Source of the DNA: Candidatus Levyibacteriota bacterium
GTDB lineage: Bacteria > Patescibacteriota > Microgenomatia > Levybacterales > UBA12049
DNA: 64,000 nucleotides
Direction of reading: 5' to 3'
NCBI GenBank assembly: GCA_003152105.1
Contig: PLZJ01000003.1
Coordinates: 70,899 to 134,898 of the forward strand
The position numbers and the translations under genes are program-made. Under the pieces are notes generated by a model. It worked only from the letters and a program-made list of their open reading frames with translations, did not search any database and had not been told where the DNA came from. Each line of letters begins with the position of its first letter. The first letter of the stretch is position 1. Positions 1-64,000 of this stretch are shown here, piece after piece.

Positions 1-299
1 CCAAGAATTCCGCGTGTGCGAACTTGATTTGCAAGCCGTGGGGTTGCCTGTATCGAAAAATAGTCTCTGCCTACTTGTATTTCTCCACTGGGTAAATGCT
101 TTTTGTAAGGCAATAATTTTTTCCAGCTAAATGCTGGATCAGCATCACTACTTGCTACAGCTCGAAGCTCTGCTATTCTTGTATCTACAAACGCTTTTTT
201 TGCTTCCTTGCTTGCATCGGCAACAGAGGGGAAACTATTGGCAATTCGTACACCATCAGTTTCCGAAAAAATTGGTTCACCTTCATTTCTCATGGCCAT
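1..299 (-). CDS. Hypothetical protein, N-terminal part; gene runs off the window start
   Basis: Open frame on the minus strand from the ATG at 299 down to position 1 with no stop. No recognisable motif. Confidence 0.35.
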   Translation of the reverse strand, partial: MAMRNEGEPIFSETDGVRIANSFPSVADASKEAKKAFVDTRIAELRAVASSDADPAFSWKKLLPYKKHLPSGEIQVGRDYFSIQATPRLANQVRTRGIL

Positions 300-387
300 A
301 GTATATACCATTGTAAGTATTTTTTACACTCTATTTTACTATTTATCTCCTTGACTTATCCTATGTTAAAGCGCTATTCTACGAGCT

Positions 388-693
388 ATGGCAAACTGGA
401 GACAACCAAAACCTCGAAAAGTACAACACCGATATTCTTCCCGCAATAAAGAAAGGGGACAACAAATACCACCTTCCCAACATGAAATAGCAATAACTAC
501 CACTTCTTCGCATACTAATGCGCCCTCTCAATCAGAATCTTCACACAAGTCGTCACCACAAAGATTAACTGATACACAAAGAGCGTTATTTGAAACATAT
601 GGCCACACAGTAGTTTCATTTGATGACCCAAACAGATTTCCAACAGCTGGCGAATTTAAAACAGTCTTTGAACAAATAGAAGATGGTTCCTAA
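388..693 (+). CDS. Hypothetical small protein (101 aa), low-complexity N-terminus
   Basis: ORF track only. No recognisable domain. Confidence 0.3.
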   Translation: MANWRQPKPRKVQHRYSSRNKERGQQIPPSQHEIAITTTSSHTNAPSQSESSHKSSPQRLTDTQRALFETYGHTVVSFDDPNRFPTAGEFKTVFEQIEDGS

Positions 694-795
694 CACGCTA
701 TTGCTTCTGAATTAACTATTCTCCTTTATATTGACCTATTTTGCTTGGCATTTGTTCTACTTTTATGCTATTGATATTCGTATAAAATTGCATTA

Positions 796-1089
796 TTGTT
801 GTATATAAGTTCGTATAATATTTGGTTTATGCTTGAGCACATACACGAGAAAGTTGATGTTATTGCAATATATAAACGTATTGGGGTAAAAGTATATCCC
901 GCAAAAGTAAGATGGAATGGAAAAGACTACATAATACAAAAACTAGGATATACACATAGGGAAAAAATTGGAGGAACAGTACATCATATTTTTCATGTTA
1001 GTAGTGACTCCTATTATTTTAGACTTCGTTTTGACACATTTAATCTTTCGTGGTTACTTGAGGAGGTATCTGATGGACTTGCCACTTAA
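796..1089 (+). CDS. Hypothetical small protein immediately upstream of dinB, overlapping its start
   Basis: 97-aa ORF ending 17 nt inside the corrected dinB start. Small accessory genes are often paired with Y-family polymerases, but no family was recognised here. Confidence 0.35.
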   Translation: MLYISSYNIWFMLEHIHEKVDVIAIYKRIGVKVYPAKVRWNGKDYIIQKLGYTHREKIGGTVHHIFHVSSDSYYFRLRFDTFNLSWLLEEVSDGLAT

Positions 1090-2323
1090 TCATAATATCC
1101 CTCTTATCATGCATGTTGATCTCAATTCTTGTTTTGCAACATGCGAACAGCAAGCAAATCCTCTTTACAGAGGAAAACCACTTGTTATTGCCGCATATAA
1201 TTCTCCTGCAGGATGTGTGGTTGCACCAAGTATTGAAGCAAAACGATATGGCATTAAAACAGGCATGTCTGTTCGAGAAGCACGCCTCTTATATCCTTTG
1301 GTAAATGTGCATACGCCAACGCCAACATTGTACCGCGATATTTATACAAAGTTTAATAAAATATTTAAAGACTATTCTCCTGATGTCACACCAAAATCAA
1401 TAGATGAAGTTGTTGTTAATTTAACAACAGTTCAAAAATGTAACCCAGATCTGCTTACCGTAGGAAATGAAATTAAAAAACGCATACGAGAAGAAATAGG
1501 GGAATGGATGAGTTGCAATATAGGAATTGGCACAAATAGATTTCTTGCAAAACTTGGTGCTTCTCTTCATAAACCAGATGGACTTGATGTGATAACGCAT
1601 GAAAATCTAAAAGCAATCTATGACTCTGTTTCTTTAACAGATTTAAATGGCATAAATGTACGTTTTGAAGCACGACTTAACGCACATGGTATCTTTTCTC
1701 CTTTAGATTTCCTCAAAGCACCAGTCGACTTGCTAGAAAAAGAAGTATTTAGAAGTAAATGTGGAAGAGATTGGTACTATAGAATACGAGGATATGAAGT
1801 AGATGATGTTGAATGGAAAACAAAAAGCATAGGGCAGCAGTATGCACTACCAAAAGCAACAAATGATCCAAGAATGCTTTCCATGTTACTTATGAAACTA
1901 ACTGAGAAAATGGGAAGAAGACTTAGGGAAAAACAAGTCGCCGCTCGCGGCGTGCACGTATCCTGTGTCTATGCTGATTGGACACATTGGCACAGAGGAA
2001 GATTGCAAGACACAGAAATGTTTACCACACATGAACTATTTGAACGTGCACAACTTGTTTTTAATCAACAACCAGAAAAAAAGCGAATTTCAAAACTTGC
2101 TGTTTCTTGTTATGATTTTACTCCCTCTGCTAAATCACAACAAAGTCTTTTCGATATCAATAGCACAAAAAAACGTATGGTTGCTTTGGCAATGGATGAA
2201 ATTAATGATAGATATGGCGAATTTGTTATAACTCCCGCTCTTATGATGGGAATGGATGACTTAATTCTTGACCGCATTGCATTTGGAGGAAATGTTAAAG
2301 AATTAAAAGATATATATAACTAA
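1073..2323 (+). CDS. dinB: DNA polymerase IV (Y-family translesion polymerase, ImpB/MucB/SamB family)
   Basis: N-terminus MHVDLNSCFATCEQ, typical of DinB. GAGGAGG Shine-Dalgarno at 1059-1065 precedes the ATG at 1073. The track start at 968 adds an implausible hydrophobic extension. Confidence 0.9.
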   Translation: MDLPLNHNIPLIMHVDLNSCFATCEQQANPLYRGKPLVIAAYNSPAGCVVAPSIEAKRYGIKTGMSVREARLLYPLVNVHTPTPTLYRDIYTKFNKIFKDYSPDVTPKSIDEVVVNLTTVQKCNPDLLTVGNEIKKRIREEIGEWMSCNIGIGTNRFLAKLGASLHKPDGLDVITHENLKAIYDSVSLTDLNGINVRFEARLNAHGIFSPLDFLKAPVDLLEKEVFRSKCGRDWYYRIRGYEVDDVEWKTKSIGQQYALPKATNDPRMLSMLLMKLTEKMGRRLREKQVAARGVHVSCVYADWTHWHRGRLQDTEMFTTHELFERAQLVFNQQPEKKRISKLAVSCYDFTPSAKSQQSLFDINSTKKRMVALAMDEINDRYGEFVITPALMMGMDDLILDRIAFGGNVKELKDIYN

Positions 2324-2350
2324 AAAGGGGGGATAGAAAGACAAGACATA

Positions 2351-3238
2351 TTATGTTTTTCTATGAAGATAATTCATACCAATAACACTAACTAGGATTG
2401 CTATACCACCAATAAATTCTTTTACGCTTAGGACTTCTGCGTAAAATAAAAACCCGATAATTACACCAAAAACTGATTCTAACGCTAAGATATTACTCGC
2501 AAGTACTGTTTCAACCCGTTTAAAACCATAGTTAGTTAAGTAGAGAGTAAAAATATTAAAAAATCCAGCAAGAACAACAATAAGAAGTAAAAATGGACTC
2601 CATCCCTTAACTGGTAACCCTTGACCAGCAATTATTGAGGTTAAAAATAATATAACAACAGAAATAAAGAAAATTAAAAGTGTTATTTCCTTGTCGTTTA
2701 ATAAAGAAGAATGCCACCTTCGAGCTATATAACTTAACGAAAAACACACGGTTGAAATAAGCGCAAAAGTTTCACCTTTTCCCCAAAGAAAAATATCACT
2801 AAAACTCCTTACGCCAATTAATGCTGCTCCTAAAAAAGCTAGTATTATAAATAGAGTTTTTCCTAAAGAAAATCTTTCTTTCAGTAAAATAATTCCAAAA
2901 AAAGCTGTAAATGGCATGCTCCCTATAAACGTAGTGTTACCATATTTTGCAAAAATAAATGCCACTGTAAGAAATGTTACGGCCAATCCGTAGAGAAAAA
3001 GTGATCTTAAAAAAAGCAATATCCATTCTCTTGTTTGAATTCTTTTTATTTTTGAAAAGGAAATATCTTTATGAAATATAATGTATCCAAGCAGTAACGC
3101 AACACCAACTCGTAAATACACTTGCTGTAACACAGAAAAAACTACTAAATACCTGGCGAATATCCCCATTGAAGCAAAAAGAAGTGAGAGAATAATTAAG
3201 GAAAGAATCCCTTTTTGTTTATTTTGAATTTGAAGCAT
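2351..3238 (-). CDS. EamA/DMT-family transporter, 10-TM permease
   Basis: About 10 hydrophobic helices arranged as two repeated halves, typical of drug/metabolite transporters. Confidence 0.75.
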   Translation of the reverse strand: MLQIQNKQKGILSLIILSLLFASMGIFARYLVVFSVLQQVYLRVGVALLLGYIIFHKDISFSKIKRIQTREWILLFLRSLFLYGLAVTFLTVAFIFAKYGNTTFIGSMPFTAFFGIILLKERFSLGKTLFIILAFLGAALIGVRSFSDIFLWGKGETFALISTVCFSLSYIARRWHSSLLNDKEITLLIFFISVVILFLTSIIAGQGLPVKGWSPFLLLIVVLAGFFNIFTLYLTNYGFKRVETVLASNILALESVFGVIIGFLFYAEVLSVKEFIGGIAILVSVIGMNYLHRKT

Positions 3239-3299
3239 AGTGTAATTGTATCAAAAGTAAATTACATATGTTTCTTCAACGATTTGTCATAAATCGTAC

Positions 3300-3617
3300 T
3301 TAGCTTGCTTTTTTTTCTTTCCATCTAGTCCTTTTTTGAAGCATTAACAAATCATTATGATGTTCCCAAAGAGTAACAGAACCACCATTTTGTAGTCGTT
3401 CTATTCTCTCTATAAATAAAGGGGTAATTTCATCTTTTTTCTTATGACATGCTTCAGATAGTTTTTGTATGTTCCTTTCATCATTCATTTGAGGGATAGA
3501 CCAGTCAAGTAATCTTGCTATTGATCGAGGAGTAAAATGATCTTTTGTTGATCCTATTCTTTCGCATTCTTGTTCATGTATAGATGCTTCACATTCAGGT
3601 AACGTCTGCTCAACCAT
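3300..3617 (-). CDS. Hypothetical protein (105 aa)
   Basis: ORF track only. Charged protein with Cys and His near the N-terminus. Confidence 0.4.
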   Translation of the reverse strand: MVEQTLPECEASIHEQECERIGSTKDHFTPRSIARLLDWSIPQMNDERNIQKLSEACHKKKDEITPLFIERIERLQNGGSVTLWEHHNDLLMLQKRTRWKEKKAS

Positions 3618-3707
3618 TTAGCAAAATTATACTACACTTTAGAGCCATTTAACAGGACAAAATATACAAGGTGTCAAAAGAAATAAATTAATAAAACGGG
3701 GTTTAGA

Positions 3708-4130
3708 TTATCCTCTTGGAGATGGCTGAAGCATGCCAGCATGATTACCTTCTGAATCTTCAAACGAAACATAGCGACCAACTCCTGGAATATCATCAAT
3801 TTTGCCGGGTCCACCTGAACCACCTAACACTTTTCCACCTGCTTCTTCTACTTTTTTCATTGCTTCTTCTAAGTTTTCAACTGAAATAACCAAGTGTGGA
3901 ATATTAAACCCTTCTTTGTCCTGCCAATCAAAAAAGCCTCCATTTATAGCACCAGGAGTCTTTGGCATCATATTGTCACCTGTTTCTGTTGTTTGTGCTA
4001 ATAGATAGTTACCCATATCAGCTCCCGTTTGATTCATGTTCCATCCAAAAACAGAGGAATAAAATGCAGCAACTCTTTTCTTGTCTTTTGCTGGCATTTC
4101 AAAGTGTACTACTGGATCCATTTTTGCCAT
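3708..4130 (-). CDS. VOC / glyoxalase-bleomycin resistance family protein
   Basis: N-terminal VHFEMPAKDKKRVAAFYSSVFGW matches the glyoxalase-fold beta-alpha-beta-beta-beta signature. Confidence 0.7.
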   Translation of the reverse strand: MAKMDPVVHFEMPAKDKKRVAAFYSSVFGWNMNQTGADMGNYLLAQTTETGDNMMPKTPGAINGGFFDWQDKEGFNIPHLVISVENLEEAMKKVEEAGGKVLGGSGGPGKIDDIPGVGRYVSFEDSEGNHAGMLQPSPRG

Positions 4131-4211
4131 ATATATATTTTAGCAAAGAAAAGGGAAAAATAAAATATATCAAAATAGTGCAATTTATAATTTTGAGTAA
4201 GCAGTAATAGC

Positions 4212-4889
4212 TTAGAATAATAAGGGAACTAATCGATACCTGACTTTGTTTTCATATTCTCTGTATCCTTTGAGATTTTTCTCAAGATATTTTTCCTCAT
4301 CTAGTAGTCTCCAAATAATAACAAGGGTAATAAATAAAAAGGCAGTTAGTCCCCATAAAGAACCAAGTGCAAGGGGAACACCAAATAGCATTAGCATTGC
4401 ACCTGCATACATTGGATGACGAACTATGGCATATGGTCCCTCTGAAACTACTTGTTGTTTTTTATCAACTTCAATAATGGCAGATGTAAATGTATTTGCT
4501 TTAAACACAAAAAATACGATTAAGAGTCCCAAAACTACGAGTACATCACCAATAAGAGAGATGGGCGTTGATACATGTGACCAAGAAAAACGATGATCTA
4601 ATGAAGGGATAATAATAACAAGCGCAAAAGCGATTTGTGCAATAAATTGTATTAGTTTTTGCTTCTTATCTTTTTCGGCTATTGCTCCTGCCATAACTCT
4701 TCTTTGCAATAATGCTGGGTCATAAAAAGCAAGATACATGGTAATTGCAAATACGCAAATGGAAAGCGTTATGAGAAAAACCCATGCTTGCCAATACGCA
4801 AATGTCCAAACAGGAATAAATAACAGCAAGGAAAGGGCAATAATAAAAAATAATAAACCACCAAATGCTTTTTTATTAAGCTCATTCAT
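4212..4889 (-). CDS. Isoprenylcysteine carboxyl methyltransferase (ICMT) / phospholipid methyltransferase family membrane protein
   Basis: Multi-TM protein with C-terminal EGPYAIVRHPMYAG, the ICMT-family RHPxY motif. Confidence 0.7.
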   Translation of the reverse strand: MNELNKKAFGGLLFFIIALSLLLFIPVWTFAYWQAWVFLITLSICVFAITMYLAFYDPALLQRRVMAGAIAEKDKKQKLIQFIAQIAFALVIIIPSLDHRFSWSHVSTPISLIGDVLVVLGLLIVFFVFKANTFTSAIIEVDKKQQVVSEGPYAIVRHPMYAGAMLMLFGVPLALGSLWGLTAFLFITLVIIWRLLDEEKYLEKNLKGYREYENKVRYRLVPLLF

Positions 4890-4999
4890 TATGTAATGAT
4901 ACCACTATTAACACTGTGAAGTTGTTCAATATATTTTGGCCTCACTATGCATGAGTTTATTTATTGACATAGGAGTAGAAAGAACTCTATTATTGTTAT

Positions 5000-5485
5000 G
5001 TGCATATCAAAGACAGAATACCTTTATTCATAGGCCTTGGACTACCAATACTTTTGCTGCTGTATATTTTTGTGTCAGTATATCTTCCTTCAATACTTGT
5101 TAAACCACAATATAATTTTTTATATGCGAGTGGCTGTTCTACAGACTATAGCATTAGCGTAATTAATAATAGAATTGTTATTACATCAAACTACAATGGT
5201 CAATATAGCGTGCCTTATTCGTCTTGTATCTATTTATATGACACAAGAAATGACAGCAATACCCCTCTTTCACAACAACAAGCTTTGTCATATAGCAATA
5301 TTAACCCTACGAATAAATCACCTGATGGTTTTACGGTAGTGAGTAATTCATCGGGAGACACAAGTTATTTTCCATTATTCTGGTATGGTGAATATAATTC
5401 AGGCTACTACTTATTAGGTCATGGATATAATAAAGAAATAACAAATGATACGTATGACTTTAAATTTTTAGGATGGGTACAGTAA
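5000..5485 (+). CDS. Hypothetical secreted or membrane-anchored protein (N-terminal TM, Tyr/Ser/Asn-rich)
   Basis: N-terminal hydrophobic helix followed by a Y/N/S-rich region. Overlaps the next gene by 13 nt. Confidence 0.45.
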   Translation: MHIKDRIPLFIGLGLPILLLLYIFVSVYLPSILVKPQYNFLYASGCSTDYSISVINNRIVITSNYNGQYSVPYSSCIYLYDTRNDSNTPLSQQQALSYSNINPTNKSPDGFTVVSNSSGDTSYFPLFWYGEYNSGYYLLGHGYNKEITNDTYDFKFLGWVQ

Positions 5486-6480
5486 TGACTGAAAATGATT
5501 CATTAAAAGCATCACAACTGCTTCAAGATCTAAAGCTATATGTTGATAATGGCACTCTTTCAAAAGAGCAGATTCTTGCTGTGCTTACTACTTCAAAACC
5601 GACAGAATTCGTACAAAAAAAGGGAAAAATTAATCTACAAAAAATTTTGTATTACATAGGTGGATTCATACTACTACTGGGGATAATTTTCTACATTGGC
5701 CAATATTGGAATACAATGAGTCAAATAACACGAACAATTATTACTCTTGGTGCTTCTGTATCCACTTATTTTTTAGGCTATTATTTTTATACAAGAACGA
5801 AAAACAATGATTTTGGACACTCTTTTTTAATCATTTCTTCAGTGCTTTTTCCTCTGGGGATAGGTACTGCTTTAGATATGCTTGGCGTTTCTCCAACAAC
5901 AAGCAGCGGCATATCTGTTAATGCAGCACTACTTTTTATTATTTATAGTCTCTCTTTTTATTCGATAAAAGCAAAAATATTCTTACTTTTTACCTTTATT
6001 GCAGGCACAACTTTATTCTTCAGTTTTACAAATTTTATGTTCCTCGACAATGGAAATGAACGCTTTTATGAATATAGGTTGTTGATTATGGGATTAACAT
6101 ACCTATCATTTGGCTATTATTTTACCAATACAAATAAAAAATTTATGACTAATTTGTTGTATTTTTTTGGATTATTTATCCTACTAAGTTCTGCATTATC
6201 GTTACAAGGATTTACTCCAGCAAATAGTATAGTTTGGGAAATCCTCTATCCATTTTTATTGGTTGGTATTTTTTACAGCAGCGTAAAATTACAAAATAAT
6301 ATATTTTTGATTCTGGGCACATTATTTACCTTTGGAGAGATTTTAAAACTTACGTATGAATATTTTAGTAATAGTCTAGGGTGGCCTATCTCTCTTATGC
6401 TTGCTGGACTGTTAATGATGGGGATTGGATATGTAAGTTTTGAATTGAACAGAAAATATCTCAAAATAGCAAAAGCATAA
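5473..6480 (+). CDS. Polytopic membrane protein of unknown function
   Basis: 335 aa. Soluble N-terminal about 60 aa followed by about 8 TM helices. Confidence 0.55.
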   Translation: MGTVMTENDSLKASQLLQDLKLYVDNGTLSKEQILAVLTTSKPTEFVQKKGKINLQKILYYIGGFILLLGIIFYIGQYWNTMSQITRTIITLGASVSTYFLGYYFYTRTKNNDFGHSFLIISSVLFPLGIGTALDMLGVSPTTSSGISVNAALLFIIYSLSFYSIKAKIFLLFTFIAGTTLFFSFTNFMFLDNGNERFYEYRLLIMGLTYLSFGYYFTNTNKKFMTNLLYFFGLFILLSSALSLQGFTPANSIVWEILYPFLLVGIFYSSVKLQNNIFLILGTLFTFGEILKLTYEYFSNSLGWPISLMLAGLLMMGIGYVSFELNRKYLKIAKA

Positions 6481-6532
6481 TGCAATGTATAGATTAAGTT
6501 GTCTGGAGGGAATAGTTGTACTTTTTGCTTTA

Positions 6533-6784
6533 TTAAACTCTTAGTAAAACTACACCAATAAGTACAATAAAAAAGAGTACTATGTATACAATCTTTTCTT
6601 GAGACTTCCAATTGGCAACTTTCTTATTTATTGCTCCTTTTGCCATTGAACCTCCCCACATTTTAGTATTTCTTTTTGCTTGCCACTTTAAAAATCTATC
6701 ACTTCTATGCGTAATTGCCGAAATAGCTGCCCATGTGATGCCAAATACAATTAAATATAAACCGAATAGATGCTGTAGTGTCAT
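6533..6784 (-). CDS. Small membrane protein (83 aa)
   Basis: Two hydrophobic helices. ORF track only. Confidence 0.4.
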   Translation of the reverse strand: MTLQHLFGLYLIVFGITWAAISAITHRSDRFLKWQAKRNTKMWGGSMAKGAINKKVANWKSQEKIVYIVLFFIVLIGVVLLRV

Positions 6785-7049
6785 ATGCTTACCTATATAG
6801 TTAACAATACTTATGATATCTCGTCAATACAAAGAATAAAGCACGCTATAATTTGTTATTCTTCTCATCCTGTAGTATAATTCCGGAAGCTTTCGTTCAG
6901 GGTTAAATAAAAGCTATTTAGATTTTGAGCAAAAGCTAATTTGCACTTTAATAACTTCATTTGGAATTACCTTTTGCAGTGCATAGTGTGTGTCATTTCT
7001 GATACATAGTATGCGCTTGCAAAAGTGACATTTTAGAGAAAGGGAACTC

Positions 7050-7376
7050 ATGGATATTATACACATTGTTGTAACACTTCTTGCTCTAATACCCATTGGG
7101 GTACTAGGCATTTTAGCGCTTATTGTCACATGCTTTCTGCTGCAATGGTTTATTTCGTATGTTTATACACATTCGAACCATTTAAGCAGTAGAGAAGACC
7201 CATATTCCTATGACACAGAGGGATATGCAATGTTTAGTCTTCTCGTTAGCATAATCGTTTATGCTTTCGTGATATATGGGGCACAATGGTCATCATTTTG
7301 GTGGATGTGGCTAATACTTTGCCCATACATGCTGATTAATCTTTTACTTACTTTTGTTATCGTGTCAAATAACTAA
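7050..7376 (+). CDS. Small membrane protein (108 aa)
   Basis: Three or four hydrophobic helices. Confidence 0.45.
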   Translation: MDIIHIVVTLLALIPIGVLGILALIVTCFLLQWFISYVYTHSNHLSSREDPYSYDTEGYAMFSLLVSIIVYAFVIYGAQWSSFWWMWLILCPYMLINLLLTFVIVSNN

Positions 7377-7390
7377 AAAGGAGGAGTCTC

Positions 7391-7540
7391 ATGCGATTTC
7401 TACACGTTGTCATAGGTCTACTTGTCGCCATTCTCTGTGGAATTTTGATCATTCGGGTCCTCTCACCCTACCAAGCAATATCAATTGCAAGTATATGCGT
7501 CATTGGAGGAGTACTTTTGTACACAAAAATTCGAAAGTAA
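7391..7540 (+). CDS. Small membrane protein (49 aa), not in the ORF track
   Basis: AAGGAGG Shine-Dalgarno at 7374-7383 and ATG at 7391. Translation MRFLHVVIGLLVAILCGILIIRVLSPYQAISIASICVIGGVLLYTKIRK contains two TM helices. Confidence 0.5.
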   Translation: MRFLHVVIGLLVAILCGILIIRVLSPYQAISIASICVIGGVLLYTKIRK

Positions 7541-7582
7541 CCATTGCACTGTCGATTACTAAGCAGAAAAAGAAAGGGTGAC

Positions 7583-7750
7583 ATGAAAACGCATTATCCG
7601 CTTATCGCAGGTGGCTCAATCATCATCGGCTACGGACTCGTGCACGAATTTCCCGCTCAAGCTGATTTTATCCGCATTGTTATCTATCTCACTTTTGGGA
7701 TTGTAGTAGTGTGGTTTATTTGGGCACTTGTCCATATCCGTAGAGGATAA
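7583..7750 (+). CDS. Small membrane protein (55 aa)
   Basis: ATG at 7583 preceded by GAAAGGGTGAC. The track ORF starts further upstream with a basic, unlikely extension. Confidence 0.4.
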   Translation: MKTHYPLIAGGSIIIGYGLVHEFPAQADFIRIVIYLTFGIVVVWFIWALVHIRRG

Positions 7751-7903
7751 ATTCCAAAAGGAGTAAGGTGCCAGGTTTGGTAGGGAAAGAGTATATCTTT
7801 TAAAGGAGGGGCGTAATGCGATAAGCATACACAACTATTTAAAAACTCAATTCCTACCAGACCAAATCCTACAACGAGACAAAAGTACGGTTTGTGCTGC
7901 TAC

Positions 7904-8338
7904 TTACCAACCAAGTTCTGTATAAAAAATGTTTTTCTGGTAGTTTTCTATTGCTTGCTTTATATAGCCAATGGTATTTTCAGGTAAATTGTTTAGTGGG
8001 AAAAATCGCAAATCACTACATTTATCAGGTTCTGTATTTGCGGGCTGACCAACCCAATGCTTTGCATAAAAAAAGAAATCCATGCGAATATCTTCTTCTT
8101 TTCTATGCATAATCTGAACTATTTGTATATCTTGCTTTGTAAGTACAATGCCGATTTCTTCTTTTGTTTCTCTTATTATTCCTGTGGTTAATGATTCATT
8201 ATCATCTAAATGACCAGCAGGCAGACCATAGTTTCCATCTTCATATCCGGTGTTTTGTCTTTTAAGAAGCAGTATGTTGTCATCTTTTATTAAGAATAAG
8301 TAGATTGAGGCGATCATTTTAAATCGTTCCATAATCAC
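7904..8338 (-). CDS. NUDIX hydrolase
   Basis: NUDIX box GHLDDNESLTTGIIRETKEEIGI, matching GX5EX7REUXEEXGU. Confidence 0.85.
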   Translation of the reverse strand: MIMERFKMIASIYLFLIKDDNILLLKRQNTGYEDGNYGLPAGHLDDNESLTTGIIRETKEEIGIVLTKQDIQIVQIMHRKEEDIRMDFFFYAKHWVGQPANTEPDKCSDLRFFPLNNLPENTIGYIKQAIENYQKNIFYTELGW

Positions 8339-8354
8339 ATTATATAAGTACTAA

Positions 8355-8630
8355 TTATTGGTACTTTGGGCGTGAAGCTAGTTGTTTTTTTGTTGTTTTT
8401 ACTGCATTGAATGGAACACCATATTTATCAAATTGAACAAGCGAATTATCACAATGATTACATAAATACATTTCTGTTTTGGATTTATTTGAAATAAATT
8501 CACCACTTATGAGAATAGTGCATTTTGCACAGCGAACAGTATGAGGAGATTTATCAAGTAAGATACTGCTATCTCGATCCATTTGCAAAAGGACTTTCTT
8601 TTTCTTAAATGAAAACATAGTTGTGCTCAA
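8355..8630 (-). CDS. Zinc-ribbon domain protein (two CxxC pairs)
   Basis: CAKC...CNHC spaced like a zinc ribbon. Confidence 0.45.
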   Translation of the reverse strand: MSTTMFSFKKKKVLLQMDRDSSILLDKSPHTVRCAKCTILISGEFISNKSKTEMYLCNHCDNSLVQFDKYGVPFNAVKTTKKQLASRPKYQ

Positions 8631-8699
8631 AACAGTATAGTCGTTTTAGAGGTGATAGTAAAGCTTTTGAGCTCAAAATGGCACTGACTTTTACGTCAT

Positions 8700-9062
8700 T
8701 TATTGGGAAATATAGCTTTTAACAAGAGTGAGTAAATCTTCACTTTCAAATGGTTTTGCAATAAAGTCATCTGCTCCACATAGTTTTGCATCTTCAGAAG
8801 CTGAAGGATGTGCAGACATCATAATAATGGCAATATCTTTTGTTTTTACATTACTTTTTAAAGCCCTTGCTATTTGCCTTCCATCACTTCCTGAAAGGAG
8901 CATATCAAGTAAAATGACATCTGGTTTAAAATCATTAACTTTATGAATTGTTTCTTCTCCTTTTGGTGTTGTTTCAACTTCATAATTATCTATTTCTAAA
9001 AGGATAGAAAGTGGCTCCAAAATATCATAATCATCATCAATGACAAGTACCTTTTTTTTCAT
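8700..9062 (-). CDS. Response regulator, receiver domain only (CheY-like)
   Basis: MKKKVLVIDDD...DVILLDMLLSGSDG... shows the receiver acidic pocket and phospho-Asp context with no output domain. Start moved to the ATG at 9062. Confidence 0.85.
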   Translation of the reverse strand: MKKKVLVIDDDYDILEPLSILLEIDNYEVETTPKGEETIHKVNDFKPDVILLDMLLSGSDGRQIARALKSNVKTKDIAIIMMSAHPSASEDAKLCGADDFIAKPFESEDLLTLVKSYISQ

Positions 9063-9072
9063 CTTATTTATC

Positions 9073-10545
9073 TTACCCCTTTTTATGAGGAATTGGCAAA
9101 CTGAAGGAAAAAGTAGACCCTTTTCCTTTTTCACTTGTTACCCAGATTTTTCCACTATGTCGTTCTACTATTTCTTTTGCAATAAAAAGTCCAAGCCCAA
9201 GACCGGGAAATGTTTTCTCATTACGATCTGTTACTTGATACAACCTTTCAAATATCTTTTTTTGTTGCTCTTTTTCAATACCAATACCATAATCTTTTAC
9301 GCTAATGAGCGCATGACGGTTTTGACTAGAAAGCGTTATGATGATTTTCCTACCTTTTGGTGAATATTTAATTGCATTTGATATGAGATTAACAAGCACC
9401 TGATAAATTCTATATCTATCGGCAAATACTTGTCCTGAAAAATTGTTACGTAAAACAAGCTCATGTTGTCTTGTCATACCACTTAATCCTTCTAATGTAT
9501 CAGATACAATTTGTGATAATTGAAAGGATTCTTTTTTAAATCGAAGCTTCCCTGTTTGAATTCTTGATATGTCGAGTAAATCATTTGTTAATTCAGATAA
9601 ACGATGGATCTGATCTTTAATTCGCTGATTAAAATATTGCGCTTTTTTTGATTTACTGGAAGACAATTCTTTTTCTTGTAAATCAAGAAACATTTTAAGA
9701 CTAGTTAAAGGAGTTTTTAATTCATGTGACGCCATACTTAAGAAATCATCTTTTTGGCGTTCTAAATCTTTTTGACCGGTAATATCAGTAATAATTGATG
9801 CCGCTGCTATGACTCGGCGTTTCTTATTATGAATTGGTGCTGAATTTACTTGTAAATATTTGCCCTCATTTCCATTCACTTGTTGATAATATATTTCACG
9901 TCCAATAATTGACGTTCCCTTTTTCAGTGCTTGAGAAAGCGGGGACTGATGAGGAATGGGAAGGGAACCATTAATTTTTATTTGTGGAATCGTATCTAAC
10001 CCAATGGCAAATCCAATTGGCATTCTAATGCCAAGTATTTTATTTAATTGTTTATTTGTTTGCGTTAAAATACCATGTCCGTCTGTGACAATAACACCAA
10101 CAGGAAGTTGATCAATAATTGTTTGTAATCTTTCTTTTTCAATGGCACTACTTTCAATAAGCCAATCAATGCGCTGTTTTAACCATCCTATTATTGAAGC
10201 AAGTATTGCATACAACACGCCAAGTATTATGGTCGTGTCAACAGCCATACTGAGTTCAAATCCATGGTAATGTCTTGTGGCAATTATGTAAAAGTAGTAA
10301 CAGATAGCAAAAAGTGTTGAAATATACCCACCCCGCAGCCCATCTCGAAAGGAAAAATAGATAATAAACGCTACATTGATAAAGATAATATATTCGCCAA
10401 TAATAAGCGGGTTTCGAGCAATTATATATGCATAAAATTCTGAACTTACACAAAGCACAATATTGGCAATAAGAGGAAAAACAAATGAATAATTGGATTC
10501 CCCAAGATGAACAATGGGATTAAGATATCGATAAATGCTTCTCAT
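9073..10545 (-). CDS. Sensor histidine kinase (TM, PAS, HisKA and HATPase_c domains)
   Basis: N-terminal TM helices and a PAS-like region. H-box SMASHELKTPLT. N, G1 and G2 boxes: NLISNAIKYS, DYGIGI, GLGLGL. Confidence 0.85.
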   Translation of the reverse strand: MRSIYRYLNPIVHLGESNYSFVFPLIANIVLCVSSEFYAYIIARNPLIIGEYIIFINVAFIIYFSFRDGLRGGYISTLFAICYYFYIIATRHYHGFELSMAVDTTIILGVLYAILASIIGWLKQRIDWLIESSAIEKERLQTIIDQLPVGVIVTDGHGILTQTNKQLNKILGIRMPIGFAIGLDTIPQIKINGSLPIPHQSPLSQALKKGTSIIGREIYYQQVNGNEGKYLQVNSAPIHNKKRRVIAAASIITDITGQKDLERQKDDFLSMASHELKTPLTSLKMFLDLQEKELSSSKSKKAQYFNQRIKDQIHRLSELTNDLLDISRIQTGKLRFKKESFQLSQIVSDTLEGLSGMTRQHELVLRNNFSGQVFADRYRIYQVLVNLISNAIKYSPKGRKIIITLSSQNRHALISVKDYGIGIEKEQQKKIFERLYQVTDRNEKTFPGLGLGLFIAKEIVERHSGKIWVTSEKGKGSTFSFSLPIPHKKG

Positions 10546-10740
10546 CCATATCGGATTATAGCAAACAAAATCTAAAGTAGTTTAAGAATTGTGTAAGAAA
10601 ATAAGAAGTCTCCTCTTATTTTTTCTATCTTTTATTATCCTTTATATAGCAAGCATTTGATGCAAAAACAGAATGTCGAATTATTGACAGACATAAGCTA
10701 ATATGCGATAGTAAGAAAATAAAGATGAGTATACGATTAT

Positions 10741-11832
10741 ATGTTCAATAAAGCATGGCACTGGTATAAAACGCGAGACCTTTTCTTAAAATTATTACTC
10801 CCAATAGTTATTATTCTGATTATCTGCATGCCAATTGCTGCGCAATTTGCCCTGTCTACGCAAAATTTTGCTCAAACTCCTAATTACCAGTTGTATTATC
10901 ATCCTACAAAATATACGTTTTTACATAAAGTTGGCGTCTTCTCACTTGCCCAAACCCTTGACAAGACAACTGATAGTCAGCTCGCAAAAGCAAGATCGCT
11001 TGGTATATCTTTTACAACGCACACCTATATTATTCCAGGAACACCTCTCTATATTTTATTTGAGAAATATCACATGCATTATCTTGATGTTTCACCACTT
11101 TTGTATCTTGAGTCTGTATGTGGCACACAAGCAGTTGCAAATAGTACCTGTCACTTAGGAAGTGCCCAAGAAAAATTATTCTTGTCTGAAATCTCTAAAC
11201 ATTTACAGGACACAAAAAATGATCCGCTTATTGTAGGCTACTATACACTCGACACATATATTGGTAATGTACAAAACTCTTTGACAGATTCTCATTTGCT
11301 TATCCAAAAAGCAAATCAATTCTCATCTGTAAAGCGGGGAACAATATGCGGTTTTTATGCACCACTTGATAATGTAAACGAAAATGCGAGTAGATCATAT
11401 TTTGATCAAGCAGTTGCAAACTATGCACCCTTGGCCTGTGATTCTGTTGCAATTTTTTCCTATGCAGTATCAGGAAACGCAGTTGATAGTAGTTCTATTG
11501 ATTGGTCTATGACAAATTTATTGCCCTATGTGTTTGCAAAGCTACAAAGCAATGGTTGGGATCAGTCAAAAAACAATATAATTGGCGTTTCGCAAACATA
11601 TGTAAATACACAAAAAGATCAAAGCCAAGAAGCATGGACTGCCCCTACTGCAGAAGCTATTGCCTTGCAAATGGAAAGTTATTGTAAAAATGGTGCAGTA
11701 AATATACTTACCTATGCATGGGGTAGTGATATGTCATCGGGAGTAGATGATCTGCAAAATACTAGTTCATTTCAAAATGGCTTTATAAACGGCGTTGCTG
11801 CTTGTTCGAAAATCTGGCAAATAGGAAAATAA
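10741..11832 (+). CDS. Hypothetical membrane-anchored extracytoplasmic protein (363 aa)
   Basis: N-terminal TM/signal anchor followed by a large soluble domain. No recognisable motif. Confidence 0.5.
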   Translation: MFNKAWHWYKTRDLFLKLLLPIVIILIICMPIAAQFALSTQNFAQTPNYQLYYHPTKYTFLHKVGVFSLAQTLDKTTDSQLAKARSLGISFTTHTYIIPGTPLYILFEKYHMHYLDVSPLLYLESVCGTQAVANSTCHLGSAQEKLFLSEISKHLQDTKNDPLIVGYYTLDTYIGNVQNSLTDSHLLIQKANQFSSVKRGTICGFYAPLDNVNENASRSYFDQAVANYAPLACDSVAIFSYAVSGNAVDSSSIDWSMTNLLPYVFAKLQSNGWDQSKNNIIGVSQTYVNTQKDQSQEAWTAPTAEAIALQMESYCKNGAVNILTYAWGSDMSSGVDDLQNTSSFQNGFINGVAACSKIWQIGK

Positions 11833-11837
11833 CCTCG

Positions 11838-12284
11838 TTACTTCGCCAGTGCTTCAAGTATAAAGTCAGGAATGGCAATTGGCTTGCTTTCTCCTTGTAT
11901 CATTCCAACATCAAGTGTTGCGTCTATTGCAATGCGCGTATTTTTCAAAAGCATCTGGTGAAAAGTAAGCAAAGTAAATTTAGGACTTGAAACATGTGTT
12001 TGAATAGAAACGCTGTCTCCTTCATATACTTGTTCTCGGTAACGAATATTTGCTTTGCGAAGTACAAATTTTAGTTGTTGTTCTTTTTGAAGCCGCAACA
12101 TATCAAGGCCATTTTCTGCAAAAAGCGAAACTCTTTCCGCTTCAAAATAATATAATACGCCTGGGTGATGCAAGTGTCCTCCATACGGATCTATAAACTG
12201 ATCATCAACAGTTAAGTCACAAGACCGAGTTTGGAGTATATGTTGGGCAAGTAATTCTCCTGCTTGTTCTTTTCTCATAGTCAA
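11838..12284 (-). CDS. Hotdog-fold acyl-CoA thioesterase (4HBT/YbgC-like)
   Basis: Size and sequence pattern of 4HBT thioesterases. Assignment by family resemblance only. Confidence 0.6.
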   Translation of the reverse strand: MTMRKEQAGELLAQHILQTRSCDLTVDDQFIDPYGGHLHHPGVLYYFEAERVSLFAENGLDMLRLQKEQQLKFVLRKANIRYREQVYEGDSVSIQTHVSSPKFTLLTFHQMLLKNTRIAIDATLDVGMIQGESKPIAIPDFILEALAK

Positions 12285-12386
12285 CTAACAAATGCGCAAT
12301 GAGTGGTTCGCTCATGTGTGCAATTGTAACATGAAACAATATATTTACAAGAAAAGAGTAAACAAGAAGATATATTCGTTTTCTTC

Positions 12387-13202
12387 TTACTGTGGTAATA
12401 CACGTGCAACGGCAAACTGTGCGCGAGAAAGAGAACTTGCAAGCTGGGTGTATGTAGCTTTTGCGTCTTCTGTACTTCCTTTTCTGCTAAAAAATCCGTT
12501 CTTTATTTCCGAACTACTCAATACACGAGGCACGGGTGTGGGATTTGTGGGGTCTTCAAACGTTTTTGTTGCAGTTAAGTTATTTCGTTTTGAAACATAT
12601 GTTTCATTTTGCAATTGTTTTTGCCCATATTTTGTTCCATTATCAACATTTTTTTCATTTGTACTTGTTAAGGTATACGCATCTCCCACTTTTGTAATTA
12701 AAAATTCATATCCACCTTGGTTATCAGCAGGTGAGGTATAGGTATACGATTCAACCGTATATCTTCCTTTTTGCATTATTTTAGTTAGTCCTGACATTTT
12801 TAGCTTATCAAAAAATGCAACTAAATCATCATGAGAATGTTGTAAATATCCTGACCTATCATTCTTATATGAAACTTCTGGCTTTTGTGTTTCAGATAGC
12901 TTTGGGGGTGTTTGTGGTAAAGCATCCTGGTTTACCGGATTTGGAAGAGGTTGAGCAGATGGTTCTGGTAAAGGTTGATTTTGCGCTGCTTTCATTTTTA
13001 ATATTCGAAGTTCTTCTTCTGCTTTATCAATTGCTTCTTGTGTTTGTGAGGCTGGAGCAGAGAGTATTTCAGCTGGTTGCTTAAGTTTTGCTTGCTCAAT
13101 TATTGCTTCTGCATCTTTTACATCAGGAGCTGGCGGAGCTGCTGCTGCTTCTTGCGAAGTTGTCGATTGGACTACTTGTGGTTGTTCAGTAACACTTTCC
13201 AT
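12387..13202 (-). CDS. Hypothetical Pro/Gln/Ala-rich protein (271 aa)
   Basis: N-terminal half is low-complexity (PQ-rich); C-terminal half is globular. Confidence 0.45.
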   Translation of the reverse strand: MESVTEQPQVVQSTTSQEAAAAPPAPDVKDAEAIIEQAKLKQPAEILSAPASQTQEAIDKAEEELRILKMKAAQNQPLPEPSAQPLPNPVNQDALPQTPPKLSETQKPEVSYKNDRSGYLQHSHDDLVAFFDKLKMSGLTKIMQKGRYTVESYTYTSPADNQGGYEFLITKVGDAYTLTSTNEKNVDNGTKYGQKQLQNETYVSKRNNLTATKTFEDPTNPTPVPRVLSSSEIKNGFFSRKGSTEDAKATYTQLASSLSRAQFAVARVLPQ

Positions 13203-13282
13203 TACTATATTAAGAATAGAAAAGTTTTACTATATTGTCAATAAAAGACGGACATTGATAATTGTATAGGAATTGGGGAGTA

Positions 13283-13552
13283 CTACTTGTCTAAATATAC
13301 ATCGTCAATATAACAGTAGGTAAATGTCTCCTCAGGAGAAACAGATTTCATAATTGGATGGTTTGTCTTGTCAAAATGTTTTTGTGCATGTTTGTTTTTT
13401 GAACTATTACAACAGCCAACATGACCGCACGTTAAACATTGTCTAAGATATACCCATGTATCTCCTGTTTTTATACAATCTTCACACACGGTGATATCTT
13501 TTTTAGGAAGCGGTTTTATTTGATCTTCATGTATGCACTTTTTTGTATCCAT
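13283..13552 (-). CDS. UBP-type zinc-finger protein
   Basis: Cys/His pattern CEDC...CLTCGHVGCC...H..H typical of ZnF-UBP. Confidence 0.6.
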   Translation of the reverse strand: MDTKKCIHEDQIKPLPKKDITVCEDCIKTGDTWVYLRQCLTCGHVGCCNSSKNKHAQKHFDKTNHPIMKSVSPEETFTYCYIDDVYLDK

Positions 13553-13935
13553 ACATAAAGTGTAGCAGAGGATCGTAAGTTATTTGTAAGAAAGTATGTG
13601 GTAGAATGTGAAAATGTCAGAACTGTGCAGTAATTGTGATTTTGCTAGTCACTGTATTCAAAAAGAAAAAATGAATCAAGTAGGTCGTGATGCAAAAGAA
13701 AATAAGTGGAGCAATACGAAACTTAAAGCAGTTACTGCTCCTCCCATTGCCATGGCAGATGTAAATGGGTGTCCTCAACTTGACGAAATACTCGCTAGAC
13801 AAACTGAAATATTTGCAGCACGTAAAGCACAAATTACCAGATCATCAAAAAGCAGATAACAAAATGTATTTACGTTTATAGAATCTTCTAACGTTCTTCA
13901 CTCCTTCGAGCATGTACCCGCTCAAGCTTTACGTA

Positions 13936-13963
13936 TTGACAATACGTAAATATTTGCTATAAC
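13936..13963 (+). promoter_or_regulatory. Sigma-70-like promoter: TTGACA, 16-nt spacer, TATAAC
   Basis: TTGACA at 13936-13941 and TATAAC at 13958-13963, 8 nt upstream of the ATG at 13972. Confidence 0.5.
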
Positions 13964-13971
13964 ACAACTAT

Positions 13972-14265
13972 ATGACAGAAAAAGCAGGAGCTATACACAT
14001 TCCAATTCGAGCAAGAATAGGTCGCGTGTTACATAATTTAGCAGAAGATGGAAAAGTTGGAAGAGCTATACAGCTTGGAAGAGAACGTGTTCCACAATAT
14101 ATCTCCAAAGAAGAACTTGCTGCTTCCTATAGCGCCCGCCCTAACAAACAAGAAAGAGAGCCGGCTACTTCTGGCTTAGAATTCTGGCAACCGCAATATG
14201 TAGGAGGAATGATTGTTCCAATAATCAAAGAAGAGGTGCAAGAACCTACAGATACTACTTCATAA
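13972..14265 (+). CDS. Hypothetical protein (97 aa)
   Basis: ORF track plus the upstream promoter. Confidence 0.45.
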   Translation: MTEKAGAIHIPIRARIGRVLHNLAEDGKVGRAIQLGRERVPQYISKEELAASYSARPNKQEREPATSGLEFWQPQYVGGMIVPIIKEEVQEPTDTTS

Positions 14266-14335
14266 AGGAACGCTTTCGTACTCGTGTTTTCCAATACTCC
14301 ATAAACTAAGTGTGAACTTTTGCTATACTACGTTT

Positions 14336-14752
14336 ATGGATAATAAACAGATAGTTGCTAATTTTCTTAAAAAACACAAATTAGCTGTCATTTCAACTGT
14401 TTCAAATAATAAACCGGAATCAGCTGTGCTTGAATTTGCAGAAACAGATAAGCTCTAAATAATAATCGATACATTTACTACTTCACGAAAATACAAAAAT
14501 AGTAAAAATAATTCGAATGTATCTCTTGTTATTGGATGGGATGAAAATATAACAATGCAATATGAAGGATTAATTGAAGAACTAATTGGAGATGCAGCAC
14601 TACATTACAAAGAAATATATTGGAAGAAAAATCCAGAAGCGAAGCAATGGGCTGATAAAGAAAATATCGCGTATCTAAAGATTACTCCTACATGGATACG
14701 ATATACTGATCTAAATAAACATCCTTGGGATATATTTGAAATATCATTCTAA
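14336..14752 (+). pseudogene. Pyridoxamine 5'-phosphate oxidase-like FMN-binding protein (general stress protein 26 family) interrupted by an in-frame TAA
   Basis: Single frame MDNKQIVANFLKKHKLAVISTVSNNKPESAVLEFAETDKL-(TAA at 14456-14458)-IIIDTFTTSRKYKNSKNNSNVSLVIGWDENITMQYEGLIEELIGD...ITPTWIRYTDLN. Both halves fit one PNPOx-like fold. Confidence 0.6.
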
Positions 14753-14807
14753 TAATATACACCTCTAAGCTACCCCAATCTTTTTTAACTCTGCTATACT
14801 TTACATA

Positions 14808-15386
14808 ATGGAACCAGGAATTTCGAAAAGTAAATCAAAAACTGAGCGCGAAGTAGAAAAACTATCCCACGTCATAAGTCGTGTTGAAAAAATTGAATCC
14901 CACTTAGAAGCAGCGGTTGATAGAGAAGAAAAAGAAATTGTACATATTCAAAAAAATGAAAAAGAAATTGAAAAAACAGTAAAGTTACTTGGGAAAGTAG
15001 CAATAAAAAGAGATCATTTACTAGAATTTGCAAGAGGAGTAGCTGGTGCATTTTTTGGCGTTGGTCTTGGACAAATATTTGGTGTCAGTGTTAAACTGGC
15101 TGCTACACTACCATGGTTTAATATTATCGGCATACTACTTTTTATATTTATACTGGTTGGGATATTAATATATAGAAAAGACATGGATATATTAAAAAAT
15201 AAACATGATAGGTTACAACATATTGCAAAACGATTGTTTGCACTATATGCAATTGCAATAATAGTACAGTTAATTGGCTTATTTCTTTTTAACGATTTAC
15301 CAAGTTCTCTAGTTTTGCTATTAAAAGCATTAATTATTGGATCATTTGCATCAATGTCAGCTGCTGCTGCATTTACCCTCTTTTAA
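14808..15386 (+). CDS. Membrane protein with N-terminal coiled-coil (192 aa)
   Basis: Charged heptad-like N-terminus followed by three or four TM helices. Confidence 0.5.
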   Translation: MEPGISKSKSKTEREVEKLSHVISRVEKIESHLEAAVDREEKEIVHIQKNEKEIEKTVKLLGKVAIKRDHLLEFARGVAGAFFGVGLGQIFGVSVKLAATLPWFNIIGILLFIFILVGILIYRKDMDILKNKHDRLQHIAKRLFALYAIAIIVQLIGLFLFNDLPSSLVLLLKALIIGSFASMSAAAAFTLF

Positions 15387-15433
15387 CATAAAACAACTAG
15401 CTGCATGGGTTTATCTACTTACAATGATATAAT

Positions 15434-16117
15434 TTGTTTATGTCAGATAGGATTGCAGAAGCTGTAGAACGAGGGAGAGAGAAACTATTAGGACCCAGAG
15501 TGGTAAATTTTAACAATGGTATGCAACTTGTTATAAAAATTAATGTACCACAACCTTCAATTACTTTGCAAAAGGATTCGAAAATGCTTTTAGATCTTCG
15601 AACTTTTGCCCCAGAAGGAACACATATTAGATATAATCCGGGTGGAAAATGGGGTGCAATGCTTGGCAATGAAACACAAAGTCCAAGCATATTAATTGGG
15701 AAATTTAAAGGCGTTGATTCAGCACTTGATTTCCTTCATGAATGTGGACATTTACACAATGAAACATTAACTGATCTAGCATTAACTGCAGAGAGGCGAT
15801 ACTCAGAACAATATTTTGGCAAAGTTCCAAGTGACCATAGTAAAGAAAGGATACAGGCATTAAAACAAAGACACGAAGCGGTAATGTATTCTGAAAGAAA
15901 CGCATGGGCATTTTCACTAAGAACAGTAAGAAATCTTGAAAGAGAATTTGGTGTAAATATACTTGAGCAAATGCACGGAAATGATGGATTACTATCTTAT
16001 ATTAATAACTACTTGAGAGAATACGAATCTCAAACAATGACTGAACTTGAGTATTTAGATCTTCCAGTAGTTACGTTTGATCAAATGAGAGATATGCTTT
16101 CCACATTAGTTAGTTAA
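15434..16117 (+). CDS. Hypothetical protein with an HExxH zinc-metallopeptidase-like motif
   Basis: LDFLHECGHLHNE contains HExxH. Confidence 0.5.
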   Translation: MFMSDRIAEAVERGREKLLGPRVVNFNNGMQLVIKINVPQPSITLQKDSKMLLDLRTFAPEGTHIRYNPGGKWGAMLGNETQSPSILIGKFKGVDSALDFLHECGHLHNETLTDLALTAERRYSEQYFGKVPSDHSKERIQALKQRHEAVMYSERNAWAFSLRTVRNLEREFGVNILEQMHGNDGLLSYINNYLREYESQTMTELEYLDLPVVTFDQMRDMLSTLVS

Positions 16118-16174
16118 ATTAGCTTCTTTTTACGATCTAAACTTTGGTCGTTATGCTTCTGATATAATTACTAT

Positions 16175-17200
16175 ATGAACAATACATTAACTGCTTTGAC
16201 TGGAGTTAAGGTAGGCCACGCCACTGATGCAGAAAACCTTACTGGATGTACTGTTATTCTTTTTGATAAGAAATATCCAGTAGTTTCTAAATCATATGGA
16301 GGAGCACCAGGAACTTTTAATACGGATATTTCGACAAATGGAAAAAGTTTTGATGAAAGAAATGCAATTTTTATTGCTGGAGGGAGCCTAACAGGTCTCA
16401 TGTCTGCCTCAGATATTATGAAGGGAATGATTGAAAAACACATTGGTGACAAGGATCATAAAATTATAAATCCAAATATTACTGGCGCAATTGTATTTGA
16501 TTTAGGAGTAAGAGTTGCACAATATGATCCAAGCTTAGGTCGAAAAGCTTTAGATAACGTAAGTAGTGAACCAGTTAAAAGAGGCAATGTTGGCGCAGGG
16601 ACAGGAACATCTGTTGGAAAGTTTCAATTTCTGGAAAATGGAACAAAAATTCCTGCTATAAAAGCTGGGGTTGGTTGTGCACTGATCAATGTAGGAAATG
16701 GTGTCATCGTAACAGCCTTAAGCGTCGTAAATGCACTTGGTAATGTTGTAAATCCTGACGGAACAATACTTGCTGGTAATAGGGATACTGAGAAAAAATT
16801 TAAAACGTTTGATGAAACGTCACGCTTTGTTACAAAAGATCTTATGAACACAACAATTTCAGTAGTTGGGGTAAATATTGATTTAAAAACAAGAGAAAAC
16901 TATGAAATAGTAGCCAATATTGCAAGCCATGGCCAAATAAGAGCTATAAATCCGGTTAATACTTCAATTGATGGAGACACAGTATTTGTGTTTTCAACAG
17001 AAGAAAATGATAGATTACTAAATGATTATGGAAAATATTTTAAAACAAGTAGTTGGCCACTTTTTGATGTAGATGTTGTTGGCCAAGCTGCAGCAAAAGC
17101 AGTGCAAGAAAGTATTTATGATGCAGTTTTTCAAGCAGAATCAATTTCCTTTGAAGGAGCATATAACGGTATTATTCCTTCTGTAAAGGATTATAAATAG
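16175..17200 (+). CDS. P1 / S58 family peptidase (DmpA-like L-aminopeptidase / D-Ala esterase-amidase)
   Basis: LTGVKVGHATD...GGAPGT... is the hallmark N-terminal region of DmpA/S58 peptidases. Confidence 0.8.
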   Translation: MNNTLTALTGVKVGHATDAENLTGCTVILFDKKYPVVSKSYGGAPGTFNTDISTNGKSFDERNAIFIAGGSLTGLMSASDIMKGMIEKHIGDKDHKIINPNITGAIVFDLGVRVAQYDPSLGRKALDNVSSEPVKRGNVGAGTGTSVGKFQFLENGTKIPAIKAGVGCALINVGNGVIVTALSVVNALGNVVNPDGTILAGNRDTEKKFKTFDETSRFVTKDLMNTTISVVGVNIDLKTRENYEIVANIASHGQIRAINPVNTSIDGDTVFVFSTEENDRLLNDYGKYFKTSSWPLFDVDVVGQAAAKAVQESIYDAVFQAESISFEGAYNGIIPSVKDYK

Positions 17201-17341
17201 TAGATACCTTTGCATTACTCTTCTGGAATAGATAAACCTTTTTTAATAAATATCCTTCAAAAGTTTTTTGTACATCTTGTATTTCTTTCTTGACAACAAT
17301 TGGTTGGAGATGAATACTTAAAGAGGAGGGAGGTGAGAAAC

Positions 17342-17545
17342 ATGTTAACGAGTAAACAATATTTCCAAATAACTGGCGTCATTCTTTTTATCGTTGGCCT
17401 CGCTCATTTGATTCGTTTTATAAATGGATGGGAAATTGTAGTGAATGGTTGGTCAGTTCCCGTATGGCTTAGCATTGTTGGCGTTCTTGCTGCTTGGTAT
17501 TTGGCATATAATGCGTGGGTTTTATCCAAAAAGAGCAAAAAGTAG
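17342..17545 (+). CDS. Small membrane protein (67 aa)
   Basis: Strong RBS AGAGGAGGGAGGTGA before the ATG at 17342. Two TM helices. Confidence 0.5.
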   Translation: MLTSKQYFQITGVILFIVGLAHLIRFINGWEIVVNGWSVPVWLSIVGVLAAWYLAYNAWVLSKKSKK

Positions 17546-17574
17546 AAGAATGGTTGAGTGTTATTATTCTAGCC

Positions 17575-18177
17575 TTAAGAACTTTTAGTTCTTGCTTGTT
17601 TTAGTAGCTTTGCCCACCAAGTTAATTGATCAAAAAATACAGTTGCGCCTTCAACAAGAGAATTAAATGCATGTGCTCTTTTGTTTTCATCCTCACTAAT
17701 TGCATCCATATACATAGAGAAAAATATATTGATTGATTTTTGAATATTTACCATTTGTAGTTCAACTGCTACAAGACGAAGTTGCTCAATTGAACGTGCT
17801 CCGCCAACACCACCATAACTAACAAAGCCTACTGCTTTTTTATGCCACTGTGGATTTAAATAGTCAATTGCGTTTTTAAGCACTGCTGGAAAACTATGAT
17901 TGTATTCAGGGGTAACAATAATAAAGCCATCTGAAGCAATAATTGCTTGTTCCCATTTTGAAACAAGTGGATCAGTATATGGCTCATTTTTCATTGAAGG
18001 AGATACTGGTTCATTAAATAAAGGGAGTGGAAAATCGCGAAGATCCAAAACGGTAATTTTTAGATCAGTTCTTTTTTTTGCCTGCTCTTGCATCCACGCA
18101 GCTGCTTTTTCAGAAAATCTGCCTGGTCTTGTGCTTCCTATAATTAGAGCAATGTTAAGTGGTTGATTGGTATCCAT
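17575..18177 (-). CDS. NADPH-dependent FMN reductase
   Basis: IALIIGSTRPGRFS and the flavodoxin-like fold pattern of the FMN reductase family. Confidence 0.8.
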   Translation of the reverse strand: MDTNQPLNIALIIGSTRPGRFSEKAAAWMQEQAKKRTDLKITVLDLRDFPLPLFNEPVSPSMKNEPYTDPLVSKWEQAIIASDGFIIVTPEYNHSFPAVLKNAIDYLNPQWHKKAVGFVSYGGVGGARSIEQLRLVAVELQMVNIQKSINIFFSMYMDAISEDENKRAHAFNSLVEGATVFFDQLTWWAKLLKQARTKSS

Positions 18178-18208
18178 ATTTTTGATATAATTACTACAGT
18201 ATGTATAG

Positions 18209-18227
18209 TACTACAACTTTTGTAGTA
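18209..18227. promoter_or_regulatory. Perfect 8-3-8 palindrome TACTACAA-CTT-TTGTAGTA in the divergent FMN-reductase / hxlR promoter region, a candidate HxlR operator
   Basis: Inverted repeat seen directly, 20 nt upstream of the hxlR-like start. Confidence 0.45.
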
Positions 18228-18248
18228 TTGTCAAGTACCTAAAACGAT

Positions 18249-18545
18249 ATGAATAAATGTACAGCATCAGAATTAAAAATGTTAGGCGATTTCTGGACAC
18301 TTGCAATCATTCAAGCGCTTTCTGATGGGCAAAAACGATTTTGTGAACTTGAACGTGCCGTCAATGTATCTTCTCCAACAACGCTTGCAAACCGATTAAA
18401 AAAATTAGAAGTACAAGGCCTTATTCTAAAACAAAAAGAAACCGTTGATAAATTATCTGTGTCGTATGAGCTTTCTCCAAAAGGCTATGGTATTTTACCT
18501 GTTCTTGAACAAATTCACGTTTTTGCGCGTAAGTTCCTCTCATAA
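18249..18545 (+). CDS. HxlR-family winged-helix transcriptional regulator
   Basis: GDFWTLAIIQALSDGQKRFCELERAV...PTTLANRLKKLEVQGLI. Confidence 0.8.
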   Translation: MNKCTASELKMLGDFWTLAIIQALSDGQKRFCELERAVNVSSPTTLANRLKKLEVQGLILKQKETVDKLSVSYELSPKGYGILPVLEQIHVFARKFLS

Positions 18546-18554
18546 AGTATCCCT

Positions 18555-19690
18555 TTTTTATTTTAGTTTTCGTTTTTGTAGCATGTAGTTTCTGTTTGTG
18601 GGTTTGTTGTTGTTATTTACTTTTTGTGTGTGTAAGTCGGGATGGTGAATAAGAGAAGCGCAGGGCGCAAAGGTGCGTTGAAAGCACAAACTCTTACTCA
18701 CCAACCCGGGAGACTTACTAAAAACAATGAAAAAGACCCGTTTGGATCAAAAAGGTCTCAATAGAGGTGTTGACGATGTAATTGAACGACTCCGATCTTC
18801 TTGTATGAAGGGCAATAATGTGTGGCTGTCTAGGACCCGGCAAAAGCTGAGTGCATATGACATGTAGATGCCCCTTTGGTTACGTCGCGGATGTGAACCA
18901 CGATTATTTTTTGTGTAGCGATCGGAACTACTCGATTTTCTCAGACTGAGTCAGTTTAGGCGGTGGCCGAGCTATGCCAAAATGCAAACCTTTTCTTCTC
19001 CGTATAAACAGTGAATTTTGACGTGCATGTGTCATGCTGAAGCGAACTTACGCAGCAGCTCGAAAGGGATCGGTGGTTGTGACGTCTGCCATACAGGTAG
19101 CGCAGATTGCGTTTCGAACGAGTGCTCGTACAACAGTACTAACGTGTCTGCCCTTGACCAGCCCGAAAGATTCCAGAACATGGAAATATTTCGCAGGATA
19201 TGTCAGAGCTTCAGCACGTCGACCATTGCAGAGAAGATGAAGGACATATGTTGCCACATGTTCTCCTCGCTGCACAAGTCTATTGATCTTGGCATGAACT
19301 GCTTCGATCTGCTCTCTTGAATACGTACTCCCATCTTTTAACGTCACGCGTTCTTTTGCCACAGTGAATCCCCACATGATATGAATTTGACGGTGATTTA
19401 GATACTACGCTTGCAACTTTTCAGTGACTGTGTCTGTGAATTATTCGTTTAAACGTTCAATTTGTATTCCCTCTTTTCTTGAAAAATTTGTCATAGAAGA
19501 TGACTTTTTGCATATAAAATACTTCTATACAAAAAGTCACCTACTATGGTTTTTTCGCTATTGTTTTTAGTAATGTCAAAGTGCAATTAATTCTTTGTAT
19601 ACAAGCAAAACGGCTTTTGTTTTGCAGTACGCAGACAGTATAGCAAAAGTATATTTCATACTCAACTGTACAAATGGCGTACAATTGACA
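18555..19690. other. About 1.1-kb GC- and G/T-rich region with no credible host-like ORF, dense in hairpins; candidate structured noncoding RNA or degraded foreign insert
   Basis: Composition differs sharply from the flanks. An 86-nt imperfect hairpin lies at 18633-18718, built from GTAAGTC...ACTCACC...GACTTAC, with nested GCGCAGGGCGC and GTGCGTTGAAAGCAC hairpins. Confidence 0.35.
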
Positions 19691-19692
19691 GA

Positions 19693-20229
19693 ATGCGAAA
19701 AGATCGACATACTAAGACTATGCAAAAAATTACACATCATTTCAGTTCAGAAAGTAATAAAGTAATATTTTTTGCTCTTATTGTATTTTTACTTCTTGCC
19801 CTATATATGCTTTTAGTACTACTTTTTGATAGAACAAGTCCAGTTGGAAAAATGGGTGAGAAATTTGGCATCTTACCAATTACCCCAACATTTACTCCTG
19901 CACCAAGCGTTATACCCTCCAATGACAATTTAACAATAACAAATGCGCAGGATGGACAAACATTTTATGTTGTTGTTGGGTCAAATGTAGGACTTATTTT
20001 AGACGCAGATAAAACGTCCTCTTATGTAAACCTTGATAATAGGTCAGATGTGCTTGTTGCGCATGAAAAGCCATTTTTAGATTCCGTACATCAAAAACTT
20101 GAAGTAGTATATCACGCACAAAAAGCAGGAAAAGCTCGACTTCAATACTATATTACAACACCTTGTGGAATACCAGGATGTAGTGTCAAAACCTCACTCT
20201 TTCATGTGTATGTAGATGTAGTAAACTGA
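19693..20229 (+). CDS. Hypothetical secreted or membrane-anchored protein (178 aa), possibly a beta-sandwich inhibitor-like fold
   Basis: N-terminal TM anchor and a Pro-rich spacer. Weak resemblance to chagasin/I42-like domains. Confidence 0.45.
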   Translation: MRKDRHTKTMQKITHHFSSESNKVIFFALIVFLLLALYMLLVLLFDRTSPVGKMGEKFGILPITPTFTPAPSVIPSNDNLTITNAQDGQTFYVVVGSNVGLILDADKTSSYVNLDNRSDVLVAHEKPFLDSVHQKLEVVYHAQKAGKARLQYYITTPCGIPGCSVKTSLFHVYVDVVN

Positions 20230-20317
20230 TATTCCTTCCTTTGATTTGTGTTCATTTTGTAATAGCAACATAGCGTCTCTTGACTACACGTTATAAAAAC
20301 TAGATAATCCACATGGT

Positions 20318-20656
20318 ATGGTTGTTTACGCAAAAGATACTACAAAAATTTCAACAATTGGCGGAGAAATTTTTGACTATCCAATGCCAAATGAAGAAAT
20401 TGGTATTTCATATCAAACACTACATGGTCGAGGACCAATTAAGAATAACTATCTAAATACCGTTTGTCATGAAATATATGTCATTATCTCCGGTACTGCA
20501 GTGTTTACCATAAAAGGCAAAGCATTTTCAGTTGAACCAAAAGACATGGTAATTATTGAACCAAACACCCCTCATTTTATACAAGCTAATCACTTGGTAT
20601 ATTTTACAATTACTCGTCCAAATTGGTATGAAAGCCAGTATAAGGAAGTTGCGTAA
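20318..20656 (+). CDS. Cupin-domain protein
   Basis: Small beta-barrel-like protein with PNTPHF. Confidence 0.55.
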   Translation: MVVYAKDTTKISTIGGEIFDYPMPNEEIGISYQTLHGRGPIKNNYLNTVCHEIYVIISGTAVFTIKGKAFSVEPKDMVIIEPNTPHFIQANHLVYFTITRPNWYESQYKEVA

Positions 20657-20667
20657 GTATACTTTCT

Positions 20668-21024
20668 CTATTTTTTCTCTTTAATTCTATTGATTCTATG
20701 CGTAATAATTTCTACGAGAAGCTCTTTTGCAATAGGTTTATCAAAAGGAACTTGTACTGCGCCTTTTGAATAGGAAATATTCGCCTTGTTTAGTTTGTCT
20801 TTAAAAAGTGCAATTTCTTCACCACCATAAGGATAAATACCAATGTGACTTTTGTGTGCATTAAATCCTAAAAATGAAGTTCCTTTCCACGATAAGGTTG
20901 GCATACCATAAGATATGACTTCTTTTGCATTTGGAACAAGTTGCTTTGCAATTGTTTTAATTCGAATAAGTTCTGCTCTCTTATCAGGCTCAATTGTTGT
21001 AAGATAATCGTCAATAACACTCAT
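20668..21024 (-). CDS. DUF1801 (YdhG-like) protein
   Basis: DDYL...P..R..L.....I....P...E.ISYGMP....KG.SF.GF...K.HIGIYPYG pattern. Confidence 0.65.
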   Translation of the reverse strand: MSVIDDYLTTIEPDKRAELIRIKTIAKQLVPNAKEVISYGMPTLSWKGTSFLGFNAHKSHIGIYPYGGEEIALFKDKLNKANISYSKGAVQVPFDKPIAKELLVEIITHRINRIKEKK

Positions 21025-21027
21025 ATA

Positions 21028-21357
21028 TTATTTTCCAATAATCCCTTCATAAAGCGTTACTGCACTTGTGCCAGAAATTCCCCATACAAATGGTAACCAA
21101 AGGGGAATGTGAATAAAAAATACTTGTGGATAATACCATGCACCACTATAGATAATGATATTTTCAAATGTTGCTCCCAAAAGCCCAATAACGAGAAACA
21201 AGATAAGTTCTTTCTTAATCGGAAGTAATCGATGTTTTACATATGCCAAAATCAGGATTAGTGCAACAAGTAGAAGAGGAATATGCCAAAACAGCATAAT
21301 ACATAATGCGCTTACAATAAGAACAATCATAGATATGAGTATCTTTTTCATGTGCAT
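21028..21357 (-). CDS. Small membrane protein (109 aa)
   Basis: Three TM helices. Confidence 0.45.
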   Translation of the reverse strand: MHMKKILISMIVLIVSALCIMLFWHIPLLLVALILILAYVKHRLLPIKKELILFLVIGLLGATFENIIIYSGAWYYPQVFFIHIPLWLPFVWGISGTSAVTLYEGIIGK

Positions 21358-21428
21358 ACCTAAAGTATAGCAAACGAATAATTACAAAGTGAAGAAGAAA
21401 TCCCAGTGTAACTGGGATTTCTAAAAAA

Positions 21429-21821
21429 CTATTGAAAAAATGTAGGATTTGGTAAGTTGTCTTTAAATGTAACTCCTTTGTTTATTCCATCTAAGACAAC
21501 AAAGTCAGATCCCAAACCAATACCCCAGCCATTCCCATTAACACGAACTAACCCATACTTTATCTTTCCTACCTGATAGACATGCATACCTGGTCGACCC
21601 TGTGGATCTCTATTTGGATTGTGACTGTCGATCAGTTCAACAATATCTCTATTGCTTTCCATGCACGCATCCATTTCTTCGTCTGTTGGAAATGTTGGCT
21701 CAATAAACAAAACATCTTCAAATGTATTATCATCATTGAAATACCGCATGAATTGAAGCAAACGTGTGGGGTTTTGACTTTCCCTATCTTGATACATTGA
21801 TCCTTCTATTTCTTTTGACAT
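21429..21821 (-). CDS. Hypothetical protein (130 aa)
   Basis: ORF track only. Confidence 0.45.
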   Translation of the reverse strand: MSKEIEGSMYQDRESQNPTRLLQFMRYFNDDNTFEDVLFIEPTFPTDEEMDACMESNRDIVELIDSHNPNRDPQGRPGMHVYQVGKIKYGLVRVNGNGWGIGLGSDFVVLDGINKGVTFKDNLPNPTFFQ

Positions 21822-21840
21822 ATTTTTTCACCTCCTTTCT

Positions 21841-21870
21841 AAACCACAAAAAAACCTCCCATTAGGGAGG
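21841..21870 (-). terminator. Rho-independent terminator for the 2-hydroxyacid dehydrogenase gene
   Basis: Minus strand reads CCTCCC-TAAT-GGGAGG followed by TTTTTTTGTGGTTT. Confidence 0.7.
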
Positions 21871-21994
21871 CCCGTTGCAATGACAAAACAAAAACCCCCC
21901 CTGTTAAGAGATTATTGTTTGCCAACTACAAATTAGATGTGATTTACTCATTGTGGGTATAGTATATAAAAAAGTGGTGATTTCTGTCAAATTA

Positions 21995-22954
21995 TCACTT
22001 TTTAAACTGCTTGTACTTGGGGTTCATTAAGAATTTGTCATCACCAGTTTGTAGTAAATTGATCAGTGTGTCAACACAACTACTGCTTACGTCTTCTATA
22101 GTTTGGCCAGTATTAAACGCACTCGATTCATTTGGTGAATACCAAATACCAAGAGGTAGTTGTCTAAAACTGCCTTCTTTTATATTCTCATCAAACGCAG
22201 CTCTTATTTCATGCTTTTGTAGTCTTTCATACAAACTATCTAAGTCAAAAAGCAATGGATCTGACGTTGAAATTAGTAATGCACCTTGTTTCATGCTATA
22301 TATATTCTCACTACTTACATACTTATTTCCCGGCTCTGTTGAAATCGCAACATAGAGAAGATCACTTGTTTTAAATAACGCTTCTTTTGTAACATATGTT
22401 GCGTCATATTCCTTCTCAACATCAGGTTTTCTTGTTCTATTGAAGTAATACACTTTTTTTGCTCCCATACCTTTTACCATTGCAAGATAAATTTTTGCAA
22501 TATGTCCCATACCCAGTATGCCAATTGATTGCTCACTCAAACTCTTGGTAGTTTCAAATGTTTTAAAACCACCTCTTGCCAAATCAATCATATCCCGGCT
22601 CATCAGAAGTGACATAGCAAGACCAAACTCAGCAACTGCACGTGCATTCAAATGCGGCGCAGCACCAATTGCTATCCCTTTTTTCGTTGCATAGTCATGT
22701 GCTGGAATAAATCCAGTCCATCCAGTTCCGGTAAACACAATTGCTTTTAATATATCTGCTGAGTCTATGATCTTTTGGGTAACTTTTTCAGTTCCTCCTA
22801 AAATGTAACCAACTTTTCCTTTGATTGCTTCAGAAAGCGCTTCTTCAGTTGCTTGTGGGATATCAAGACGTTCAACAACATAGCCTGCTTTTTCAAGTTT
22901 TTTAACGTGTTCTTGCTTTATAAAAAGGGAGTCAGTAACGAGTATTTTGTTCAC
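21995..22954 (-). CDS. D-isomer-specific 2-hydroxyacid dehydrogenase family, NAD-binding
   Basis: Rossmann GILGMGHIAKI and the catalytic-domain pattern of D-2-hydroxyacid dehydrogenases. Confidence 0.85.
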   Translation of the reverse strand: MNKILVTDSLFIKQEHVKKLEKAGYVVERLDIPQATEEALSEAIKGKVGYILGGTEKVTQKIIDSADILKAIVFTGTGWTGFIPAHDYATKKGIAIGAAPHLNARAVAEFGLAMSLLMSRDMIDLARGGFKTFETTKSLSEQSIGILGMGHIAKIYLAMVKGMGAKKVYYFNRTRKPDVEKEYDATYVTKEALFKTSDLLYVAISTEPGNKYVSSENIYSMKQGALLISTSDPLLFDLDSLYERLQKHEIRAAFDENIKEGSFRQLPLGIWYSPNESSAFNTGQTIEDVSSSCVDTLINLLQTGDDKFLMNPKYKQFKK

Positions 22955-23048
22955 AATAGCTGGATTATATCACAATAAAAGTAGGTAGTTAAAACTACTA
23001 TTGACTATAAACTATGCAAGAGTATAATCAAAAAACTACCCAGTAATA

Positions 23049-24794
23049 ATGGAAAAAGATCAAAAACAGTATCAACCCCCAAAAGAATTTACTCCAGCGC
23101 TTAAAGAAGCATTAACTGGTTCGGACATTCAAAACTTCCTCGATAGGATTGCAATTGCCGGAGGAGCATATATTGATCCAGAAGGATTACCAGATCGAAG
23201 AATAAGCACTAACTGTGAAGCATTATCTGAGGTAGATAGGTTTGTGAAAAATGATGTAATAAAACCTGAGATGACTCATGCTGGCATGGAAACATTTGAT
23301 CATCCCATGGGAGTGTTAGGTATTTATCCAGGGTCTGACCCAACACTTGATCCAGTACTTTTGCTATCACACTATGATTCAGTACCAAATGGAGGAAGAT
23401 ATGATGGCAAAGTTGGGGTTGCTCTTTCTGTAAAAGTAGTTGAAGCTATGAAAAAGCAAGGCATTAAACCAACACGAAGCATTGCAGTGCTTGCTTTAAC
23501 AGGTGAAGAATCAGCAGGATTTAATCAAGCACTTTTTGGAAGTAGAGCAATGTTTCAAGGGTTAACTGAAAGTGAACTTGCATCTCACCGTATAGGTGGC
23601 GCAACAATTGGTTCTAAGTTAGACGCAGATGAACTAGAGAAAGTTAGAAAGCCATGGCTTGGACCACAAGGCATGTTTTTACAACATATCAAAGCTGCAA
23701 TTGAGCCGCATGCTGACTTAGATGGAAGTATTATCCAAGATGGAAAGGAACTGGGTGTTTACACAGGAATAGCAGCACCTGATCGAAGAATTATTTCTAT
23801 TGGTAATACACCTCTTGTTGCAGAACAAGAAAATGGAAATGAACAATTTGCCAAACTAGTAGTTCACGGTAAAACTGGTCATTCTGGTAATACGCCAATG
23901 GGAAAAGATCATAGAGTTGATGGGCTTGTCATTACTTCGGATCTCATTCTTGGATTACCAAAGTTAACACAAATGTTTGAAGATGCAGGAATACATGCAG
24001 GTATTTCCATTGGTGATATACATGTTGAAGGTCAAGCAATGAATAAAATTCCCGGTACTACTGAAATGCAAGTTCGCCTTACGCAAGAAGATCAGTGGCA
24101 AGGAGAAAAAGCCTTAGAAGTCCTTGCAAAATGGATTGAGCTAAAAAATACATCGCTCAAAGCAATATACCCTCATGAAGATACACTTGTTACACTTGAA
24201 CAGTTAGATCAAGCGAGCGCAAAAGACTTCTATGATCCAGATGCCATGCAAAAAAGACTTAGAGCTTGTGCGGCAGTTATTAAAACAACAAACGAAGTAG
24301 GAGAAGCTTTCAGTAATCAAGATAATAGAGCAACGATTTCAACTATTCACATGCAAAATGGCATTATAGAACTTGGCGCAGACAGAAGAGGAATAAGCGC
24401 TCAAGCAAGGAAAGAAATGATAGATCAGATTTCTCAAAGAATTGATGCCATAACAGACGCAAGCGTTTCAATGAGCCCTCCTTTACCAGGAAGCAATAAT
24501 CCTGTTACTCTCGATCCTTCCCTTACATCTGTATTAGAACAAACAGCTAGTACCTATGGGATCAGCTTGAAAAAAATGTTTAGTCCTGGAGGACATGATA
24601 TTATGAATGTTAGCGATGTGGGTATTCCAAGCGCAATGCTTGTTGTACCTAGTAGATCACGAAAAGATCTAGGACTTGCTTTTGATCCCAACTCAGGAAT
24701 GGGACATAATCCTGATGAATATTCAACGCCTGAAGATTTAGAAAAAGGAGCACAAGTGTTATATGCTTCTGTATTAGAACTCGTTAATCAGTAA
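23049..24794 (+). CDS. M20-family metallo-amidohydrolase (allantoate amidohydrolase / N-carbamoylase-like) with an N-terminal extension
   Basis: Zn-binding His/Asp/Glu pattern of M20 enzymes. Substrate unknown. 581 aa is long for the family. Confidence 0.6.
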   Translation: MEKDQKQYQPPKEFTPALKEALTGSDIQNFLDRIAIAGGAYIDPEGLPDRRISTNCEALSEVDRFVKNDVIKPEMTHAGMETFDHPMGVLGIYPGSDPTLDPVLLLSHYDSVPNGGRYDGKVGVALSVKVVEAMKKQGIKPTRSIAVLALTGEESAGFNQALFGSRAMFQGLTESELASHRIGGATIGSKLDADELEKVRKPWLGPQGMFLQHIKAAIEPHADLDGSIIQDGKELGVYTGIAAPDRRIISIGNTPLVAEQENGNEQFAKLVVHGKTGHSGNTPMGKDHRVDGLVITSDLILGLPKLTQMFEDAGIHAGISIGDIHVEGQAMNKIPGTTEMQVRLTQEDQWQGEKALEVLAKWIELKNTSLKAIYPHEDTLVTLEQLDQASAKDFYDPDAMQKRLRACAAVIKTTNEVGEAFSNQDNRATISTIHMQNGIIELGADRRGISAQARKEMIDQISQRIDAITDASVSMSPPLPGSNNPVTLDPSLTSVLEQTASTYGISLKKMFSPGGHDIMNVSDVGIPSAMLVVPSRSRKDLGLAFDPNSGMGHNPDEYSTPEDLEKGAQVLYASVLELVNQ

Positions 24795-25687
24795 ATTCAA
24801 GGGTGGATTTAAAAATGATAATGAGTTTGGTGAGAAAGTAAACGCGGATGCGTATAAGGGTGCAAGATGCACTAAGTAAAAATGAGAAAATTCCCACCAA
24901 ACTCTTCTTTCTACACATCTATGCTCCTCTTCTTTTTTTTGCCTTTGCAAAACCTTTTTTTATTCCAAATTGGAATGATGTTTGACAGTTGTCGTTTTTT
25001 GGTTATTGGTTTGGCTTAGGTGTTTGTGGTTGTGTTTGTTTGGTTTACTATGTAAACAGTGTTGATTTGGTCTTTTAATTGACAATTGTTGTATGTATGC
25101 AATACCTGTCTGTTTTTGTTTTGCTCTTCTTTTTTGATATGGCAGAATGCAGTTTTTTTGTTGATTTCAAAAAAAAAGGAAAGGAGAGGGGCGGTTCTCC
25201 TTTTTGCATGTCTGAACCTATCGAAGGGAGAAGAAGAAAGAAGAATCGATCCAGACCTGCATGCTTGCACAGCATTTTGCGTTTTGCGTGCAACGGACTG
25301 CGTGTGACACATTGGTATCTCAAGTTCGAGTTTCGAACGAGTGCATCAATGCATCTGGAATTGGAACATCCTTGGGAAGGATAGAGCTTGTCTTTGTAAC
25401 TTTCCGCCCCGTTTCGAAACTGTGATTGTCTTTTAATCCGTTAGAACTAAAAAACCAAGGATAGTAGATTTCCTCATCACATGCGTCGAATAAAGCAAAA
25501 GACTAGCAAAAGTAAAAACGAGCTTTACTTCTCCTGGCCTTTTGCTTAAGAGCAAAAAGTATCAAAATAAATGTAGAATAATTGTAGAAAGATTTTTAAT
25601 GTACAAATGCTTTTGCCTTTTGTACACAGCTGTTATGCACTATGACAAAAGCATCATAGTATAGCAAAACTGAGAGTAAAACGCAAT
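24795..25687. other. About 0.9-kb GC- and G/T-rich noncoding stretch at the left edge of the higher-GC block; the track ORFs here overlap in several frames and are judged spurious
   Basis: Hairpin at about 24838-24910 (TTTGGTGAGAA...TTCCCACCAAA) followed by a T-rich tract, a likely terminator for the M20 gene. G/T-rich run 25015-25075. 10-nt palindrome GTTTCGAAAC at 25413-25422. Confidence 0.3.
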
Positions 25688-26419
25688 CTACTGTGGGGAA
25701 ATGTATAACGCAGTTGAAGAGTCGTTGTTTGCAGTTATAATAACAACACATTCGTTTCTGGTTAAAAACGCTGCTTTATTTTTTGGATAGATCGTACCAT
25801 TTGTCATAAATCCTTTTTCAGAAACACTACTTGTTCTGATAAAAATTTCGTTTTGTTCTATATCTGAAATATACCCACCAGTTCCACTAATGCCCCCTTG
25901 CGGAATAGGATGAAGAAGCGTTGGTGGGAGAAAAAGAGCCCATCCAGGAGAAAGAGCATCTGAGCTAAGAAGAGAAGGATAAAGCATGCTGTTAACTTCG
26001 ATTATGTCAGAGGTTTTGTCACTACTACCAAGCTCTGATTTGGCAATTGACTGGAGTGTATCTGTTTTTTTCACTACATAGGTTGTTAAATAATCGTCTT
26101 TTGGCAAAATACCTACATTTTTACAAAGTAATGGTCCTGTTGCGCTCATTTTCTGAAGTGCGACTGCTTGTTTTTGATACACACCAATTTGCACTGCTCT
26201 CCCAATCATGTAGCCAATAAATCCAAACATATAGCCAGAAAGAAGTGCAACAAGAAGCACAAGAAGCATTCGTTCCAGATCAAATCGCTTTGAAATGAAC
26301 ACGTTTTTTTCACTTATCATTTTCTTATCCACATAGTTAGTATTGTATAGAAGAAGAAGTCTTGTCAAGAAATGTGGGAAAGATAGGGGATAAGCACATG
26401 TGATGTGAACGGTGTGCAA
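25688..26419 (-). CDS. LysM-domain membrane protein
   Basis: TM helix followed by the LysM motif YVVKKTDTLQSIAKSELGSS...IIEVN...L.PGWALFLP. The true start may be the internal Met at about 26320. Confidence 0.5.
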   Translation of the reverse strand: MHTVHITCAYPLSFPHFLTRLLLLYNTNYVDKKMISEKNVFISKRFDLERMLLVLLVALLSGYMFGFIGYMIGRAVQIGVYQKQAVALQKMSATGPLLCKNVGILPKDDYLTTYVVKKTDTLQSIAKSELGSSDKTSDIIEVNSMLYPSLLSSDALSPGWALFLPPTLLHPIPQGGISGTGGYISDIEQNEIFIRTSSVSEKGFMTNGTIYPKNKAAFLTRNECVVIITANNDSSTALYISPQ

Positions 26420-26455
26420 GAAGCACTCCTCTTATCCCCAAAGGGTCTTTCCAAG

Positions 26456-26794
26456 TTATTGAAACGGTATGAGTATGGTTGAACTGATGACACCTAAAAA
26501 GGCGAAAAACACTACAAAGATAGCAAGGAATGATAGAGCCAAAAGGCCATCAAAAACAGTCTCTCGCACGTATTTTTTTGAAGGACTCCGAAGCGCAGTC
26601 ACAAGCGTTAGCAAAAGGAGCAAGAGCCCTAAAGCGAGCAAAAGTAAGTTTGCGTTTTGTCCTGAAACAGCAGTCCGAACAACGGGTAGTGAAAACACGC
26701 TGATTGCGTAAAACATCACCGATAGGCAAAAACCGCAGACAAAATAGCTTCCAACGATCGAAAGATTCGACAAAGCCAAAAAATGTCGGGTCAT
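26456..26794 (-). CDS. Small membrane protein (112 aa)
   Basis: Three or four TM helices. Part of the higher-GC block. Confidence 0.4.
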   Translation of the reverse strand: MTRHFLALSNLSIVGSYFVCGFCLSVMFYAISVFSLPVVRTAVSGQNANLLLLALGLLLLLLTLVTALRSPSKKYVRETVFDGLLALSFLAIFVVFFAFLGVISSTILIPFQ

Positions 26795-26811
26795 AACTGT
26801 CTCCTTATTTG

Positions 26812-27159
26812 TTAGAAAAAGTGCGCTTTGGATATTTTGTAGGCAAGTAAAATGAAAAGTCCTGCATATGCGTAGTCGTAGATGTTAAGAACTATGAACC
26901 ATTTACGTTTTTGAGAAACCTCCATTGATGCTACTTTTCTAAACTCCGAACTAGTAAGTCTCCATGTACATAGAATAAAAACCAGTCCAAAGAGTGTAAA
27001 AAGTACAAAACTCCAAAGTAGTCCGTGTTGCATTTGAATCGTAACACTTGCGATGCGAAAGACAAATGCTAGGGCAAACGCGAAAACAAGTCCTTTACCT
27101 ACGTTTTTAATGAGTTCGTAGAAAAAGAAACAGATGCGAAGCGATAAGTCTTCATTCAT
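26812..27159 (-). CDS. Small membrane protein (115 aa)
   Basis: Three TM helices. Part of the higher-GC block. Confidence 0.4.
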   Translation of the reverse strand: MNEDLSLRICFFFYELIKNVGKGLVFAFALAFVFRIASVTIQMQHGLLWSFVLFTLFGLVFILCTWRLTSSEFRKVASMEVSQKRKWFIVLNIYDYAYAGLFILLAYKISKAHFF

Positions 27160-27182
27160 TGCGATTTCCTTTTATCGTCATA

Positions 27183-27521
27183 TTACAGAAGGAATGGAAG
27201 AAACAAAACAACTATAAACCCAAGAAGAACGAAAAACAAATACCATGCCAGTATGAATTGGAAAAAGCAAAGTATTTGCCGTGTTGAGAAAAAAGACTGA
27301 GAATCATCAGAATAATCCCAAAGAGCCACCATCCAAACTACAAAAGAAACTGCCAAAAGCACAAGAAAGAAATATTTCTCCTGCATTGATGAGACAGTGA
27401 TGCCGCTTAACTTAACAATGAGTATGGAAGGAACTGTTGCGAGTACGCCCCCAAGGTATATCCAAAGTCCCAAGACGTCTAAGATATTGTTTATGTGTTG
27501 AACGTTTTTAGACATTTTCAT
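27183..27521 (-). CDS. Small membrane protein (112 aa)
   Basis: Start corrected to the ATG at 27521 (MKMSKNV...), preceded by GGAGAAGAA. The longer track ORF reads through an inverted repeat. Confidence 0.5.
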   Translation of the reverse strand: MKMSKNVQHINNILDVLGLWIYLGGVLATVPSILIVKLSGITVSSMQEKYFFLVLLAVSFVVWMVALWDYSDDSQSFFSTRQILCFFQFILAWYLFFVLLGFIVVLFLPFLL

Positions 27522-27570
27522 TTCTTCTCCTTTTTTTGTGTAAGTGTCTTTTAAAACGCGTGAATAACAG

Positions 27571-27626
27571 CTTAAGATGAGAAAGCAAAAGACAAAAAAA
27601 TCTATCTTCTCCTGCCTCATCTTAAG
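27571..27626. promoter_or_regulatory. 11-bp perfect inverted repeat CTTAAGATGAG / CTCATCTTAAG with a 34-nt spacer, upstream of the 27521 gene; operator or 5'-UTR hairpin
   Basis: Seen directly in sequence. Confidence 0.35.
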
Positions 27627-27757
27627 ATACCGTTTATATAACTTGTGAAAGAGCAAATACATTCTCATTTCTTCGTTTTACAGCAATTGTGAAACGCGAA
27701 ACGTGAACAGAGGGGAGTATAGCATAGATATGAAAAGCTCTCAACTATAGGATGAGC

Positions 27758-28366
27758 TTATTCTTGATTCGTACGCTTTTTTTGCGTTAATGAATAGCGA
27801 AGCAGTGTGCCGCCAAAATATTCAAACAATTTAATAAAGCCAATATGTTCAAAAAATGATAATCCCTCATCATTATCAGAGGAAACATCAACATAGACAA
27901 ATTTTGCTTGTGCTTTTTTAAACTTTACAATTACTGAATGCACAAGCGCTTTTCCAACCCCTGTTCGAACGTGTGTTGGATCAACAAAAAGTACCACAAT
28001 TGCCGCCGTATTATTGCCAAGTAAGGCTTGGATTTTTCGCTCAAATAAGAGTCGCTTCACTACTTTTTTAGGAGTTATACCCCCAGTTAAAAAACGGAAA
28101 AAAAGTGTAGGGAGTGAACGAAAGGTAAAAAGTGTATGCATTGCTTTTTGCGTATTTCGAATATGTGTTGTTGCGATAATAACGCCAATTAAATGTCCTT
28201 TTTCAAATGCGCCAAAACTAATGTGTTGTTTTGGATGAGAAAGAAGTAATTGATAGAGACGTGTAACGTATTTTTTCCCAAGATATGACGATGTATCAGA
28301 AACTGCGCTTTTATGAAGACTGGCTATTTCTTCACTTTGTACGTAACTAAGAGGTGAAATATGCAT
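27758..28366 (-). CDS. GNAT-family N-acetyltransferase
   Basis: Motif A VDPTHVRTGVGKALV. Confidence 0.7.
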   Translation of the reverse strand: MHISPLSYVQSEEIASLHKSAVSDTSSYLGKKYVTRLYQLLLSHPKQHISFGAFEKGHLIGVIIATTHIRNTQKAMHTLFTFRSLPTLFFRFLTGGITPKKVVKRLLFERKIQALLGNNTAAIVVLFVDPTHVRTGVGKALVHSVIVKFKKAQAKFVYVDVSSDNDEGLSFFEHIGFIKLFEYFGGTLLRYSLTQKKRTNQE

Positions 28367-28572
28367 AAATGTTTATCTTTGGGTCATTATATAGATCAGT
28401 GTAACAAAATTCAATTATTGTCCTGTAGTACTTGCCATAGAATACGCTGTTTGCTATACTACCAAAGCTAAAATTGGCAACATACAACAAAAGCTGTTGT
28501 ACTTCTTGCTTTTTTGCATTTGCACATTTACAAGTTGCGGAAAATACATAAAACATTACAAGGAGAAAACGC

Positions 28573-28710
28573 ATGTTACTACTTATCGCTTTTGCTACTC
28601 AGATTTCCCATCACTCGCAGGCAGCTTCGCTATGGCAGATTTTGCTTGTTATGCTAGGACTCGGTTTAGGTATTCCAACTGCTGCCTTTTTGTTTGTCGA
28701 AACACTGTAG
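28573..28710 (+). CDS. Putative 45-aa membrane peptide
   Basis: AAGGAG, 8 nt, then ATG at 28573. Translation MLLLIAFATQISHHSQAASLWQILLVMLGLGLGIPTAAFLFVETL. Not in the ORF track. Confidence 0.3.
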   Translation: MLLLIAFATQISHHSQAASLWQILLVMLGLGLGIPTAAFLFVETL

Positions 28711-28764
28711 GAAGCTTCGAATCCAAATCGCTTAACAACTCAACTTTCATATTAGGAGTAAAAC

Positions 28765-28980
28765 GTGAAATCTATCGAATCTTTTTTTGCATCGCTCATC
28801 CTTGCACTTGCAATACTTGCACTCATATGTCTGGTCGTTGGATATGCATTCATCGTCGACTTTGGGTGGTATTTGTGGGGCATTCTCATTCTTGTGTATC
28901 CAGTCGTCTTTTTTGTTGTAGTTTTTTCAATGTTTTACATGGGAGTAACACATAAAAGAGAAGAAAGGAAACGACGATGA
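28765..28980 (+). CDS. Small two-TM membrane protein (71 aa), GTG start
   Basis: AGGAG at 28754-28758. Its TGA overlaps the next ATG (ATGA coupling). Confidence 0.45.
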   Translation: MKSIESFFASLILALAILALICLVVGYAFIVDFGWYLWGILILVYPVVFFVVVFSMFYMGVTHKREERKRR

Positions 28981-29264
28981 GACATCAATCGGTTGTTCAA
29001 GAGTATGACATAAGCACGTGGCGCTTTGGAAAGAATGAAGACGTTTTGCTTCGTCTGATTTTAGACCAGTTGTGCAGACACGACAACATCCACGTCGTTT
29101 GTTCAGTTGGCAGAAAGCTGTTTTACCTGAAATTTAGCTTTACGATTATCGTGAAGGGAGATTGGCTTGGACAAGTAGAGGGTGTTTGGCAAATGAAACA
29201 GTTTTGTAAAAAACATCACTTTAGTTTCGATGGACTTCAAAAAACCGACTACATGCATCTGTAA
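28977..29264 (+). CDS. Hypothetical protein (95 aa), translationally coupled to the upstream gene
   Basis: ATGA overlap at 28977-28980. Confidence 0.45.
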   Translation: MRHQSVVQEYDISTWRFGKNEDVLLRLILDQLCRHDNIHVVCSVGRKLFYLKFSFTIIVKGDWLGQVEGVWQMKQFCKKHHFSFDGLQKTDYMHL

Positions 29265-29457
29265 CGACTGTCTCGCTCAAGACCACTACTCCTTTTTTCA
29301 AATCCGCAACACATATGTGCTGTGAGGCAAGCTCTGTCGTCAGACTTCTCTTTCCCAAGAGAAAACTCTAAACGTCACCTTGCCCACACTCATTTCATTA
29401 TATTTGAGAGTAAATTAGTATATTGACACCTGTGAAAAATCCCCCTACTATTAATAT

Positions 29458-29796
29458 ATGCTAGAGTTATTAGTTGGAATACTAGGAATGCTTGCAGGTC
29501 TTTATTTACTCCTTCTTTCACCAGGAGATTTCTTAAACTACCTCATTTTCATATTAGGACTGCTCATTTTATGGCGCTGGTATAAAAGAAAATATACTGT
29601 CTCAAAAAAAGCAAAAAAAAGCAAAAGTTCATTTGACGCAACAATCACTGCAATAGGATTTACCATCGCAGTACTTGGTATTGCACTGCAATTTATTGGC
29701 ATCTTGCTTGGCTTTTCTGTTCCAATGGTTGTTACAGCCCTTATTATTCTTGTCGGGCTAATGACCTTTATTCTTGGTATCTCTACGCGAAAATAA
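29458..29796 (+). CDS. Membrane protein (112 aa) with a basic cytoplasmic loop
   Basis: Four hydrophobic helices and a KRKYTVSKKAKKSKSS loop. Confidence 0.5.
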   Translation: MLELLVGILGMLAGLYLLLLSPGDFLNYLIFILGLLILWRWYKRKYTVSKKAKKSKSSFDATITAIGFTIAVLGIALQFIGILLGFSVPMVVTALIILVGLMTFILGISTRK

Positions 29797-29846
29797 CTTC
29801 GGTTGTTCTTTTTTCAGTTTTTACCTGGTTTTTTTAGTGAGTAATG

Positions 29847-29966
29847 TTTTGTGTGTGAGGAAAAGGGTGTCGTAAGGGTAAGTAGAGGCTGAAAGGCCAA
29901 AAAAAGTCACTCATGTGACTAGTGTTGACCAAACAACATACTCACCCTCACGGCGCACTTACATAC
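29847..29966. repeat. About 120-nt structured G/T-rich element, second copy of the hairpin module seen at 18621-18720
   Basis: Begins TTTTGTGTGTG and ends ...ACTCACCCTCACGGCGCACTTAC, with an inner AGTCAC-TCAT-GTGACT hairpin. Lies between the convergent genes ending at 29796 and 29977. Confidence 0.35.
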
Positions 29967-29976
29967 AGAGATTGAA

Positions 29977-30174
29977 CTAGTGGGAAAGACGGAAGAGGCG
30001 ACGCAGAATCTCTCGTGACTCTTTTGGTTGTGTGATGAAAAGTGACGCTAGCAAATAGCCAATAATTGACAAAATTGCAACTGCGGCAAACATCATCACT
30101 GCGCTAAAGATATATACGACGAATTTGGACGCGACGGTTGTCATGTTAATGTCCTTGTGATCGAGTTGGTTCAA
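29977..30174 (-). CDS. Small membrane protein (65 aa)
   Basis: ORF track. One or two TM helices. Overlaps the upstream gene. Confidence 0.3.
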   Translation of the reverse strand: MNQLDHKDINMTTVASKFVVYIFSAVMMFAAVAILSIIGYLLASLFITQPKESREILRRLFRLSH

Positions 30175-30715
30175 TTGCGATACTTCGTGCCTTAATCATA
30201 CTGTTTGCATTTTCGAAGTGACGATCTGGCTCGAGTCCGTGAACGTATAGACAGAGTAAAAATCCATCTTCATTTCGAATAAACTCGAGCTTTGCGACGG
30301 TGCCGATTTGTATGACTTTTGATTCTCCTTTTTTTGTATTTGTGACGATTTCCCATGCAAGGTCGAGTAATTGATCTTGATCGCATACTTTCTCAAGCTG
30401 TGAAACCATTTCTTTCTGTACCTCTTGGAAGTGATCATACACCTGCATCAAGTTGACGAAGATGTCGACGATTCCTTCCGCAAGATAGAAGCTTTTGACG
30501 TGCTCAAACTCAGCGTTTGCCACAAGACCTGCAAGTGTGATAGTAACGTCTTCGCCCTTTGCATCATATACGTACGGTGCCGGAGAGTTGAGCCACTTTT
30601 TAACACTGCGTCTTGTGCGATGTCGTCGTTCGATAAACCGAAGAAGCTTCTTTCCTTCATCTGTACGGTACAAAACGTCTTTGATGTCATCAAACGTAAC
30701 ATTGGAAAAATCCAC
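30146..30715 (-). CDS. Hypothetical protein (189 aa), higher GC
   Basis: ORF track. No recognisable domain. Confidence 0.5.
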   Translation of the reverse strand: MDFSNVTFDDIKDVLYRTDEGKKLLRFIERRHRTRRSVKKWLNSPAPYVYDAKGEDVTITLAGLVANAEFEHVKSFYLAEGIVDIFVNLMQVYDHFQEVQKEMVSQLEKVCDQDQLLDLAWEIVTNTKKGESKVIQIGTVAKLEFIRNEDGFLLCLYVHGLEPDRHFENANSMIKARSIAIEPTRSQGH

Positions 30716-31251
30716 AAGCGCTCCATTTTATTGTATTTCCCAAAAGTTAGGGAAGAAAAAAGAATAGTATTACTCGTCTTTCTTCCCTAACCTTCCATTC
30801 TCAGTTGTAAACGTGCGAAAAAACTCAGAAAGAGACAATGGAAAAACAGCTATTGCAATTCGATGTCATTTTCTGTGTAGGAAGTATAGCACAAAATGCT
30901 CTGTAATCTCAACTATAGGGTGTTATTTTATACCTCAACAAAAGTCTTATAATAATTGACTTTACCTCTTGGGAGGCATATAATTCCCACACAGTCGTTG
31001 GTGACTTTCGTATACTACAGTACATAAGCTGTGCTTTTGTGACAAAAGATATCAACACTTACTCGCACATTAAAAACAAAACCTATATCCTAGAGTGTCA
31101 TTTGCTCTGGTTGCAGGAAAAGAGGGGAAAACGTTTTTCTCTTGTTTTTCTGCAATCACCAAGCAACACACATAAAAGGAGTACATATACAACAACGCGT
31201 CTGGCTATTTCGTTTCATTCTCATCTCACAACAAAAGGAAGGTAAGTGAAC

Positions 31252-32484
31252 ATGCTTTTTCGCGTCGCAACTATGGCTTTTTCGCTCTCGTTTCTCTCAA
31301 CTGCTGGTATCGCAAGCGCATCTTCACAGATGACAAATGCGCAGACCGTGCAGGCAAACATTCTCTCAGCACAACTGACGAAAACATCGTTTGTGGACAG
31401 CAACGGACAAAGCGTCTCACTTCCACAAGTGCAGCTTTGGACGTGGATCAATGGCCCCCAGGTTTCGTACCAAGTCATGGCATATGGTCCCATTCAAAAC
31501 GGATCGTTTGAGCCAAGTCTTTCATCGATTCCAGCAAGTCAAATCCAAAACGGCCAAACCAACTACATGGTAGTAGGTATTGCACCTGATGGCTATTCTG
31601 AACCGATTACTGACGGCATTGTCTATGCAGGAAGTGACCAAGCACAAACTGAGCAAATTGCAAATGAGCAATCAAGCTTTGCGAGAGTCACTGTCTCACA
31701 AGATGAGCTTTCAGCACTGTCTGGAACAACAGCGCAGTCGCAAGGAGCACATCCGCCGGACAACTGTATTGCCCCCCTAGGAGGGTATGTATACGTGTGG
31801 CTTCATAGTTACACGGATAAGTACACGGCAATTGGACAAGTGCATTCGATTCCAGGACTTCATAAAGTAATGCTCTCAATCCATCACGGCGCAACAGCGA
31901 CAGTGACAGCAGGTCTTTCAAAAGACTTTGGAGCAAACTTTAGTGTCGATGGAGAAGTCGGCGTTACCAACACACAGGAAAGCTCAATCAAGCGGCCCTT
32001 TGTAAATGTTGGTAACTATGCGCACACGCTCAAACTGCAGTACAAGTACGACCATCAGTCCCTTGAGTACCGCTGCTGGTACATTGACTATCATGGATAC
32101 AAGAAGAAGTGGTACGTCCACCATTTCCCTTGGGTTCATGTGGTAGCAAACAACTGGGACGGCGGCGGCTATATTGTCGGCAAAGACGTGTCCTACATGG
32201 ACAACTGGACGCCAAAGCAACTACGCAGTAGAACCGTAAGTCAACTCTGTTGTGGTGAAGAATACACCACCGGAGGACAAAAGGCGTTAACTGAAACTGG
32301 TGCTGTAACAGCATGGGGCTTCACCGCATCAGCTACGCTTGGCTTTTCAAACAGCACTGAACTTTCGATTCAAGCTGCAGACAGCGGAAGAGTGTGTCTT
32401 TACGATGCAGTCGAAAATCTTCCTGTCAATCTGGCAAGCGTGGTTGACGAAACAAAGTACTACGGCAATCACTGTCAACAATAA
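31252..32484 (+). CDS. Secreted hypothetical protein (about 410 aa) with a signal peptide
   Basis: Signal peptide MLFRVATMAFSLSFLSTAGIASASS. AAGGAAGG RBS. About 50 % GC. Cys-containing extracellular domain. Confidence 0.6.
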   Translation: MLFRVATMAFSLSFLSTAGIASASSQMTNAQTVQANILSAQLTKTSFVDSNGQSVSLPQVQLWTWINGPQVSYQVMAYGPIQNGSFEPSLSSIPASQIQNGQTNYMVVGIAPDGYSEPITDGIVYAGSDQAQTEQIANEQSSFARVTVSQDELSALSGTTAQSQGAHPPDNCIAPLGGYVYVWLHSYTDKYTAIGQVHSIPGLHKVMLSIHHGATATVTAGLSKDFGANFSVDGEVGVTNTQESSIKRPFVNVGNYAHTLKLQYKYDHQSLEYRCWYIDYHGYKKKWYVHHFPWVHVVANNWDGGGYIVGKDVSYMDNWTPKQLRSRTVSQLCCGEEYTTGGQKALTETGAVTAWGFTASATLGFSNSTELSIQAADSGRVCLYDAVENLPVNLASVVDETKYYGNHCQQ

Positions 32485-32495
32485 CTGGAGGTAAG

Positions 32496-33110
32496 ATGAG
32501 GGTTTTTAAGATCGTCGGCTCAGTCTTTGTTCTTGTCATTTTGGTAGGGTGCTTAACGGGCGCGATTCGAAGCGGTGCTGTTCATTCTTCCCATGCGTTC
32601 CTCAAACATACGTTTACCACAACAGTGAAAAACACTACTGTTGGGCAGACAATCAACTGGGGATCGGGAATTGAGAACACATCACCAAGCACTGTCATTA
32701 TGCAACAGGCACTGCTTGAAAACGATTCAAGTACTGATGCACCACTTGGCAGCGGCTCATTAGTTAACGAGGCAATAACAGATCACAACAGTGGTCTTGT
32801 TGGCGTTTGCGTCGGATGGCCTCCATGCAACGGGTACAAATGGGGAACAACACCTCATCCAAACAACTTTGCATTCAAAGGTAACACCATCGGCAATATC
32901 ATGCTCTCGTTTGTCATCCAAACACCCGGTGTCTACCAATTTGAACTGGTTCTCCAGTACAAACTCACCGGCATGCCAGGAGGATCGTTTGCAGACCCGT
33001 TTTTTGGCGCACCACTTGTGACAGAACACACACAACAGTTCCTAAACATATGCGTTTCCGAAAAAACACGCAAATGCAACGCGCTCCTTTCAACACTCCC
33101 AATACATTAG
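32496..33110 (+). CDS. Putative lipoprotein (204 aa)
   Basis: Lipobox-like LVGC after the signal helix. Adjacent to and co-oriented with the secreted protein. Confidence 0.55.
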   Translation: MRVFKIVGSVFVLVILVGCLTGAIRSGAVHSSHAFLKHTFTTTVKNTTVGQTINWGSGIENTSPSTVIMQQALLENDSSTDAPLGSGSLVNEAITDHNSGLVGVCVGWPPCNGYKWGTTPHPNNFAFKGNTIGNIMLSFVIQTPGVYQFELVLQYKLTGMPGGSFADPFFGAPLVTEHTQQFLNICVSEKTRKCNALLSTLPIH

Positions 33111-33270
33111 CCTATTAGGTTTTGTCGCGAGTCTAAGATGGGTCGGTTAAGTGATTAAATTCACGTATGCTAGTTCTACTAGTATATTTCCGACCCCTCT
33201 TATTCTCATCATTTTCCAAAACAACTTTATCTTTTTTAACAATCAAAAAATATGACAATTTTTTCTCTTC

Positions 33271-33290
33271 TTATATATATAAGAAGGGGA
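33271..33290. repeat. Perfect 20-bp palindrome CTTCTTATATATATAAGAAG at the right boundary of the higher-GC block
   Basis: Seen directly in sequence. Confidence 0.4.
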
Positions 33291-33388
33291 GAATAATTTT
33301 TGCTGTTTTAGCTTCAAAATGGGTGTTTTTTTTCACCTATACCCTGTACTATTTTAGGTGATATATTTTTAGTTAAAAAAAGAGGAAT

Positions 33389-34183
33389 TTACCTATCTTG
33401 TTTTCCTTTTTTCCAGGAAACTGCAGTAAGAAGGGGAGCATATAAGTCGTCATCTAACCCAATATACACTGCATCGAGTTCTTCTTTTGTTGGATTTCTG
33501 TCCTGAAAGGATACAAACGGCAGATCTTCTATGATAGCAAGTGGCGTTTGCTCATTTCCTTCTCCCATAACAAGCACTGATGCAGACGCTAAACTATCGC
33601 CAATATGGAGTTTTTCGTATTGAAATAACCTACCAAAAATATCTGGGGTTCCGTCATAGTGCTTTAAGATTTCAAAACCAGAGTGGGCAATACACATACC
33701 TGTTACTCCCCAGCGCATTGGCGTTGTTTTTGAATCAGTAATAATGACGCCAACGTGTTTTAAATTAAATTTGGTTTGTAAAAAGGAACGGATCGTATTT
33801 GCACTTTCCTGTAAGTCCCTGGGCCAAAGAACGTAGCTTCCATTAGCATTTGATTCGTCTATCCCTGCAGCAGCTCCTAACATATTGTGTGAAATGGTAA
33901 TACACAAATTATATTTAGAAAGACTTCTTGGTAAAAAATATGCTGCTTCTTCTTCTATTAATTCATCTTTATCTCTTGTTAGTGGTGCTATTCTTCTCTG
34001 GGAGATTGCCATAATTTTTGACGTTATTGCAACAACACTGTTTTCAGATAGTTGGGTTATGTATTTATCTATTATCTGAGTAATGTCAGTGTCGGCTGTT
34101 GTAATGACACGTGTTTTTATTCCTGTTATTTTCACTACGGTATTATATAGGAAAGATGAGGGAGTTACAAAATTACCTGTCAT
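33389..34183 (-). CDS. CofE-like protein (F420-0:gamma-glutamyl ligase family)
   Basis: Family-typical GVIITDS...P.RWGVTGMCIAHSG region. 264 aa. Confidence 0.75.
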   Translation of the reverse strand: MTGNFVTPSSFLYNTVVKITGIKTRVITTADTDITQIIDKYITQLSENSVVAITSKIMAISQRRIAPLTRDKDELIEEEAAYFLPRSLSKYNLCITISHNMLGAAAGIDESNANGSYVLWPRDLQESANTIRSFLQTKFNLKHVGVIITDSKTTPMRWGVTGMCIAHSGFEILKHYDGTPDIFGRLFQYEKLHIGDSLASASVLVMGEGNEQTPLAIIEDLPFVSFQDRNPTKEELDAVYIGLDDDLYAPLLTAVSWKKGKQDR

Positions 34184-34328
34184 GTAGCATGTCTGCTACA
34201 AACATTAGGGAAAGTACAATAAATGGTATACCAATAAAGTAGAAAAGTAATGCTTCTGTCATATTAAATCAATAATAGCAGGTGAGTTTGAGAAATAGAT
34301 GATATTAGTGTAAGAAATGGGAAAGAAC

Positions 34329-34679
34329 TTAAGAAACAAATTCTCCTTCAATGATATGAAGGTTGGCGTATTCTCGCAATATGTGTGCATTTCTAATATT
34401 TGCTTTCCAAAATAAATAACCAGCATCTCCTAAAACGGGAATTAATCCAAGCAGAAAATCAATACCAATATTTAAAAGCATAAGAAGCAGTTTTGGAAGA
34501 GGTAGTTTCATTTGTATACCAATCCATACAATATATAAAGAAAGTATCGTTGCGATTGCATCGCCAAATCCGGGAATAAGATCCAAGATTACGTTGAGTC
34601 CAATACGAAACGGCCCAATGCCAAACCTATTGTCTAAAAACATTGCCAGCATTTCAGCAGTTCTGACGTGTTGTTCCAT
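34329..34679 (-). CDS. DUF4112-like small membrane protein
   Basis: LD.IPGFGDAI and LGLIPVLGDAGY motifs with two TM helices. Confidence 0.55.
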   Translation of the reverse strand: MEQHVRTAEMLAMFLDNRFGIGPFRIGLNVILDLIPGFGDAIATILSLYIVWIGIQMKLPLPKLLLMLLNIGIDFLLGLIPVLGDAGYLFWKANIRNAHILREYANLHIIEGEFVS

Positions 34680-34741
34680 AACACAAATAGTATCATAGTA
34701 CGTTTGATTGTAGGGTAATAAATGCGTAAGAATTGTGGAGT

Positions 34742-35683
34742 TTACTCTTTGTTTCCGCTATGAAATGCAGTGTGAACTTCTCGCAGTTGCTTATTGGTAA
34801 CGTGGGTATAAATTTGTGTTGTTGCAATATTTTTGTGCCCAAGCATTTCTTGCACTGAGCGCATATCTGCGCCATTTGATAAAAGATCTGTTGCAAAACT
34901 ATGACGCAAAGTATGTACAGTTGCATCAACTGGAATTCTGGCAAGACGGGTATATTTTTTGACAATTCGCTCAATTGTTCGAACTGTTAAGCGCATTTTT
35001 TCTCCATTATTTTCCTCAGAAAGTCTACCTGAATAGCGAATGAAAAGTGGCTTGTAATGATCTTCTCGCATTGAAACATACCGATCAATCCATTCTGCTG
35101 CGCGATCAGAGATAAATACAAGTCGGTGTTTTCGTCCTTTGCCAATAACACCAAATTCTCTTCTTTGTACGTTGATGTCTTGATGATTAAGCGACACAAG
35201 TTCTGATACACGAAGACCAGTTGAAAATAGCAGTTCTATAATTGTTCTGTCCCGAACACCTTCTTCTTTGCTCGTATCAACAGCAGTAAGTAAACGCTCT
35301 ACTTGTTCACGCTCCAAAAACTTAACTGATCTGCTTTCTGCTTTTGGCAAATCAATTTTTGATGGTTCAAGTGTCACATGATCATTTTTAATTAAATACC
35401 GAAGAAAAGACCGAAGCGCGATAATATAATAGTTTTGTGTAATACGCTTGAGTGTTAAATTATTTTGATCAACTCTGTTTGATAAGTACACACGAAATTT
35501 TCGGACATCCGAAAGAGTCAAATCTGCAACTTTTTTGCCAGGATAATTTTCCTCAAGCCACGCCGAGAAAACGAGTAAATAGTGACGGTAATCTCGAATA
35601 GTTAACTTTGAACAGTTTTTCTCGATTTCAAGATATTCTAAAAATTCGTTAATAAGAAGAACAAGAGCTGAAGGAGTTTCCAT
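34742..35683 (-). CDS. Tyrosine site-specific recombinase, XerC/XerD-like
   Basis: N-terminal SAM-like core-binding domain. Catalytic-region R...HxxR...Y pattern (HTLRHSFAT...TQIYTHV). Start placed at METPSAL. Confidence 0.85.
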   Translation of the reverse strand: METPSALVLLINEFLEYLEIEKNCSKLTIRDYRHYLLVFSAWLEENYPGKKVADLTLSDVRKFRVYLSNRVDQNNLTLKRITQNYYIIALRSFLRYLIKNDHVTLEPSKIDLPKAESRSVKFLEREQVERLLTAVDTSKEEGVRDRTIIELLFSTGLRVSELVSLNHQDINVQRREFGVIGKGRKHRLVFISDRAAEWIDRYVSMREDHYKPLFIRYSGRLSEENNGEKMRLTVRTIERIVKKYTRLARIPVDATVHTLRHSFATDLLSNGADMRSVQEMLGHKNIATTQIYTHVTNKQLREVHTAFHSGNKE

Positions 35684-35784
35684 GTAACAAGTATCTATAA
35701 ATATCGTTCTTTTGTCAAACAACACCTCTTACTACAAGCCTTTTTTCGTTGACAAAATACCTGTTTGTCTCGCATACTAAATAT

Positions 35785-37275
35785 ATGCGTGACGATTATA
35801 TTAAACTTATTAAAGAATATGTAGGACTTAGGCCTGATTATAAACACACCTTAAATGAAATTAGAGCACATGTACTCTTAATTGGCGCAACAGAGGAAGA
35901 ATTTAATAAAGCAATGCAAGATTTAACAGGCATTCCAAATGCTGTTGCAATGCTTCAGACAAAAGACCAGGTAGTACCAAGTGCTAGTGATGACCCAATA
36001 ACAAAAGTTGAAAAAGAGGTAAAAATACATAAAAAACTAAGTATTGTCGCAGCTTGTATACTCCTTTTTATTGTCGGAAGCGGAATATTCCTTGCAACGC
36101 TGACGGGCAAATCTAACCAAAGCACAATACTTTCAAAAAAAATAGTACTGCCAAAAAGTGCAAAAAGCTTACAAGAGGTGTATGCAAGTACATTTGCGAT
36201 AAATGGACAACAAGTCTTCTCATACCCTGCAAAAAACAAAGTACAGCTTGCAGTACCAAATAAACCACAAAAGCAAATTGTTGGGTTTTTCCCATACTGG
36301 ATGCTTGACGAGGCACAAAACATAACGCTCACTCCCTATACGCAGCTAAATTTGTTTTCTATTGATATGGATGGAAAAGGAAATGTTGTTAGTATTGATA
36401 GTAGTGGAACGCCTGATGGGGGATGGTCAATGTGGAATGACGATAACTTAAATCCATTAATTCAAAAAGCCAAAGCGCAAAATGTCAAAGTGCTTCTTAC
36501 CTTTCGCTCATTTGACAATTCTGATATTGAGCAACTTGTTGCCTCAGATGATAATCAAAAACGATTTATTGCAAATGCACTGTATATGGTGAATGAGAAA
36601 AACTTAGATGGGATAAATATTGATTTTGAGTATGTGGGAACACCAAGTGATGCAACACAACTTGGTTTTACTCGTTTTATCACTAACTTACATACTGAAC
36701 TACTTCGACAAGATCCAGGATCACTTCTAACCATTGATACGTATATATCCTCAGGTCAAACACCCAATCTGTTTGATATTTCTTCTTTGGTCGATGTATC
36801 TGATGCCTTAATTATCATGGGATATGACGTCCATACACCAGGCGGAGATCCGGGTTCCATTGCACCCATGCAAGGAGATTCAAATATCATAGGCTTTATG
36901 CAAAATTACTTAGAAAAAGTACCTGCAACAAAACTAATTCTGGCAGTACCATATTATGGCTATGATTGGCCGCTACCAGAGGCAAATGGTGCGGATTCAG
37001 GAGAACAAGTACAAATGGTGCCATATGCTGAAATTATTGCAAATACCGGGCAATATAAAATACAGTGGGATCCAAACTCTGAAACACCATGGTATACCTA
37101 TATAGACTCAAGCAATGTAACACACGAAGTACATTTTGAAGATGTTCGGTCTCTTGGCATAAAGTATGACTATATTAATGAAAAAGGATTACAAGGTGTT
37201 GGTGTATGGGCACTAGGATACGAGGGAAACAACAATGACTTAGATAATCTGATTATTAATAAATTCTCCCAGTAA
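35785..37275 (+). CDS. Membrane-anchored GH18 (chitinase-like) glycoside hydrolase
   Basis: Cytoplasmic N-terminus, one TM helix, then a GH18 domain with LDGINIDFEY (a DxxDxDxE variant; second Asp is Asn). Start uncertain: TTG at 35749 or ATG at 35785. Confidence 0.7.
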   Translation: MRDDYIKLIKEYVGLRPDYKHTLNEIRAHVLLIGATEEEFNKAMQDLTGIPNAVAMLQTKDQVVPSASDDPITKVEKEVKIHKKLSIVAACILLFIVGSGIFLATLTGKSNQSTILSKKIVLPKSAKSLQEVYASTFAINGQQVFSYPAKNKVQLAVPNKPQKQIVGFFPYWMLDEAQNITLTPYTQLNLFSIDMDGKGNVVSIDSSGTPDGGWSMWNDDNLNPLIQKAKAQNVKVLLTFRSFDNSDIEQLVASDDNQKRFIANALYMVNEKNLDGINIDFEYVGTPSDATQLGFTRFITNLHTELLRQDPGSLLTIDTYISSGQTPNLFDISSLVDVSDALIIMGYDVHTPGGDPGSIAPMQGDSNIIGFMQNYLEKVPATKLILAVPYYGYDWPLPEANGADSGEQVQMVPYAEIIANTGQYKIQWDPNSETPWYTYIDSSNVTHEVHFEDVRSLGIKYDYINEKGLQGVGVWALGYEGNNNDLDNLIINKFSQ

Positions 37276-37307
37276 TTACCACACATAACTTATAATATAG
37301 GTTCTTC

Positions 37308-37336
37308 TTGACAAATAGGATATTATGTCCTATAAT
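37308..37336 (+). promoter_or_regulatory. Consensus sigma-70 promoter: TTGACA, 17 nt, TATAAT
   Basis: TTGACA at 37308-37313 and TATAAT at 37331-37336. Followed by the hairpin CCCAAC-ATAATC-GTTGGG plus a T-tract (37358-37387) just before the 37402 start. Confidence 0.55.
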
Positions 37337-37401
37337 CCTTCAACTGTTAGTTAACTGCCCAACATAATCGTTGGGTTTTGTTGTTTTAACAGGCATTAAT
37401 A

Positions 37402-38142
37402 ATGAAACATATACCACATTTATTCGGATTTATCGCAAGTTTTATAGGTATTATAGTATTATTTTTACTGGTTGCCAAACCTGCCTATGGGACTTATACT
37501 CAACCTTCATTTCCTTCATGTTCAGCTCCTTCGGGTACAATAATCGCAAGTTATGCAACCGGAACGCACGCAATTGCAGGAGACCCAAATCTTCATACCG
37601 GTTCTGATACGGTATATCAAGAATCAGATATAACAGTTATGCAGTGTTTTTGTCCTGACGATTTAAGTGGAAAAGGTATTCAAACAAATTGGTGGGACGT
37701 TGCGGATTTATCATCTGATGACATACAAACACTAATTGGCAATGGATGGATAAATGAACCAAATGGATCTGATTGGGGACTCAATAACGCACCTTATCTT
37801 GCCATGAATAGCAATTTTGATTGTTCAGCCGAAACCCCAACACCTACACCAAGTGTGACGCCAGAAATAACGCCAACAGCAACGCCTTCGGCAACCCCAA
37901 CACCAAATCCAGGTAATGGATCAGGTGGTGGAGGATCGTCTTCAAGCTCATCTTCAAATTCAGGTGGTAGTTCAAGTACTAGCTCACAACCTGCAACCTC
38001 TCAACCTGCAGTACAAACGCTAGCTTCAACAGGTACATTTTTTGAAAACGCAATGAGTTATGTTTTTGGACTTGGCATATTATTTATACTTATGTCGCTT
38101 AACAATTATGTCAAAGAATCGTTCCAAATCAAAAAAAGCTAA
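37402..38142 (+). CDS. Sortase-substrate surface protein with LAXTG-type sorting signal (LASTG) and a Thr/Pro/Ser-rich linker
   Basis: Signal peptide, a Cys-containing domain, a TPTPTPSVTPEITPTATPSATPTPNPG...SSSSSSSNSGGSSSTSS linker, then LASTG, a hydrophobic helix and a basic tail. Confidence 0.7.
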   Translation: MKHIPHLFGFIASFIGIIVLFLLVAKPAYGTYTQPSFPSCSAPSGTIIASYATGTHAIAGDPNLHTGSDTVYQESDITVMQCFCPDDLSGKGIQTNWWDVADLSSDDIQTLIGNGWINEPNGSDWGLNNAPYLAMNSNFDCSAETPTPTPSVTPEITPTATPSATPTPNPGNGSGGGGSSSSSSSNSGGSSSTSSQPATSQPAVQTLASTGTFFENAMSYVFGLGILFILMSLNNYVKESFQIKKS

Positions 38143-38683
38143 AACCAATAGATTTTTGCCCTCTCTGTACACACTTATTCCGCTCATTATTGGCGTTTTT
38201 TTCCTTATATTGTATGCGTATTGGTATATTGCCTTTGGACCATATTCACTTCAGTTTAACAGCGTACCAAAAGCTTTTACGAGTTCTCTCTCAACCCCTG
38301 TTAGTATTTCGATTCCACGAGAAAAACTCACTCTATCCGTATCAGAAGCTGCTATAACCCATAACCAGTGGCAAGTAAGTCAAACTGGAGTTTCGCATCT
38401 TGCCATATCTGCAAATCCCGGCAATAAAGGAAATATTATAATTTATGGGCACAATAAAGACGAGTTATTTGGTAATATTCGAAATCTCCTTCCAACTGAC
38501 CAAATTATTATTCAAACAAAAGACAAAAAGCTTCACAAATATATAGTCTATGCAACTGACACCGTTTCACCAAATGACATAAGTGTCATTGCAAGCACAA
38601 ATAAAGAGGTTTTAACCCTCTATACCTGTACTGGATTTGCTGATTTAGAGAGGTTTATAGTAAAAGCTTATCCTGTAGTATAG
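38108..38683 (+). CDS. Sortase (class E-like)
   Basis: IYGHN catalytic His and TLYTC catalytic Cys (TLXTC). N-terminal membrane anchor. Start placed at MSKNRSK (38108). Confidence 0.8.
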   Translation: MSKNRSKSKKAKTNRFLPSLYTLIPLIIGVFFLILYAYWYIAFGPYSLQFNSVPKAFTSSLSTPVSISIPREKLTLSVSEAAITHNQWQVSQTGVSHLAISANPGNKGNIIIYGHNKDELFGNIRNLLPTDQIIIQTKDKKLHKYIVYATDTVSPNDISVIASTNKEVLTLYTCTGFADLERFIVKAYPVV

Positions 38684-38834
38684 GCACGAAAACTTCTGAA
38701 GCAATAAACCCATTGTTCAGCTTTACATTTCACTTCTTTTTTGGTATACTTATAAGATAACCCATAGAGATTTTTATCTTTATGTTTCTGCCTCTTTGGA
38801 TATTCCAATGTAACATAGGGTTATATTGCGAAGC

Positions 38835-38860
38835 GACGGGTACATTATCCGTCTTTTTTT
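38835..38860 (+). promoter_or_regulatory. Terminator-like hairpin GACGG-GTACATTAT-CCGTC plus T7 ending 3 nt before the start of the giant glycosyltransferase gene; possible attenuator or leader element
   Basis: Seen directly in sequence. Confidence 0.35.
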
Positions 38861-38863
38861 CAA

Positions 38864-41800
38864 ATGGACAGAAACATTTCTATTATTGTTCCAACATATA
38901 ATGAAGAAGGAAATATTGTTCCGCTATTAAATCGTATCCACAAAGCCGCAAAAACCGCAAAACTAACCTATGAAGTCATCGTTATTGATGACAATTCAAA
39001 AGACAAAACACTCAAAAAAGTTAAGGCACTAAAGTTATCTTATCCAGTCACTGCACCAAAGAAAAATGGTAAACCAGGTAAAGCATATTCGTTGCTTCAA
39101 GGCTTTTCACTTGCAAAATATGACACTATTTGCATGATTGATGCAGATTTACAATATCCACCTGAAGCAATACCACTCATGTTTGATCAAATCCAAGAAG
39201 GAGCAGATATTGTTGTGGCAAATAGAATTAAAGAAAATGCAGGACTAAAACGAAAAATAATCAGCAATACGTTTCGATTTGTATTTGGAAGATTACTACA
39301 TGGTTTCTCAGTAGACGTACAATCAGGCCTTAAAGTCTTTAGAAAAAGGGTGATTGAAGAACTTTCTCTTTCACCTACATCTGCATGGACACTTGATATG
39401 GAACTATTAGTAAAAGCACGAAACGCAGGCTTTGTCATTTCTTCATTTGACACCGAGTTTGAACAAAGACATGATGGTGATGCAAAAATAAATTTAACAA
39501 GAGCAACGTTTGAAATTTTAAAAAGTGCACTAGAACTTAAATTTCAAAGAACACAAGTTGTGCCATTTACCAGCGAAAAAGAAAAAGAAACGGGAAAAGG
39601 ATTTCACCACAAAGGAAAACAATATATTCATTATTCAAATCTCCCGCAAGAAGAAACAGCGTTTTTTAGACTATCGACAATCCAAATGCTTCTTATTTGT
39701 GACTTAGTACTGGTGCTTATCTTCTCACTACTTGTTAATTGGCACCTTACCTTGATTATTATTCTTGCATTCTTAACGCTTTTCTATTTTATTGATTTGT
39801 TTTTCAACTTATATTTAATATTACAAAGCTTATCAAAAGAAATTTCAATTGGCGTCACAGAGGAGGAACTTGCAACTCTAAAAGACAAAGATCTTCCGAT
39901 GTATACGATTTTATGTCCGCTGTACAAAGAGTGGAGAGTTGTACCGCAATTTATCTCTGCAATGAACAATCTAGTATACCCAAAAGACAAACTTCAAATT
40001 ATGCTGCTGCTTGAAGAAAATGACACAAAAACAATTGAAAAGATAAAAACATATGTACTTCCTGATATGTTTGAAATTGTCATTGTTCCAGATTCAAATC
40101 CAAAAACAAAACCAAAAGCACTCAATTACGGACTCCTCGTTGCAAAAGGGGATTATACCGTCATTTACGATGCAGAAGATATGCCAGATCCACTCCAACT
40201 TAGAAAAGCACTTATTGCATTTTCTAAACTTCCTAAAAAAGTCATCTGTATCCAAGCAAAACTTAATTTTTATAATCCAACCCACAATATTCTCACAAAG
40301 CTTTTCTCAGCTGAGTATGCACTTTGGTTTGATCTTGTACTACCAGGACTGCAGTCACTAAATGCGCCGATTCCACTTGGAGGAACTTCTAATCATTTTA
40401 AAACATCGGTCCTTCGAAGTCTTAATGGATGGGACGCGTTTAATGTAACTGAGGATTGTGATTTAGGAATACGACTTTCGAAAAAAGGCTATCAAACAGC
40501 AATTATTGACTCAACAACACTTGAGGAAGCAAATAGTAATATTTTTAACTGGTTTAATCAACGATCTCGTTGGATAAAAGGGTATATTCAAACCTACTTT
40601 GTGCACACAAGAGATCTTCGAACAACAATCATGTCAAAAGACCAGAAAAAGGTAGCACTCTTTAACATAATTGTAGGAGGCAAAATTGCCTCTATGTTTA
40701 TTAATCCGTTAATGTGGATTATTACTCTTTCATACTTTGCATTTCGACCAATCGTTGGTCCTGCTATTGAATCATTTTATCCTGCTCCCGTACTATACAT
40801 GGGAGTTGTTTGTATTGTTTTTGGTAACTTTTTGTATTTGTACTATTACATGCTTGCGTGCGCCAAAAGAGGGCAAGACAATTTAATTATCTATGCATTT
40901 TTAGTTCCAGTTTACTGGCTTACGATGAGTATTGCCTCAGTAAAGGCAGTCATAAGTATTATTTATAATCCACATTACTGGGCAAAAACAAAACACGGAT
41001 TATTCCTCGAAGAAGCAGAATCGCAAACTGAAAATGAGCAAATGTATGAAGAAACACTTGGCTACAAACAAAACTGGTACGCACCTTCTTTTGTCTATCA
41101 AAAAGCAAAAAATACATGGAAAAGTTCAACACATTTACAAATGGGAACGTTTTTTGCCTTATCGGCAACACTTGCTAATTTCTTAAACTTTTTTTATAAC
41201 GCATTCTTAGGTCGAGTTCTTTCGTTTGATGAATTTGGAACAATAGCACTGCTTAGTAATTTTCTCCTTATTCTAGGTATTTTTATCGAGTCTACCTCAG
41301 GTACTATTTCGCAAAAAATTGCCTACTTTTCTGCAAAAAAACGCCAAGATGCAGCGCTTACTTTTTATAACTATGTAGTAATGAGGATTATTATTCTCGC
41401 AAGTTCTGTCGCAATTCTATGGATGGTTTTTGCACCTTTGCTTGCATTGTTTTTCCACACACAAGGAACGCTCCCAATTATTGTATTTACTCCCGTTATT
41501 TTAATGGCGATGATTACGGCAGTAAACGCAGGGTTTTTACGAGGGAATATGGCGTTTGTCAGCGTTGGTATTATTACGCTTATTGAAGGACTTGTGAAGC
41601 TCTCTTCAATGTTTTTCTTTGTGTTTGAAAAACAACAATCGCTTGCTTACTTTGCAATACCACTTGGTATTTTATCGACCTTTATCTTGACATTAATACT
41701 CACAACCCGTCAACTTGTCAAACAAAAACCAACAACGATGAAAAATACAACTCATTTCCCTTGGAAGTTTTTTAGTTCTTATTTGTTTATTGGCGCCTCA

Positions 41801-43585
41801 ACAATCGCATTTCTTTCTTTAGATGTACTGCTTGTAAAACATTTCTTTTCGCCAAAAATTGCAGGAGAATATGCACTCCTTTCATTAATTGGAAAAATGA
41901 TTTTCTACTTTAATTACTTTTTCAATACACTCCTTGTTCCATTAACTAGTCGCTATGAGGGTCTCTATGGCAGTTCTACAAAGTTGTTTCGAAACATGAT
42001 GTTTCTAAGTGTTCTTTCCTCAGGAAGTATATTTCTTTTTGTCGGGCCACTTGGCTTTTTATTCTTACCAATTCTTTTTGGAAGTAAAGCAGTTGTAATA
42101 TTACCGTACGTTGTTTTATATAGCCTTGGTATTTTCCTCTTTAATCTTTCAAACAAAATTGCGGTATATCACATGTCAAGACACGATCACGTTTTTCCAG
42201 TTTCTATGTCATTTGCATCGCTATTAATGCTTTTGGGTATTTGGACATTTCATCAAAGTATTTATCAAGTTGTGTGGGTAATACTTGGTATTAATATATT
42301 TACCTTTCTACTTCTTCTTTCACTGCACTTTTTACAAGAAAAAGTTAAGTTTGTCATTTCAAATACTGTTGACTTTTTAGAACTTCTGCAACCACTCAAA
42401 AGTAGACGATCAAAAACTAATGTTGAAAAAAATATCCTAATATTTAACTGGAAAGACATTCGTCATGTGCATGCAGGAGGATCTGAAGTATATGTGCATG
42501 AACTTGCAAAACGATGGGTAAAAGACGGCTATTCAGTTACACTTTTTTGCGGAAATGATGGCAATTCACAAAGAAGAGAAACAATAGATGGGATTGAAAT
42601 AATACGTCGAGGCGGCTTTTATATGGTATATCTTTGGGCATTTTTATACTATATGTTCCATTTTAGAGGGAAATACGAAACGATAATTGACTGCGAAAAC
42701 GGTATCCCATTTTTTACACCACTTTTTGCGTTTTCAGAAAAGAAATTCTTACTCATACACCACATACACAAAGACGTGTATAAGTTTAAATTAAAACCAC
42801 CACTTTCTTGGATTGGCATGTATTTAGAAATGAGCCTAATGCCAAAAGTATATAGAAAAGTAAAGTTTATTACGGTTTCTCCTTCAACAAAAGAAGAATT
42901 ACTTGCTGCAAAATTAACACATATTGATCCTGTTATTGTTTACAACGGAGTGGATATTCAAACGTATACACCTGGTAAAAAAAGTATCGTACCAACCGTA
43001 CTTTATTTAGGAAGATTAGAAAAATACAAAAGTATTCATATTTTAATTGAATCAATGGAACATATTGCAAAAAAAGTACCAGCAGTAAAATTTGTTATCG
43101 CTGGAGAAGGAACAGAAAAATTTAAATTAGAACAACACGTTAAAAGATTACCTTTTAAAGCAAATATAGAATTTTTAGGAAAAGTATCTGAAGAAGAAAA
43201 AGCAAGACTCTACCAAAAAGCGTGGGTATTTGTAAATCCTTCATTTAAAGAAGGGTGGGGAATTACTGTTATTGAAGCAAATGCTTGTGAGACGCCTGTT
43301 GTTGCTTCAAATATTTCTGGGCTTCGAGATTCAGTTATTCATTTACAAACTGGACTTTTGGTTCCATATGGCAATATCAAAGCACTTTCAGATTCAGTTT
43401 TAAGACTACTTATTGATGATTCGCTCCGAAATGAACTTGGTAAAAATGGCCGTGAATGGGCAAAACTTTTTGAATGGAGATTTAGTGCGCGAAAAACGTT
43501 AAATATTATAGAAGAACGTGAACTTGAACCAGAAAAACCAATAAGTCATTTTACGAAAAATATTAGCTTATCAAGCTCGATATAA
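38864..43585 (+). CDS. 1573-aa multidomain glycosyltransferase: GT2 (DPM1/GtrB-like), TM helices, GT2 (processive, QxxRW), MOP/Wzx-like flippase domain, GT4
   Basis: aa 1-230: ISIIVPTYNEEGNI...VIVIDDNSKDKT. aa 340-700: DAED, TED and QRSRW motifs. aa 700-1180: about 12 TM helices with a Polysacc_synt-like start (LGRVLSFDEFGTIALLSNF). aa 1200-1573: GT4 with EGWGITVIEA (EX7E). Confidence 0.85.
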   Translation: MDRNISIIVPTYNEEGNIVPLLNRIHKAAKTAKLTYEVIVIDDNSKDKTLKKVKALKLSYPVTAPKKNGKPGKAYSLLQGFSLAKYDTICMIDADLQYPPEAIPLMFDQIQEGADIVVANRIKENAGLKRKIISNTFRFVFGRLLHGFSVDVQSGLKVFRKRVIEELSLSPTSAWTLDMELLVKARNAGFVISSFDTEFEQRHDGDAKINLTRATFEILKSALELKFQRTQVVPFTSEKEKETGKGFHHKGKQYIHYSNLPQEETAFFRLSTIQMLLICDLVLVLIFSLLVNWHLTLIIILAFLTLFYFIDLFFNLYLILQSLSKEISIGVTEEELATLKDKDLPMYTILCPLYKEWRVVPQFISAMNNLVYPKDKLQIMLLLEENDTKTIEKIKTYVLPDMFEIVIVPDSNPKTKPKALNYGLLVAKGDYTVIYDAEDMPDPLQLRKALIAFSKLPKKVICIQAKLNFYNPTHNILTKLFSAEYALWFDLVLPGLQSLNAPIPLGGTSNHFKTSVLRSLNGWDAFNVTEDCDLGIRLSKKGYQTAIIDSTTLEEANSNIFNWFNQRSRWIKGYIQTYFVHTRDLRTTIMSKDQKKVALFNIIVGGKIASMFINPLMWIITLSYFAFRPIVGPAIESFYPAPVLYMGVVCIVFGNFLYLYYYMLACAKRGQDNLIIYAFLVPVYWLTMSIASVKAVISIIYNPHYWAKTKHGLFLEEAESQTENEQMYEETLGYKQNWYAPSFVYQKAKNTWKSSTHLQMGTFFALSATLANFLNFFYNAFLGRVLSFDEFGTIALLSNFLLILGIFIESTSGTISQKIAYFSAKKRQDAALTFYNYVVMRIIILASSVAILWMVFAPLLALFFHTQGTLPIIVFTPVILMAMITAVNAGFLRGNMAFVSVGIITLIEGLVKLSSMFFFVFEKQQSLAYFAIPLGILSTFILTLILTTRQLVKQKPTTMKNTTHFPWKFFSSYLFIGASTIAFLSLDVLLVKHFFSPKIAGEYALLSLIGKMIFYFNYFFNTLLVPLTSRYEGLYGSSTKLFRNMMFLSVLSSGSIFLFVGPLGFLFLPILFGSKAVVILPYVVLYSLGIFLFNLSNKIAVYHMSRHDHVFPVSMSFASLLMLLGIWTFHQSIYQVVWVILGINIFTFLLLLSLHFLQEKVKFVISNTVDFLELLQPLKSRRSKTNVEKNILIFNWKDIRHVHAGGSEVYVHELAKRWVKDGYSVTLFCGNDGNSQRRETIDGIEIIRRGGFYMVYLWAFLYYMFHFRGKYETIIDCENGIPFFTPLFAFSEKKFLLIHHIHKDVYKFKLKPPLSWIGMYLEMSLMPKVYRKVKFITVSPSTKEELLAAKLTHIDPVIVYNGVDIQTYTPGKKSIVPTVLYLGRLEKYKSIHILIESMEHIAKKVPAVKFVIAGEGTEKFKLEQHVKRLPFKANIEFLGKVSEEEKARLYQKAWVFVNPSFKEGWGITVIEANACETPVVASNISGLRDSVIHLQTGLLVPYGNIKALSDSVLRLLIDDSLRNELGKNGREWAKLFEWRFSARKTLNIIEERELEPEKPISHFTKNISLSSSI

Positions 43586-43587
43586 GT

Positions 43588-44685
43588 ATGAATTTAAACA
43601 TTGTTTTCTTAGATTTTGACGATATAAAAAACCCATTGCTTAGTGCTGGCCAAGCGCATGCAACGGTTGAAGTAGGCAAACGTCTCGCAAAAAAAGGACA
43701 TACCATCTCTGTCTTGTCATCCAAATATCCAGGCTATAAAGACAGAAAAGAAAATGGATTACAGTATAAACACATTGGTCTTGGATCGGGGAATATTAAA
43801 TTAAATAATCTTATCTATATTGTTGTACTTCCGTTTTATGTAAAAAGCATAAAAGCAGATATTATCATAGAATGTTTTACTGCTCCTATTTCAACAATGT
43901 TTTCCCCTTTATTTACTAAAATTCCTGTTGTTGGTCTACCGACTTCATTTGAAGCAGCCAGATTTTCAAAGCTTTATCACTTGCCATTTGATGTAATTGA
44001 AAAATTTGGTTTAAAGCATTATCGATATGTCATGCCCTATACAAATGACATGAAAAAGGAGATGCTCAAAGTCAATCCTGCATTAAAAACAAAAGTAGTT
44101 GGTCAGGGGGTAGATGCACTCTATACAAAAATTAAAAAGAAAACTCCCAAATATATTCTCTATCTTGGAAGATATGATATTTCTCAAAAAGGATTAGATT
44201 TACTTCTTAAAGCTTATGCTTTGACAGATCCTAAAAACACGCTTCCACTGGCTTTTTATGGACATGGTTCAGATGAAAATACGCTTCGTGAAACAATAAC
44301 TAACCTAAAGCTTTCTAGTCGCGTCTCTGTACACAAAGGAGCATATGATAAGAAAAAAGAAGAAGTACTTTCTCATGCCTCAAGTGTTGCATTTCCATCT
44401 CGTCATGAAGGATTTTCGCTGTTCTCGCTTGAAGCGTTAGCAAGTGGCCTTCCACTTATATCATTTGCGATATCAGGGCTTTCTTGGACAAATAATAAGG
44501 TCAATTTAAAAGCAAAACCATTTAATATAAAAGAGTATGCAAATCTACTTACTCTTGGCTCAAATATAAAAAAAGTGAATGAAATGGGTAAAAATGCGAG
44601 AGAATTTGCAAAACACTATAGTTGGGATAGTGTCGCATCTCAATTTGAATCGTTTTTTACTGACATTGTAAGTGGCGCTATATGA
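43588..44685 (+). CDS. GT4-family glycosyltransferase
   Basis: HEGFSLFSLEALASGLPLI (EX7E motif). Confidence 0.8.
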   Translation: MNLNIVFLDFDDIKNPLLSAGQAHATVEVGKRLAKKGHTISVLSSKYPGYKDRKENGLQYKHIGLGSGNIKLNNLIYIVVLPFYVKSIKADIIIECFTAPISTMFSPLFTKIPVVGLPTSFEAARFSKLYHLPFDVIEKFGLKHYRYVMPYTNDMKKEMLKVNPALKTKVVGQGVDALYTKIKKKTPKYILYLGRYDISQKGLDLLLKAYALTDPKNTLPLAFYGHGSDENTLRETITNLKLSSRVSVHKGAYDKKKEEVLSHASSVAFPSRHEGFSLFSLEALASGLPLISFAISGLSWTNNKVNLKAKPFNIKEYANLLTLGSNIKKVNEMGKNAREFAKHYSWDSVASQFESFFTDIVSGAI

Positions 44686-44817
44686 AAAAACTATTTTTTA
44701 TTACAAGTCTATTAGCAACCATATATTTAGGTAAAAATCTATCGAAAAGATATGGCTTATTAATTGCTCAAAAGCAAGATTTAAAGGCTAAATTTACTAG
44801 GAATAGGAAAGGAGATG

Positions 44818-44826
44818 TGGTATAAT
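44818..44826 (+). promoter_or_regulatory. Extended -10 element TGGTATAAT ending 8 nt before the ATG at 44835; leaderless or near-leaderless transcript likely
   Basis: No Shine-Dalgarno between the -10 and the ATG. Confidence 0.4.
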
Positions 44827-44834
44827 ACCTATAT

Positions 44835-46898
44835 ATGAAAGTTAATTTCTATAAGCCATTAATAACGGGGAATGAGCTCACATATATTGCTGATATTATT
44901 GAAAATAATAAGGCAATGCTTGGTGATGGGGAGTATACACATAAAGCACAAGCATTCTTAGCAAAAAGATATAAAATAAATAAAGTACTGCTAACTACCT
45001 CTGGTACTACAGCTTTAGAACTTGCACTTCGACTTTGTAATTTAAAACCAGGAGACGAAGTCATCGCACCTTCATTTACATTTTCTTCCTCAATAAACGC
45101 AGTACTACTCCTCCATGAAGTAAAAGTAGTATTTGCTGACATTGATAAAAAAACACTCAATATTGATCCAAAAGACGTAAAACGAAAAATCACTAAAAAA
45201 ACGAAAGCAATAATGGTCGTACACTACGCTGGGGTCGCAACTGATATGGATGCGATCATGCAGATTGCCAAAAAGCGCAAGATAAAAGTTATTGAAGATG
45301 CAGCTCAAGGTATAGAAGCAAAATGGAAAAATAAATATCTTGGCACAATAGGAGACTTTGGATGTATGTCTTTTCATGCTACGAAAAACATAACAATGGG
45401 AGAGGGGGGAGCGCTTTTTATAAATACGAAAAACAAACAAATACTTGAACAAGCAGAAGTACTTCGAGAAAAAGGAACAAACAGACATAAATTCTTGCGC
45501 GGAGAAGTTGATAAATATACATGGGTATCAATTGGATCAAGCTATTTGCCTTCAGACCTTCTTAGTGCATTTCTGTTTGCACAACTTGAGCAAATTGAGT
45601 CAATTACAAAACAAAGACTTAGTGTTTATAATTATTACTATAATAGTTTGTATCAGTACGAAGAGGAAGGCTTAATACAGCTTCCTAAAATTCCATCCTA
45701 TGCAACGCATAATGGCCACGTATTTTTTATACTATGTAAAAACACAAAAGACAGAGATGAGGTAATAACATATCTTAGAAAAAATGGCATTACGGCTCCG
45801 TTTCATTACATACCACTGCATTCTTCTCCTCAAGGAAAAAAATTAGGGTATAAAGCATCAGATTTACCTATTACAGAAAAGGCAAGCGAGACGCTCCTCA
45901 GACTTCCTATGTATTCAGGAATGCCTACAGAAGAACAAGATTATGTCGTACATCACGTAAAAACAATTTTAGACAAACTATATCACGTAACTAAGCCAAC
46001 AGTAACAATTGGCATTCCAGCTTATAATGAAAGCGCCAACATAAAACATCTACTTACGCAAATAACAAAGCAGAAACAACTTACCTTTACTCTTGAAAAA
46101 ATTATTGTTGTTTCAGACGCAAGTTCGGATGACACTGTTAAAAAAGCAAGTAGTTTGCCTGACAAAAGAATTAAAGTTATTGATCACAAAACAAGAACTG
46201 GCCAAAATAAAATACAAAATGAAATTTTCAGTTTATCTAAATCTGCTATTTGTATTATTTTAGAAGCAGACACCAGAATTCCTAACACCAACTATATAGC
46301 AACACTTATTGCCCCTATGACAAAAAATAAAGATGTGTCCCTTGTACAAGGAAATCCAGTACCTCTTCCTGCGAAAACATTTATAGGAAGTACACTTTCA
46401 CTTCATTCTCAAATATTTCATGCCTCATCTGCAAATAAACCAGAAATTGCAGAATGGATTGCAAATGGTAGAGGAGGAAGAGCATTCGCAAAAAAGCTTT
46501 ATACAAAACTTCGATGGCCACAAAATGTATCAGAAGATGATTATGGTTTGCTTTGGAGTAAAACTAACGGTTTCACAACTGTTTTTGAAAAAAACGCAAA
46601 GTCATATTATAAATGCTCAGAAACACTTTCAGACTACTTGTTAGAAATTAAAAAAGCAAAATCTATTGGCGGCATGATAGAAACATATTTTGCTCCAACA
46701 TTGACAGAAAATGTATTTTCTAGGCCTAGAAATATGAGACTAAAAATGGGAGCAACATTTCTTATTAAAAATCCGCTGTATTTTGCCTCATATATTGGAG
46801 TTAAGCTATATGCAAATAGTAATGTTAAAAAAATGAAATTTACTGATTTTTGGCCACAAATTAGTTCAACAAAAATTCTTAAAAACTATGAAAAATAA
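44835..46898 (+). CDS. DegT/DnrJ/EryC1/StrS-family PLP-dependent sugar aminotransferase fused to a C-terminal GT2 domain
   Basis: aa 1-385: aminotransferase fold with the PLP-Lys context SFHATKN. aa about 390-687: VTIGIPAYNESANI...VVSDASSDDT GT2 domain. Confidence 0.8.
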   Translation: MKVNFYKPLITGNELTYIADIIENNKAMLGDGEYTHKAQAFLAKRYKINKVLLTTSGTTALELALRLCNLKPGDEVIAPSFTFSSSINAVLLLHEVKVVFADIDKKTLNIDPKDVKRKITKKTKAIMVVHYAGVATDMDAIMQIAKKRKIKVIEDAAQGIEAKWKNKYLGTIGDFGCMSFHATKNITMGEGGALFINTKNKQILEQAEVLREKGTNRHKFLRGEVDKYTWVSIGSSYLPSDLLSAFLFAQLEQIESITKQRLSVYNYYYNSLYQYEEEGLIQLPKIPSYATHNGHVFFILCKNTKDRDEVITYLRKNGITAPFHYIPLHSSPQGKKLGYKASDLPITEKASETLLRLPMYSGMPTEEQDYVVHHVKTILDKLYHVTKPTVTIGIPAYNESANIKHLLTQITKQKQLTFTLEKIIVVSDASSDDTVKKASSLPDKRIKVIDHKTRTGQNKIQNEIFSLSKSAICIILEADTRIPNTNYIATLIAPMTKNKDVSLVQGNPVPLPAKTFIGSTLSLHSQIFHASSANKPEIAEWIANGRGGRAFAKKLYTKLRWPQNVSEDDYGLLWSKTNGFTTVFEKNAKSYYKCSETLSDYLLEIKKAKSIGGMIETYFAPTLTENVFSRPRNMRLKMGATFLIKNPLYFASYIGVKLYANSNVKKMKFTDFWPQISSTKILKNYEK

Positions 46899-47847
46899 TA
46901 CCACAACAAAAAGTATGAAAAATACCAAACAAAAACACGTGTTAAAAACGCTTTCAATTGGGATTCCTGCACATAATGAAGAAGCAACACTTCCTTCATT
47001 AATCAGCTCAATTGCACAACAAAAACATACCTTGTTTACACTTGAAAATGTCTATATCTTAAATGATGCAAGTACTGACAATACTGTAGAACTTGCTAAT
47101 TCACTTTCTAAAAAATACCCATTTGTGCATCTTGTAAATGATGGACAACGACTTGGAAAAGCAGCAAGACTTAACGCATTATATAAAGCAAATAAAAGTG
47201 ATATTTTAGTTTGTTTTGACGGAGATATACAACTTACCTCAAATAGGGTTCTTGAAGAAATGGTTAAAGCACTTGATGACAAAGATGTTGCACTTGCTAC
47301 CACAAACAAACTTCCTCATACACCAATAAATTTTTTTGAAAAACTTATATATACCTTAGATATGCTTTGGTATGATATTAGACTTACACTAAATGGAGGA
47401 GATAATGTATATAATGTTGCAGCTTCAGGAATTGGCATTAATGGAACATTTGCAAAAACACTCAAGTTGCCAGCAGGAACTAGTTTTGATGCAGAAATAC
47501 TTTTTATCAGCGCACTACGAAAATATAAAAAAACAGTATTTTTAAAAGATGTTCCAATATATTTCCACCTTCCAGCAAACCTTGCTGATTACATATCACA
47601 ATCAAGTCGCGTCGCAAGTCCAGAAACAAGAAAAATCATAAATAGCGCAAACGAAATTTATGTAGTACCAAACTCGCTTAAAATAAAAGCAATAATTAAA
47701 TCATTTGCAAAACATCCAATATTAACACCTCTTTCTTTTGCTCTCTTATATTACGTAAGACGAATGAAAAAGAAACATGGAAAAGTTTCAAAAACCCCTT
47801 ATTGGGATACTGCAGCTTCTACAAAAAGAGCTTTTACCGCTCAGTAA
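46888..47847 (+). CDS. GT2 glycosyltransferase, paralog of the GT2 domain of the upstream fusion
   Basis: LSIGIPAHNEEATL...ILNDASTDNT aligns with the C-terminal domain of 44835-46898. Confidence 0.75.
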   Translation: MKNNTTTKSMKNTKQKHVLKTLSIGIPAHNEEATLPSLISSIAQQKHTLFTLENVYILNDASTDNTVELANSLSKKYPFVHLVNDGQRLGKAARLNALYKANKSDILVCFDGDIQLTSNRVLEEMVKALDDKDVALATTNKLPHTPINFFEKLIYTLDMLWYDIRLTLNGGDNVYNVAASGIGINGTFAKTLKLPAGTSFDAEILFISALRKYKKTVFLKDVPIYFHLPANLADYISQSSRVASPETRKIINSANEIYVVPNSLKIKAIIKSFAKHPILTPLSFALLYYVRRMKKKHGKVSKTPYWDTAASTKRAFTAQ

Positions 47848-47860
47848 TAATATTATCATT

Positions 47861-49411
47861 ATGAATTTATTTAAGCATTTTTCTTTTACCATACTACCTT
47901 ACTTATGTATCATACTAATTGGTCTTATCCTATATACGGCAACTATAAAAGGAGCAGTAGGAAATCCCAATGGACAAATACATCAACTTGGACTAGATCA
48001 ATCTGGTAAAGCTTTTGAACTGTCACCTGAGCGAGATCGTTATCTCTTAACATATGCCATGGCAACTACTGGGACAACGTCAATTCCAAAAGCAGTTGCT
48101 GATGCTAATTATTCTGATATTGGGTATTACGAGGGTAAATTCTATATTCTTTTCGCTCCAGGTATTTCAGTACTTGCGCTGCCTTTTTATCTGATTGGTG
48201 CACATTTTAATGTAGCACAAGTAGGAACATTTGCTGTTATTCCTCTTTTTACTATTTTAAGTCTTTTATTTTTATATAAAATTTCAAGAAAGGTATTCAA
48301 ATTACCGGTATGGTCTTCACTTATAGCACCACTTATTTTTGGATTTTCATCAACCTCCTGGAGCTATGCAACAACGCTTTATCAACATCAAGTAACAACA
48401 TTTTTGATCGTCTCTTCTTTTTATGCAGTGTATTTGTATAGACAAAAATATAAAAATGGATGGCTTCTTTCCTCGTATGTTTGGTTAGCTTTTGGTGTAG
48501 CCTGTTCAATTGATTATCCAAATCTTTTGCTTATGGGACCAGTTGTAATCTATTTACTTATCTCACAATTTTCAATTAAAAAAGTAAGAAATTCATTATC
48601 TTTTTCATTCCAAAAAACACTTTTTACTGTAATCTTTTTCTTAGCAATAGTGCTCGTTAATGCATGGTATAACCAAACACATTTTGGCAGTTGGAAACGG
48701 GTAAGCGGTGATTTAGTAAATTATAAAACTATACTTGAACAGCATTTATTAACAAGTAAAAAAGGGACAGCAAAACTTGCAACAATCGCGAAAAACAAAA
48801 GTGATACTGTTTCATTTTTCTCAGAAGATAATATTCCCTTTAGCTTTTATACCTTAACAACTAGCTTAGACAGGGGACTACTATTATATAGCCCAATCTT
48901 TGTCATTGCGTTTTTGGGCATATTAGCAATGCTTTCAGATCTCTCAACTGAAACTATAATATTATTTGGACTTATTGGCATAGATGTCTTTTTATACAGT
49001 AGTTGGGGAGATCCATGGGGAGGATGGGCATTTGGACCACGATATCTTATCCCTGCAATGGCAATACTTTCCTTATTTGCGGCAAAATGGGTAACTCTTG
49101 CAAAACACAATTTGATCCGAAGAATAATTACTTTTATACTTATGACTTACTCAATTGCTATTGCGCTTCTTGGGGTACTCACCTCAAATGCAATTCCTCC
49201 AAAAGTAGAAGCAGATTATTTGCATACTGGCTATAACTTTTTACAAAATGAAAAATACTTATTTCATAATCAAAGTAGTAGCTTTTTCTACAACACATTT
49301 TTACATCAAAGCGTAACTCTACCAATGTATTTTGCCTATATCTACATAGGCCTTCTTGTTATAACAGTAACTGTTTTATTCGTATTACCAATTTTTACAA
49401 AACATGAATAA
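47861..49411 (+). CDS. Polytopic membrane protein, probable GT-C-fold glycosyltransferase (PMT/ArnT-like)
   Basis: About 12 TM helices with extracytoplasmic loops. Start moved to the ATG at 47861, after the upstream stop at 47847. Confidence 0.55.
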   Translation: MNLFKHFSFTILPYLCIILIGLILYTATIKGAVGNPNGQIHQLGLDQSGKAFELSPERDRYLLTYAMATTGTTSIPKAVADANYSDIGYYEGKFYILFAPGISVLALPFYLIGAHFNVAQVGTFAVIPLFTILSLLFLYKISRKVFKLPVWSSLIAPLIFGFSSTSWSYATTLYQHQVTTFLIVSSFYAVYLYRQKYKNGWLLSSYVWLAFGVACSIDYPNLLLMGPVVIYLLISQFSIKKVRNSLSFSFQKTLFTVIFFLAIVLVNAWYNQTHFGSWKRVSGDLVNYKTILEQHLLTSKKGTAKLATIAKNKSDTVSFFSEDNIPFSFYTLTTSLDRGLLLYSPIFVIAFLGILAMLSDLSTETIILFGLIGIDVFLYSSWGDPWGGWAFGPRYLIPAMAILSLFAAKWVTLAKHNLIRRIITFILMTYSIAIALLGVLTSNAIPPKVEADYLHTGYNFLQNEKYLFHNQSSSFFYNTFLHQSVTLPMYFAYIYIGLLVITVTVLFVLPIFTKHE

Positions 49412-50990
49412 TATAACAATCTCATTACCAAAAATACCTTTTGTCGAAAACGTACTAACGAAACTCGAATTTGAAAAAATAATCGTTATACTTTCGTCAT
49501 TAATTTCACTGGCTTCAATAATCTATTACACTTTGCAAAATGAAATTCTCTCTTATGGAGATGCAGAATCACACATAAACATTGCAAAACGTGTTGTCGA
49601 CTCGTTGACGCCTGGTTTTGCACAACTTGGGGGCGTGTGGCTTCCATTACCACATTTACTTATGGTTCCTCTTGTTTGGTTTGATCCATTATGGAGAAGC
49701 GGACTTGGTGGATCAATAATTTCTGGTATTGCGTTTGTCGTATCCTGTTTATTTTTATATAAATTAACACTCTTTATTACAAAAAATAAAAACGCTTCCT
49801 TTTTTGCATTTCTAGTTTTTGCAACAAATCCAAATATACTCTATATGCAATCAACGCCAATGTCAGAACTAGTACTGCTTGTTTTCTTTTTATTGTCAAC
49901 GTATTATTTTATGAAATATATACAAAGCAAAGATTCAGTTTTCTACCTTGTCATTGCAGCATTCTTTGGTTTCTGTGCAGCGTTATCTCGATATGACGGA
50001 TGGTCACTTGTTTTATTTGAAGCGTTTTTACTTATCGTTTATCTTATTTCTAAAAAGGCATCATTTAGCAAAATACAGGGAAGAGTTATTATGTTTTCAA
50101 CACTCGCATTCTTTGCCATCGCTCTTTGGCTTGGATGGTGTTATTTAATTTTAGGTAATGCATTTTACTTTAGTACAAGCATCTATTCTGCGTCATCCCA
50201 ACAACATAACTGGTTAGGTAGAGGAGAACTTCCTGCGTATCATAATATCTTTGTTTCATTCCTTTATTACTTTGTCACTTCAATGGAAATAACTGGCGTA
50301 TTACTTTTTTTAACAACGGTAATTGCTATATTTCTCTTTATAAGAAATAAGGAAAAGAGAATACTTTTCTATGTATTATCACTTCTTTTTGTTCCGTTTT
50401 TATTCAACTGGGCAACACTCTTTTTAGGTGAATCTGTTATTTTCATACAATCATTAACGCCCATTTCTTTTGAATGGAGACTTTTCAATGTCAGATATGG
50501 ACTCATGATGATGCCTTATGTTGCGTTTATCTTAGGATATCTCTATTTCAAAGCAAACGCCAAGGGTAAAGCATTTCTTGTTGGGTTAACCATTTTTCAA
50601 CTCGCACTTTTCTTTGTAGGATATCAAAAAGTATTAACACTCTCTGATGCAACGGTCGGCCTTTCAGCATCTAGAAATCCAGATGCACAACTTTGGCTTA
50701 CAAAACATTACACAAAAGGACTTGTGCTACTTGATGATTATGCAAGAACAGTAAGTATTATAAAAAGTGGTATTCCAATGCAAGAAGTTATAAACGTTGG
50801 TACAAAACCATATTATACTGACTCTTTTATTACTCCTGAGAAATATGCAACATGGATCATATTACAGAGAAATGATGATGTATGGAACCACTTATACGAA
50901 ACACAACAAGAACAAAATCTTCTTTACACTTATTTTAATAAGGTATATACATCAAAAGAAATTTTGATATTTAAACGAATTGGCAGTTAA
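49404..50990 (+). CDS. GT-C-fold glycosyltransferase, GT39/GT83 (PMT/ArnT)-like
   Basis: First extracytoplasmic loop motif LSYGDAESHINIAKRV (the DE...Y/H...IA..M-type motif of PMT/ArnT). Multi-TM. ATGA overlap with the upstream gene. Confidence 0.65.
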   Translation: MNNITISLPKIPFVENVLTKLEFEKIIVILSSLISLASIIYYTLQNEILSYGDAESHINIAKRVVDSLTPGFAQLGGVWLPLPHLLMVPLVWFDPLWRSGLGGSIISGIAFVVSCLFLYKLTLFITKNKNASFFAFLVFATNPNILYMQSTPMSELVLLVFFLLSTYYFMKYIQSKDSVFYLVIAAFFGFCAALSRYDGWSLVLFEAFLLIVYLISKKASFSKIQGRVIMFSTLAFFAIALWLGWCYLILGNAFYFSTSIYSASSQQHNWLGRGELPAYHNIFVSFLYYFVTSMEITGVLLFLTTVIAIFLFIRNKEKRILFYVLSLLFVPFLFNWATLFLGESVIFIQSLTPISFEWRLFNVRYGLMMMPYVAFILGYLYFKANAKGKAFLVGLTIFQLALFFVGYQKVLTLSDATVGLSASRNPDAQLWLTKHYTKGLVLLDDYARTVSIIKSGIPMQEVINVGTKPYYTDSFITPEKYATWIILQRNDDVWNHLYETQQEQNLLYTYFNKVYTSKEILIFKRIGS

Positions 50991-51027
50991 TATAACTACT
51001 AGATATAATAAAGAGAGAACATGACTT

Positions 51028-52311
51028 ATGAAACTAACACATTTTCTAACGACTAAGTTTTTTCTTCTTACCTTGCTTACGCTATTTCTTTTTTGTGTTG
51101 GTGTTTTTGGAACAAACCTAGTACTTGGTACAGCAAAACCAACTAATGCTACATTTTGGAATTATCAATGTATTGATACAATGAAATCTTCTCGAGACAT
51201 GGCAAGATCAATGATGGGAAGCACAGGTGCGCAAAATCAAATAACAACACAGATAGTTGCCATTAAAAATCTTGGAGCAAACTGTGTCGCCATAGATACA
51301 CCATATGATTCAGAATTTTTACCAATACTTACTCTTTGGGTTACTACGGCAAGACAATATAACTTGCATATTTGGTTCAGAGGAAACTTTTCTTCCTGGG
51401 AAGGATGGTTTGATTATCCTACAAATATGACAACTCTTCAAAACTTACAAGACACGAAATCCTTTATCTTACGTAACCCACAACTGTTTCAAGATGGAGA
51501 TATTTTTACTGAAGCACCAGAAGCAGAAAATGGGGGACCATTTTTAAATAAAGAATCTTCTTCTATTGCGCCATATCGTCAGTTTTTAATTGATGAATAT
51601 CAAAACGAGAATGATGCGTTTTCTCAAATTCATAAATCAATAGTTACAAATTGGTTTTCAATGAGTGGGGGATGGGCAAAAGCAGTACTTGATAAACCAA
51701 CGATAGATGCAATCGGCGACAACGTAACCATAGATCACTATGTTAAATCACCAAGTGAAATGTGTGACTATATTTCATATTTCAACAATACCTTCCATAG
51801 TAAAGTAACGCTTGGAGAATTTGGTGCCCCAATACCAGATATTAATGGAGACATGACAGATGCGCAGCAAGCTGATTTTGTTTCCAAATTATTTACATGT
51901 TTATATCATGACAAGAATGATATTTCTGGAATTAATTATTGGGATATTATGTATGGCTCAACAGCCCTGCTTTCAGATAATGGTGCTGCAAAACCAGTTG
52001 ATCAGGTTATTAAAAATTACTATCTGCCTTATGTGGTAAACGGGAAAGTTAATAATGTTTTGGGTGAAGGAATTGCAAATGCTACGGTTACCTCACAGGA
52101 CGGATTAAATAGTACACAAACAAATCAAAATGGAGATTTTGAATTGCCAGTTGCTAGAAACACACAAAGCATATCTGTTACTTCGCCAAATTACTTTAAC
52201 CAAGAAGCAAGCGTAATAAGTAATAATGCAGCGCCAATGCAAATAACGATGAAACGTCAAACAAATGACTTTTGGTATAATTTAGACCAATTTTTTCATC
52301 ATCTTTTTTAA
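51028..52311 (+). CDS. Secreted glycoside-hydrolase-like protein with a C-terminal carboxypeptidase-regulatory-like (CarbopepD_reg) domain
   Basis: Signal anchor. (beta/alpha)-barrel-like Trp/Glu-rich core. C-terminal VVNGKVNNVLGEGIANATVT...NGDFELPVA. Confidence 0.45.
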   Translation: MKLTHFLTTKFFLLTLLTLFLFCVGVFGTNLVLGTAKPTNATFWNYQCIDTMKSSRDMARSMMGSTGAQNQITTQIVAIKNLGANCVAIDTPYDSEFLPILTLWVTTARQYNLHIWFRGNFSSWEGWFDYPTNMTTLQNLQDTKSFILRNPQLFQDGDIFTEAPEAENGGPFLNKESSSIAPYRQFLIDEYQNENDAFSQIHKSIVTNWFSMSGGWAKAVLDKPTIDAIGDNVTIDHYVKSPSEMCDYISYFNNTFHSKVTLGEFGAPIPDINGDMTDAQQADFVSKLFTCLYHDKNDISGINYWDIMYGSTALLSDNGAAKPVDQVIKNYYLPYVVNGKVNNVLGEGIANATVTSQDGLNSTQTNQNGDFELPVARNTQSISVTSPNYFNQEASVISNNAAPMQITMKRQTNDFWYNLDQFFHHLF

Positions 52312-52481
52312 ACAAAACTACTTCTTTCTTAATTCTTACATAAGTTTCATATTTTTCTCATAGTAAAAATCTACTATATATACATGAGTAAGCAACAGGA
52401 GGAAAGAATAGAAAGAGTAGAATTAAAAAAGTATATTGCGATAAAAAGACACAAAGCAATAAGAAGGGAGGTGAGGAAAGC

Positions 52482-52736
52482 ATGGACATACTATTCATGA
52501 TTGTTCTTGGAGCAATTGCAGGATTTCTCGCCTCATATATTATGAAGAGTTCAACAGGTATTCTGATGGATATAATACTTGGAATAGTTGGCGCACTCGT
52601 TGGAGGCATGATATTTAATCTATTCGGACAAAGTGGTGTAACAGGATTTAATCTCTGGAGCATATTTGTCTCAGTAATAGGTGCTGTTGTAGTCATAGGA
52701 CTTGCACGCATGTTTACTGGCAGGAGTGTAGCATAA
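52482..52736 (+). CDS. GlsB/YeaQ/YmgE-family small membrane protein
   Basis: Gly-rich three-TM pattern MDILFMIVLGAIAGFLASYIM... Confidence 0.75.
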   Translation: MDILFMIVLGAIAGFLASYIMKSSTGILMDIILGIVGALVGGMIFNLFGQSGVTGFNLWSIFVSVIGAVVVIGLARMFTGRSVA

Positions 52737-52752
52737 TTAGACAATCATTAAG

Positions 52753-52786
52753 CCCCGTAGAGATTATCGGCTCTGCGGGGTTTTTT
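52753..52786 (+). terminator. Rho-independent terminator
   Basis: CCCCGTAGAG-ATTATCGG-CTCTGCGGGG followed by TTTTTT. Confidence 0.7.
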
Positions 52787-52800
52787 GTGTAAAAATGTGG

Positions 52801-53016
52801 TTAATATGAAGAAGGAGTAGTTACTGAGGATTGAACTTTTAACTGATTCATATCTGTTTGATATAAATACCAGATTGCACAGTATATGGCAAGAAGTAGA
52901 AGAACAAGTACGACAACAATAACAAGCGCATGTTTTGCCAATGGGGAATGGTGTGTTTTGTAATTTGCGTCTCTATGAAAAGAGGTGAGTTGTGTTGTTT
53001 TTTGATTTTCTTCCAT
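52801..53016 (-). CDS. Small membrane protein (71 aa)
   Basis: Single TM helix. Confidence 0.4.
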   Translation of the reverse strand: MEENQKTTQLTSFHRDANYKTHHSPLAKHALVIVVVLVLLLLAIYCAIWYLYQTDMNQLKVQSSVTTPSSY

Positions 53017-53064
53017 ATAGTTACCATACCACTTCTCCTTAAAAAGTAAAAGAGTGAAATAGTA

Positions 53065-53319
53065 CTATGATGTTATTCTAGTCTTCGCAAGTTCTATTAC
53101 TAAGTACATTCCTGCTTTTGAAATATCTCGTTGCTCAATATATAACCTAAAGCGCGCTTGAATCCCAATATCGGGGAGCTTAATGTCTCCAAACGTATCT
53201 TCTTTAATAGTTGCGGGGATATGTGCTTTTTGCAAAATAGCCTTTGCCAAAAGCGCTTGTTCTTTTGTTTTAAATATTCTAATGCACCGTGGTCTTTGCA
53301 TACATATAGTATACCCCAA
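53065..53319 (-). CDS. Small protein, possibly DUF2007-like
   Basis: Weak family resemblance only. Confidence 0.4.
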   Translation of the reverse strand: MGYTICMQRPRCIRIFKTKEQALLAKAILQKAHIPATIKEDTFGDIKLPDIGIQARFRLYIEQRDISKAGMYLVIELAKTRITS

Positions 53320-53372
53320 GTGTCAAATCAAAGGTAGTCGATTAGACCGCAAGTATGATATAATCACTGAAG

Positions 53373-53885
53373 ATGTCAGAAAGAGATCAAGGAATACACC
53401 ACGCCCCAAGCATTGCAGAAGCAGAAGTTTTTTTCACTTCTTATTTACAAGGAAACCCCAATTTTTCATTACCTGAAGCAAGAAGTGTTTATCAAAGTGC
53501 CATTCGATCTATAATACAAAAAGAGCGAAAAAGTTTTTATCCCGATATTGTAGGGTATTGGAAACAAAATGCAAAACTTGTTGCCCCAGCAGTTGCAATG
53601 GAGCTTGACCCCGAAACTGGTGAAAATGGAATATCAGCGCTTTGGATTGAACAACACAAAGATTCGGTCGTTGGAAAAAATGTAGCAGAGAAAGTTTCGG
53701 AAATTCATGCAGATCCACAATTTATCATTGATTTTACCGATATACGCCCACATCTTTTTATTGATGCTCCAGATCAAACAGAAAAAATTCTTAGTACCGC
53801 AACACTGCTTGGGCAGCTTGGTTATCATGTCGATGTAACGCCAGACGGAGATATTTTCTACAAAAAAGAAGAACTACGATCATAA
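53373..53885 (+). CDS. Hypothetical protein (170 aa)
   Basis: ORF track only. Confidence 0.5.
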   Translation: MSERDQGIHHAPSIAEAEVFFTSYLQGNPNFSLPEARSVYQSAIRSIIQKERKSFYPDIVGYWKQNAKLVAPAVAMELDPETGENGISALWIEQHKDSVVGKNVAEKVSEIHADPQFIIDFTDIRPHLFIDAPDQTEKILSTATLLGQLGYHVDVTPDGDIFYKKEELRS

Positions 53886-53896
53886 GTATCCCTCAA

Positions 53897-54763
53897 TTAT
53901 TCATGTAATGTACTTTTCTGTTCAATATGTTTTGGCGCATGCAATGGTGCGTGATACGTGTGTGGAAAAAATCTATGACCCCAGGTAATTGATATAAAAT
54001 AGGTAAGTGAAGCAAGTGTTGCAATATAAAAACTTACGGGAAATTGTCCAAATAAAGCAAGCAGTAATCCTCCCCATGTAAAAAATAAAGATAACACTAC
54101 TGAAATAAGTATGGCGGAGGAAGGTTTTTTTGTAATATGCTGTGCTGCTGCTGCTGGTGCAATAAGTAGAGCAAAGATAAGTAAAATACCAACAACTTGA
54201 ATTGCTTCGGCAATGGTAACTGCTAAAAGCAACATAAAGACAATGGAAAGCAACGAAACAGGAACTCCACGTGCTTGTGCTACTTCTGGATCAATTGAAG
54301 AAAAGAGTAATGGTCTATAGAGAAATGCGAGAATACAAAGTATAACAATACCAAAAATTAAGGTAAGTAAAACATCAAACCCGGTAACGCTGAGTATCGA
54401 TCCAAATAATACTCCTATTGCCTCAGTTGAAGAGCTCGTATATAAATGTAGGAATAATACGCCAAGACCTAGTGCAAATGACAATATCATTCCAACTTCA
54501 ATATCTCTTCCTTGTAATCGTTTCCCAAGTGCACCCATAGAAAAAGCTGCAATAAGTGTAAAGATAATCATGCCAAGAAGTGAACTTACACCAAGAAGTG
54601 CGGCGCCTGTGGCTCCTGCAAACCCAATATCAGTTAAAGATTCAGCGGCAAAAGACTGAGCGCGAAGTACAACAAAATATCCTACAATTGCCGAAACAAT
54701 CCCAATAATGGTTCCTGCCAAAAAAGCGTTTTGTATAAATGCTTGATGCAAAAGTGTTATCAT
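53897..54763 (-). CDS. ABC-3 family metal ABC transporter permease (ZnuB/MntB-like)
   Basis: 8-TM permease paralogous to the next gene. 4-nt overlap. Confidence 0.85.
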   Translation of the reverse strand: MITLLHQAFIQNAFLAGTIIGIVSAIVGYFVVLRAQSFAAESLTDIGFAGATGAALLGVSSLLGMIIFTLIAAFSMGALGKRLQGRDIEVGMILSFALGLGVLFLHLYTSSSTEAIGVLFGSILSVTGFDVLLTLIFGIVILCILAFLYRPLLFSSIDPEVAQARGVPVSLLSIVFMLLLAVTIAEAIQVVGILLIFALLIAPAAAAQHITKKPSSAILISVVLSLFFTWGGLLLALFGQFPVSFYIATLASLTYFISITWGHRFFPHTYHAPLHAPKHIEQKSTLHE

Positions 54764-55575
54764 TTTTTCCCTCTCTTCCCATACTGGTTCGTATATAGTC
54801 GAATGGGAACATATATCCCAAATGAGAGTGCAGCAATATAAAAACTAACTGGAATAGTTGAAGTTAATGCAAAAAATATCCCAAGCCACGTATACAAAAC
54901 ACCAAGAATAATTGCTAACAGAATAGCTCTACTAGGTGAATGTACGATACGTATTGCCGTTGCTGGTGGCCCAACTAAAAGCGTGAATATGAGTAAAACA
55001 CCAACAACTTGCACTGCTACAGATACTGTAATTGCAACAAGTATAAGAAAAAGTATTGCCAAAAGCCTCACTGGCACGCCTCTTGCTTGTGCTACCTCAG
55101 GATCAAATGAAGAAAATAATAATGGTCTATACATTACCAAAAGAGCAGTAAATGTTATAAGACAAAATAAACAGGTTATTAAAACATCAAACCTCGTGAT
55201 ACCAAGAATTGTTCCAAATAAAATACTGTATGCTCGCTGTGCATATCCATTATAGAGAGACAGGAATAGAGAACCAAGCCCAAGCACAAATACCATTAAA
55301 ATACCAATCGTAATATCACGTTCACGGAGTTGTTTTCCTAAATACCCAATTGCAATGCCCGAGGTAACGGTAAAAAAAAGCAAACCAAATACTGGATCAA
55401 TACCAAGCACAAGTGCGCCCGCAGCTCCAGCAAATCCCATTTGAGACAATGCATGTCCAGCAAAAGTAAGTCCTCTTGCAAGCAAAAAATACCCAACAAA
55501 AGCTGCAATTACTGCAACAAGTGTACCTGCCAAAAAAGCGTTTTGCACAAAGGGATAGAGAAGAAGTGTTATCAT
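54760..55575 (-). CDS. ABC-3 family metal ABC transporter permease (ZnuB/MntB-like)
   Basis: 8-TM ABC-3 fold. Confidence 0.85.
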   Translation of the reverse strand: MITLLLYPFVQNAFLAGTLVAVIAAFVGYFLLARGLTFAGHALSQMGFAGAAGALVLGIDPVFGLLFFTVTSGIAIGYLGKQLRERDITIGILMVFVLGLGSLFLSLYNGYAQRAYSILFGTILGITRFDVLITCLFCLITFTALLVMYRPLLFSSFDPEVAQARGVPVRLLAILFLILVAITVSVAVQVVGVLLIFTLLVGPPATAIRIVHSPSRAILLAIILGVLYTWLGIFFALTSTIPVSFYIAALSFGIYVPIRLYTNQYGKRGKK

Positions 55576-55577
55576 AG

Positions 55578-56345
55578 CTATAGCTCTGCACCAACTACGA
55601 AAATACGATTTTTTGCTCTTATCACTTCAACGTCAGTTGCATAGAGCGTGGATAATGTTTTTGTCGTAATAACTTCATCTGGAACCCCAATTGCTGACTT
55701 ACCGTTTGCCATAAATATTACGCGGTCAACAAAAGGAAGTAGGGGATTAATATCATGAGAAACAAGAAGAATGGTTACTCCTCTGTCTTTAGAAAGTGAT
55801 ACAAGCAGCGATACGATTTCATTACTATGATTAATATCCAAATTTGACAAGGGTTCATCAAGAAGCAATATACGAGGGTCGGTAATAAGTGCCTGAGCTA
55901 TAAGTAATCGTTGCTGTTCTCCACCAGACAATCTTCCAACTGGAGTTGCGCTATACCTTTCCATATCTACTTCCGAAAGTGCTTTTTTTATTTTTTCAGT
56001 TCTTTTTTTGTTTGGCAATCCAAATCCCCATTTATTACCATCTAATCCAAACCCTACTACATCGCAGGCACGAAGCGCCAAATCTGTTTCCAATACTCTG
56101 TGTTGTGGTGCATAACCAATTTCATTATTTCCTTTTGTTGGCTTTTTCCCAAGAAGCGATATGCTTCCAGAAGTAGGGGTAAGTAAACCAAGAAGTAACT
56201 TAAGTAGCGTGCTTTTTCCCGCTCCGTTTGGTCCAAGAATTGCGATAAATTCACCTTGCGCAATTTCAAGCGTCACATCTGTTAGTATTGGTTTATCAGA
56301 AAGCCTAATGGAAAGGTTTTTAATTTCTATATGATTTTTTTCCAT
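55578..56345 (-). CDS. Metal ABC transporter ATP-binding protein (ZnuC-like)
   Basis: Walker A GPNGAGKST, signature LSGGEQQR, Walker B LLLDEP. Confidence 0.9.
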   Translation of the reverse strand: MEKNHIEIKNLSIRLSDKPILTDVTLEIAQGEFIAILGPNGAGKSTLLKLLLGLLTPTSGSISLLGKKPTKGNNEIGYAPQHRVLETDLALRACDVVGFGLDGNKWGFGLPNKKRTEKIKKALSEVDMERYSATPVGRLSGGEQQRLLIAQALITDPRILLLDEPLSNLDINHSNEIVSLLVSLSKDRGVTILLVSHDINPLLPFVDRVIFMANGKSAIGVPDEVITTKTLSTLYATDVEVIRAKNRIFVVGAEL

Positions 56346-56363
56346 AGTATAAGTATAGTATAT

Positions 56364-57266
56364 TTACTGTGAAGATAGTGAGCTCTCAAGCGTGTCTAGC
56401 TGTTGAAGCATCCAGTCCTGATACGAAGTGTTTTTAGGCATTGTTTCAGAAACAAATACGACTGGTATGTGTTGCTCTTTTGCTTCGTTTTCTAAATTGG
56501 TAGTAATTGGTGTAATTGTTTGACTATTTACGATTAGTATTTTTATTTGTTTTTGGATAACTTGCGTATTTGCTAAAGAAACACTCGATGCTAACGGATC
56601 ATTTCCTTCAGCAACCGCTTTTTCAAAATCAAAAGGAGTAAGTACTGAAAGCCCTTCTGGATTAGATTGATATAAGTATATTGTTTCAGTGAGTCCAACC
56701 GGTGTATTAGCAAATTTTGCTTTAATGTCATTTATTTTGTCTTTTATAGGAGATAGTGAGAGAAGAAATGTTTGCAAATTTTGGTCATATTCTTTGCTGT
56801 TTTGAGGATCAATCTTTTTAAGATGAGAAGTTATAGAAGCGGCGAATGAAGTAACATTATCAATGCCATACCACACGTGAGGATTATCTGGTAATTTGTG
56901 AGGAGCAATATTACCCATAATTAAAACAGTTCTCTTATTATTTGGGGACGCATTTACTAATTTATCCATCCATGAATCATATGATAATCCGTTTTCTATA
57001 ATCAAAGATGCATTCGCAACTGCTACTGCATCAGGAACGCTTGATTCATATTCATGTGGATCTGCATTTGGATCTGAGAGAATACTTTTTACAACTACAT
57101 GAGAACCTCCAAGTTGCTCTGCTATATCTCCGTAAAAATTTTCTGCAGCAACTATTTGAATATGTGACGTAGAAGGTGAAAGAGATTGTGAACTAGTAAG
57201 AAGAAAATAAATAATAAAGGCTATAACAGCGATACCTATAAAGATGCCAAAAATTCTCGTAAACAT
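56364..57266 (-). CDS. Metal ABC transporter substrate-binding protein (ZnuA/TroA-like)
   Basis: N-terminal anchor plus the cluster-9 SBP pattern. Metal-liganding His/Asp/Glu present. Confidence 0.8.
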   Translation of the reverse strand: MFTRIFGIFIGIAVIAFIIYFLLTSSQSLSPSTSHIQIVAAENFYGDIAEQLGGSHVVVKSILSDPNADPHEYESSVPDAVAVANASLIIENGLSYDSWMDKLVNASPNNKRTVLIMGNIAPHKLPDNPHVWYGIDNVTSFAASITSHLKKIDPQNSKEYDQNLQTFLLSLSPIKDKINDIKAKFANTPVGLTETIYLYQSNPEGLSVLTPFDFEKAVAEGNDPLASSVSLANTQVIQKQIKILIVNSQTITPITTNLENEAKEQHIPVVFVSETMPKNTSYQDWMLQQLDTLESSLSSQ

Positions 57267-57458
57267 GCTCTAAGTATAATGCAACTCAGATGCATTTGTC
57301 AAGTAGGGAAATTTATATTTGAAGAGCTCAGTTTTTCTTCAGCTACTTGTTGTATACTCTTATTATGAACATAATTACCGGTTCATTACTGCTACTCTTA
57401 TTAGGGACAGCTGGCATGGTACTTGTAAATGGTGGATAAAGAATAAGAAAAAAGTTAT

Positions 57459-57893
57459 TTAGGAACCGATATTTTCTTTTAGCAACTTTGAGCACTTTTC
57501 GCATAATCCATAAAACTCTAAGCTATGGCGCAAAATTCGAATGTGTTTTTTAGCTGATATTTCTTTTTCTAATGCTTCAATATTGCAATCTGATATATCC
57601 TCAATTGTTCCACAGTTATCACAAATGAAATGATGGTGATCGGTAGTAAATAGTTCATATCTTGCTTTCCCTTCCCCAAATTCAAGCTTACGAACAATAC
57701 CATGCTTTGTTAACACATTTAACATACGAAATACTGTCACTCGGTCAATGCCAAGTTTTTTCTCCAATTTCTCAACTAAAAACGCTGCGTCAACGGGTGT
57801 ATTTACTTGAGAAAGTAACGATAACAGTTCTCGTCTTGCACTAGTTGATTTTAAATGATGACCGGATAATGTTTTGACAATGTCTTTTTGCAT
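57459..57893 (-). CDS. Fur-family transcriptional regulator (Zur-like)
   Basis: Winged helix plus HHHFIC..C and CEKC metal sites. Sits directly upstream of the metal ABC operon. Confidence 0.85.
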   Translation of the reverse strand: MQKDIVKTLSGHHLKSTSARRELLSLLSQVNTPVDAAFLVEKLEKKLGIDRVTVFRMLNVLTKHGIVRKLEFGEGKARYELFTTDHHHFICDNCGTIEDISDCNIEALEKEISAKKHIRILRHSLEFYGLCEKCSKLLKENIGS

Positions 57894-57924
57894 GCACCTA
57901 TTATACCACCACGCTTATAAATAA

Positions 57925-59031
57925 CTATTGAGGAGTTGAGGAATAGGGAAGCATATGTGAAGGACTTGCTTGAGAATTATTTTGATTTTCAACTGATTCT
58001 AAATTCTTTTCTATACCCATATTCATTGGATCCAGTGAATGTGCATATGTTAATTCCTGAATTGCTTCGCTTTTATTTCCAAGTGCAAAAAGCGCTAAGC
58101 CTTTATCATTATGTGCCCAGTCGTATGTTGGATTAAGCGTTATAGATTTATTTGCATATATGAGTGCCTGATTATTGTTATTTTCAGAAAGCGCTATTGA
58201 TGAAAGCGCAGCGTAAGGGGCAAAATATGATGGGTTAAGTGAAATTGCAAAATTTTCTTCACTTGTTCCCTGTATTACATTATCTGTTGCAACATATGAC
58301 ATGCCAATCCAATAATGTGCTTCTGCTTTTTGCCCAGGCGTTATAGCCTCAGTTAATGCTTTACTCGCAAGTTGCAATGATGTTGAAAAATTACCATTAT
58401 TCCAATTTTCTGACGCTTCAGAAATATCGCTATTATAGGGAATTGATCGTGTTTCCAAACTCATTTGCTTTGTATTTGTGGAACTTGTTAGAAAGATAAA
58501 AAATAATCCAATTACGACAATAAATAATAAGATAAAAAGTACAACTGGTAGAGTAATTAAGATTTTTACCCATATTGGCCACTTTTTAAGCCACATCCAC
58601 ATAGTAATAACTCCTGCAGGATAAAAAGTAAGTAGTAAAACCGCAGTTATTACCATATATGTATCAGTAGAGGTATCTAGTGATTTTTCTTTTGCCAGAT
58701 TGGTCTTATTGCCTTGCTTATATATATGAAAATACCAATAAAAGGGGAGTGCAAACGTATTTCCTATTATAATGAGCACCATCCATAATAGCTTTTTGTT
58801 CTCATCAAGCATCTCATTTTGCATTACCAAAATACAATAATAGATAATAAGTCCAAAAATGAGCAGAATCATTGCAAAATGAACAACGATGAGAGTTGGA
58901 AAGAAAACGAGAAATGAACTCCCTGGATTACCTCCAGATGCAATATGGACAAAGGCTGAAATAAATAGAGCAAAAAAGACAACTATATAAAGTAAGGGCA
59001 GAATTGAAAGTATTCCAAGAAAATATTTCAT
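57925..59031 (-). CDS. TPR-repeat membrane protein
   Basis: Seven or more N-terminal TM helices. C-terminal TPR-like repeats (AHYWIGMSY...). Confidence 0.55.
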   Translation of the reverse strand: MKYFLGILSILPLLYIVVFFALFISAFVHIASGGNPGSSFLVFFPTLIVVHFAMILLIFGLIIYYCILVMQNEMLDENKKLLWMVLIIIGNTFALPFYWYFHIYKQGNKTNLAKEKSLDTSTDTYMVITAVLLLTFYPAGVITMWMWLKKWPIWVKILITLPVVLFILLFIVVIGLFFIFLTSSTNTKQMSLETRSIPYNSDISEASENWNNGNFSTSLQLASKALTEAITPGQKAEAHYWIGMSYVATDNVIQGTSEENFAISLNPSYFAPYAALSSIALSENNNNQALIYANKSITLNPTYDWAHNDKGLALFALGNKSEAIQELTYAHSLDPMNMGIEKNLESVENQNNSQASPSHMLPYSSTPQ

Positions 59032-59142
59032 AATTAGAGTATCCTGCTAATTATTCCTCTTGTCAATTCAAAAAATCCAGCATACTAAAAGGCACACCGT
59101 TTGGTGTGCCTCCTAGCGCAACAGTATAGTATAGAACTTATG

Positions 59143-59676
59143 TTATGGTGATGGTGTAGGCGTTAATTTAGATTTCCACATGCCATGCATGCCACGTCCG
59201 CCAAATCCTGGCATAACGTATGCATAATTAATATTTTGTGAAGTTGCCCATGCCTTAAGATCTGACTGCATGCTTTGCATTGCAGTTCTTCTTTGCACCA
59301 TAGTTAGTGTTGTACTACTTAGATTATATTTTTGATATAAACTTGTTAGCTCTGCTTCGATTGCCGTTTTTTGATCAGCAGTAATTTTTCCACTGGTAAC
59401 CAGTGCTGAAAGTCTTTGGTCTTCACGTTGTTGCATTGTTTGTTGATTTGGTGCCCATGTCGGTCTTGTGTGTTTATGAGTTGATGTATATTGAGTAACA
59501 GCAGTTTTTACTTGTGTTTGATCTAAACCAAACTTTTGTGCAATAGCGGCAATAAGCCCTTCAAAGAAATTTCCCGAATTTGAACTATTAGCAGTTTGTG
59601 CATGTGCTTGTGAAACAAAACTAAGTGATCCAACAAGCAGTGTTGTAACAAATAAAAGTGATAGTTGTTTTTTCAA
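59143..59676 (-). CDS. Secreted hypothetical protein (177 aa)
   Basis: Signal peptide MKKQLSLLFVTTLLVGSLSFVSQAHA. Gln-rich. Confidence 0.5.
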   Translation of the reverse strand: MKKQLSLLFVTTLLVGSLSFVSQAHAQTANSSNSGNFFEGLIAAIAQKFGLDQTQVKTAVTQYTSTHKHTRPTWAPNQQTMQQREDQRLSALVTSGKITADQKTAIEAELTSLYQKYNLSSTTLTMVQRRTAMQSMQSDLKAWATSQNINYAYVMPGFGGRGMHGMWKSKLTPTPSP

Positions 59677-59796
59677 TTGCTCACCTCCTCTCGTGTAATC
59701 TATATCAATACTACAGATAAAAACTTATAAAATGCTTAGAACTTTTAGCTTCAAATTACGTATATAGATGAGGTTTAGATTGTTTTAACAAGTAAA

Positions 59797-60675
59797 TTAG
59801 TCACTTTGCAAATCTGAATCACTATCTTCATGTAATAACATATAGCCATAATTTTCAACTGCAGTTATAGGAAATAACGAGTCTTTTTGTTCATCTTCAC
59901 CAGTAAATAATTCTTTGTCTTGTAAGCGCTTTTTAAGATATGCATAGCGTGCCAAATCGTCAACTGTAGGCTCACGGGTAGGCAGAATAACTGGCTCTAA
60001 ATCTTGTGCAAATTTACCACTCTCTACAGCTGCTTTTAATTTACTTAAGCTTTCTACTTCCAGTTTTTTCGTACGCATTCTTTCTTCTTCTTGACCGACT
60101 GCTATAGCAGGGTCATAATATGCAAGAAATGGTGGATTTAACATATCAAATATACCCTGCAAATACGCTTTCTTATATAATGGGTTTTCGAGTTTAGGAC
60201 TATGACTTAACTGTTCATATATTTTGTCTCCAAGCCAAGGAGATATGTTCCTTACATTACGAAAAAAGATCTTAAGGCCTGAATATCTATTCATTTCATT
60301 TACTGCATCAGGTTTTGTGGAATGCAAAATCCAATCATTACTCGTCCAACTAGGTACTAAAAATATGCCACTAGAATCAACCACATGTCGCGAAATATCC
60401 TTATTTGTAATAGTTTGTGTAAGAAATGGCTCGAAATTAGTATGAAACATTATATCTGCAATCATATTTCGACCTCTATTATAGGTAAGTGTTGCCCCAT
60501 AATCTTTAAAGGATCGAGACTGACCTTCTTGAAATGAAAAAAGAAGTGGATGTATTTCTTTAATTTTTCCTTCTATTCGAACTGAGGAAAGCGCATCAGA
60601 TTTGGCATGTTCATAATGGTGTACAAAACTATGCAGTACAGTAGGATCTTGTGTAAAACGTGCTCGTTCGCTCAT
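59797..60675 (-). CDS. Hypothetical protein (292 aa)
   Basis: ORF track only. Confidence 0.5.
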   Translation of the reverse strand: MSERARFTQDPTVLHSFVHHYEHAKSDALSSVRIEGKIKEIHPLLFSFQEGQSRSFKDYGATLTYNRGRNMIADIMFHTNFEPFLTQTITNKDISRHVVDSSGIFLVPSWTSNDWILHSTKPDAVNEMNRYSGLKIFFRNVRNISPWLGDKIYEQLSHSPKLENPLYKKAYLQGIFDMLNPPFLAYYDPAIAVGQEEERMRTKKLEVESLSKLKAAVESGKFAQDLEPVILPTREPTVDDLARYAYLKKRLQDKELFTGEDEQKDSLFPITAVENYGYMLLHEDSDSDLQSD

Positions 60676-60732
60676 AGTGTCATATCATAAAAAAGGTACA
60701 ACAACTTGTCAATACAAAGAAATTAAAAAAGC

Positions 60733-61227
60733 TTAAATGAGGTTTTTGCGTCTAAAGAATACAAATGCTCCTACTGAACCAAGAAGTGCAACCATTCCAG
60801 TTAGTGTACCGAATTCAGGCACACTTGCAACTGAAAAATTAAAATCACCGGTTGCTAAGTAACTTACACCATTAAATTGTGGATCATTTGATACTAACTC
60901 ATTATCAGTAAGTGTTACGCCGTTATAGGTGGCTTTTTGCGTTGTACTATCTCCTTTAGTACATGACGAGATAGGAACTGTTATTTCATATAATCCATTT
61001 CCATCTGTGTGTGCAGTAGTTGAGTACGTAACATTATGATCAACGCAGGTAATCGAAACTGCTAGATTGTTAACAGGGGAACCATTATTATATGCGTTTC
61101 CTCGAATTACAGTATTTAAAGATGTCGCCTGAGCTGAAGTCGCAAAAAAAGATGCTGCTAAAAAAAGTGGGAGAGTAAATGAAAATACTAATTTCTTTGA
61201 CATATTTTGATTAAGTATGTTAATCAT
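60733..61227 (-). CDS. Secreted protein with a C-terminal sorting-signal-like tail (PEFG, TM helix, RRK)
   Basis: Signal peptide. Beta-rich domain. C-terminus VPEFGTLTGMVALLGSVGAFVFFRRKNLI. Confidence 0.5.
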   Translation of the reverse strand: MINILNQNMSKKLVFSFTLPLFLAASFFATSAQATSLNTVIRGNAYNNGSPVNNLAVSITCVDHNVTYSTTAHTDGNGLYEITVPISSCTKGDSTTQKATYNGVTLTDNELVSNDPQFNGVSYLATGDFNFSVASVPEFGTLTGMVALLGSVGAFVFFRRKNLI

Positions 61228-61289
61228 AATATCATTTCTAAATTATTTGTCAAGTCCTAATAAGCTAAACTCAGCAATACAAAGTTTCG

Positions 61290-61913
61290 TTATGCAATAT
61301 TTCCCGATGGAGCAGGGGATATAGTTCCAATTTTGGTAAGTCCGTACTCAGATAAATCTTCAGACGCACTCCACCATTCAATATCATATAATTCAACTTG
61401 TTCAAATGCAGTTTGTGTTAAGAAATGAAATATTGCTTCTTCAAATTCATTTGGAAAAGAAAGTTCTGGAGAAAGTATTGGTTGCATATAGTAATAATCA
61501 GGCCGTAAACTACGTTCTAATTGATTTTCTTTCCACACTCCTACAGATGGAATCCCTTCTGATATATCACAATGAGCTAAATTTGCAAAAAAGTCAGAGG
61601 CAAGCGCCATAAGTTTAGTTCGATCTTCAATTGCAACAGTAGGATCTGTTATCGATGCTTGTACAAATTGAGGCTGCTCGCGTCTTTTTTGCCATGATGG
61701 TTCGAATGTTTGTAATATATCAAGTATTTCTGTCTCATTTTCTGAATTATTAAATGCGTTTTCTAACACTTTGTACTGCGTACTTGTGGTAAAAGGAGGA
61801 GAATTATGAGTCCAAGACCCAACATTCTTCCTACCTTCATCTCGATCTGAATAGACAAGACGTAAACCTCCATGATCTTTTGGCGACAAATAAAAGAGTG
61901 GCTCTTCTTTCAT
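61290..61913 (-). CDS. Hypothetical protein (207 aa)
   Basis: ORF track only. Confidence 0.5.
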   Translation of the reverse strand: MKEEPLFYLSPKDHGGLRLVYSDRDEGRKNVGSWTHNSPPFTTSTQYKVLENAFNNSENETEILDILQTFEPSWQKRREQPQFVQASITDPTVAIEDRTKLMALASDFFANLAHCDISEGIPSVGVWKENQLERSLRPDYYYMQPILSPELSFPNEFEEAIFHFLTQTAFEQVELYDIEWWSASEDLSEYGLTKIGTISPAPSGNIA

Positions 61914-62107
61914 ATAGAGTGAAAATAATACAGTATTAAAAACTATGCGTCAATAAAAATAGTTGATTTGGCAGTAGGGGGAAAGAAACAGTAGGTAGTA
62001 TATGCATGGCACGCATATGCATGTTTCTTTCTTTTTCATTGTTTCCAATGACCCTACTACCGTGTGCACCTCCTTTCATAGAATGATACTAAAAAACTGG
62101 GAAATCC

Positions 62108-62665
62108 TTATGTGGAACGCGCGATGATGACCAGTGCTTCATCCAACTTGGTTTCGACCAAAGCTGAAAGAGATGACTCTGCTCGAACTCGACAAACATT
62201 GCAAATTGCCAAATGCTCTAAAGCTCCATCAGGAAGTTGCGTGACGTCAGAAAGTGTAAGATCCTCCCAATCCTTTGTCGTATCCCACGGAAAATGTTCG
62301 AGCAGAATCTCGTACCAGCGATATTTGAAATGTTGCTCGCAAAGCAAAGTTGCCAGAATTCTCCATGCACCATGCGATACGACCGCAAAACACATAGCAC
62401 CAATGGCTTCGAGTTCGCTTTGATATAGCACTTCTGCCACATCCAAGACGACAATGAATGAAAGATTCTCAATTTTTGCCCGGACAGTTTCACTACTGTT
62501 TGAAAGCATGTTTATTTCCGGAATATGAGTCCTCTCAATCAGCAGCATTTCCTCGACTGGACAATCTGTCAAAGAGAAACGATTAGTATCGCTTAGAAAC
62601 TGGCTTGGAAACTTATCTACGTGCTTCTTGCTAAAGGTATCGACAAAATTGGTTCTCAACTCCAT
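62108..62665 (-). CDS. Hypothetical protein (185 aa), higher-GC operon gene 3
   Basis: About 45 % GC by eye. No recognisable motif. Confidence 0.5.
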   Translation of the reverse strand: MELRTNFVDTFSKKHVDKFPSQFLSDTNRFSLTDCPVEEMLLIERTHIPEINMLSNSSETVRAKIENLSFIVVLDVAEVLYQSELEAIGAMCFAVVSHGAWRILATLLCEQHFKYRWYEILLEHFPWDTTKDWEDLTLSDVTQLPDGALEHLAICNVCRVRAESSLSALVETKLDEALVIIARST

Positions 62666-62703
62666 GCTCCTATATTATTTAGTTAGTTGAATAAAGTCTC
62701 CTA

Positions 62704-63282
62704 CTATGCAGCTCCAGCCCCTTGGTAGATGACAAGATCTATATCGCTTGGGAAAGGACTTTCTTGTATGACATGGTCATTCCCCAAAAGCATACTATGA
62801 TTCTTGTTAACAAAGGCCGTTTGCTGACAGACAGCAAGCATATCACGTGCGAATTCGTAATTTTGCTTGGAACTTCGTCCGGCACATGATACGACAAATC
62901 CACCTTTCCCAACGATTGATCTTGCAAAGAAAGGATCTCCCATTTGGTATAGGTAAGAAGCTTCTTCCACAAAATCATCAGAAGAACAAAGTGTTCTCCA
63001 TGCTTTAAACGCTTCGCGTATGGCAATCTCTACGTAGTGAGTCGGCTCTTCCTTACTTACGCCAAAACGCCCCACAAAATAACATATATTCCGTACAAAA
63101 TACGGCCATAAGCCATCGCGTGGTAGCCCTGGAGAAAATATGGGAATTGCTGGATCTGTTACAACAACGACTAGTTCAGTCACAAGTGAGATTTGTCTGT
63201 TGGCGTTGGTATACATATCGACAACATATTTAAAATCTCTCTCGACATCTGATCTCGAAAGAAATGTACTGCCACTCATCAC
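62704..63282 (-). CDS. Hypothetical protein (192 aa), higher-GC operon gene 2
   Basis: About 44 % GC by eye. No recognisable motif. Confidence 0.5.
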   Translation of the reverse strand: MMSGSTFLSRSDVERDFKYVVDMYTNANRQISLVTELVVVVTDPAIPIFSPGLPRDGLWPYFVRNICYFVGRFGVSKEEPTHYVEIAIREAFKAWRTLCSSDDFVEEASYLYQMGDPFFARSIVGKGGFVVSCAGRSSKQNYEFARDMLAVCQQTAFVNKNHSMLLGNDHVIQESPFPSDIDLVIYQGAGAA

Positions 63283-63304
63283 TGCCTCCTTTTCCTATCT
63301 TTTG

Positions 63305-63670
63305 TTAAGCATCTGAAATGGGGAGTATATCCGAAACTCTAAGCGATGCCTTGTCTCCAATTGGAATAATCTCGTAATGTGAAGAAAATGCATCATCAAA
63401 TGCAAAGTGCCCACAGTCGAGTAAAACAAGCTGAGTAGTTGTAAAGTAACTATATTCTTGATCGAATTGATGATATCTCCATGTCCCTTCTTGCTCACGT
63501 ATTGCTACCCAATCAAGCATAAAGATGACAAAGATTTCAGCGAGTATAATTCTTCGAATCTGTGCTTGCAGTACCTTTCCAACTTCTTCAATTAGTAATT
63601 GTCCTCCCGATAGTTCTGGATTTTTGGTAATGAAGTCTGACCACGTAATCGTTCTTTTTGAAAGTTCCAT
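63305..63670 (-). CDS. Hypothetical protein (121 aa), higher-GC operon gene 1
   Basis: ORF track. 22-nt gap to the next gene. Confidence 0.5.
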   Translation of the reverse strand: MELSKRTITWSDFITKNPELSGGQLLIEEVGKVLQAQIRRIILAEIFVIFMLDWVAIREQEGTWRYHQFDQEYSYFTTTQLVLLDCGHFAFDDAFSSHYEIIPIGDKASLRVSDILPISDA

Positions 63671-63898
63671 GTAAATTTCCTTTTGTTTTTTATCTTCAAA
63701 TGAGACAATAGAAAGACAGTATTTGTATCTTCCTGTTGCCTCACTGAAGTATTCTATGAAAGTTGTTAATGTGCAAAAATACTTTTTGCCACTTAAAAAA
63801 CAGCTATTGTTTTAAAGTAGACAAAATGTTTGGAAAGTATATCAAAATCGAGGCTAGATTACAAATCTATAGGATTATTTATTGCAAAACTGATATCT

Positions 63899-64000
63899 TA
63901 TTTGGTTTTTTGAGGATCTCTATTTTCAATTCGCTCGCTTGCAATTGGAGAACTATGCAGCGTATTATCAGGAATACTATTTCGCTGAATAATATCTTTT
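63899..64000 (-). CDS. C-terminal fragment of a gene entering from beyond the window end
   Basis: Open frame on the minus strand from 64000 down to a stop at about 63899. Confidence 0.2.

Follow-up and report, generated by a model that had tools for sequence, protein, structure and literature searches.

A conserved glycosyltransferase and MOP-superfamily fusion protein of Patescibacteria with a possible role in surface-glycan assembly

Introduction

GacK and AglR are thought to flip polyprenyl-phosphate-linked sugars. In the Pel system, polymerisation falls to the GT4 enzyme PelF and export to PelG, a protein of the MOP family; no classical lipid-linked repeat unit takes part. In the GacI/GacK/GacL pathway, a GT-A C55-P-sugar synthase acts together with a flippase of the Wzx type and with a GT-C enzyme (PMC8035078). 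Among the processive GT2 synthases, the c-di-GMP-controlled NfrB has an MshEN domain (PMC8669469).

In the window analysed here, which is the whole stretch of 64,000 nucleotides, two GT2 domains (GT2a and GT2b), a MOP-superfamily block and a GT4 are found in one giant ORF. Neither a description of this four-module protein nor biochemical or genetic data on any member were found in the searchable literature. The ORF encodes one real polypeptide that is conserved among Patescibacteria (CPR), and the analysis suggests, at a little under an even chance, that this protein holds together, in the cytoplasmic membrane, four modules of a single surface-glycan pathway.

Architecture of the protein

The ORF lies at 38864-43585 on the plus strand, as do all the features described below. 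It starts with ATG and runs as a single frame of 1573 aa with zero internal stops in the ORF list and the translation, as an earlier note on this DNA had reported, and it comprises GT2a, a TM pair, GT2b, MOP and GT4 in frame. Pfam models matched by the 1573-aa protein are Glycos_transf_2 (aa 6-166, E 7e-37), Glyco_tranf_2_3 (aa 347-573), Glyco_trans_2_3 (aa 433-652), Glyco_transf_4 (aa 1205-1366) and Glycos_transf_1 (aa 1377-1532, E 7e-45). The module boundaries fall at aa 235/271, 715/758 and 1158/1191 (39.57/39.67, 41.0/41.13 and 42.34/42.43 kb), so that the junctions first placed at about 39.6, 40.9 and 42.4 kb were roughly right. Motif invariance was judged on an alignment of 76 orthologs; at this level the four modules are all present, with their predicted catalytic motifs intact.

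GT2a (aa 1-235, 38864-39568) is a GT2 of the polyprenyl-phosphate glycosyltransferase type (DPM1/GtrB/ArnC-like) according to Pfam Glycos_transf_2, PDB profile and NCBIfam matches. Its D42-D43 and D93-x-D95 motifs (D93-A-D95 here) are invariant among the 76 aligned orthologs. The nearest PDB profile is the P. furiosus Dol-P-Man synthase (DPMS 5mlz, E 1.4e-29), which bears out the DPM1-like character proposed earlier; GtrB (4e-19) and ArnC (2.6e-16) follow. The NCBIfam matches include PgfS, ArnC, AglJ and Agl16, all with scores far under the equivalog cut-offs. By sequence, GT2a is assigned to the polyprenyl-monophosphate transferase group and not to the repeat-unit transferases.

GT2b is preceded by two adjoining hydrophobic segments (aa 271-322, 39674-39829) of constant 52-aa length with a conserved YFxDxxFN motif, which the AF2 model shows as one long helix, a hairpin being the other possible arrangement. 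These segments also occur in stand-alone GT2b proteins and are therefore assigned to GT2b. The catalytic domain (aa 330-598, 39851-40657), identified by Pfam Glyco_tranf_2_3, PDB profile and Foldseek, carries the motifs KPKAxNxG, D436-A-E-D439, PLGGTSNHF, T529-E-D531 and Q566-R-S-R-W570, invariant in the 76 orthologs. BcsA and hyaluronan synthase are its nearest relatives by sequence profile and by predicted fold (PDB profile, BcsA 7e-18; Foldseek on the predicted fold, BcsA 1e-14 and HAS 5e-14). The earlier assignment of a second GT2 of the processive type, with DAED, TED and QRSRW motifs, stands, and polymer making and processivity are predicted as for BcsA-type enzymes. The C-terminal membrane region (aa 599-715, 40658-41008; constant 117 aa) contains three hydrophobic segments flanked by loops that are both predicted to be cytoplasmic. 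It terminates in an invariant P-x-x-W-x-K-T-x-H-G, possibly equivalent to a gating loop. GT2b relatives from outside the CPR bear N-terminal MshEN c-di-GMP receptor domains, which, like the invariant motifs, favours an exopolysaccharide synthase.

The hydrophilic linker that follows (aa 716-757, 41009-41134) is the sole length-variable junction, with ortholog lengths of 19-113 aa and 9% identity; it is rich in K/R and therefore predicted to be cytoplasmic. All other lengths between modules (the 52-aa TM pair, the 117-aa GT2b membrane region and the 27-33-aa MOP/GT4 linker) are constant in orthologs.

The central block (aa 758-1158, 41135-42337) is a distinct MOP-superfamily fold with 12 TM helices, and the K+R distribution around its 12 hydrophobic segments agrees with an N-in/C-in topology. 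Conserved residues in the ortholog alignment include R784, D987, Y1003 and K1011. It is the least conserved module (33% identity). The segment 'LANFLNFFYNAFLGRVLSFDEFG' resembles the N-terminal consensus of Pfam Polysacc_synt, but the window's block alone gives zero Pfam matches even at E<=10. Its sole NCBIfam match is a faint, end-to-end one to Oglyco_Wzx (E 1.4). Among 26 orthologous blocks, 7 match Polysacc_synt and 4 match MatE (best 6e-11), the closest match in E. coli is WzxC, the flippase for colanic acid, which aligns in register, and fold searches fail to distinguish Wzx from MATE. The sequence points weakly to membership of the PST/Wzx family. Of the Wzx-like flippase proposed in the earlier note, the MOP superfamily and the 12 helices are therefore upheld, while the choice of Wzx over MATE is not. 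Assignment of this block to the GT2 synthase itself was considered and rejected: GT2b already possesses a conserved membrane part (aa 271-322 and 599-715), and MOP blocks are also encoded as stand-alone proteins. A total of 1205 representatives belong to the MOP family at E<=1e-30, including stand-alone proteins of ~420 aa and proteins of ~800-840 aa with an N-terminal MOP block; the MOP-GT4 genes of the examined loci, at ~800 aa, are of the latter size.

An amphipathic helix and short linker (aa 1159-1190, 42338-42433), 27-33 aa long across all orthologs, lead to the GT4 (aa 1191-1550, 42434-43513). This retaining GT-B glycosyltransferase, recognised by Pfam Glyco_transf_4 and Glycos_transf_1, by motifs and by PDB matches to Tll1590, MshA, PimA, PglH and TarM, has GRxxxxK (G1383-R...K1389) and EX7E (E1463-x7-E1471) motifs that are invariant in the 76 orthologs, in agreement with the C-terminal EX7E GT4 first noticed. 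The K+R counts assign the GT domains and the loops around the MOP block to the cell interior; this puts each of the three glycosyltransferases, and the MOP block's two ends, on the cytoplasmic side.

Gene fusion and fission across genomes

Orthologous fusions are abundant. Among the best 120 matches, at least 119 full-length clusters were found (98-100% query coverage, 43-52% identity, 1513-1922 aa), mostly named Patescibacteria, in NCBI, JGI, ENA and Logan assemblies. Two contigs, one of them 1.15 Mb long (NCBI/ENA), carry the exact same protein.

Module combinations were mapped on 82 loci with purpose-built domain HMMs. Besides full four-module fusions, these loci include GT2b-MOP-GT4 fusions, GT2a-GT2b adjoining a separate MOP-GT4 gene, GT2b adjoining MOP-GT4 or MOP, and GT2a-GT2b-GT4 fusions without a MOP block within 10 kb. 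The GT2b-MOP-GT4 fusions are without GT2a, and the co-occurrence of GT2a and MOP is consequently not strict. The tightest pairs, and the commonest sub-fusions, are GT2a-GT2b (L002, L017, L019, L021, L022, L038) and MOP-GT4 (L020, L027, L032, L033, L038). GT4 is joined directly to GT2b with no MOP block in L025, L026, L030, L040, L044 and L045, stand-alone MOP copies directly adjoin GT2b genes in L035, L036 and L023, and the L017 fusion has a degenerate MOP copy. This is a Rosetta-stone pattern, the modules being joined in some genomes and split in others, and gene fusion constitutes natural evidence for four activities cooperating in the building of a cell-surface glycan.

Some loci have a frameshift-like appearance: in L013 the split falls within the MOP block, and the ORFs of L009 and L012 overlap.

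The conserved operon

The giant gene heads a conserved operon. Neighbourhoods were counted in 46 CPR loci. Upstream, a 246-aa secreted protein (37402-38142) with a signal peptide, a Thr/Pro/Ser/Gly-rich stalk, an LASTG sorting signal, a TM helix and a KKS tail has a homolog in 13 related loci; it probably serves as a sortase substrate and is a candidate target for glycosylation. A sortase (38060-38683; Pfam Sortase, E 3e-25) follows and is found in 11 related loci. Downstream, a separate GT4 glycosyltransferase (43588-44685) starts 2 nt past the giant ORF's stop. It is followed by a WecE-type dTDP-4-amino-4,6-dideoxyhexose transaminase fused to a GT2 (44835-46898; Pfam, and NCBIfam PRK11706, scoring 516 bits where the cut-off is 375) and by a GT2 of 319 aa (46888-47847). 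The latter has matches at E<=1e-8 in 34 loci, several of which are weak cross-matches to the giant gene's GT2 domains; a dedicated homolog of ~300 aa is present in about 28.

Two polytopic membrane proteins come next. The 544-aa one (47777-49411) has a homolog in 31 of the 46 CPR loci, PMT_2 in 2 of 25 homologs and a weak match to the LA_3751 glycosyltransferase family. The 528-aa one (49404-50990; Pfam PMT_2, E 3e-6) has a homolog in 39 of 46, PMT_2 in 5 of 24 homologs and, in the alignment, an invariant YxDAxSH in the first loop. Neither has a sequence match in PDB, and these similarities hint weakly at GT-C enzymes. The final gene of the cluster encodes a 427-aa exported protein (51028-52311) with a conserved N-terminal domain of no recognised family and a C-terminal CarboxypepD_reg. 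A strong terminator-like hairpin (52750-52783; 13-bp stem and T-run) closes the cluster. No AglB-type oligosaccharyltransferase was found.

The self-contained synthase-exporter imagined in the earlier note does not fit this picture: the operon holds further glycosyltransferases and two GT-C-like proteins, and the modules are separate or missing in other genomes, including versions without the MOP block.

Proposed pathway and alternatives

The most likely role, although one held with slightly less than even confidence, is that the protein makes and flips polyprenyl-phosphate-linked sugars beside a polymer-extruding synthase. On the cytoplasmic side, GT2a would attach a sugar to polyprenyl phosphate in the manner of DPM1, GtrB, ArnC, GacI and AglJ, and GT4, possibly with the adjacent soluble glycosyltransferases, may lengthen the lipid-linked sugar. 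The MOP block would then carry the lipid-linked sugar, or oligosaccharide, across to the outer face, where the two downstream-encoded GT-C-like proteins would consume the flipped donor. GT2b, of the BcsA/hyaluronan-synthase type and with its own membrane helices, would polymerise and extrude a backbone glycan from nucleotide sugar. The GT-C enzymes would act on this polymer, on the Ser/Thr/Pro-rich stalk of the LASTG protein anchored by sortase, or on both, and the fusion would keep the making and flipping of the donor in the same place as the extrusion of the polymer. A WecA-like initiating phosphoglycosyl transferase gene was detected in only 1 of the 46 CPR loci and a WbaP-like one in 0 of 46, which fits a polyprenyl-monophosphate route. 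Points that count against this reading are the missing Pfam and NCBIfam significance of the window's MOP block, the loose co-occurrence of GT2a and MOP, the weak GT-C assignment of the two neighbours and the odd number of hydrophobic segments that GT2b has between two cytoplasmic loops in its C-terminal region.

The protein could instead combine two autonomous polymer machines, GT2a-GT2b and a Pel-like MOP-GT4 pair, with GT2a supplying a polyprenyl-P-sugar primer or side-chain donor to the BcsA-like synthase. The commonest sub-fusions fit this pairing at least as well as they fit the main reading, and it also draws on the many ~800-840-aa proteins with an N-terminal MOP block, on the MOP-free GT2a-GT2b-GT4 fusions and on the precedent of PelF paired with PelG. 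We nevertheless consider it rather unlikely. The operon is without equivalents of PelD, PelE, PelA, PelB and PelC, no Pfam scan returned a match named PelG or any other Pel component, one conserved operon is common to all modules, and the MOP-free GT2b-GT4 fusions argue that GT4 serves the GT2b pathway and not a separate MOP-dependent one. A classical Wzx/Wzy line, in which the three glycosyltransferases would build one undecaprenyl-diphosphate-linked unit, the MOP block flip it and the polytopic proteins encoded downstream carry out its polymerisation or ligation, seems distinctly unlikely. Its supporting points are the position of the MOP block between glycosyltransferases, typical of Wzx-dependent clusters, the Polysacc_synt and in-register WzxC matches, and the two downstream membrane proteins; these, however, match PMT_2 (GT-C), and searches with E. 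coli WzyE and WbbH gave no matches. Moreover, 45 of the 46 loci are without an initiating phosphoglycosyl transferase, GT2a groups away from the repeat-unit transferases, and GT2b has the complete set of motifs, the membrane region and the fold that mark processive synthases.

It is very improbable that the MOP block works as an ion-coupled exporter of the MATE type, or is no more than a degenerate scaffold, fused for membrane anchoring or co-regulation only and moving no glycan. The MatE matches, the low conservation of the module and the fusions that dispense with it or keep a degenerate copy would be accounted for, but the block stands between glycosyltransferases in >100 orthologs with the charged R784, D987 and K1011 kept, Polysacc_synt matches outnumber MatE matches, and stand-alone copies adjoin GT2b genes. 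As for an assembly or frameshift artefact joining neighbouring genes, a caveat of the earlier note, the separate adjacent genes of some genomes and the frameshifted look of L013, L009 and L012 could be cited; it is effectively refuted by full-length orthologs from >100 independent assemblies and four independent data sources, by conserved junction lengths in an uninterrupted frame and by the identical protein on two contigs.

Comparison with known systems

Among the closest known systems are GtrB/GtrA/GtrX, CsbB/GtcA/YfhO and especially Streptococcus pyogenes GacI/GacK/GacL (PMC8035078). Common features are a DPM1/GtrB-type GT2, predicted to make a polyprenyl-P-sugar, a putative flippase, which in GacK is likewise of the Wzx/MOP type, and GT-C-like transferases in the cluster. 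Here, in contrast, GT2 and flippase share one polypeptide, also with a BcsA-like synthase and a GT4. The pathway could start on polyprenyl monophosphate, like archaeal dolichyl-phosphate N-glycosylation (AglJ, Agl glycosyltransferases, AglR). Compared with Wzx/PST (WzxE, WzxC), MurJ and AglR, the MOP block is very divergent, the window copy falling below all curated HMM thresholds; it is embedded within a multi-enzyme protein, its transport substrate is a prediction, and it is without the two extra helices of MurJ.

GT2b resembles BcsA, hyaluronan synthase, chitin synthase/NodC, PgaC and NfrB in its D, DxD, TED and QxxRW motifs, in having TM helices on either side and in its predicted fold, and its relatives from outside the CPR share the MshEN domain with NfrB. 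Unlike these processive synthases, CPR GT2b is without a PilZ or MshEN regulatory domain and is fused upstream to a polyprenyl-P-sugar synthase and downstream to the MOP block and GT4; it also has fewer TM helices than BcsA. The Pel core likewise brings together a GT4 (PelF) and a MOP-family membrane protein (PelG), and MOP-GT4 two-domain proteins are common in the MOP family, but here the two are covalently fused and linked to two GT2 enzymes, with no PelG-family sequence match. Finally, as in the streptococcal Pgf system (PgfS GT2 and the membrane proteins PgfM1/M2), which glycosylates sortase-anchored adhesins, a Thr/Ser-rich sortase substrate is encoded in the cluster, although in this case it is gene neighbourhood that links the giant protein to the LASTG protein.

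A conserved four-module polypeptide

The giant open reading frame at 38864-43585 on the plus strand starts with an ATG and is translated without any internal stop into a protein of 1573 aa. The claim of an earlier note, made from the sequence alone, that a single frame unites two GT2 glycosyltransferases (GT2a and GT2b), a central membrane block (the MOP block) and a GT4 glycosyltransferase is thus borne out. The domains had been correctly named, as shown by Pfam matches and structural relatives for GT2a, GT2b and GT4 and by the fold for the central block. The DAED, TED, QRSRW and EX7E motifs are all present and do not vary across 76 aligned full-length relatives, and the other catalytic signatures of the protein are likewise invariant in this alignment. 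In public records these proteins are named just "glycosyltransferase" or "hypothetical protein".

The same note had warned that such an ORF could be an assembly or frameshift artefact, a question that was judged here by conservation across assemblies in place of read-level support. Searching 5.8 billion protein clusters with the giant protein gave 960 matches at E<=1e-10. Among the best 120 of them, which come from NCBI, JGI, ENA and Logan assemblies, 119 show 98-100% query coverage, 43-51% identity and a length of 1513-1922 aa. The named ones belong to Candidatus Roizmanbacteria, Niyogibacteria, Parcubacteria or the "Patescibacteria group", with one (P0027) labelled Weeksellaceae, and an identical giant protein is present in NCBI/ENA on a 1.15-Mb contig. 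The junctions are also conserved in length: the hydrophobic pair at aa 271-322 measures 52 aa and the GT2b membrane region (aa 599-715) 117 aa in every ortholog, and the linker between the MOP block and GT4 27-33 aa. The sole variable junction is the hydrophilic linker at aa 716-757, which spans 19-113 aa with 9% identity among orthologs. With at least 119 full-length relatives from several assembly sources and constant junction lengths, the suspicion of an artefact is refuted, and such an origin can be ruled out for practical purposes.

The glycosyltransferase modules

Within GT2a (aa 1-235), Pfam assigns aa 6-166 to Glycos_transf_2, and the D93-x-D95 motif is invariant in the ortholog alignment. 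The nearest PDB entry is the dolichyl-phosphate mannose synthase of Pyrococcus furiosus (5mlz, E 1.4e-29, aa 4-223), in agreement with the "DPM1-like" label originally given to this domain, followed by GtrB and ArnC; the NCBIfam list includes PgfS, ArnC, AglJ and dolichyl-phosphate hexose transferase. These matches place the catalytic domain among the predicted polyprenyl-phosphate glycosyltransferases (DPM1/GtrB/ArnC-type GT2). The hydrophobic pair that comes after it, at aa 271-322, may belong to GT2b, since the same pair is found in stand-alone GT2b proteins; it is rendered as a single long helix in the AF2 model, where the topology demands a hairpin.

GT2b (about aa 271-715) matches Glyco_tranf_2_3 (aa 347-573) and Glyco_trans_2_3 (aa 433-652) in Pfam, and its KPKAxNxG, DAED, TED and QRSRW motifs show no variation in the 76 sequences. 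By its D, DxD, TED and QxxRW motifs it is a predicted processive membrane GT2 synthase (BcsA/HAS/CHS/PgaC). Compared with the PDB, the GT2b profile finds BcsA of both E. coli (E 7e-18) and Rhodobacter, as well as hyaluronan synthase. In the AlphaFold2 model (pLDDT 83, pTM 0.84) the catalytic domain appears packed on its own TM helices in a BcsA/HAS fold, and Foldseek ranks BcsA first (E 1e-14, 439 aligned columns), then the hyaluronan synthases (HAS, 5e-14), the archaeal membrane GT2 PcManGT and the chitin synthases. The C-terminal region (aa 599-698) contains three hydrophobic segments, both flanking loops of which look cytoplasmic; like BcsA and HAS, GT2b probably has an interface helix among the three. 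After the last hydrophobic segment, the ortholog alignment reveals an invariant PxxWxKTxHG, which bears only a resemblance to the cytoplasmic gating-loop motif of the FxVTxK or WGTR type.

GT2b proteins that stand alone (about 480-530 aa, in the related loci L041-L043, L035 and L036) retain these helices. Relatives outside the candidate phyla radiation (CPR), in Chloroflexota, Actinomycetota (e.g. Nocardioides, Paraconexibacter), Bacillota and Kiritimatiellae, possess GT2b only, at 42-50% identity. In these proteins GT2b is usually preceded by one to six MshEN domains, arranged in tandem at the N-terminus as in a Chloroflexi MAG (L051, 7256-11395) and in L069, L073 and L081. No description of this MshEN-GT2b architecture was found for these non-CPR phyla. 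MshEN is a c-di-GMP receptor domain, and the E. coli exopolysaccharide synthase NfrB is also under MshEN control (PMC8669469). The analogy with NfrB and the MshEN domains of the non-CPR relatives support the reading of GT2b as a putative exopolysaccharide synthase.

The fourth module, GT4 (aa 1191-1550), comprises Glyco_transf_4 (aa 1205-1366, 59 bits) and Glycos_transf_1 (aa 1377-1532, 153 bits). The two glutamates of its EX7E motif, E1463 and E1471, are invariant among the aligned orthologs, and the solved structures closest to it include MshA, PimA, PglH and TarM. Domains and motif together mark it as a generic retaining GT-B glycosyltransferase.

The central membrane block

Twelve hydrophobic segments lie between GT2b and GT4 and make up the central block (aa 758-1158). 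The structure model of this block (pLDDT 87.6, pTM 0.84) retrieved only members of the MOP superfamily (MurJ, WzxE or MATE) among its top 50 Foldseek matches, and family-averaged Lys/Arg counts of the loops give 12 helices with both ends cytoplasmic. The block thereby displays the hallmarks of the superfamily, namely 12 or more TM helices, two six-helix bundles and cytoplasmic termini. Matches of its profile to orexin receptors in the PDB (E 0.002) were discarded as spurious low-complexity TM similarity, the fold searches being decisive. The possibility that the central block is the synthase's own channel region, which the earlier note had named as a finding that would refute its reading, was examined and rejected: GT2b has a separate membrane region of invariant length, and GT2b with its helices and the MOP block each occur alone as genes. 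The central block is a true, separate MOP module.

The family within the superfamily is less sharply defined. On its own, the MOP block of the window has no Pfam match even at E<=10, and its sole NCBIfam match, to an O-glycosylation Wzx model, is end-to-end but faint (E 1.4). When 26 orthologous blocks were submitted to Pfam one by one, Polysacc_synt was matched by 7 (best 2.6e-7), MatE by 4 and Polysacc_synt_3 by 1. Of five E. coli MOP proteins compared with the MOP family HMM, only the colanic-acid flippase WzxC aligned in register (E 2e-5 in this five-sequence database); alignment of the MOP profile by hhalign to the single E. coli sequences of WzxE, MurJ, RfbX and MdtK gave nothing informative, WzxC alone being weakly in register. 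Membership of the Wzx/PST family is likely but not proven. The term "Wzx-like" used earlier is borne out at the level of the MOP superfamily only. Against 1.84 billion representatives, the MOP profile detected 1205 proteins at E<=1e-30, of which many consist of the block alone (about 410-470 aa) and many others measure about 720-860 aa and carry it at the N-terminus, a size comparable to that of the MOP-GT4 genes described below.

Fusion and fission of the modules

To compare arrangements, one genome per GTDB species was scanned with the full-length alignment, which yielded 82 loci, 46 of them in CPR, and all their ORFs were scored with custom HMMs, one per module. The complete GT2a-GT2b-MOP-GT4 fusion is found in the window and in L001-L007, L016 and L029. 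GT2b-MOP-GT4 occurs in L008, L010, L011, L028 and L034, and next to a separate GT2a gene in L009 and L012. Elsewhere the break falls in the middle: GT2a-GT2b is adjacent to a MOP-GT4 gene in L020, L027 and L038 and to a MOP gene in L023, and GT2b is adjacent to MOP-GT4 in L032 and L033 and to MOP in L035 and L036. The MOP block can be missing, as in the GT2a-GT2b-GT4 fusions without MOP (L025, L026, L030, L040, L044), and GT2b-GT4 (L045) and GT2a-GT2b alone (L017, L019, L021, L022) are found as well. The tightest pairs are GT2a-GT2b and MOP-GT4. This distribution within Patescibacteria is a classical Rosetta-stone pattern, and constitutes the strongest evidence that the four activities take part in one process.

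In L017, a Saccharimonadales MAG, the modules have expanded into paralogs: the region 1850-19292 contains two GT2a-GT2b genes, a stand-alone MOP gene, an extra GT2b-like gene and a four-module fusion with a degenerate MOP block (score 102 versus about 450). Many TPA-assembled MAGs with the fusion (L003, L004, L007, L019-L021 and others) are titled "uncultured Gammaproteobacteria", "Bdellovibrionales" or "Verrucomicrobiia"; they are probably mislabelled, since their gene content matches that of Patescibacteria loci.

A conserved operon

The protein had been proposed to be a self-contained synthase-exporter. This is not supported, because a conserved operon adds further glycosyltransferases, a transaminase and membrane proteins. 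On the same strand, a separate GT4 gene starts 2 nt past the stop of the giant ORF and is followed by a WecE-type dTDP-4-amino-4,6-dideoxyhexose transaminase fused to a GT2 (44835-46898, plus strand; 516 bits for an NCBIfam cut-off of 375), the second unusual fusion of this operon. Further downstream come a 319-aa GT2, a pair of polytopic membrane proteins (544 and 528 aa) and a 427-aa exported protein (51028-52311), after which lies a strong terminator-like hairpin. Just upstream of the giant ORF are a sortase (38060-38683, plus strand) and a 246-aa protein (37402-38142, plus strand), which has a signal peptide and a Thr/Pro/Ser/Gly-rich stalk as well as an LASTG sorting signal with TM helix and KKS tail. 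The ORF of this LASTG protein overlaps the annotated sortase start (38060), so the true start is probably later.

Homologs of these neighbors were counted near the modules in the 46 CPR loci, and the counts are lower bounds because contig ends cut many loci. The 528-aa protein was found in 39 loci, the 544-aa protein in 31, the 427-aa protein in 26, the GT2 of about 300 aa in about 28 (34 for any match), the LASTG protein in 13 and the sortase in 11. In these 11-13 loci, the far end of the operon is the usual place of the LASTG/sortase pair.

The 528-aa protein matches PMT_2 (E 3e-6), as do 5 of its 24 homologs and 2 of the 25 homologs of the 544-aa protein. PMT_2 is the GT-C family to which ArnT and protein O-mannosyltransferases belong. 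Profile searches with both proteins gave no match in the PDB; with PMT_2 in so few homologs and none in the PDB, their assignment to GT-C is probable but weak. The N-terminal part (about 330 aa) of the 427-aa protein has no Pfam or PDB sequence match and contains six invariant acidic residues (D50, E125, E165, E167, D236, E264). Its C-terminus is a CarboxypepD_reg-like domain (NCBIfam: SusC/RagA, aa 337-413), and this beta-sandwich is the only part matching the PDB. The protein may be an undescribed glycan-acting enzyme.

Other regions of the window

A hairpin, GACGGGTACATTATCCGTC, followed by T7 (38835-38863) stops some 4-10 nt short of the ATG that opens the giant ORF, upstream of which no obvious Shine-Dalgarno sequence was seen. 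It may terminate transcription of the sortase unit or else act as a 5' regulatory element. The region 30000-37300 may represent a mobile-element boundary. The GC content reaches 0.46-0.48 at about 31-33 kb, compared with 0.33-0.36 for the glycan cluster, and immediately upstream of this cluster are a tyrosine integrase (34742-35725, minus strand) and a GH18 chitinase-like protein (35749-37275). This region also holds a 412-aa ORF without Pfam match (31246-32484) and an ORF (33389-34183, minus strand) matching the Pfam F420-0:gamma-glutamyl ligase (E 7.5e-33), a surprising gene here, given that this genome has its best matches in Patescibacteria. Neither tRNA genes nor Rfam families above the gathering threshold were detected in the whole 64-kb window.

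Proposed pathway and alternatives

A single chain combines three glycosyltransferase domains, all intact, with one MOP transporter, its modules are evolutionarily linked and the operon is conserved. According to the positive-inside rule, the MOP block has cytoplasmic linkers on both sides, and the glycosyltransferase domains must be cytoplasmic because they use nucleotide sugars. GT2a would load a sugar onto polyprenyl phosphate; GT4, perhaps with the soluble glycosyltransferases of neighboring genes, may lengthen this lipid-linked sugar, which the MOP block would move across the membrane for use by the GT-C-like proteins outside the cell. GT2b would make and extrude a backbone polymer from nucleotide sugar, and either this polymer or the Ser/Thr/Pro-rich stalk on the sortase-anchored protein, or the two together, could be the acceptor outside. 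A comparable scheme, in which a GT-A C55-P-sugar synthase works with a flippase and a GT-C enzyme, is established for the wall polymers of Gram-positive bacteria, where the GacI/GacK/GacL system has a Wzx-type flippase (PMC8035078). From charging to extrusion, the pathway as a whole is put forward tentatively.

Other readings have to be weighed against this pathway. The protein might consist of two joined machines, GT2a-GT2b and a Pel-like MOP-GT4 pair, along the tightest module pairs. This is rather unlikely, as neither PelG/PelF-specific homology nor PelD/PelE partners were found, and PelG-, PelD- or PelE-named families are absent from the Pfam matches of the fusion, the orthologous MOP blocks and the neighbors. 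A classical Wzx/Wzy assembly line of repeat units would also employ a Wzx-like flippase, and is unlikely in view of the initiating phosphoglycosyl transferase: a phmmer search confined to the loci, with E. coli WecA and WcaJ as queries, found no WecA-like gene in the window cluster, one in the 46 CPR loci, and no WbaP-like gene in any of the 46. No Wzy polymerase was matched with E. coli WzyE and WbbH as queries, a weak test given that Wzy proteins diverge fast, and the downstream membrane proteins match PMT_2 instead. That the MOP block is of MATE type or vestigial seems very improbable.

Each of the four modules comes from a known family, and the surprise for a specialist is moderate. CPR genomes commonly encode large fused proteins as well as glycosyltransferases with several domains. 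No prior description of the four-module fusion, its modular relatives or the conserved operon was found in the searchable literature. CPR/Patescibacteria represent a large, mostly uncultured share of bacterial diversity, and to our knowledge their cell envelopes and host attachment are poorly understood. The fusion family and its operon, with GT-C-like enzymes, a sortase and a Ser/Thr-rich LASTG protein, probably mark a major CPR surface-glycan pathway. Four modules in one polypeptide would also be convenient for cryo-EM and reconstitution, and could show how a substrate is handed over from the synthesising enzyme to the flippase.

The fusion and fission variants are natural evidence that a polyprenyl-phosphate sugar synthase and a BcsA-like synthase are functionally linked with a MOP transporter and a GT4, a connection absent from textbook pathway schemes. 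It is conceivable, if improbable, that the protein is a hybrid of synthase and lipid-carrier export, with GT2b primed in cis on the polyprenyl-phosphate sugar of GT2a and the lipid-linked end or product handled by the fused flippase. A synthase-dependent polymer would then be started on, or kept on, a lipid carrier, a natural case of the lipid-primed synthesis that has long been debated for cellulose-synthase-like enzymes. By tying a BcsA-like synthase covalently to both a MOP transporter and a polyprenyl-phosphate sugar synthase, the fusion crosses the usual boundary that separates synthase-dependent from Wzx-dependent pathways.
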